DNA of 64,000 nt from Mobula hypostoma (GCF_963921235.1 NC_086104.1:130758001-130822000), one strand, 5' to 3'. Shown: positions 1 to 64,000, counted from the first letter of the stretch. Numbers and translations: made by a program. Notes: generated by a model from the sequence alone, not told the origin.

Positions 1-329
1 CAGAAGAGATTCATGGAAATTAGTATTCGACCACTATTATTAATATTTTTATAACAACTTTAATCATCATTTAGTTTAATAGAGTGGAATTACAATTGCA
101 CATAAACATCTATTTGAGTGCCTATTTATTTTCTATATTATCTCAATGTGCACTTGTGAATGTACAAATTAATATAGATTTACTCACATAAAAAATGGAA
201 AAGGTTATATATGTAAAAAAAGTTTGTGTATTACTTGTGAATACCTTATCCAAATAAAAATAAAATTTTTAAAAAAGGGGTAAAAAGAAGGCTATTAGAC
301 AAATGCTGGCAAATGGGACTGTGCCTGAT

Positions 330-1110
330 CCGTTTTGCTCATTTTTGTGCGGGAGGAGGATTTGGGGGGTTGATGTGCCTGTTCTGTTTTTGTTCATTTT
401 TTTGTATGGGGAGGGGGGATTTTGGGGGTAGATGATCGTGCTTCCTAGTAAATGAACCTTTGAGCCTTGGAGACACTCATCAGGACTGTTCTGGGCCTGA
501 AACGTCAATTGTTTATCCCCACCCGCAGATGCTGCCTAACCTGCCAAGCTCCTCTGGCACATTGGGCGTCTTGCACTTTATTATCTGCCTGCTCTGCACC
601 TCCTTTGCTACTGTAATACTTTATTCTGCGTGTTATACCACCTCAGTACATGGATGTAATAAAGTGATCTGTACGGATGGCATGGAAAACAAAGATTTTC
701 ACTGTACCATGGTATATATATGACAATTATATCCAGTTAAATCCCATTTCTACCATGTTTGTATCTTAAATCTCTTCGTCTTTCAAACAATCACATTGTT
801 TTCTTTTTGACTTAGATTCTTTCTTCTGATAGGAGGGATTTCAGGGTCAATGTACCTGTTCTGATTTTGTTTATTTTTTTGAGCGGGAGGAGGGATTTGA
901 GGGTCATGTGCGTGTTCCATTTTTGCTTGCATTTTTTTGTGGGGAGGTGGGATTTGGGAGTTGATGTGCCTGTATCATTATTATTTGTTTTTTTGTACGG
1001 GGAGGGGGGATTTTGGGAGTTGATGATTGTGCTGCCTTTCTTTTTCCTTCTTGATTTCATGGCTGGCTGGAGAAGAAGAATTTCAAGTTGTATACTTTGA
1101 TAATAAATGA
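330..1110 (+). repeat. Imperfect G-rich tandem units of about 60 bp (330-445 and 826-1035), probably a LINE 3' UTR
   Basis: Recurrent tttttgt..gggaggggggatttgggggttgatgtgcctg; ends in tactttgataataaa. Confidence 0.55.
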
Positions 1111-1539
1111 ATCTTTAATATTTCCTCATTTCCTGCTGTACATTTGAAGTCACAAGGCCATCTGCTCTGAACTTGTTGCTCAGGGTGGCTCTAATTCTCA
1201 CTGTTGCATCATTTGGTGTCTCTGGTTACACCATTGTCACAGTGATCGGTGGGACTGTCAAGGGATCTTTGAGGCTTTTGAACTGCCATCATGTTGCAAC
1301 ATTAGTTCTTTCTCGAATCATCCAACTCAGTCTGCATGTGATTCAGGCCACTCATTATTCAGTAAGACTCAGGACCCTTGTACACATTCTGCTCTTCCTC
1401 ATCACTCACATGGCATCATGTGTCCCAGATGACTTTTAGAGCATGCCTACACTGAGCCATTTGCTTCCACTTCGCCTGTGGGTTTTCTAAAAGCACAGTC
1501 TGAGGCAATAGTGAACTCACGGTTACAGTCAAGTCAAGT

Positions 1540-2075
1540 CAAGTTTATTGTCATTTAACTATATACATGTGTTTACCATCAATGGTTTCTGCGGACCAGG
1601 GCATAAAGCACAATAGTACACATAACACACATGTAACACACAATAACTTAGGAAAGCTAGGATAACATCTACAGCTGAATGAGGCATAAATAAGCTAAGT
1701 AAAGTGCATAAATTAAATATTGCAAGGTACAGAACAGATTAACTTCTGATACAATGAGGCAGGGAGTTCAGACGCCTAATGGCCTGAAGAAAGAAACTGT
1801 TTCCCATGCTGACCATTCTTGTTTTTATGCATCAGAGTTTCCCAGCTGATGGTGGAAAGTCAAAGAGGATGCTGGATGGATGGTGGTGGGGGGGGGGCTG
1901 CGGATGGAGCCTTGATTATACTAAGGGCCCTGCATATGGAGAGCTCCTGATAAATATCCCCGCTGCATGGTAAGGAGACCCCAGTGATGCTGTCAGCCGT
2001 GCTCACAGCCCTTTGTAGGGACTTCTAGTCTCATGCTCGGCTGTTCCTACACCAGATGGAAATCCAACTTGATGA
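1540..2075 (-). mobile_element. Rex1/Babar LINE, 3' part (continues at 8334-8900)
   Basis: C-terminal coding remnant (GNSFF..AIRRLNSLP) and (cttga)n tail; reading continues into 8334-8900. Confidence 0.7.
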
Positions 2076-2307
2076 GGATCAAGGGGGGTGCTGTAGTAGT
2101 CTGGTGGACTGACCCCTACCTTGCTGAGGCCAGGCAACAACTCTCAGACACCTCCTCTTACTTACTCCCGGAACAGGATCCCATTAGGCAGCACCAGGCC
2201 CTTTTCACCCACACCTTATTAACTCTGGGGATCTCCCATCCACTGCCACCAATCTCAGAGTTCCCTTACCTCGCACCTCCTGTTTCTACCGCCTACCCAA
2301 GATCCAC

Positions 2308-2631
2308 GAATACAAAATACTCTGCAGATGCTGGGGTCAAAGCAACACTCACAACACGCTGGAGGAACTCAGCAGGTCAGACAGTCATCAACTCATCGTT
2401 TCCATGGATGACTGATGAAGGGTTCCGGCCCGAAACGTCAACTCATCGTTTCCACTGATGCACCTGGAACCTGCCAGCCTTCTCCTTCCCACCCTCCCCC
2501 CACCTTCTTTACAGGGCCTCTGCCCCTTCCCTCTTCAGTCCTGACGAAGGGTTCCAGCCCAAAACATCAACTCATCGTTTCCACAGATGCTGCCCGACCT
2601 GCTGAGTTCCTCCAGCATGTTGTGAGTGTTG
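2308..2631 (+). mobile_element. pLTR-derived non-autonomous mini-element with two tandem hammerhead cores
   Basis: Inverted termini; cores at 2412 and 2541; TSD ccaagatc(c/t)ac at 2297-2307 and 2632-2642, inside the Penelope RT. Confidence 0.75.
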
Positions 2632-2920
2632 CCAAGATCTACAAAATTGCCTGTCCAAGTAGACTCATTACTTCAGCTTGTTCCTGTCCCACTGAACTTA
2701 TATCTGCATACCTCGACTCTGTTTTATCCCCCGCAGATCAGTTCCTTCCTACCTACACCCGAGACACTTCACACACTCTGGATCTTTTCAATGATTTCAA
2801 GTTCCCTGGCCCCCGTCATCTTATTTTTACTATGGATGTCCAGTCCCTATACACCTCCATCCCCACCAGGAAGGCCTCAAAGCTCTCCATTTCCTTCTAG
2901 ATAACATACCCAACTCACAA

Positions 2921-5900
2921 ACATAGAATCATAGAAAACCCTCAGCACAATACAGGCCCTTCAGACCACAATACTGTGCCGAACATGTACTTACTTTAGA
3001 AATTACCTAGGGTTACCCACAGTCCTCTATTTTACTAAGCTCCATGTACCTATCCAGGAGTCTCTTAAAAGGCCCTATTGTATCTGCCTCCACCACTGCT
3101 GCTGGCAGCCCATTCCACGCACTCACCACTCTCTGCATAAAAAACTTACCCCTGACATCTCCTCTGTACCTACTTCTAAGCACCTTAAAACTGTGCCCTC
3201 TCATGTTAGCCATTTCAGCCCTGGGAAAAAGCCTCTGACTATTCACACGATCAATGCCTCTCATCATCTTATACACCTCTATCAGGTCACCTCTTATCCT
3301 CCATCACTCCAAGGAGAAAAGGCCAACTTCACTCAACCTATTCTCATAAGGCATGCTCTTCAATCCAGGCAACATCCTTGTAAATTTCCTCTGCACCCTT
3401 TCCATGGTTTCCACATCCTTCCTGTAGTGAGGTGACCAGAACTGAGCACAGTACTCCAAGTGGGGTCTGACCAGGGTCCTATATAGCTGTAACATTACCT
3501 CTCGTCTCTTGAACTCAATCCCATGATTGATGAAAGCCAATGCACCATATGCTTTCTTAACCACAGAGTCAACCTGCGCAGCAGCTTTGAGCGTCCTATG
3601 GACTTGGACCCAAGATCTTTCTGATCCTCCGCACTGCCAAGAGTCTTACCATCCATACTATATCCTGCCATCATATTTGACCTACCAAAATTAACCACCT
3701 CACACTTATCTGGGTTGAACTCCATCTGTCACTTCGCAGCCCAGTTTTGCATCTTATTGATGTCCCATGCAGGATATGACCCATCTACAACCACTCTTTG
3801 CCTTCTGTAGGCAAGCCAATTCTGGATCTACAAAGCAAGGTCCCCTTGGATCCCATGCCTCCTATGCCTCCTTACTTTCTCAATAAGCCTTGCATGGGGT
3901 ACTTTGTCAAATGCCTTTCTGAAATCCATATACGCTACATCTACTACTCTACCTTCATCAATGTGTTTAGTCACATCCTCAGAAAATCCAACCAGGCTTG
4001 TAAGGCATGACCTAACTTTGACAAAGCCATGCTGACTATTCCTAATCATACTATGCCTCTCCAAATCTTCATAAATCCTGCCTCTCAGGATCTTCTCCAT
4101 CAACTTACCAACCACTAAAGTAAGACTCACTGGTCTATAATTTCCTGGGCTATCTCTACTCCCTTCTTGAATAAGGGAACAACATCTGTAACCCTCCAAT
4201 CCTCTGGAACCTCTCCCGTTCCCATTGATAATGCAAAGATCTTTGCCAGAGGCTCAGCAATCTCCTCCCTCGCCTCCCACAGTAGCCCGGGGTACATCTC
4301 ATCCGGTCCCGGTGACTTATCCAACTTGATGCTTTCCAAAAGCTCCGGCACATCCTCTTCCTTAATATCTACATGCTCAAGCTTTTCAGTCGCTGTAAGT
4401 CATCACTACAATCACCAAGGTCCTTTTCCGTAGTGAATACTGAAGGAAAGTATTCATTAAGTACCCTCCGCTACCTCCTCCTGTTCCATACACACTTTTC
4501 CACTGTCACATTTGATTGGTCCTATTCTCTCATGTCTTATCCTCTTGCTCTTCACATACTTATAGAATGCCTTGGGGTTTTCCTTAATCCTGCTCACCAA
4601 GGCCTTCTCACAGCCCCTTCTGGCTCTCCTAATTTCATTCTTAAGCTCCTTCCTGCTGGCCTTATAATTTTCTAGATCTCACTCATTACCTAGTTTTTTG
4701 AACCTTTCATAAGTGTTTCTTTTCTTGACTAGATTTTTTACAGCTTTCATACACCATGGTTCCTGTACCCTACCAACTTTTCCCTGTCTCATTGGAACGT
4801 ACCTATGCAGAACGCCACGCAAATATCCCCTGAACATTTGCCACATTTCTGCCGTACATTTCCCTGAGAACATCTGCCCCCAATTTAAGCTTCCAGGTTC
4901 CTGCCTGATAGGGCCATATTTCCCCTTACTCCAATTAAATGTTTTCCTGACTTGTCTGTTCCTATCCCTCTCCAATGCTATGGTAAAGGAGATAGAATTG
5001 TGATCGCTATTTCCAAAATGCTCTCCCACTGAGAGACCTGACACCTGACCAGGTTCATTTCCCAATACCAGATCAAGTACAGCCTCTCTTCTTGTAGGCT
5101 TATCTACATATTGTGTCAGAAAACCTCCCTGAACACACTTAACAAACTCCACCCATCTAAACCCCTCACTCTAGGGAGATGCCAATAAATATTGGGGAAA
5201 TTAAAATCTCCCATCACGACAACCCTGTTATTATTGCATTGTCCCAGAATCTGTCTCCCTATCTGCTCCTCAATATCCCTGTTACTATTGGGTTATCTAT
5301 AAAAAAATCTAGTAGAGTTATTCACCCCTTCCTCTTTCTAACTTCCAACCTCAGAGACTCAAGAGACAATCCCTCCATGACTTCCTCCTTTTCTGCAGCC
5401 ATGACACTATCTCTGATCAGCAGTGCCACGCCCCCACCTCTTTTGCCTCCCTCCCTGTCTTGACCCCTTTCTGAAACATCTAAAGCCTGGCACTCTAAGT
5501 AGCCATTCCTGCCCCTGAGTCATCCAAGTCTCTGTAATGGCCACAATGTCATAACTCCAAGTATTGATCCATGCTGTAAGCTCATCCGCTTTGTTCATGA
5601 TACTCCCTGCATTAAAATAGACACATCTCAAACCATTAGTCTCTATAACCTGCCTATTCTCCCTCTCACACTGCCTACAAGCTTTCTCTATTTGTGAGCC
5701 AACCACCCCATCATCCTTCTCTTCAGTTCAGTTCCCACCTCCCAGCAATTCTAGTTTAAATTCTCCCCAATAGCCTTAGCAAACCTCCCTGCCAGGATAT
5801 TGTCCCCCTCGGATTCAAGTGCAACACATCCTTATTGTACAGGTCACACCTACACCAAAAGAGGTCCCAATGATCCAGAATTCTGAATCCCTGCCCCCTG

Positions 5901-6317
5901 CTCCAATCCCTCAGTCACACATTTATCCTCCACCTCACTCTATTCCTATACTCACTGTCGCAGTAGTCCCGAGGTTACTACCCTTGTGGTGCTGCTTCTC
6001 AGCTTCTTTCCTAACTCCCTGTAGTTTGTTTTCAAGACCTCCTGCCTTTTCCTGCCTATGTCATTGGTACCAATATGTACCACGATCTCTGGCTGTTCAA
6101 CTTCCCACTTCAGGGTATCGCGGACACGATCAGAAACATCCCGGACCCTGGCACCTGGGAGGCAAACCACCATCTGTGCTTCTTTCCTGCATTCACAGAA
6201 TCGCCTGTCTGACCCCCTAACTATAGAGGGTCCCCTGTCACTTCTGCCATCCTCTTCCTTTCCCTACTCTTCTGAGCCACAGGGCCAGACTCTGTGCCAG
6301 AGACACGGCCACTGTCG
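2921..6317 (-). mobile_element. Long CR1 LINE (ORF1 esterase-like, APE, RT), frameshifted
   Basis: CLPGARVRD/VHIGTNDIG, DIVAITETW, GNYRPVSLT, MDFRKAFDKVPH, RPHLEYCAQFWSP; ctatg tail near 2925. Confidence 0.9.
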
Positions 6318-7208
6318 TTTCCTTCCACCACTACTCTCCTCCATCTGGCAGAACCGGTCCTCAATCTCAATAATTTCTCTTTCGGCTCCTCCCATTTCCT
6401 CCAAACCAAAGGTGTAGCCATGGGTACTCACATGGGTCTCAGCTATGCCTACCTTTTTGCCAGCTACGTCGAACAGTCTATGTTCCAAGCCTACACCGGT
6501 ATATCTCCCCAACATTTCCTATGCTACATTGACGACTGAATTGGTGCTGCTTCCTGCACACACACGGAACTCGTCGACTTTATCCATTTTGCCTTTAACT
6601 TCCACCCTGCCCTCAAGTTTACCTGGTTCATTTCCGACAGCTCCCTCCTTTTCTCGGTCTCTCTGCTCTGTTTCTGGAGACAGCTTATCAACTGATATCT
6701 TTTATAAACCCACCAATTCTCACAGCTACCTGGACTAAATCTCTCCCCCACCCTGTCACTTGTAAAAATGCCATTCTCTTCTCTCAGTTCCTCTGTCTTC
6801 ATCACATCTGCTCTCAGGATGAGGATTTTCATTCCAGAACTAATGAGATGTCCTCCTTCTTCAAAGAAAGAGGCTCCCTTCCTCCACCATCAACGCTGCC
6901 CTCATGTGCAACTCTTCCATTTTGCGCACACCAGCCCTCACAATATCCTCCCACTGTCACACCAGGGATAGGGTTCCTCTTGTCCTCACCTACCACACCA
7001 CTAGCCTCTGCGTCCAGCACATAATTCTCGGTACATTCCGCCATCTCCATAGGATCCCACCACCAAGCACTTCCCTTCCCCCTGCTTTCTGTTTTCTACA
7101 GAGATCACTCCCTACGCAACTCCCTTGTCCATTCTCCCTCCTGGTACTTATCCTTGCAAGTGGAACAAGTGCCACACCTGTCCCTACACCTCCTCCCTCA
7201 CTTCTATT

Positions 7209-7670
7209 CCCTCCAATCTTCCGTCCGTGGACTCACTTTACACTGCACGCTGTCGGAGCAGTGCTGCCAGGATAATCAAGGACACAACCCACCCAGCCAA
7301 CACACTTTTCGTCCCTCTTCCCTCCAGGAGAAGGTTCAGGAGCTTGAAGACTCAGATGGCCAGATTTGGGAACAGCTTCTTTCCAACTGTGATAAGACTG
7401 CTGAACAGATCCTGACCCAGATCTGGGCCATACCCTCCAAATATCCGGACCTGCCTCTCGGTATTTTTTTGCACTACCTTACTTCCCATTTTTCTATTTT
7501 CTATTTATGATTTATAATTTAAATGTTTAATATTTACTAATTTTAACTATTTTTAATATTTATTATTTGTAATCCAGGGAGTGTGAAGCACAGAATCAAA
7601 TATCGCTGTGATGATTGTACGTTCTAGTACCAATTGTTTGGCGACAATAAAGTATAAAGTATAAAGTATT
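7209..7670 (+). mobile_element. Rex1/Babar LINE 3' fragment
   Basis: SAARIIKDTTHPANTLFVPLPSRRRFRSLK...GNSFFPTVIRLLN; (taaag)n-like tail; same subfamily as 56646-57470. Confidence 0.8.
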
Positions 7671-8333
7671 CAAGGCCCTAACAGTTCTTCCAGATGAGGT
7701 GACACTTCACCTGTTTCCAGTGCTCTCAATGTGGCTCCTGCATATCAGTGAAATGCGATGTGGACTGGGAAACCACTTTGCTGAGCTTCTACGCTCAGTC
7801 ACCAGAAAAATGGGATCTCCCGGTGGCCACCTATTTTAATTCTATTCTGGCACATCAGTCCATGGCCTCCTCTACTGCCGTGATGTGGCCACACTCAGAC
7901 TGGAAGAGCAAAACCTTATATTCTGTCTGGGTAGCCCACAACCTGATGGCATGAACATCGATTTCTGAAACTTCCAGTAATTGCCTCCCCCATCCCATCC
8001 TTCACCATTCCCATTTCTCTCTCTCACCTTATCTCCTTTCCTGCCCATCACCTCCCTCTGGTGCTCCTCCCCCTTCTCTTTCCTCTCCTATCAGATTCCT
8101 CCTTCTCCAATCAACTTCCCAGCTCTTTATTTCATCCTGCCCCCTCTCCCAGCTTCATCTAGCACCTACTACCTTGTACTTCTTCTTCCAATCCCCCCAC
8201 CTTCTTGCTCTAACTTCCCATCTTTTGTTTCCAGTCCTGATGAAGCGTCTCAGCCCGAAACGTTGACCGTTTACTCTTTTCCATAGATGCTGCCTGGCCT
8301 GCTGAGTTCCTCCAGCCTTTGGTGTGTGTTGCT

Positions 8334-8900
8334 TGGAGATGCAATTTGTCAGGATGCTCTCAATGGTGCTCCTAGAAAATTCAGTTAAGATGGGGAGAGG
8401 GGAAGACTTGCTTCCCTCAATCTCCTTAGGAAGTGGAGGTGCTGTTGTACCTTCTTGTTCAGGGAGGTGATATTAAGGGACCAGATGACATCATCCGTGA
8501 CGTGAACACCCAGGAATTTGGTGCACGAAAGTCTCACTGTGGAGGAGCCATGTATATGCAGAGAGGGATGGTTCTTCTGTATCTTCCTGAAGCTCACGAT
8601 GGTTTCTTTGGTCTTCTCCAAGTTCAGGGTCAGGTTGTTCTTCTCACACCAATCCACCAGCCGCTCCTATTCCTCTCTGCACTCGGACTCATCATTGTTG
8701 TTGATGAGGCCAACCACTGCTGTGTCATCTGCAAACTTGCACTGTTGACACTGTTTGAGCTGAATCCTGTGACACAGTCATGTGTCGGCAGTGTGAGCAC
8801 ACAGCCCTGCAGAGCGCCAGTGCTTAGCATAATGAGTCTAGAGACATTGCTGCCCACACGGACTGACTGCGGCCTTCTGTTAAAAAGTCCGGGATCTGAT
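8334..8900 (-). mobile_element. Rex1/Babar LINE RT-end fragment
   Basis: WCEKNNLTLNLEKTKE...KFLGVHVTDD...QQHLHFLRRL. Confidence 0.8.
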
Positions 8901-9661
8901 TCCAGAGACAAGTTACAGACTTTTCCTCTAAAATCTTTACTATCAAATTTGTGTACTTTCCCATTATTCTGACAATGTTACATCACGATTCAGATCACAC
9001 TCTGGACTTGTTCTGTTTGTAACAATGCCCTTCAGTCTGAGACATTTCAACCATGTGTAATTCTCTGGCCAGCCTGTTACTTTGCTTCACAGGTAATTTT
9101 TCAACTTGGCAGAGGCACTGCAAAGCCAAGTAATGGTACGGTAGCATTCATTCTCTCAGCCTCCATGAACATTTAGGTGACAGAGCAAATTGTGCTTCTA
9201 AACTGCCCTTCAAGCTTCCCTAACCAGTGGAAGGTTTGGGAGGCACAGTCTGAGTGGTTCTGGGAGCTTTTCACTAATCAGTTGTATGATCTTTCAAGCA
9301 GCTTTCAGCCAATCCAACAGTTCACTTCTCCTATAACTTGGAGACACAGGGTGGCAACACTCCTGCAATCCTGAATCAGAACCAGAATTGGGTTGACTGT
9401 CACTGACATATGTTGTGAAATGTGCTGTTTTGTGGAAGCAGTACAGTGCAAGACTTAAACATTACCATAAGTTACAAAAATAGATAAGTAGATAGTGCAA
9501 AAGAGTAATCGTGAAGTAGTGTTCATGGGTTCAGGGACCGTTCAGAAATCTGATGGCAGAGGGGAAGAAGCTGTTACTGAAACGTTAAGTGTGGGTCTTC
9601 AGGATCGTGTATCTCCCCTGTGATAGTACTAATGAGATGAGGGCAGGTCACGGGTGGTGAA

Positions 9662-9909
9662 TGTTACGTTTTGTGACTCCAATACATAAAACCAATCGAA
9701 AGAAAAACAAGGGAGACTGAGAGATGTGCATAACCTTCATTTTTACTTTTAGCAAGGCACACACTAATGACGTGATGGTGTGATGACGTATGCCATTCAT
9801 GTACTTTTACATATGACCTACAAAGCACATGTTAACAACAAAGAATGCTGACTCAAACAATATATTTACAATATTACTCAAATATAACTAAAATATTAAA
9901 TACACAACA
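9662..9909. mobile_element. Solo LTR of the Gypsy family at 21740-25370
   Basis: TG...CA ends, gtga(a/g) TSD, shared gtgtgatgacgtatg and ttactcaaatat blocks. Confidence 0.75.
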
Positions 9910-9942
9910 GTGAGGGTCCTTAATGCTGGGTGTTGCCTTTTG

Positions 9943-10254
9943 TTGGCGCGTGGCCAAGTGGTTAAGGCATTCGTCTAGTGATTTGAAGGTCGCTAGTTCG
10001 AGCCTTGGCTGAGGTAGCATGTGTGTCCTTGAGCAAGGCACTTAACCACACATTGCTCGGTGACGACACCGGTGCCGAGCTGTATGGGTCATAATGCCCT
10101 TCCCTTGGACAACATCAGTGGCCTGGAGAGGGGAGACTTGCAGCATGGGCAACTGCCGGTCTTCCATACAACCTTGCCCAGGCCTGCGGCCTGGAAACTT
10201 TCCAAGGCGCAAATCCATGGTCTCACGAGATTAACAGATGCCTATTAAAAAAAA
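9943..10254 (+). mobile_element. tRNA-derived CORE-like SINE with RTE-like 3' tail
   Basis: A box tggccaagtgg, B box gttcgagcc, CORE-like gtgtccttgagcaaggcacttaacc, poly(A); 9-bp TSD tgccttttg at 9934-9942 and 10255-10263. Confidence 0.8.
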
Positions 10255-10789
10255 TGCCTTTTGAAGACGTGGGAAGGATTGTGCCCGTGATAGAGCTGAC
10301 TGAGTCTTCCACCCTCTTTCAATCCTGCAAACTGCAGCCTCCATACCAGGCTATGATATAGCCAGAATGCTCTGCACCGTGCATCTGTCGAAATTTGTAA
10401 GAGTCTTTGCTGGCATAGAAAATCTCCTCTAACTTCTCAAACTGCTTCTTTGTTATTGTGTCAACGTGTTAGGTCCAGGATAGGCTTTCTGAGATATTAT
10501 GCCTCAATGGAAAGTGGTTGAGTCCACTTGTCTGGGACTCCACCTATCACTGTAAAGATTCACTTCCACCACCAGCCACAGAACACTGCCTGCAGTGTGT
10601 TCCTTCTAGGAAATGCTCTGCAGTCACTTACACAAGCAACATAGGAACACCATGCTCTCCAAGTTGCACACGACCCTCACTCACCGATGTATGACTATTT
10701 GTCTTTGTTGCTGGTTCCCAATACTGAAATTCCTTTGCCTACAGCACTGTGTGAATACCTTCATCAGGTTTACAGCAGTTCTAGAATGA

Positions 10790-11660
10790 GGCAACCCAAT
10801 GTATTCAAGGTCAGCGGGACAGGTAGTGTCAAGGAAGCAGGGAGTCTACAGAAGGACTTTAATAGATTAGGAGAATGGGCAAAGAAGAGGCAGATGGAAT
10901 ACAGTGTATGGTCAGGCATTTTTGTCGAAGGACTAAAAGCATAGACTACTTTCTAAACAAGCAGCAATTCAGAAATTAGAAGTGCAAAAGGACTTGGGAG
11001 TCCTAGTAAAGGTTTCTCTAAAGATTAACTTACAGGTTGAGTCAGTGTGAGGAAGGCAAATGAAACAATAACATTCAGTTTGAGAGGACTAGAATATAAA
11101 AGCAATGATGTAATTCTCAGGCTTTCTAAATCATCAGTCAGACCATGTTTGGAGTATTGTGAGCAGATTGGGACCCCTTCTCTCAGGAAGGATGTGCCGG
11201 TTTTGGAGAGGGTCCAGAGGATGTCATGAGAATGATTCCGGGATTAGCGTGTGAAGAGTGTTTGATAGCTCTAGGTCTATACTCTCTGGAGTTTAGAAGA
11301 ATGAGAGGCGATCTCATTGAAACCTATTGAATACTGAAAGGTCGAGACAGAATGGACATGCATATGATGTTTTCAATAGTGGGAGAGTCTAGAACCAGAG
11401 AACACAGCCTCATAATACAAGGGCATCCGTTTAGAACACGGATAAGGACGAATTTCTCTAGCGAGAGGGTGATGAATCTGTGGATTTCATTATTACAGAT
11501 AGCTATGAAATCTAAGACATTGCGTATATTTAAAATGATAGGTGTTTGATTAGTAAGGGCATCAAAGGTTACAGGAGGAGGCAGGAGAAAGAGGTTGAGG
11601 GGGTAATAAATCAGCCACAATGGAATGGCGGAACAGATTGATGGGATGAATGCCCCAATC
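10790..11660 (+). mobile_element. CR1 LINE 3' fragment
   Basis: RPCLEYCEQ...VLERVQR and a CR1 3' UTR. Confidence 0.8.
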
Positions 11661-11934
11661 CTGCTCTTATGTCTTATGGTCGATGGTAATCAGGGAATAG
11701 AAATAAATGCTGGCCCTTACCAAAATGCCAATACCCCAGAAAATTAATAAATAAAATATACACCGTTTGAGTAACTACTGGATCTTCACATCAGCCAAGA
11801 CACACAGTCCTTCACCTGATTGTTGGTGCCTGATTTTAATACTCACTGTGGCTCTTCAACTTGATAGGTCACTGGATCCATCCCAAAAACTCCACTCTTA
11901 ACAAGAGCATCATGGACCTCCGGATGGCCAACAG

Positions 11935-12266
11935 CAGGAGTGATTGATAAGTTTGTGGCCTTGGGTAGAAGGAGATGAGTTATACAGCTCTCATTACATG
12001 CACGTGCAGTTCAACTCTTTGAGTGAAAATGCAGAAAGTTTGAAGTTAATAACTCATCTCCTTCTACCTTAGGCCATGAACTTATCAATCACCCCTGCTG
12101 TGGGCCACTTTCTGGAGGTCCAAGACACCAACTTCTACAAAGAAGGGATCCGTATGCTCCATAGCCACTGGACTAAGTGTGTAAATGTAGGAAAAATAAA
12201 TGTGCTAGGTTTTCTGGAACTGACTCCTTCTACCGTTGGCCATGAACTTATCAATCACCCCTCGTA
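11935..12266. mobile_element. Tc1/mariner-derived MITE
   Basis: Inverted gtgattgataagtt termini ending cccctcgTA; internal FYKEGIRMLHSHWTKCV transposase tail; an extra internal TIR copy. Confidence 0.7.
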
Positions 12267-12849
12267 CTGAGCAAAACCATTTCACATTCTTTAGCGCCTT
12301 TCCATACCAGGGACAATTCTGCACCCTGTCTCACACATCCAATCAAGGACGCAGGAGAGATTTTTAAAAATTCTCAGACAGTGAATTATATTCAACAGAA
12401 AAGATGGTCCTTTCAACCAGTCTTGGGACAGGCAAGAGAGGAGATTGCTGGTCCTTTACAAAGATCTTTGCATCCTCTCTAGCAACAGACAAGAACTGGA
12501 GACAATATTGTTCTTTTGTTGATGAAGGGTAATTGGGATAATTTTAGAAGTTATATGTGGGTGAAACTCATGTCACTGTTGAAGCTTCATTTGTTGAAGC
12601 TATTAGAGAGGATTCTCAGTTCTAAGAATTCCTCGCATTTGAAAAAAATCATGAGCTTATTAGAAATAGTCAGCTTGGCTTTACGTGGGGCCAGTCACGA
12701 TTTAGAAATGTAATTGAGTGTTTTGAGAAGGTGTTGAAGACGGTTGATGAGGATAAGGCAGTGGATATTGTCTATATCAACTTTTGTAACACATTTGACA
12801 ATGTCCCCCACAGTGGGATGATCAACAACAAAGATTCCCAACATGGGAT

Positions 12850-13017
12850 CCACCTATCGCCTGTCACTTCTCTCTACCCTCCCCCTACCTTTCAAATCTG
12901 CTGCTCAGCTTTTTTTCTCCAGTCCTGCCGAAGGGTTTCGGCCCGAAACGTCGACTGTACTTTTTTTCCACAGGTGCTGCCTGGCCTGCTGAGTTCCTCC
13001 AGCATTTTGTGTGTGTT
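12850..13017 (+). mobile_element. Penelope pLTR fragment with a mutated hammerhead core (CTGCCGA)
   Basis: ccagtc-CTGCCGA-agggtttcggccc-GAAAC-GTC-gactg followed by the family tail gctgcctggcctgctgagttcctccagc. Confidence 0.75.
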
Positions 13018-13119
13018 ATTCTACCTGGAGATCTGTGACCAGTGGTGTTTCACAGAGAGCGGTGCCAGGAGCTCTGTTGACAATATGATCAGTTGTGTGG
13101 CTCTACAAAAAGCAGGGTT

Positions 13120-15395
13120 AAACATAGAACATAGAATAGTACAGTACAGTACAGGCCCTTCAGCCCACAATGTTGTGCTGACCCTCAAATCCTGCCTCCC
13201 ATATAAGCCCCCACCTTAAATTCCTCCATATACCTGTCTAGTAGTCTCTTAAACTTCACTAGTGTATCTGCCTCCACCACTGACTCAGGCAGTGCATTCC
13301 ACGCACCAACCACTCTCTGAGTAAAAAACCTTCCTCTAATATCCCCCTTGAACTTCCCACCCCTTACCTTAAAGCCATGTCCTCTTGTATTGAGCAGTGG
13401 TGCCCTAGGGAAGAGGTGCTGGCTATCCACTCTATCTATTCCTCTTATTATCTTGTACACTTCTATCATGTCTCCTCTCATCCTCCCTCTCTCCAAAGAG
13501 TAAAGCCCTAGCTCCCTTAATCTCTGATCATAATGCATACTCTCTAAACCAGGCAGCATCCTGGTAAATCTCCTCTGTACCCTTTCCAATGCTTCCACAT
13601 CCTTCCTATAGTGAGGTGACCAGAACTGGACACAGTACTCCAAGTGTGGCCTAACCAGTTTTATAGAGCTGCATCATTACATCGCGACTCTTAAACTCTA
13701 TCCCTCGACTTATGAAAGCTAACACCCCATAAGCTTTCTTAACTACCCTAGCCACCTCTGAGGCAACTTTCAGGGACCAGTGGACATGTACCCCGAGATC
13801 CCTCTGCTCCTCCACACTACCAAGTATCCTGCCATTTACTTTGTACTCTGCCTTGGAGTTTGTCCTTCCAAAGTGTACCACCTCACACTTCTCCGGGTTG
13901 AACTCCATCTGCCACTTCTCAGCCCACTTCTGCATCCTATCAATGTCTCTCTGCAATCTTTGACAATCCTCTGCACTATCTACAACACCACCAACCTTTG
14001 TGTCGTCTGCAAACTTGCCAACCCACCCTTCTACCCCCACATCCAGGTCGTTAATAAAAATCACGAAAAGTAGAGGTCCCAGAACAGATCCTTGTGGGAC
14101 ACCACTAGTCACAATCCTCCAATCTGAATGTATTCCCTCCACCACCACCCTCTGCCTTCTGCAGGCAAGCCAATTCTGAATCCACCTGGCCAAACTTCCC
14201 TGGATCCCATGCCTTCTAACTTTCTGAATAAGCCTACTGTATGGAACCTTGTCAAATGCCTTACTAAAATCCATATAGATCACATCCACTGCACTACCCT
14301 CATCTATATGCCTGGTCACCTCCTCAAAGAACTCTATCAGGCTTGTTAGACACGATCTGCCCTTCACAAAGCCATGCTGACTGTCCCTGCTCAGACCATG
14401 ATTCTCTAAATGCCTATAGATCCTATCTCTAAGAATCTTTTCCAACAGCTTTCCCACCACAGACGTAAGGCTCACTGGTCTATAATTACCCGGACTATCC
14501 CTACCACCTTTTTTGAACAAAGGGACAACATTCGCCTCCCTCCAATCCTCCGGTACCATTCCCGTGGACAACGAGGACATAAAGATCCTAGCCAGAGGCT
14601 CAGCAATCTCTTCTCTCACCTCGTGGAGCAGCCTGGGGAATATTCCATCAGGCCCCAGGGACTTATCTGTCCTAATGTATTTTAACAAATCCAACACCTC
14701 CTCTCCCTTAATATCAACATGCTCCAGAACATCAACCTCACTCATATTGTCCTCACCATCATCAAGTTCCCTCTCATTGGTGAATACCGAAGAGAAGTAT
14801 TCATTGAGGACCTCGCTCACTTCCACAGCCTCCAGGCACATCTTCCCACCTTTATCTCTAATCCGTCCCACCTTCACTCCTGTCATCCTTTTTTCTTCAC
14901 ATAATTGAAGAATGCCTTGGGGTTTTCCTTTACCCTATTCGCCAAGGCCTTCTCATGCCCCCTTCTTGCTCTTCTCAGCCCCTTCTTAAGCTCCTTCCTT
15001 GCTACCCTATATTCAATAGACCCATCTGATCCTTGTTTCCTAAACCTCATGTATGCTGCCTTCTTCCACCTGACTAGATTTTCCACCTCACTTGTCACCC
15101 ATGGTTCCCTCACCCTACCACTCTTTATCTTCCTCACCAGGACAAATTTATCCCTAACATCCCGCAAGAGATCTCTAAACATCGACCACATGTCCATAGT
15201 ACATTTCCCTGCAAAAACATCATCCCAATTCACACCCGCAAGTTCTAGCCTTATAGCCTTTCCCCAATTAAAAATTTTCCTGTCCTCTCTGATTCTGTCC
15301 TTTTCCATGATAATGCTAAAGGCCAGGGATCGGTGGTCACTGTACCCCAGATGCTCACCCACTGACAGATCTGTGACCTGACCCGGTTCATTACC
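13120..15395 (-). mobile_element. Relatively young CR1 LINE, 5'-truncated, inserted in an older + strand CR1 (about 12330-16470)
   Basis: 411-aa open RT stretch 13651-14886 (QGSVLGPLLF, KFADDTK); adjoining ORFs joined by frameshifts; (ttctatg)n tail. Confidence 0.92.
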
Positions 15396-16818
15396 TAGTA
15401 CTACATAATGTTGTTTGAGATAAATATAAATGCTCGCTTGACATGTAGATGAGTGGATTAGTAAGTTTGCAGCCGACACAAAAAAACATAGAATTGCGGA
15501 GAGTGAACAAGGTGTTCAAAATGTAGAGCAGAATATAGATATGGGATGGGAAATGACAGAATCAGCTTAATCCAAGGATTTGATCATGTTGTGCTTTTGG
15601 AGATTTAATGGGGAAAATTATACCATTAATAGCACAACCTTTAAGAGCACCGATGTACTGAAGGATCATGGGGTCCAAGTGCATAACTCCCAGAAAGTAA
15701 CAACACAAGTAGAAAGGATGGTTAAAAGGAAAACATACAACTTGCTTGCTTTCAGCAGTCAGAGCACGGAGGATATGAATAAAGAAATCAAGTTGCAGCT
15801 GTATACAACTGGTTCGGGCGCACGTGGAGTATTGGACACATTATAAGAAGTATGTGGAGGCTTTGGGGAGAGTGCAGAAGACATTTAACAGGGTACTGTA
15901 TGGATTGGAGGTTATTTGCTAGAAGAAAAGGTTGGACAAACTTGTGTTGTTTTCTCTGGAGTATCACAGGCTGAGGGGAGACCTGACTAGAGGTTTACAA
16001 AAATATGAAGGGCAAACAGTTAAAATCTGTTTCCCAGCGGAGATATGTCGAATACTTAAGGACCTAGGGAGAGTTTAATGGAGATGCGCGTGTAAGTTAT
16101 TTTACACAGACAGGTGCCTGGAGCACGTTGCCGGTGGGAGTTGGCAGAAGCTCAAGTCGAGTTGAATTGATTGTCATGTGGACATGTGTGGTAAGGTGAA
16201 GTACAATGCCAAACTTGCTTGCAGGGCATCAAAAACATGTAGGTACAGACAACAGACTGAACATTAACCATGCATAAAATTATACCATTCAGTGGAAAAT
16301 GAAGACTGTGCAAAATTGCAATGAAAAACTAAGACACAATTGAAGTTGACGGCATGTTGACATGATAGAGACGGTTAAGGGGCATTTAGAAGGAGGGGTT
16401 ATGGATCATGCAAAGGCAGATAGGTTCAGGTTATCTTGGGATCATGTGCTGAAGGGCTTGTTTCTGTGCTTACTGCTGCTTGATGTCCTGTTGGAGAGAA
16501 TCTCTCTTGGGTCCTGCTGGCTGCTTTTGTGAAAATGTTCCACTAAAGCCATTATTTTAAGTCCTTATAGGAAATGGCCTGTGGCAGTAATAAATTCACT
16601 GGCTTTTCACCACTTCTTCTGTTCCCATTCCTTTTTTCTCTGTCCTCTAGGACCTTGGTGGTATCATTTGTTGAAATAAACAGTTCCCAGCGCAGAGAAA
16701 ACACTGCCCCCTCTCAAACTTCAGCACGAGGAAATCTGTAGATGCTGGAATTTCAAGCAACACACATAAAAGTTGCTGGTGAACGCAGCAGGCCAGGCAG
16801 CATCTATAGGAAGAGGTA

Positions 16819-16856
16819 CAGTCGACGTTTCGAGCCGAGACCCTTCGTCAGGACTA
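16819..16856 (-). ncRNA. Minimal type-I hammerhead ribozyme, intact core
   Basis: Reverse complement tagtc-CTGACGA-A-GGGTCTCGGCTC-GAAAC-GTC^gactg. Confidence 0.7.
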
Positions 16857-18112
16857 ACTGAAAGAAGAGATAGTAAGACATTTGAAAGTGGGAGGGGGAG
16901 GGGGAGATCCAAAATGATAGGAGAAGACAGGAGGGGGAGGGATGGAGCCAAGAGCTGGACAGGTGATTGGCAAAAGGGATATGAGAGGATCATGGGACAG
17001 GAGGCCTAGGGAGAAAGAAAGGGGAGAGGGGAAGCCCAGAGGATGGGCAAGGAGTATAGTGAGAGGGACAGCGGGAGAAAAAGGAGAGAGAGAGAAAAAA
17101 ATTAATAATAATATGTAAATAAATAACGCATGGGGTATGCATCTCTCCCATTTCACGCACATCTGCTCTCACCCCATCCTCCCGCCACCCCACTAGGAAT
17201 AGGGTTCCCCTTGTCCTCACCTACCACCCCACCAGCCTCCGGTCCAACATGTAATTCTCCGTAACTTCCGCCACCTCCAACGGGATCCCCCCACTAAGCA
17301 CATCTTTCCCTCCCCCCCCACCTCTGCTTTCCGCAGGGATTGCTCCTTACGCGACTCCCTTGTCCATTCGTTCCCCCCCCATCCCTTCCCACCGATCTCC
17401 CTCCCGGCACTTATCCTTGTAAGCGGAACAAGTGCTACACGTGCCCTTACACTTCCTCCCTCACCACCATTCAGGGCCCCAGACAGTCCTCCCAGGTGAG
17501 GCCACACTTCACCTGTGAGTCGGCTGGGGTGATATACTGCGTCCGGTGCTCCGGATGTGGCCTTCTATATATTGGTGAGACCCGACACAGACTGGGAGAT
17601 CGTTTCGCTGAACACCTACGCTCTGTCCGCCAGAGAAAACAGGATCTCCCAGTGGCCACACATTTTAATTCCACGTCCCATTCCCATTTTGATATGCCTA
17701 TCCACAGCCTCCTCTACTGTAAAGATGAAGCCACACTCAGGTTGGAGGAACACCACCTTATATTCCATCTGGGTAGCCTCCAACCTGATGGCATGAACAT
17801 TGACTTCTCTAACTTCCGTTAGTGCCCCATCTCCCCTTCGTACCCCATCCGTTATTTATTTATTATTATTTTCTCTCTCTCCCTTTTCTCCCTCTGTCCC
17901 CCTCACTATACCGCTTGCCCATCCTCTAGGTTTTTCCCCCCTCCCCCTTTTCTTTCTCCCTGGGCCTCCTGTCCCATGATCCTCTCATATCCCTTTTGGC
18001 AATTGCCTGTCCAGCTCTTGGCTCCATCCCTCCCCCTCCTGTCTTCTCCTATCATTTTGGATCTCCCCCTCCCCCTCCCCCTCTCAAATCTCTTACTAGC
18101 TCTTCCTTCAGT

Positions 18113-18150
18113 TGGTCCTGATGAAGGGTCTTGGCCCGAAACGTCGACTG
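18113..18150 (+). ncRNA. Minimal type-I hammerhead ribozyme, intact core; predicted cleavage after 18145
   Basis: tggtc-CTGATGA-A-GGGTCTTGGCCC-GAAAC-GTC^gactg (stem I has G:U pairs). Confidence 0.7.
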
Positions 18151-18639
18151 TACCTCTTCCTAGATGCTGCCTGACCTGCTGCGTTCACCAGCAACTTTGA
18201 TATGTGTCCCTTCTCAAACTTGCTCACTTGCATCAGAATCCACCAGATGTCACACCACCAAGTGAAGCCCCCCAATTCTCTTACCCCTCACACTTGGTCA
18301 CTCATTTCTTGCTACCTCGGCAGTAATATCTCACACTCAACGCTGATATGGCATCCACCGGTTCAACAGAACAAGCTGGCAGGGCAGCGCAAAGGAAACA
18401 GCCTTTAATGCAGGTTCATTTTCAGCAGGGCCCCATACCACAATGCAGCAGAAGTCCTACACGTACTCTGCATGGTCCTTATAGGCAAATGAACCCTCGA
18501 ATGGTACTATACACTCTTCTGCTGATGTAAATATTTGTTGATCGGTAAGTATAACTTTATGGCAATTCATGACGGTGCAAAGTCTGTTCCAGTGGTCACT
18601 GGAGCCGTGCCAATTAACACGGTCTTTCAGTCATAACAT

Positions 18640-19060
18640 TGCAGAAGTCCGACCCTCTCTCGTACGGCCAGCGTCCCGAGAGCGCGCGCGCAAGGAAGTG
18701 CCTCGACTTCCGTTTGGGCAGAGGCGCGTGCGCGCCCGCGCGGTCCGGGATTCTCGGCTGCGGAGCGTGCGCGCGCGCGCGGCCGGGTCGCCGGTCTCGC
18801 GTTAAAGGCCCCGCCGCCCGCCGAGGACGAGCTGCTGGTCGCTACGGGGCTCAGGCTGCTGGGGATGACACTCGAATCCATGCGGTCGGCCTCGTCTTCC
18901 TCATAACCGAACTATTTAACTCTGTACGTTAAACCACCGCTGGGTTTGATCTTATCATCGTTAAGTTTCGCCCTTACTCGTCAGATCTGTCTCGCTGTTA
19001 ATTATGTTTCACTTTCATCTTAAATTTCACTTGGAATATTGATTTAGTGTTGACACGCGT
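18640..19060 (+). promoter_or_regulatory. CpG-island promoter, probable POLM TSS and first non-coding exon
   Basis: Only CpG-dense non-repeat island in the window, about 1.5 kb upstream of the ATG exon. Two opposed ETS/GABP cores (GGAAGTG 18694-18700, ACTTCCG 18706-18712) and an NRF1-like GCGCGTGCGC at 18724-18733. Confidence 0.75.
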
Positions 19061-19211
19061 GTTTTTGTAGGAGTTGGTATGTTGAATGTCAGGTCGTATT
19101 CCCCACAAGCGAAGTTGCCTTCCATGTTACTTATTTACATAATACTTGAGCAACACACATCAAAGTTGCTGGTGAACGCAGCAGGCCAAGCAGCATCTAT
19201 AGGAAGAGGCG

Positions 19212-19249
19212 CAGTCGACGTTTCAGGCCGAGACCCTTCGTCAGGACTA
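19212..19249 (-). ncRNA. Minimal type-I hammerhead ribozyme, intact core
   Basis: Exact inverted copy of 20002-20039. Confidence 0.75.
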
Positions 19250-20001
19250 ACTGAAGGAAGAGTGAGTAAGGGATTTGAAAGTTGGAGGGGGAGGGGGAGA
19301 TGCAAAATGATAGGAGAAGACAGGAGGGGGAGGGATAGAGCCGAGAGCTGGACAGGTGATAGGCAAAAGGGGATACGAGAGGATCATGGGACAGGAGGTC
19401 CGGAAAGAAAGACGGGGGGGGGGGTGACCCAGAGGATGGGGAAGAGGTATATTCAGAGGGACAGAGGGAGAAAAAGGAGAGTGAGAGAAAGAATGTGCAT
19501 AAAAATGAGTAACAGCTGGGGTACGAGGGGGAGGTGGGGCCTAGCGGAAGTTAGAGAAGTCAATGTTCATGCCATCAGGTTGGAGGCTACCCAGACGGAA
19601 TATAAGGTGTTGTTCCTCCAACCTGAGTGTGGCTTCATCTTTACAGTAGAGGAGGCCGTGGATAGACATGTCAGAATGGGAATGGGATGTGGAATTAAAA
19701 TGTGTGGCCACTGGGAGATCCTGCTACCCCATCTATTACTTATTTTTATGCACACATTCTTTCTCTCACTCTCCTTTTTCTCCCTCTGTCCCTCTGAATA
19801 TACCTCTTGCCCATCCTCTGGGTCCCTTCCCCCCCCCGTCTTTCTTTCCGGACCTCCTGTCCCATGATCCTCTCGTATCCCCTTTTGCCTATCACCTGTC
19901 CAGCTCTTGGCTCTATCCCTCCCCCTCCTGTCTTCTCCTATCATTTTGGATCTCCCCCTCCCCCTCCAACTTTCAAATCCCTTACTCACTCTTCCTTCAG
20001 T

Positions 20002-20039
20002 TAGTCCTGACGAAGGGTCTCGGCCTGAAACGTCGACTG
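20002..20039 (+). ncRNA. Minimal type-I hammerhead ribozyme, intact core; predicted cleavage after 20034
   Basis: tAGTC-CTGACGA-A-GGGTCTCGGCCT-GAAAC-GTC^GACTg; stem I agtc/gact, palindromic ACGT helix III. Confidence 0.75.
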
Positions 20040-20406
20040 CACCTCTTCCTACAGATGCTGCCTGGCCTGCTGCATTCACCAGCAACTTTGTGTGTTGCTT
20101 GAATTTCCAGCATCTGCAGAATTCCTGTTGTTTGCATAATACTTAATGTTGTTCTGAGTCCTGGTGAAGGATTTCTGCCTGACATGAAGATTATTGATTT
20201 CCCTCCATAAGATGCTGCCTGACCTGCTGATTTCATTCGCTTTCTCTGTGTGTGTTGCTCCGATTTACGGTATCTTCAGTCTTATCTTGTGTCTCATGCT
20301 GTACCTTGTGAAGTTTCTTTCCTGAAATTGACCCAAGCCCTTCTTTCAGCAGTAATACTCTACCTTTGCCTTCCTCAGGTCAGTGAGCTCCTGTGTCAGC
20401 TGCACC

Positions 20407-48957
<28,551 letters not shown>

Positions 48958-49407
48958 TCAGCTGAGCTCAGGCCATTGGAATACACAAATACTGTGGAGA
49001 ATGGTTCCGGAAAAAAATATTGGTAGCACTTTTGTCAATTTACACTGGGTAAAAGGTGGGCACTCACCCAGGACTACTGCTGTACAGTAAGCTGTTGAAT
49101 TTGTAATTCATGATGGTACAGATTGTTCAGCAGCTTGGATGTGGTTTCTGTCTGATGCATATCTGGATGTGTATCAGTGGTTGAGTGGGATCACTGTCAC
49201 TCCATAGTTTCTGGATTCAACTCCAACTCAAGAAAAAGATGCATAATGTCAGCTGACGTTGAGGGATCACTGCACTGTAAAAGGTGCTACTAATTTGAGA
49301 TCATGTATCCTCTAAGATGCATGTGAAATATCCCATGCTGCTATCATAATAAAAGCATGAACAATCTTCCCAGGATCATGGTCATCTGAACTTTAATAAC
49401 TAAATGG

Positions 49408-49418
49408 AATAAAATAAA
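49408..49418 (+). terminator. Overlapping AATAAA polyadenylation signals, probable POLM 3' end
   Basis: AATAAAATAAA about 450 nt after the stop codon, followed by GT/T-rich sequence. Confidence 0.55.
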
Positions 49419-49844
49419 AGCAATAAGTTTGGAATAAGTTGTTGTTTTTGTGGAACTTTCTGCACTGCATTTTCCACATTGAAATGGTGACCACACTTCA
49501 AACAAGTTTTGTTTGCTGTAGAGTGGTTTGGCACCGATTGAGATTATGAAGATAGTATGAAACAAGAAGATGACAAAAATCGTGTTTTCCAGAATCTCTT
49601 AATTTTTTTTTCTCTGTCAAACTACCCAGGCTGTTTGATTCTTAAAATATTCTGTGGTTTTGAAATGATGATGAAGAACTACAGATCTTGGAACAAAAAG
49701 ACAAACTGCTGGAGCATTTGTTGAAGCAAGGGGATGGTCGCTGGTTGACTGTCTGCCTCCGCAGATGCTGCTTGACCCATTCAGTTCCTCCTGCAGTTCT
49801 TTTCACTCTCGCGTTTGTGAACTAAATTGTTCTACCATTCCTGT

Positions 49845-49857
49845 CCACTAGAGGGCA
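49845..49857 (+). promoter_or_regulatory. Putative CTCF site downstream of POLM
   Basis: CCACTAGAGGGCA fits the CCASYAGRKGGCR core, in unique sequence with local CpGs. Confidence 0.45.
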
Positions 49858-50039
49858 TCTGTAGACTGAGCGTAGAGCACGCTAGCGGCTGGATGGAGTT
49901 GTCCTTAATCAGTACAATAATTTCTATTGGTCTTCATTTCACAAAGTAGAATAAGCAGAAATTCTGGAAATTGGTAAAAGTAAAATAAAAGTGGGTAATA
50001 AAATGGATTCAGTAACACAAGACTGTAGTTATGGAACGC

Positions 50040-50720
50040 CAATTCAGCAGATGCTGGAAATCTTGAGCAACACACACAAAATGCTGAAGGAGTTCAGCAA
50101 GCCAAGCAGCATCAATGGAAGTTAATAAACAGTCAAGATTTCAAGCCAAAATCCTTCATCAGGACTGGAAAGGAAGGGGACAGAGTTCCGAATAATGTGG
50201 GAGTGGGGAAAGGAGTAGAAGTTGGTAGGTGATGAGCAAGACTGGGTGGGTGGAGAGGAGATGAAGTTGGAAGGTGATTGGTGGAAGAGGTAAGGGACTG
50301 AAAAATAAGGAAACTAATGGGAGAAAACAGTGGACCATGGAAGAAAGGGAAGGAGGAGGGGAACCAGATGGAGGTGATGGGCATCTGAGAAGACAGGAGG
50401 TGAGAAGGTAACCAGGATGAGTAATGGAAAAATAGAGGAGAGGGGGAGAAATTACTACAAGTTAGAGAAATCAATTTCCATCCCATTATTTTTTTTCAGA
50501 TAAATAAAGAGTAAAAGAGGCAAGAGTGGATATTGAACTACTGGAAAAAAATGATGCTGGGTGGTAGTAATAGGGGACAAACAGTGGATGAACTTGAACA
50601 GAATATGAGGTGCGGTTCCTCCAACCCAAGTTTGGCCGTAGTGGAGGTTCTGGACAGGCATGGGCCTGCCCAAGCTTATTGAAATAGAGGCACCTATCAG
50701 AGAGGGTGCAACACTTGACC
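50040..50720 (-). mobile_element. Old Penelope pLTR and GIY-YIG remnant, interrupted by CR1 pieces
   Basis: pLTR tail, degenerate hammerhead at about 50128-50165, purine-rich pLTR body. Confidence 0.6.
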
Positions 50721-51419
50721 TCTTCCTGGGGAATGAGGTAGGGCAAGTGGTGGAAGTGTCTGTCAATAAGAACCTTGGGTCCAGTGACCATATCCTATTA
50801 GTTTTAAAATAGTTATGGAATAGGATATGACCAGTTCACAGTTTCAGGACCTGAACTGCAGCAGAACAAATTTTGGAGACATTGGCGGTCGATTGGCTGA
50901 GATCATTTGCAGGGAAAGGAGTGTCAGCAAAGTGCAATGCCAAGCATTCAGGACCTGCATGTTCCTGTTAGGGTGAAACAGAAGGCTGGCAGGTTTTAGG
51001 ACACTTGGTTGATGACAGAGATTGAGGCTCTGGTGAAGAAAAAGAGAGAGTCATACACTGTGCATAACCCATTGGCAACCCGTGAATCTCTTGTTGACTG
51101 CAAGAAGTATCGTGACACACTTAAGAGAGAAGTTGAGAGAGCTAAAAGAGGATGTGAGAAGGATTTGGCAGGCAAGGTGAGGTAAAATCCCAAGAGATTC
51201 TAGAGAAACATTAAGAGTAAAAGAGTGGCTATGCTGAGAATAGAAATGGTGAGAATTTTAATTAATTAAGGGAATGAGTGGTGTTGTCTTGGAACCTATA
51301 TGGAGTAGCAGGGAGGTACTGGAGGCCTTCAGGTGAATCAATCCCCAGGGTCTGACCTAGTGCATCCCCTGTGGGAAGCTAGAGGAAAAAAAATATGAAG
51401 CACCTTGAAGAGATTCTTG

Positions 51420-52200
51420 TGGTTTGAACGTGGAGAAGACCAAGGAAGTTATTGTGGATTTCAGGAAGGTGCAGATGAACCATCCCCCTCTGTGAATACA
51501 TGGCTCCTCCGCAGACAGTTAAGTGCACCAAATCCCTGGGAGTTCACGTCACTGATGACCTCACCTTATCCCTTAATATCATCTCCCCGAACAAGAAGGC
51601 ACAGCAGCACCTCCACTTCCTCAGATGATTGAGGCAAGCGAGGCTCTCCCTTCCCCATCTTAACTGCGTTTTACAGGAGCACCCCTGAGAATGTCCTAAC
51701 AAGCTGCATCTCCATCTGATCTGGGAGCAGTCAAGCATTGGACAGAAATTCCTACAAAGGACTGTGGGAATGGCTAAGAGGACCATAAAGGTCACCTTAC
51801 CATCTATTGGGGACATTTATCAGGAGTGCTGTGAAAGCAGGGCCCTTAGCATTATCAAGGATCCCTCCCATCCACCCACCATCCTCCTCCACTTTCTCCC
51901 GTCAGGGAGGAGACTTCAATCCATAAAAACAAGAACGGTCAGGATGGGAAATTGTTTTTCCCCTCAGGCCATTAGGCTTCTGAACTCCCTGCCACATTGC
52001 AATCAAAGTGTCACTGGTTAATCTGTTCTATACATTACCATATTTAATTTATGCACTTTATTTATGTGTAATCCATCTAGATTTTATCCTTACTTTCATA
52101 AGTTATTGTGTGTTATGTATACTACAGTACTTTACACCCTGGTTTGGAGAAACATTGTCTCATTTGAGGGAATACGTGTATATAGTTAAATGACAATAAG
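51420..52200 (+). mobile_element. Rex1/Babar LINE 3' fragment
   Basis: ALSIIKDPSHP...LPSGRRLQSIKTRT..GNCFSPQAIRLLN; (ttgac)n tail. Confidence 0.75.
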
Positions 52201-53439
52201 CTTGACTTGACTTATCTCTGACTGACTTATCTCTGACTGACTACATATGAGGTTCTCGATGACTGGAGAGTGACTAATATGATGCACTGTTTACCTTTGT
52301 TTGTAATTTAAATAGGTGACTTGGATGTGAAAGTCCAGTACAAATCATCTTCAGTAATTTAGCGGATGATACTAAAACAGGTGGTGGTGTAGAGTAGAAG
52401 ATTATGAAATTTTACAGGGGGATCTGATCAACAGGGAATGTGGGCTGAGGATTAGGAAACACCTTTCAGTCCAGATAAATGTGGAGATCAAATCAGGGTA
52501 GGACCACTGTTAATGGTCATGCTCTGGGGAGTATTGTGGAACAGGGGGACTGAGGAATGCAAGGGCATAGTTCTCTGAAAGTAGCATCACAGGTTGATGA
52601 AGGGTTTTGGCACACTGGCCCCCATCAGTTAATGGGCATTGGGAAGTTGATTTGAAGGCACTGGTGAGGCTGCACTGAAATGTTGTGGACAGTCTTGGTC
52701 ACCTTGTTATAGGGTAGATGAGAAAAGAGTGCAGAGAAGATTTACCAGGATGTTGCCTAGACTCAAGGGCCTAAGTTACGAGGAGAGGTCACATAGACTA
52801 GGACTTTATTTCCAGCTACATAGGAGATTGAGGGGTGACCTGACAGAACTATACAAAATCATGAGGGGTATAGATGGGGTGTAACCTTTTTACTTGGGAA
52901 GGGGCAAATAAAAATAGAGGTCATGGGTTTATTTCCTTTAATATCCCAGTGAGCAGTCCAACAGATCCTATCAATTTATCTGCCTTAAGCCCCCTGAGTT
53001 TCTCCAATAGTAAATCTCCTGCATTTGGGATTTTTGTAATTCTACCATGTTATTTGAAATTAGCCTGAATTAAGAATATTGGCAATGTCTTTCACAGTGA
53101 AATCTGATGCAAAAAAAAGTATTCAAAGGTTCATTTTATTATCAAAGATGTATGTAGAATACAACTCTGAAACTTGTCTTCTCCAGATAGCCATAGAATA
53201 CAGAAAACCATAGAAGTATTTAAAAGAATGACATCAATTCCCCCCCGCATGAAAAGAAAAAGAAACAAAAACTTGCAAACTCCAAACACCACCTGCCCCC
53301 CCGAACAAAAACTAACAGATCACCCAAAGCCCCCAGCCCGCCAATTGGCAACAAGAAAGAATGGGCGAGAACATTAAAAAGAACACAGAGCTGAAAGAGG
53401 CCAATGTGAACTACAGTCTATTTTGTTGTTTGCTGTGAT

Positions 53440-56400
53440 TATTTTACCAGTCTTGTTTTTTAGTGGCCCCACCTTTACTTCAGCTACCCCCTTCATCCTT
53501 CAGCATTCTTCGAAACCTTTATTGTCTGTTTTTATACCACGTGCAAGTTTTCCCACTATTCATTTTTCTTCCTTTTTAATGTGCCCTTTAGTTGTCTCCT
53601 GTCACAATCCCCTGGCCTGCCAACAACTCTAGCCATTTTGCATGTACAATTTTTCACTATTACATGTACAATTTTTCACATTTACATTATCCTTTATCTC
53701 CTTTAATAAGCACGGATTTTGCTTTTCTCACGGATTCCCACTTTTTAATTGGGATAAACTTTTGCTGTGCATTATAGACTAACTGTTTCAATACTTAATT
53801 ATTTAGAGATGCAGTGCAGAAAAGGCCTTTATTCCCACTCTTTAACTCCTGCCAGTCAGCCAATCTTCTATCCAGGCTGGTATCCTTCCTGTAATGCCAT
53901 GGGCTCTTATCTTGTTTAGTAGCTTCATACTATGCAGCACCTTGTCAGAGGTCTTATGAAAATCCAAGTAAATGACATTCGCTGACTCTCCTTTGTCTAC
54001 CTTGCCTGTTATTTCCTCAAAGAATTCCAACACATTTGTCAAGCAAGATTTCACCTTAAGGAAACCAAACTGACTTTTATTTTATCATGTGTCTCCAAGT
54101 ATCCCAGAACCTCATCCTTAGTAATGGACTCCAACATCTTCCCAACCACTGAAATCAGGCTAACCTCCCAATAATTTCCTTTCTTTTGCCTCCCTTCTTA
54201 AACAGTGGAGTGACATTTGCAATTTTCCAGTCCTCCAGAACGATTCCAGAATTTAGTGATTCTTGAAACATCATTAGTAATGCCTCTACAATCTCTTCAG
54301 CTATCTCCTTCAGAACCCTGGGGTGTAGTCTATCTGGTCCAGGTGACTTATCTACCTTCAGACATTTTAGCTCCCCAGGCACCATCTCCTTAGTAATAGC
54401 AACTACTCTCACTTTTGCCCCCTGACACTCTGATTATTGGCATACTGCTAGTGCCTTCTATGGTGAAGACTGCTGCAAAATACTTATTAGGTTTGTCCAC
54501 TATTTCTTTGTCTTCCATTACTACGTCTCCAGCATCATTTTCCAGGGGTCCAATATCCACTCTCACCTCTCTTTTACTCGTCGTCTATCTGGAAAAAAAT
54601 TGGTAGCTTCTTTTATGTTATTAGCTAGCTTACCTTCATATTTAATCTTTTCTCTCCTTATTGCCTTCTGGTGGTTTTTAGAAGCTTCTCAATCTTCTAA
54701 CTTCCCACTAATTTTTGTGAATTTAAATGACCTCTCTTGTGCTTTTATGCTAACTTTTACTTCCCTTGTCAGCCTCAGTTGCCTCATCCTCCCTTTAGAA
54801 TGCTTCTTCATCTTTGGGTTAGGTCTATCCCATGCCTTCTGAGTTGCCCCCAAAAACTCCAGCCATAGCTGTTCTGTTATCATCCCTGTTAGTGTCCCCT
54901 TAAAAAACAACTTTGGCCAGCTCCTCTGTCATAAGACCATAAGACAGGAGCAGAATTAGGCCATATGGCCCGTCTAGTCTGCTCCGCCATTCAATCATGG
55001 CTGATCCTTTTTTTTCTCCTTCTCAACCCCAGTTCCCAGCCTTCTCCCGGTAACCTTTGATGCCATGTCCAATCAAAAACCTATCAATCTCTGCCTTAAA
55101 TACACCCAATGACCTGGCCTCCACAGCTGCATGTAGCAACAAATTCCACAAATTCACCACCCTTTGGCTAAAAAAATTTCTCCACATCTCTGTTTGGAAA
55201 GAGCGCCCCACTGTACTGAGGCCCCTCTTGTCCTAGACTCTCCCACCATGGGAAACATGGTTTCCACATCTCCTCTGTCCAGGCCTTTCAACATTCAAAA
55301 GGTTTCAATTAGATTCCCCCCTCATTCTTCTGAATTCCAGCAAGTACAGACCCAGAGCCATCAAACATTCCTCATATGATAACCCTTTCGTTCCTGGAAT
55401 CACCCTTGTGAACTGCCTCTGGACCCTCTCCAATGTCAGCACATATCTTCTAAGATGAGGGGCCCAGACTGTTTATAATACTAATGGTGAGGCCTCACCA
55501 GTACCCTAAAAAGCCTCAGCATCACATCCTTGCTCTTGTATTCTAAATCTCTTGAAATTAATGCTAACATGGCATTTGCCTTGCTCACCACTGACTCAAC
55601 CTGTAAGTTAATCTTTAGGTGTTCTGCACAAGGACTCCCAAGTCCTTTTGCATCTCAGCTTTTTGGATTTTCTCCACATTTAGAAAATAGTCCACACATT
55701 TACTTCTACTTCCGAAGTGCATAACCATGCATTTTCCAACATTGTATTTCATTTGCCACTTTCTTGCCCATTCTCCTCTCTGTCTAAGTCCTTGTGCATC
55801 CTACCTGTTTCCTCAAAACTACCTACCCCTCCACCAATCTTCATATCACCTGTAAACTTGGCAACAAAGCCATCTATTCCATCATTTAAATCATTGATAT
55901 GCAGCATAAAAAGAAGCAGTCCCAACTCCGATCCCTGTGGAACACCACTAGTCACTGGCAGCCAACCAGAAAAGGATCCTTTTATTCCCACTCACTGCCT
56001 CCTACCAATCAGCCAATGCTCTAGCCATGTTAGTAACTCTCCTGTAATACCATGGGCTCTTAACTTGGTAAGCAGCCTCATGTGTGGCACCTTGTCAAAG
56101 GCCTTCTGAGAGTCCAAATATACAACATCCACTACATCCCCTTTATCTATCCTACTTGCAATCTCCTCAAAGAATTCCAACAGGTTCGTCAGGCAGGTTT
56201 TTCCCTGAAGGAAAATATGCTGACTTTGTCCTATCTTGTCCTGTGTCACCAAGTATTCCATCACCTCATCCTTAACAATTGACTCTAACATCTTCCCAAC
56301 TACTCAGGTCAGGCTAACTGGTCTATAATTTCCTTTCTGCTGCCTTCCTCCTTTCTTAAAGAGTGCAGTGAGATTTGCAATTTTTCAGTCCACTGGCACC

Positions 56401-58000
56401 ATGCTAGAGTCCAATGATTTTTGAAAGATCATTTCTAATGCCACCACAATCTCTAATGCTACCTGTTTCAGAACCCTAAAGTGCGGTTCTTCTGGTCTGA
56501 GTGTCTTATATACCTCTAGGTCTTTTAGCTTTTTGAGCACCTTCTGTCTTGTAATAGTAACTGCATCCACTTCTCTTCCTTCGCACACTAGAACATTAGG
56601 CATACTGCTCATGTCTTCCACGGTGAAGACTGATGCAAAATACTTTATTGTCGCCAAACAATTGATACTAGAGCGTACAATCATCACAGCGATATTTGAT
56701 TCTGCGCTTCACACTCCCTGGAGTACAAATCGATAGTAAATAGTAAAAATTTAAATCATAGATCATAAATAGAAAATAGAAAAAGAAAAGTAAGGTAGTG
56801 CAAAAAAATCGAGAGGCAGGTCCCGCCCAGATCTGGGTCAGGGTCCATTCAGCGGTCTTATCACAGTTGGAAAGAAGCTGTTCCCAAATCTGGCCGTACG
56901 AGTCTTCAAGCTCCTGAACCTTCTCCTGGAGGGAAGAGGGACGAAAAGTGTGTTGGCTGGGTGGATCGTGTCCTTGATTATCCTGGGCAGCACTGCTCCG
57001 ACAGCGTGCGGTATAAAGTGAGTCCAAGGACAGAAAATTGGCTGGTGTGATGTGCTGGGCTGTGTTCATGATCTTCTGCAGCTTCTTCCGGTCTTGGACA
57101 GGACAACTTCCATACCAGGTTGTGATGCACCCTAGAAGAATGCTTTCTACAGTGCATCTATAAAAATTAGTGAGGGTTTTAGGGGACAGGCCAAACTTCT
57201 TTAGCCTTCTCAGGAAGTAAAGGTGCTGGTGGGCCTTCTTGGCAGTGGACTCTGCTGGTTGGACCAAGTCAGGCCATTTGTGATATTAACCCTGAGGAAC
57301 TTAAAGCTTTTGACCTGTTCCACTTGCGCACCACCGATGTAAATGGAGTCGTGCGGTCCGCTACTCCCTCTGAAGTCAACAACCAATTCCTTCGTCTTGC
57401 TGACGTTGAGGGATAGGTTATTGCTTTTGCACCACGCCACCAGGTTCTTAATTACCTCTCTTTCTTAAATACTCATTTAGTTCACCAGCCATCTCCTTGT
57501 CCCCCATTATTATTTCTGCAACCTAATTGTCTCATGGTCCTATATCCATTCTCATCCCTTTTTCATTTTGAACATACTTGAAAAAACTTTTACTATCCAC
57601 TTTGATATTCTTTGCTAGCTTGCTTTCATATTTCACCTTTTCCCTTCTAATGATTTTTTAGTCGCTCTCTGTATTTTTTTTTAAATTTCCCAATCCCCTA
57701 TCTTGCCACTAATTTTTGCTCTGTTGTATGCCCTTTCTTTTGCTTTTACAATAGCTTTGACTTCCCTTGTCAGCCATTTGTCTCTGTAATTTCCTTTACT
57801 CCACTGAAATGCTGATACACCTGCCTTGAGTTTCTCCCTCTCAAACTGCAGGGTGAATTATATCATATTATGATCACTGTTTTCCAAGAGTTTCATGATT
57901 TCAACCCACATTGACCCCATGTCATTATCAACTGCCTTTACATCGCTGCTCTATTACCTTCCCTGATTCATAACACCAACTTCCCCCTTTTGCCTATTCA
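53440..58000 (-). mobile_element. Cluster of two to three CR1 fragments
   Basis: KSCLTNVLEFFEE, DKSPGPD, SGVPQGSELG, YLDSQKAFDKVPH. Confidence 0.8.
56646..57470 (-). mobile_element. Rex1/Babar LINE 3' fragment inserted in CR1
   Basis: 199-aa ORF 56668-57267 (KKAHQHLYFLRRLKKFG...); aaatact on both flanks. Confidence 0.85.
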
Positions 58001-58832
58001 AAGGGTACAGTGTACCACCTGAAATATTGAGCTCTTGGCCCTGGTTACCCTACAACCACGTTTCTCTCACAGCTACAGCAGGTTGGCGAGGCTGTATTAC
58101 GTACAGTTTTAGTCACCTTGTAATAGGAAAGATATTGTCAAGAGGAAGAGGGTGCAGAAGGGATTGACCAGACTGAGTTATAGGGAGAGATTGGTCACAT
58201 TGGATCTTTATTCCTTGGCATGTAAGAGAAAGAGGGATGACCTCATAGAAGTTTATAAAATCACGAGGGATATGGATAAGGCAGATAGTTTTTGGAGTCC
58301 AAAGTTAGAGGCCACAGGTGCAAGATAAAAGTGGAGGGATTTAATAAGAGAACTGAGAGGTAACTTCTTTGAGGTTAGTGAGTCCCCTGCCAGAGGAAGT
58401 GGTCGAGGGAGTTACTCTTGGAACAGTTAAGCAGCCTTTGGTTTGGTACAAGGAGGAGAGGGGCTCGGTCCAAACGCGGTAACTGGGACTAGTAGGGAGG
58501 AAGCTGTGGTTGACATGGACCAGTTGACCCAAGCAGCCTGTTTTCATGCTGTATTACTCTGTAATTGAACTGCATCATACTTATCAACTCCTTTGTCTTG
58601 TGGCAAATACTTTAGCCTCCTGAGGAAGCAGAGGCGATGATGAGTTTTCTCAGCCTGGATATCAACATGGTTGATCCAGGACAGATTATCAATGAAGTTC
58701 AAATAAAGACCATCATGCTTTGATTTTTACAGCTCTGTTATGCAAATTTTCATTTCATCTCTTGTCTTCTCCCATTATACAGTGATGTTGAGTTTCCCTT
58801 CACTATCCTATGCCACTGCTCTCTCAATTCCT

Positions 58833-58986
58833 AAACACAAAATACTCTGCAGATGCTGGGGTCAAAGCAACACTCACAACATGCTGGAGGAACTCAGCAG
58901 GTCGGGCAGCGTCCGTGGAAACGTCAACTCATCGTTTCCATGGATGCTGCCTGACCTGCTGAGTTTCTCCAGCGTGTTGCGAGTGT
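58833..58986. mobile_element. 154-bp palindromic pLTR-derived mini-element
   Basis: About 55-bp inverted arms around tcaactcat; perfect 16-bp TSD tgctctctcaattcct at 58817-58832 and 58987-59002. Confidence 0.85.
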
Positions 58987-59579
58987 TGCTCTCTCAATTC
59001 CTGCTGACTAATTAAATCTTTCATTCTTGGAGGCTTCTCTTCTCCCAGTTAGTTTATGACCTTGTCTAAACTTCCAGTTATGATTCACCAAGACACTGGT
59101 CCCAGCATGGACCATGTGAAGCCCCTGCCAATGGAACAACTTTCCTTCCTTGGTACTGCTGAATACTTTCAACCAGTCAATTTACCTTCCTCATCTTCTC
59201 TAGCTATTGGCTATTTGATCATGATTCAGATAATAATCTGGAGTTACAGAGGAGATGTCAGGGGTAAGTTTTTTACGCAGAGAGTGGTGAGTGCATGAAA
59301 TGGTCTGCTGGCGACGGTAGTGGAGGTGGAAACGCTAGGGTCTTTTAAGAGACTCCTGGATGGGTACATGGACCTTAGAAAAATAGAGGACTATGGGTAA
59401 GCCTAGGTAGTTCTAAGGTAAGGACATGTTCGGCACAGCTTTGTGGGCCGAATAGCCTGTATTGTGCTGTAGGTTTTCTATATTTCTACGTTTCTATCAC
59501 CGTTTTGATTTTTCTAAGTTTTGTCCTTATCCTTCAGTAGAGTATATTGCCGTTCATAGTTCAAAGCATTCCATTTGTC

Positions 59580-60080
59580 TGCTGGGTGTGAACTTCGTCC
59601 ATAGCCTGACCTGGTCCAATCATGGCCAAGGAAGCTCACCAACACCTCTACTTCCTCTGGAGGCCTAAAGAAATTCAGCACGTCCCCTCTGACTTTCACC
59701 ACATTTTATTCATGCACCCGAGAAAGCGTCCTATCTGGATGCTTTCTCTCTTCTCCCCCTCTCCCATCAGCCAGAAGATACAAAAGCCTGAAAGCACATA
59801 CCACCAGGCTCTGGTACAGCTTCTATCCCACTCTTATCAGACTCCAGAAGAGACTTCCTGTGCAATAAGATGAACTCTTGACCTCACAGTCTAATCGTTA
59901 TGATCTTACACTTTATTATTAACTTGCACTGTACTTTTGGTAACTTTTACACTTTATTCTGCACTCTTACAACTTGATCTTATTCTCACTGTCCATTGTG
60001 TAATGATCTGATCTGTACGAACAGTATATAAGACAAGCTTTTCACTGTATCTCAGTACATGGGACAATAATAAACCAACA
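59580..60080 (+). mobile_element. Rex1/Babar 3' fragment
   Basis: AKEAHQHLYFL; LINE-type 3' UTR. Confidence 0.6.
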
Positions 60081-60429
60081 CCAATACTAATTTCATGTAC
60101 CAGAACATCCATATCTGGGCAATTCAAACATCAGCCCAGATAGTCTGGGGGCTCCTCTCTCCACGACGCCGAGGCTGTCAGACCGCCTCTGGCTGCTGTG
60201 CTTCGTGTCTGCAAACTTAGCGGTGATTTGCCCCGCTAATATGATGGATTGAATACCAAGGTTTTGGGCCTACTCTAGGCTGCTATGGGGATCTGGATCT
60301 AAGAACCCGATTTGGTTCGGAATGCTCTTTTTGACCGCTTCTATTGGTTATATGATTCGTTTTGGGGTTTTTTTCTCTCTTTCTCTGTGGGCAATTGGGG
60401 AGGGGAGGTTGGTCTTATTTTTTTTAAGT

Positions 60430-61615
60430 TGGGTTATTTCGGGTTCCTTGAGAATTTCAACATCTCAAATGGCGTGAAGCAAGGGTGCATTCTCGCACCA
60501 GTGCTCTTCAACCTCTTCTTCACCCAAGTGCTGAAGCATGCTGTTAAGGACCTAGACCTGGGTATTTACATAAGATATCGCTGAGATAGATCGATGTTTG
60601 ACCTGAGACGCCTTGCTGCAAAGAGCAAAACGTCGAGGAGGCTCATCACTGAAGCTCTGTTTGCAGATGACTGTGCCCTCGTGGCCCACCAGGAGAACCA
60701 CCTGCAGATGGTTGTCGACAAGTTCTCCGCAGCTTCAAAGCTGTTCGGCCTGACAATCAGCCTCGGTAAGGCAGAAGTTCTCCTACAACCTGCACCAAAC
60801 AGTCACCCTCCTCAGCCATGCATCACCATTGACGGCCCTGGCATGAAGAATGTGGAGAGCTTCAAGTATCTCAGAGGCACCATCTCCAGTGATAGATCCC
60901 TTGACAAAGAGATCATAACAAGGATCCAAAAAGCCAGCCAGGCACTCGGGAAACTCTGTGTCAAAGTTCTGGAGCACAAGGACATTCAGCTTTGAACCAA
61001 GCTCAAGGTGTACAAGGCTGTGGTCCTCACCTCTCTCCTGAACGGCTGCGAAACCTGGACCCTGTACCGCAGGCACATCAAACAGCTGGAGCAGTTTCAC
61101 ATGCGCTGTCTGCGGTCGATCATGAGGATTCAATGGCAGGACCGAATCACCAACCAGGAAGTCCTTGACAGAGCCAACAGGTCGTTGGACTGGCCATGTA
61201 TTCCGCATGGGTGAAACAAGAGTCCCCAGGCAGCTGCTCTACAGTGAGCTGAGCATGGCAGTCGCAATCAGGGCTGCCCCAAAAAAAGATTCAAAGACAA
61301 TCTGAAATCATACATCAAAATGGGCAGACCTCCAGCCTTGACAACTTGAGGAGTCCACAGCCGACAGGGCTGTGTGGCGCGCCCTGACCGGAAGAGCTGC
61401 ATCTGACTTTGAGGATGACCGAAATCAGCGCCTTGCAGCAGCACAAGGCCAACGCCCCAAAGCCGTGTATGCACCCGTTCTAACAACCGCCATTCCATGT
61501 CCAACCTGCAACCGCACGTGTGTTTCGGCCTTCGGCCCCCGAAGCCACGGGCGTATCCACAGATGACTGCACAATATTTAGTCTTCCTCGGACCCCGAGA
61601 GACAACCACCACGCT
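60430..61615 (+). mobile_element. RTE-clade (RTE-1/BovB-like) LINE 3' fragment
   Basis: GVKQGCILAPVLFNLFF, LFADDCAL, FKYLRGTIS, YKAVVLTSLLNGCETWT. Confidence 0.88.
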
Positions 61616-61658
61616 TTGTGACTGCCTGTAAACAAACTAATCTCAAGGCTGTATAATT

Positions 61659-62409
61659 CAGGGGTCCCCAACCTTTTTTGCACCACGGACCAGTTTAATA
61701 TTGACAATATTCTTGCAGATGGCCCACCAGGGGTGGGGGTGTTCAAGTAGGGTTAAACTCACCTCAACATGTCTTTTACAGTTAGGGTTGCCAGCTTTCT
61801 CACTCCCAAATAAGGGACAAAAGTAGCAGTCAAATCCCGGGACACTTGTGTTTACCCCAGGAAAGACTACCATGACCATGAAACCTTGCACGGGCACCTG
61901 TGTGCGCATGTGTGACGTGCGCATGTGTGATTCCACAAATCGGTTTTGGTTTAATCTTCCCGACTACACTGTACATACATTATTTCTACTTTATATAGGC
62001 TGTGTATTATATCATATAATTCCTGCTTTTACTATATGTTATGTTATTTTCAGTTTTATGTGTTATTTGGTATGATTTGATAGGTTATTTTTTGGGTCTG
62101 GGCACGCTCAAAAATGTTTCCCATATAAATTAATAGTAATTGCTTCTTCGCTTTACGCCATTTCGGCACGAAAGGTTTCATAGGAACGCTCTCCCTTAGC
62201 GGGGGGAATACGGGACAAGGGTGGTCCTGTATGGGACAAACCAATTTAGCCCAATATAGGGGATGTCCCGGCAAATACGAGACAGTTGGCAACCCTATGT
62301 CAAAGTTCAACAGTGCATGACAGGGAATGAGGAAAGGTGCAGCTGACTCTTATCGTTTCCTTGCGGCCCGGTAGCACATGCTTTATGGCCCGGTGGTTGG
62401 GGACCGCTG
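61659..62409. mobile_element. hAT (Charlie-like) MITE containing an inner TAGGGTTGCCA-ended hAT-like unit (61783-62297)
   Basis: TIRs caggggtccccaacc / ggttggggaccgctg; perfect 8-bp TSD gtataatt at 61651-61658 and 62410-62417. Confidence 0.88.
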
Positions 62410-62449
62410 GTATAATTTATACATTCTTTGATAATAGATGCACTTTGAA

Positions 62450-62930
62450 ACTTTGAACTTAAATGAGTGTTACTTCACATGGATCTTACATGGTGTTCAC
62501 AGCCTCCTCCAGTTAGTGATGGTGGGACAGCCTTAAACTGAACCCTTTACCCTCCCGAGCCTTTGCTTCGGTGTGCCCTCAGTGCATTGGAATGTATCGA
62601 TCTGCAGCTTCAGGGTTGGGGGGAGGGTTACCAGCAGATTTTTGGCAGACCAAGATGTGATTCTTCACCAGGTTAATCTTCCAGTAGTGTCTGAGTCTCT
62701 GTTGTTGGTCCCAGTGTGGGTTCCCGGAAGCATCTGACAAGGTGCAAAATGGTGGGTCAGGCAGGGCTCCCTTCTGCATAAACCTTTCTGTGAGAGACAG
62801 GTACCACTGGATAGAGTGCAGCAACATGTCCACGTCCATTGCTTACAATGTTGGGGACAGATACATGGTGACATGGTGTGTGCATATCTGGGATCTTTTG
62901 ATTTGTTATTGCCCCATCTGCTTAAATACA
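62450..62930 (-). mobile_element. Decayed Tx1-like ORF2 C-terminal fragment
   Basis: Weak WKINLVK / FPGTHT-like similarity. Confidence 0.4.
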
Positions 62931-62939
62931 GTGAACAGC

Positions 62940-63920
62940 TTGTCTTGCACACTGTTCATACAGATCAGAGCATTACACAGTGCATTGAGCTAGAATGATA
63001 GGCTGCATCACTGTCTGGTATGGGGGGAAGGGGGCCACTGCACAGGACCGAAAGAAGCTGCAGAGGGCTGTAAATTTAGTCAGCTCCATCTTAGGCACTA
63101 GCCTACAAAGTACCCAGGGCATTCTCAGGGAGTGGTGTCTCAGAAAGGCAGCGTCCATTATTAAGGACCTCCAGTACCCAGGGCATGCCCTTTTCTCACT
63201 GTTACCATCAGGTAGGAGATACAGAAGCCTGAAGGCACACACTCAGCGATTCAGGAACAGCTTCTTCCCCTCTGCCATCCGATTGCTAAATGGACATTGA
63301 ATCTTTGGACTTTTTTAATATATAGTATTTCTGTTTTGCACATTTTTAAAAAATCTATTCAATATACATAATTGATTTACTTGTTTATTTATTATTACTA
63401 TTATTTTTATTTTATTTGTTTTTTTCTCTGCTAGATTATGTATTGCATTGACTGCTGCTGCTAAGTTCACAAATTTCACGTCACATGCTGGTGATAATAA
63501 ACTTGATTCTGATTCTGATAGAGTAAACCAGTAACAATGCAGAATAAAATGCAACAACTACACAGAGAGTGCAGTGCAGGGCAACGATAAAGTGCACAAG
63601 ACCATAGCAAGGTAGATTATAAGGGATAAGATTTCATCTTATTGTACAAGAGATTGATTCAAACATTTGATAACAGGATTAATGCTGAGTCTGGTGGTAC
63701 GTTATTTCAGGCTTTTTCTAATCCTCTGTCTAATGGGAGAGGGGAGAATAGATAGCCACCGGGGTGGGTGAGGTTCTTTAATTATGCTAGCCGCACTCCC
63801 AAGGCAGTGAGAAGTATAGGCAGAGTCCATAGAGGGGAGGCTGGTTCCGGGCTGTGCCCACCACTCTCTACATTTCTTGCAGTTGCCATGCCGATCCTGC
63901 CCTTGTGTGCAGACCCTCAT
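62940..63920. mobile_element. Two Rex1/Babar 3' ends tail-to-tail (+ about 62940-63520; - about 63520-63920)
   Basis: GCITVWYGG..DRKKLQR...NSFFPSAIRLLN with a (gattct)n tail; SAASIIK on the - strand. Confidence 0.75.
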
Positions 63921-64000
63921 GAGGTAGCCATCAGGATAAAGCACAACAGGCCTCCCACTTTCTTCTGAGTGCTCCTGCCAGCCTTGTCCCTGTGTGATCA

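What the first reader, a model, noticed from the sequence alone, without database searches (positions are those of the whole stretch)
16722..20134. POLM CpG promoter enclosed by two mirror-image Penelope insertions: four pLTR copies in -,+,-,+ order
Seen: element A (16722-18207, 14-bp TSD) and element B (19148-20134, 10-bp TSD) are independent insertions with their 3' ends facing the CpG island. Each carries an inverted pLTR, giving four similar copies of about 370 bp in alternating orientation. The promoter therefore sits inside an inverted pair (A-right/B-left, about 0.94 kb apart) and inside two direct pairs. Same-strand intact ribozymes flank it on both strands: + cuts after 18145 and 20034 (1889 nt between), - cuts after 19217 and 16824 (2393 nt between). 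Inference: (i) ectopic recombination could invert or delete the POLM promoter; (ii) read-through RNA could be excised as a retrozyme-like linear or circular RNA carrying the promoter; (iii) open chromatin may have attracted both insertions.
Basis: partly seen in the sequence, partly recalled or inferred. Interest (0 to 1): 0.7.

Follow-up and report, generated by a model that had tools for sequence, protein, structure and literature searches.

The report
Dead Penelope retrotransposons flanking POLM promoter
Two (in fact three) dead copies of an abundant Penelope-like jumping gene landed independently on either side of the CpG-island promoter of the DNA polymerase mu gene in a devil ray; the layout is real but is the ordinary footprint of this element class, and nothing shows that it does anything.

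Summary

A and B are 5'-truncated Penelope-like elements. Each is a GIY-YIG endonuclease remnant plus terminal repeat, with an inverted upstream copy carrying a roughly 40-bp "tail". This architecture is published.

The sawfish (Pristis) orthologous locus has empty sites for A, for B and for a third, older fragment (20155-20283). It also keeps the CpG island about 340 bp upstream of the POLM start codon. So these are lineage-specific insertions at a conserved POLM promoter.

The -,+,-,+ order is automatic, because the arms of such elements always point tail-out.

- **(i) Recombination:** unsupported. A and B arms are only 86% identical, and the haplotype is colinear with sawfish.
- **(ii) Ribozyme-excised RNA:** disfavoured. 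Every sense ribozyme is preceded by, and in the lowest-energy fold fully paired with, its antisense copy, and these minimal ribozymes cleave poorly.
- **(iii) Open-chromatin targeting:** possible but untestable from one locus.

The scan already noted this family elsewhere in the same genome, and follow-ups called it ordinary. I agree.

The parts
16708..16721 (.). Left copy of element A's target-site duplication (CCCCTCTCAAACTT)
   Evidence: Read. It matches 18208-18221 at 13/14 positions. Sawfish has a single copy at the empty site.
16722..17137 (-). A-left: inverted, 5'-truncated terminal-repeat (pLTR) copy. Its outer ~38 bp (16722-16759) are the 'tail', which A-right lacks.
   Evidence: 91.3% identical to A-right. 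The tail and the inverted copy are described in PMC8557442 and PMC11167929.
16821..16851 (-). Minimal hammerhead motif; predicted cut after 16824
   Evidence: core nucleotides read.
17138..17840 (+). Body of A: 3' remnant of the Penelope ORF. A GIY-YIG endonuclease ORF runs 17340-17822, with a C-x4-C-x2-C motif upstream of GIY-YIG. There is no reverse-transcriptase part.
   Evidence: ORF; Pfam PF01541, E 2.7e-4, 21.6 bits against a 22.6 cut-off; nearest atlas clusters are GIY-YIG, with RVT_1+GIY-YIG animal proteins in the structure search; homologues down to E 2e-48, e.g. in a skate.
17841..18207 (+). A-right: 3' terminal repeat of A's body, with the short (tail-less) end at 18207
18118..18148 (+). 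Minimal hammerhead motif (CTGATGA variant, G10.1-C11.1); predicted cut after 18145
18208..18221 (.). Right copy of element A's target-site duplication
18511..19020 (+). CpG island, probable POLM promoter and first non-coding exon
   Evidence: 55 CpGs, o/e 1.35. Conserved in sawfish at L001 9191-9660, about 340 bp upstream of the POLM ATG. A cross-species transcript 5' end maps into the sawfish island and weakly to window 18764-18835.
19138..19147 (.). Left copy of element B's target-site duplication (CATAATACTT)
   Evidence: empty site in sawfish.
19148..19523 (-). B-left: 3' terminal repeat of B's body, with the short end at 19148 facing the island
   Evidence: 95.7% identical to B-right.
19214..19244 (-). 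Minimal hammerhead motif (G10.1-U11.1 wobble); predicted cut after 19217
19524..19724 (-). Body of B: the last ~200 bp of the endonuclease ORF (56-aa ORF 19541-19711)
   Evidence: aligns to A 17640-17840.
19725..20134 (+). B-right: inverted 5'-truncated terminal-repeat copy with a ~39-bp tail at its outer end. It lies in sense to POLM.
20007..20037 (+). Minimal hammerhead motif (G10.1-U11.1 wobble); predicted cut after 20034
20135..20144 (.). Right copy of element B's target-site duplication
20155..20283 (+). Third, older Penelope 3'-end fragment (C0), with a decayed hammerhead and a tail; absent in sawfish
   Evidence: 72-92% matches at 20210-20279; read.
20407..20613 (+). First coding exon of POLM (residues 1-69)
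   Evidence: PDB Pol mu, E 2e-8; 100% to the Mobula hypostoma Pol mu protein; 11 coding exons up to 48954.
37593..37693 (-). Solo 101-bp copy of the same young family (hammerhead plus short end) with a 16-bp target duplication, in a POLM intron

Best explanation
A and B are two independent, non-autonomous, 5'-truncated insertions of an abundant endonuclease-bearing Penelope-like retrotransposon family. They landed about 300 bp upstream and about 130 bp downstream of the CpG island (18511-19020) that serves as the POLM promoter. A third, older fragment (C0) sits beside B. Each insertion has the standard Penelope footprint: a body (endonuclease remnant plus 3' terminal repeat) joined head-to-head to an inverted terminal-repeat copy that carries the optional ~40-bp tail, all inside one staggered-cut target duplication. 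This is what you expect when both nicked target strands prime reverse transcription. Because such arms always point tail-out, any two such insertions give four copies in -,+,-,+ order, with one hammerhead motif per arm. The copies are passengers. A lies upstream of the promoter. B and C0 lie between the island and the start codon, most likely in a 5'-UTR intron. The hammerheads are the family's ordinary minimal, dimer-dependent motif and are masked by their own antisense arms in any read-through RNA. Shown: the anatomy, the independence of the insertions, the empty ancestral sites, and promoter conservation. Inferred: the two-sided priming mechanism, tolerance and neutrality, the intron position, and ages of roughly 40 million years (A) and 20 million years (B).
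For: The two target duplications differ in length and sequence (14 bp and 10 bp). Arms within an element are more alike (A 91.3%, B 95.7%) than arms between elements (86%), so these were two events at different times. Endonuclease evidence: a GIY-YIG ORF with C-x4-C-x2-C. The hammerhead motif occurs 5 times against 0 expected. The inverted 5'-truncated copy, the 30-40-bp tail at one end and a hammerhead in the terminal repeat are published features of these elements (PMC8557442). Cleavage and extension of both target strands, and two internal reverse-transcription start sites that explain the tail, are also published (PMC11167929). Opposite-strand hammerhead pairs 100-700 bp apart are described in PMC4209133. 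The sawfish orthologue is colinear, with single-copy empty sites for A, B and C0 and with a conserved island upstream of the POLM ATG. POLM exons were mapped. The family is dense here, with 9 related loci in 64 kb. Antisense masking of every hammerhead is shown.
Against: Three Penelope insertions within about 1.2 kb around the only strong CpG island of the window is unlikely for a single window (P about 5e-4 for three or more, 0.7% for one on each side). Some insertion bias, or a local hot spot (B and C0 lie within ~25 bp), may therefore add to chance. No RNA, methylation or population data were available, so neutrality is assumed rather than shown. The reverse-transcriptase part is absent from A and B, so assignment to a Penelope clade rests on the endonuclease and the terminal repeat alone. 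The Pfam GIY-YIG score is 1 bit under the curated cut-off.
Confidence: 0.85

Rival explanations
1. Insertion bias: the family's endonuclease and reverse transcriptase prefer open, nucleosome-poor promoter flanks, or a local AT-rich hot spot. On this reading the clustering of A, B and C0 around the island is not chance. This is compatible with the best explanation for everything else.
For: Three of the 9 Penelope loci in the window lie within about 600 bp of the single strong island (P about 5e-4). B's target duplication abuts C0's. In three junctions, a Penelope 3' end abuts (GT)AAGT. Another first-stage note reports a Penelope palindrome between two CpG islands in the same genome (unchecked).
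Against: The locus was selected post hoc. With about 0.15 loci per kb, roughly 0.7% of islands would be flanked on both sides by chance, which is on the order of a hundred promoters in a vertebrate genome. Six other loci in the window are nowhere near an island. I found no published promoter preference for these elements. Frog retrozyme and terminal-repeat monomers are reported as evenly spread.
Confidence: 0.2
2. Element B acts as a long RNA hairpin inside the POLM 5'-UTR intron (or 5' UTR). Its ~375-bp arms would fold into double-stranded RNA, a likely substrate for editing or dicing, and could mildly modulate POLM expression or splicing.
For: B lies between the island and the ATG at 20407. 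Its + strand RNA folds into a hairpin of -823 kcal/mol. A cross-species capped transcript has only a 163-nt 5' UTR. Its aligned part matches the sawfish island (L001 9407-9514), about 490 bp from the ATG in that genome, against about 50 nt in the mRNA, so an intron is likely.
Against: There is no transcript evidence from this species. I could not fix the splice sites. There is no evidence of any effect, and the gene is intact with all 11 coding exons.
Confidence: 0.15
3. One reading: read-through RNA is cut by the same-strand hammerheads and released as a linear or circular RNA of 1889 nt (+) or 2393 nt (-) that carries the promoter sequence.
For: Core hammerhead nucleotides are present in all four arms, and same-strand pairs exist. 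Two copies on one RNA could in principle form the dimeric ribozyme proposed in PMC4209133.
Against: In every modelled read-through RNA, each hammerhead is 29-31 of 31 nt paired with its antisense copy, and the antisense arm is always made first. The one exception is a transcript that starts inside A, where A-right stays local. Minimal Penelope hammerheads showed no monomer activity and only low dimer activity in vitro (PMC4209133). An anole element gave no RNA-seq ends at the ribozyme site, and cleavage was not needed for insertion (PMC11167929). No Rfam hammerhead model matches. Animal retrozymes are tandem units of a few hundred nt, not 2-kb spans of host DNA. Nothing shows transcription across A towards the promoter.
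Confidence: 0.03
4. One reading: the arms mediate ectopic recombination that inverts (A-right with B-left) or deletes (direct pairs) the POLM promoter as a recurrent structural polymorphism.
For: Both inverted and direct arm pairs of about 370 bp enclose the island.
Against: Identity between the elements is only 86%, and the longest identical runs are 34-53 bp. From arm divergence (K2P 0.094 and 0.044) the elements have coexisted for a long time. The assembled haplotype is colinear with sawfish across all three segments, so no inversion has occurred. Deleting the promoter of a DNA-repair polymerase would probably be selected against.
Confidence: 0.04
5. Assembly artefact: the inverted arms or the duplicated flanks arise from mis-joined reads.
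For: Complex tandem and inverted Penelope insertions are known to trouble assemblies (PMC8557442).
Against: The target duplications are precise, the sawfish has exactly matching empty sites, the arms have diverged at 4-9% rather than being identical collapsed copies, and the scan reports the same architecture at many other loci of this genome.
Confidence: 0.02

Closest known systems
Endonuclease-bearing Penelope-like elements with the Zn-finger-like linker (Neptune/Nematis type), as described by Arkhipova 2006 and Craig et al. 2021 (PMC8557442)
   Same: C-terminal GIY-YIG endonuclease preceded by C-x4-C-x2-C. Terminal repeat with a hammerhead motif. Heavy 5' truncation. An inverted 5'-truncated copy at the 5' end. 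A 30-40-bp tail at one end only. Target duplications of variable length (10, 14 and 16 bp here).
   Different: A and B contain no reverse transcriptase, so the clade cannot be placed by the usual reverse-transcriptase phylogeny. Both inverted arms begin at the same repeat position (TACCCCAT), a regularity I did not find described.
Minimal hammerhead ribozymes of metazoan Penelope elements (Cervera and De la Pena 2014, PMC4209133)
   Same: CUGAYGA and GAAA boxes. An unpaired A between positions 9 and 10.1. A helix II of 4 bp starting G10.1-C11.1 in the A copies. A 4-5 bp helix I. No helix III, with palindromic ACGU at positions 15.1-16.1 implying dimers. Pairs occurring on opposite strands a few hundred bp apart.
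   Different: Both B copies and the solo copy carry G10.1-U11.1, from CpG-to-TpG change at C11.1-G12. Activity is untested.
Animal non-LTR retrozymes (tandem hammerhead repeats that yield small circular RNAs)
   Same: They derive from Penelope terminal repeats and carry the same type of hammerhead (bioRxiv 10.64898/2026.07.22.740005).
   Different: Retrozymes are head-to-tail tandem units of a few hundred nt. Here the same-strand ribozymes are 1.9-2.4 kb apart, are separated by host promoter DNA, and each is faced by an antisense copy.
Poseidon element of Anolis (PAc) studied in vitro (Frangieh et al. 2024, PMC11167929)
   Same: Cleavage and extension of both target strands, and two adjacent reverse-transcription start sites, explain tail-out arms with and without the tail.
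   Different: It belongs to a different clade (Penelope/Poseidon), and its hammerhead overlaps the ORF start. Here the hammerhead lies about 295 bp downstream of the ORF stop codon and about 60 bp before the tail-less 3' end.

Membership tests
Penelope-like element (endonuclease-bearing) | GIY-YIG endonuclease domain at the C-terminus of the single ORF | tested here: met
   ORF 17340-17822. Pfam PF01541 at E 2.7e-4, 21.6 bits, 1 bit under the cut-off. Nearest atlas clusters are GIY-YIG, and the structure search on the top hit reaches RVT_1+GIY-YIG animal proteins. Homologues down to E 2e-48.
Penelope-like element (endonuclease-bearing) | Penelope/telomerase-type reverse transcriptase upstream of the endonuclease | tested here: inconclusive
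   A and B are 5'-truncated and hold no reverse-transcriptase sequence. An older related copy at 6276-8335 has a YIDD-containing ORF fragment, but Pfam called no RVT_1.
Penelope-like element (endonuclease-bearing) | Pseudo-LTR, often with an inverted 5'-truncated copy, and a 30-40-bp tail at one end only | tested here: met
   Arms. The tails at 16722-16759 and about 20096-20134 are absent from the body ends at 18207 and 19148. Definition taken from PMC8557442.
Penelope-like element (endonuclease-bearing) | Target-site duplication of variable length flanking the whole unit | tested here: met
   14, 10 and 16 bp. Empty sites in sawfish.
Neptune/Nematis-type Penelope elements | CX2-5CxxC Zn-finger-like motif upstream of GIY-YIG | tested here: met
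   CKRNKCYTC in the ORF. Motif definition from PMC8557442. Clade not confirmed by phylogeny.
Hammerhead ribozyme (minimal type I of Penelope elements) | Conserved core C3 U4 G5 A6 N7 G8 A9 ... G12 A13 A14 A15.1 ... U16.1 H17 | tested here: met
   All four arms and the solo copy.
Hammerhead ribozyme (minimal type I of Penelope elements) | Helices I and II, with a G10.1-C11.1 closing pair and a bulged base after A9 | tested here: met
   Read. Helix I is 4-5 bp. Helix II is 4 bp (GGGU/GCCC) after a bulged A. The closing pair is G-C in A-left and A-right, and a G-U wobble in B-left, B-right and the solo copy.
Hammerhead ribozyme (canonical, Rfam models) | Helix III hairpin in cis, and a match to an Rfam hammerhead covariance model | tested here: not met
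   No hammerhead hit at gathering score or at E<=10. Positions 15.2 and 16.2 are adjacent (ACGU), so helix III can form only between two copies.
Hammerhead ribozyme | Self-cleavage at the predicted site | not testable with these tools
   This needs in vitro transcription or RNA-end mapping. Published minimal Penelope hammerheads cleave weakly, and only as dimers (PMC4209133).
Animal non-LTR retrozyme | Head-to-tail tandem units of a few hundred nt, each with a hammerhead | tested here: not met
   Same-strand motifs are 1889 and 2393 nt apart, with host DNA and antisense copies between them. No tandem array was found here.
CpG-island promoter of POLM | CpG island just upstream of the first coding exon, conserved at the orthologous place | tested here: met
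   (o/e 1.35). Sawfish island at L001 9191-9660, ATG at 10001, with colinear alignment.
CpG-island promoter of POLM | Transcription start mapped inside the island in this species | tested here: inconclusive
   There is only a cross-species transcript with a SMART-oligo 5' end. It aligns to the sawfish island and weakly to window 18764-18835.

The most novel reading that the evidence does not exclude
This Penelope family integrates preferentially into nucleosome-poor CpG-island promoter flanks. Three independent insertions lie within about 1.2 kb here, two of them within 25 bp. It also leaves fixed-length inverted arms, because the second-strand copy runs off at a defined 5' end of the template RNA. 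If both held genome-wide, they would be an undescribed target preference and a new mechanistic detail of Penelope integration.
Probability: 0.12. Interest if true: 0.5.

Novelty: new member of a known kind. Interest (0 to 1): 0.2.

Why it matters
As it stands, this is a clean, well-dated example of known Penelope insertion architecture next to a conserved promoter. It is useful as annotation: POLM's 5' region in the devil ray grew from about 0.5 kb to about 1.6 kb through transposon insertions. It is also a caution that paired ribozyme motifs around a host feature do not imply ribozyme-defined RNAs. It would matter more only if a genome-wide test showed that these elements target promoters, or if RNA data showed cleavage or hairpin processing inside the POLM 5' UTR or intron.

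Tried and rejected
1. **Rfam hammerhead models:** no match at gathering score or at E<=10. The only hits were spurious miRNA-like matches to the purine-rich and pyrimidine-rich arms.

2. **Closest-relative test (Mobula birostris, Hypanus sabinus):** the genes were found, but the DNA could not be delivered because the files are too large. Hemitrygon and the shorter sawfish isoform were not on record.

3. **Other individuals:** I searched for contigs through ORFs inside the island, and for exon-1-sized proteins. Nothing was found.

4. **Splice sites of the presumed 5'-UTR intron:** I tried to fix them with a cross-species transcript. The last ~40 nt of its UTR could not be aligned, so the donor and acceptor remain guesses.

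5. **CpG retention in island-facing versus outward-facing arms:** there are only 15 informative sites and the pattern is mixed, so this is inconclusive.

6. **Pfam on the older copy's reverse-transcriptase-like ORFs:** no call.

7. **Literature on Penelope promoter preference:** nothing specific.

8. **Rejected: a single complex event producing both A and B.** The target duplications differ, A-to-B identity is 86%, and the within-element divergences are unequal.

9. **Rejected: the -,+,-,+ order as a meaningful pattern.** It is forced by the tail-out geometry.

Full report
**Observation**

The region was read directly and scanned for repeats, and the elements were blasted against the whole window. 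Four copies of one ~370-410-bp sequence are present:
- A-left, 16722-17137 (-)
- A-right, 17841-18207 (+)
- B-left, 19148-19523 (-)
- B-right, 19725-20134 (+)

The multiple alignment and pairwise statistics give 91.3% identity between the two A arms, 95.7% between the two B arms and about 86% between elements.

Element A is flanked by CCCCTCTCAAACTT and CCCTTCTCAAACTT (16708-16721 and 18208-18221; 13 of 14 identical). Element B is flanked by an exact CATAATACTT (19138-19147 and 20135-20144).

The pattern CTGANGA-N(8-30)-GAAACGTCGAC occurs five times in the window against zero in shuffles. There is one copy in each arm and one in a 101-bp solo copy at 37593-37693, which has a 16-bp duplication.

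A CpG island at 18511-19020 has 55 CpGs and observed/expected 1.35, against 0.30 for the whole window. It is the only strong island in 64 kb.

**What the elements are**

Between A's arms lies an ORF (17340-17822, +). It ends in a GIY-YIG domain (Pfam PF01541, E 2.7e-4, one bit under the curated cut-off) preceded by CKRNKCYTC, that is C-x4-C-x2-C.

Its nearest atlas clusters are eukaryotic GIY-YIG proteins, and the structure search on the top hit reaches animal proteins combining RVT_1 and GIY-YIG. Sequence homologues reach E 2e-48, for example in a skate.

B contains only the last ~200 bp of the same ORF, on the minus strand.

In each element the body's 3' end is short (18207 and 19148), and the opposite, inverted arm carries about 40 further bases (16722-16759 and about 20096-20134).

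Three published features of Penelope-like elements match this:
- Craig et al. [quoted passage not shown]
- They also describe the CX2-5CxxC motif as marking the Neptune and Nematis clades.
- Frangieh et al. 2024 (PMC11167929) showed that a purified Penelope-class protein cleaves and extends both target strands and starts reverse transcription at two adjacent internal sites, which accounts for the tail.

A and B are therefore ordinary, dead, 5'-truncated Penelope-like insertions. They hold no reverse transcriptase, so the clade is inferred from the endonuclease linker only.

**The -,+,-,+ order**

In an insertion of this type both arms have their 3' ends outward. The left arm is therefore always minus and the right arm always plus, whichever way the body points. 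Any two such insertions give -,+,-,+. The only free variable is the relative orientation of the bodies, and opposite orientations have a one-in-two chance.

**The ribozyme motifs**

All five copies have the hammerhead core, a bulged A after A9, a 4-bp helix II and a 4-5-bp helix I. They have no helix III: positions 15.1-16.1 read ACGU, a palindrome that can pair only with a second copy.

These are the traits of the minimal hammerheads that Cervera and De la Pena found in metazoan Penelope elements (PMC4209133). That paper also reported opposite-strand pairs 100-700 bp apart, no detectable cleavage by single motifs, and low cleavage by dimers.

No Rfam hammerhead model matches, even at E<=10. 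Both B copies and the solo copy have G10.1-U11.1 instead of G-C, from a CpG-to-TpG change. "Intact" therefore means "core nucleotides present", not "shown active".

**The gene and the promoter**

An ORF starting at ATG 20407 matches the N-terminus of DNA polymerase mu in the PDB (E 2e-8).

A representative search with a later exon and a follow-up search recovered elasmobranch Pol mu proteins. Local tblastn maps 11 coding exons from 20407 to 48954 on the plus strand. Identity is 100% in several exons to the Mobula hypostoma protein and about 97% to M. birostris.

Upstream of A the window is full of LINE-type reverse-transcriptase fragments, with no evident divergent gene.

The orthologous locus of the sawfish Pristis pectinata (L001) aligns colinearly with the window's unique segments:
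- Window 16066-16721 aligns up to L001 8768.
- Window 18209-18647 and 18680-19100 align to L001 8756-9204 and 9358-9834.
- Window 20294-20620 aligns to L001 9885-10214.

Sawfish has one copy of A's target. It has no B and no counterpart of window 20155-20283. It carries a CpG island (L001 9191-9660) about 340 bp upstream of its POLM ATG.

So the island is conserved at the POLM 5' end across batoids. A and B are lineage-specific insertions with precisely empty ancestral sites. The same holds for a third, older Penelope 3'-end fragment, C0 (20155-20283, decayed hammerhead, tail present). The segment between A and B has not been inverted in this haplotype.

A Logan transcript from another elasmobranch (L002) begins with a SMART template-switch oligo. 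Its GC-rich 163-nt 5' UTR aligns to the sawfish island and weakly to window 18764-18835. This places the transcription start in the island and makes a 5'-UTR intron likely. I could not fix the splice sites.

By this reading A lies about 0.5 kb upstream of the start site. B and C0 lie in the transcribed 5' region, with B-right's hammerhead in sense to POLM.

**Ages (rough inference)**

Arm-to-arm K2P is 0.094 for A and 0.044 for B. I assume the arms were identical at insertion. I scale by the roughly 0.4 substitutions per site between the Mobula and sawfish flanks (66-72% identity) over a split of very roughly 190 million years, a figure from my own knowledge and uncertain. That makes A a few tens of millions of years old and B about half that. 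C0 is older still.

**Inference (i): recombination**

Between elements the arms are 86% identical, with longest identical runs of 34-53 bp. That is poor substrate for homologous recombination. The arrangement has persisted through 4-9% arm divergence, and the haplotype is colinear with sawfish. Nothing supports structural alleles, and only population data could exclude them.

**Inference (ii): ribozyme-excised RNA**

I folded the candidate RNAs.
- B alone forms a hairpin of -823 kcal/mol.
- In the 1889-nt and 2393-nt "between cuts" RNAs, and in the full read-through RNAs of either strand, every hammerhead is 25-31 of its 27-31 nt paired with an antisense copy and makes no local pairs.
- The exception is a transcript that starts inside A, after A-left, where A-right's motif stays local.

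Because the arms are tail-out, the antisense copy is always transcribed before the sense ribozyme, on either strand. Local folding could win kinetically. But the motif also needs a second hammerhead copy 1.9-2.4 kb away, and published minimal Penelope hammerheads are weak. For the anole element, no RNA-seq reads ended at the ribozyme site and cleavage was dispensable. Retrozymes are tandem units of a few hundred nt, which this is not. I put this reading at about 3%.

**Inference (iii): targeting of open chromatin**

The window holds nine loci related to this family, about 0.15 per kb. Simulation gives these probabilities:
- 0.7% that a given island has an insertion within 600 bp on each side.
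- About 0.05% for three or more insertions.
- 0.07% when using only the three young copies.

That is locally striking, and B and C0 share a 25-bp spot. But the locus was picked because it looked striking. At 0.7% per island, roughly a hundred promoters per genome would look like this by chance. The scan's own notes show the family is everywhere in this genome, and they mention one other Penelope palindrome between CpG islands (unchecked leads). A comparison of CpG retention between island-facing and outward arms was uninformative. The question needs a genome-wide test.

**Verdict**

The special pattern is a geometric consequence of a published insertion mode. The three functional inferences are unsupported (i), disfavoured (ii) or untestable here (iii). 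Earlier follow-ups in this scan reached the same "sound but ordinary" view of this family at other loci, and I concur for this one.

New here are the empty-site proof from sawfish, the third insertion, the conserved promoter, the masking argument, and the observation that both inverted arms start at the same repeat position.

Noticed in passing
window 20155-20283 (+): A third, older Penelope 3'-end fragment with a decayed hammerhead (CTGGTGA..GACATGAAG) and a tail. Its left target duplication abuts B's right one, so two independent insertions lie within ~25 bp. It is absent in sawfish.
   Followed up: partly
window 17137 and 19725: Both inverted arms begin at the same repeat position (TACCCCAT, ~17 nt after the endonuclease stop codon), although the bodies are truncated at different points (703 against 200 bp of ORF). 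This suggests the second copy runs off at a defined 5' end of the template RNA.
   Followed up: no
window 16721/16722, 19147/19148, 37592/37593: At three junctions a Penelope 3' end abuts (GT)AAGT (AAGTTTGAG, AAGTATTATG, GTAAGTAATC on the element's strand). This may be a weak nick-site motif, but n=3 only.
   Followed up: no
window 2300-2640: A different Penelope family with a hammerhead variant (CTGATGA..GAAACGTC^AAC). Two units lie ~125 bp apart, next to an inverted tail fragment.
   Followed up: no
window 6276-8335: An older, longer copy related to A and B (72% identity). It has endonuclease remnants and an upstream ORF fragment ending in YIDD (reverse-transcriptase-like). Pfam made no call on it.
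   Followed up: partly
window 47403-47610: A 27-bp minisatellite, 7.7 copies, 86% matches, CpG-rich, inside a POLM intron.
   Followed up: no
window 19040-19090 and L001 ~9760-9810: The stretch between the island and B's site is unusually conserved between devil ray and sawfish (e.g. TGTAGGAxTTGGTATGTTGAAT, which contains a GGTATGT donor-like site). It may be the end of the non-coding first exon.
   Followed up: partly
window 1-16700: The intergenic region upstream of POLM is packed with LINE-type reverse-transcriptase ORF fragments on the minus strand (e.g. a 427-aa stop-free frame at 13654-14934).
   Followed up: no
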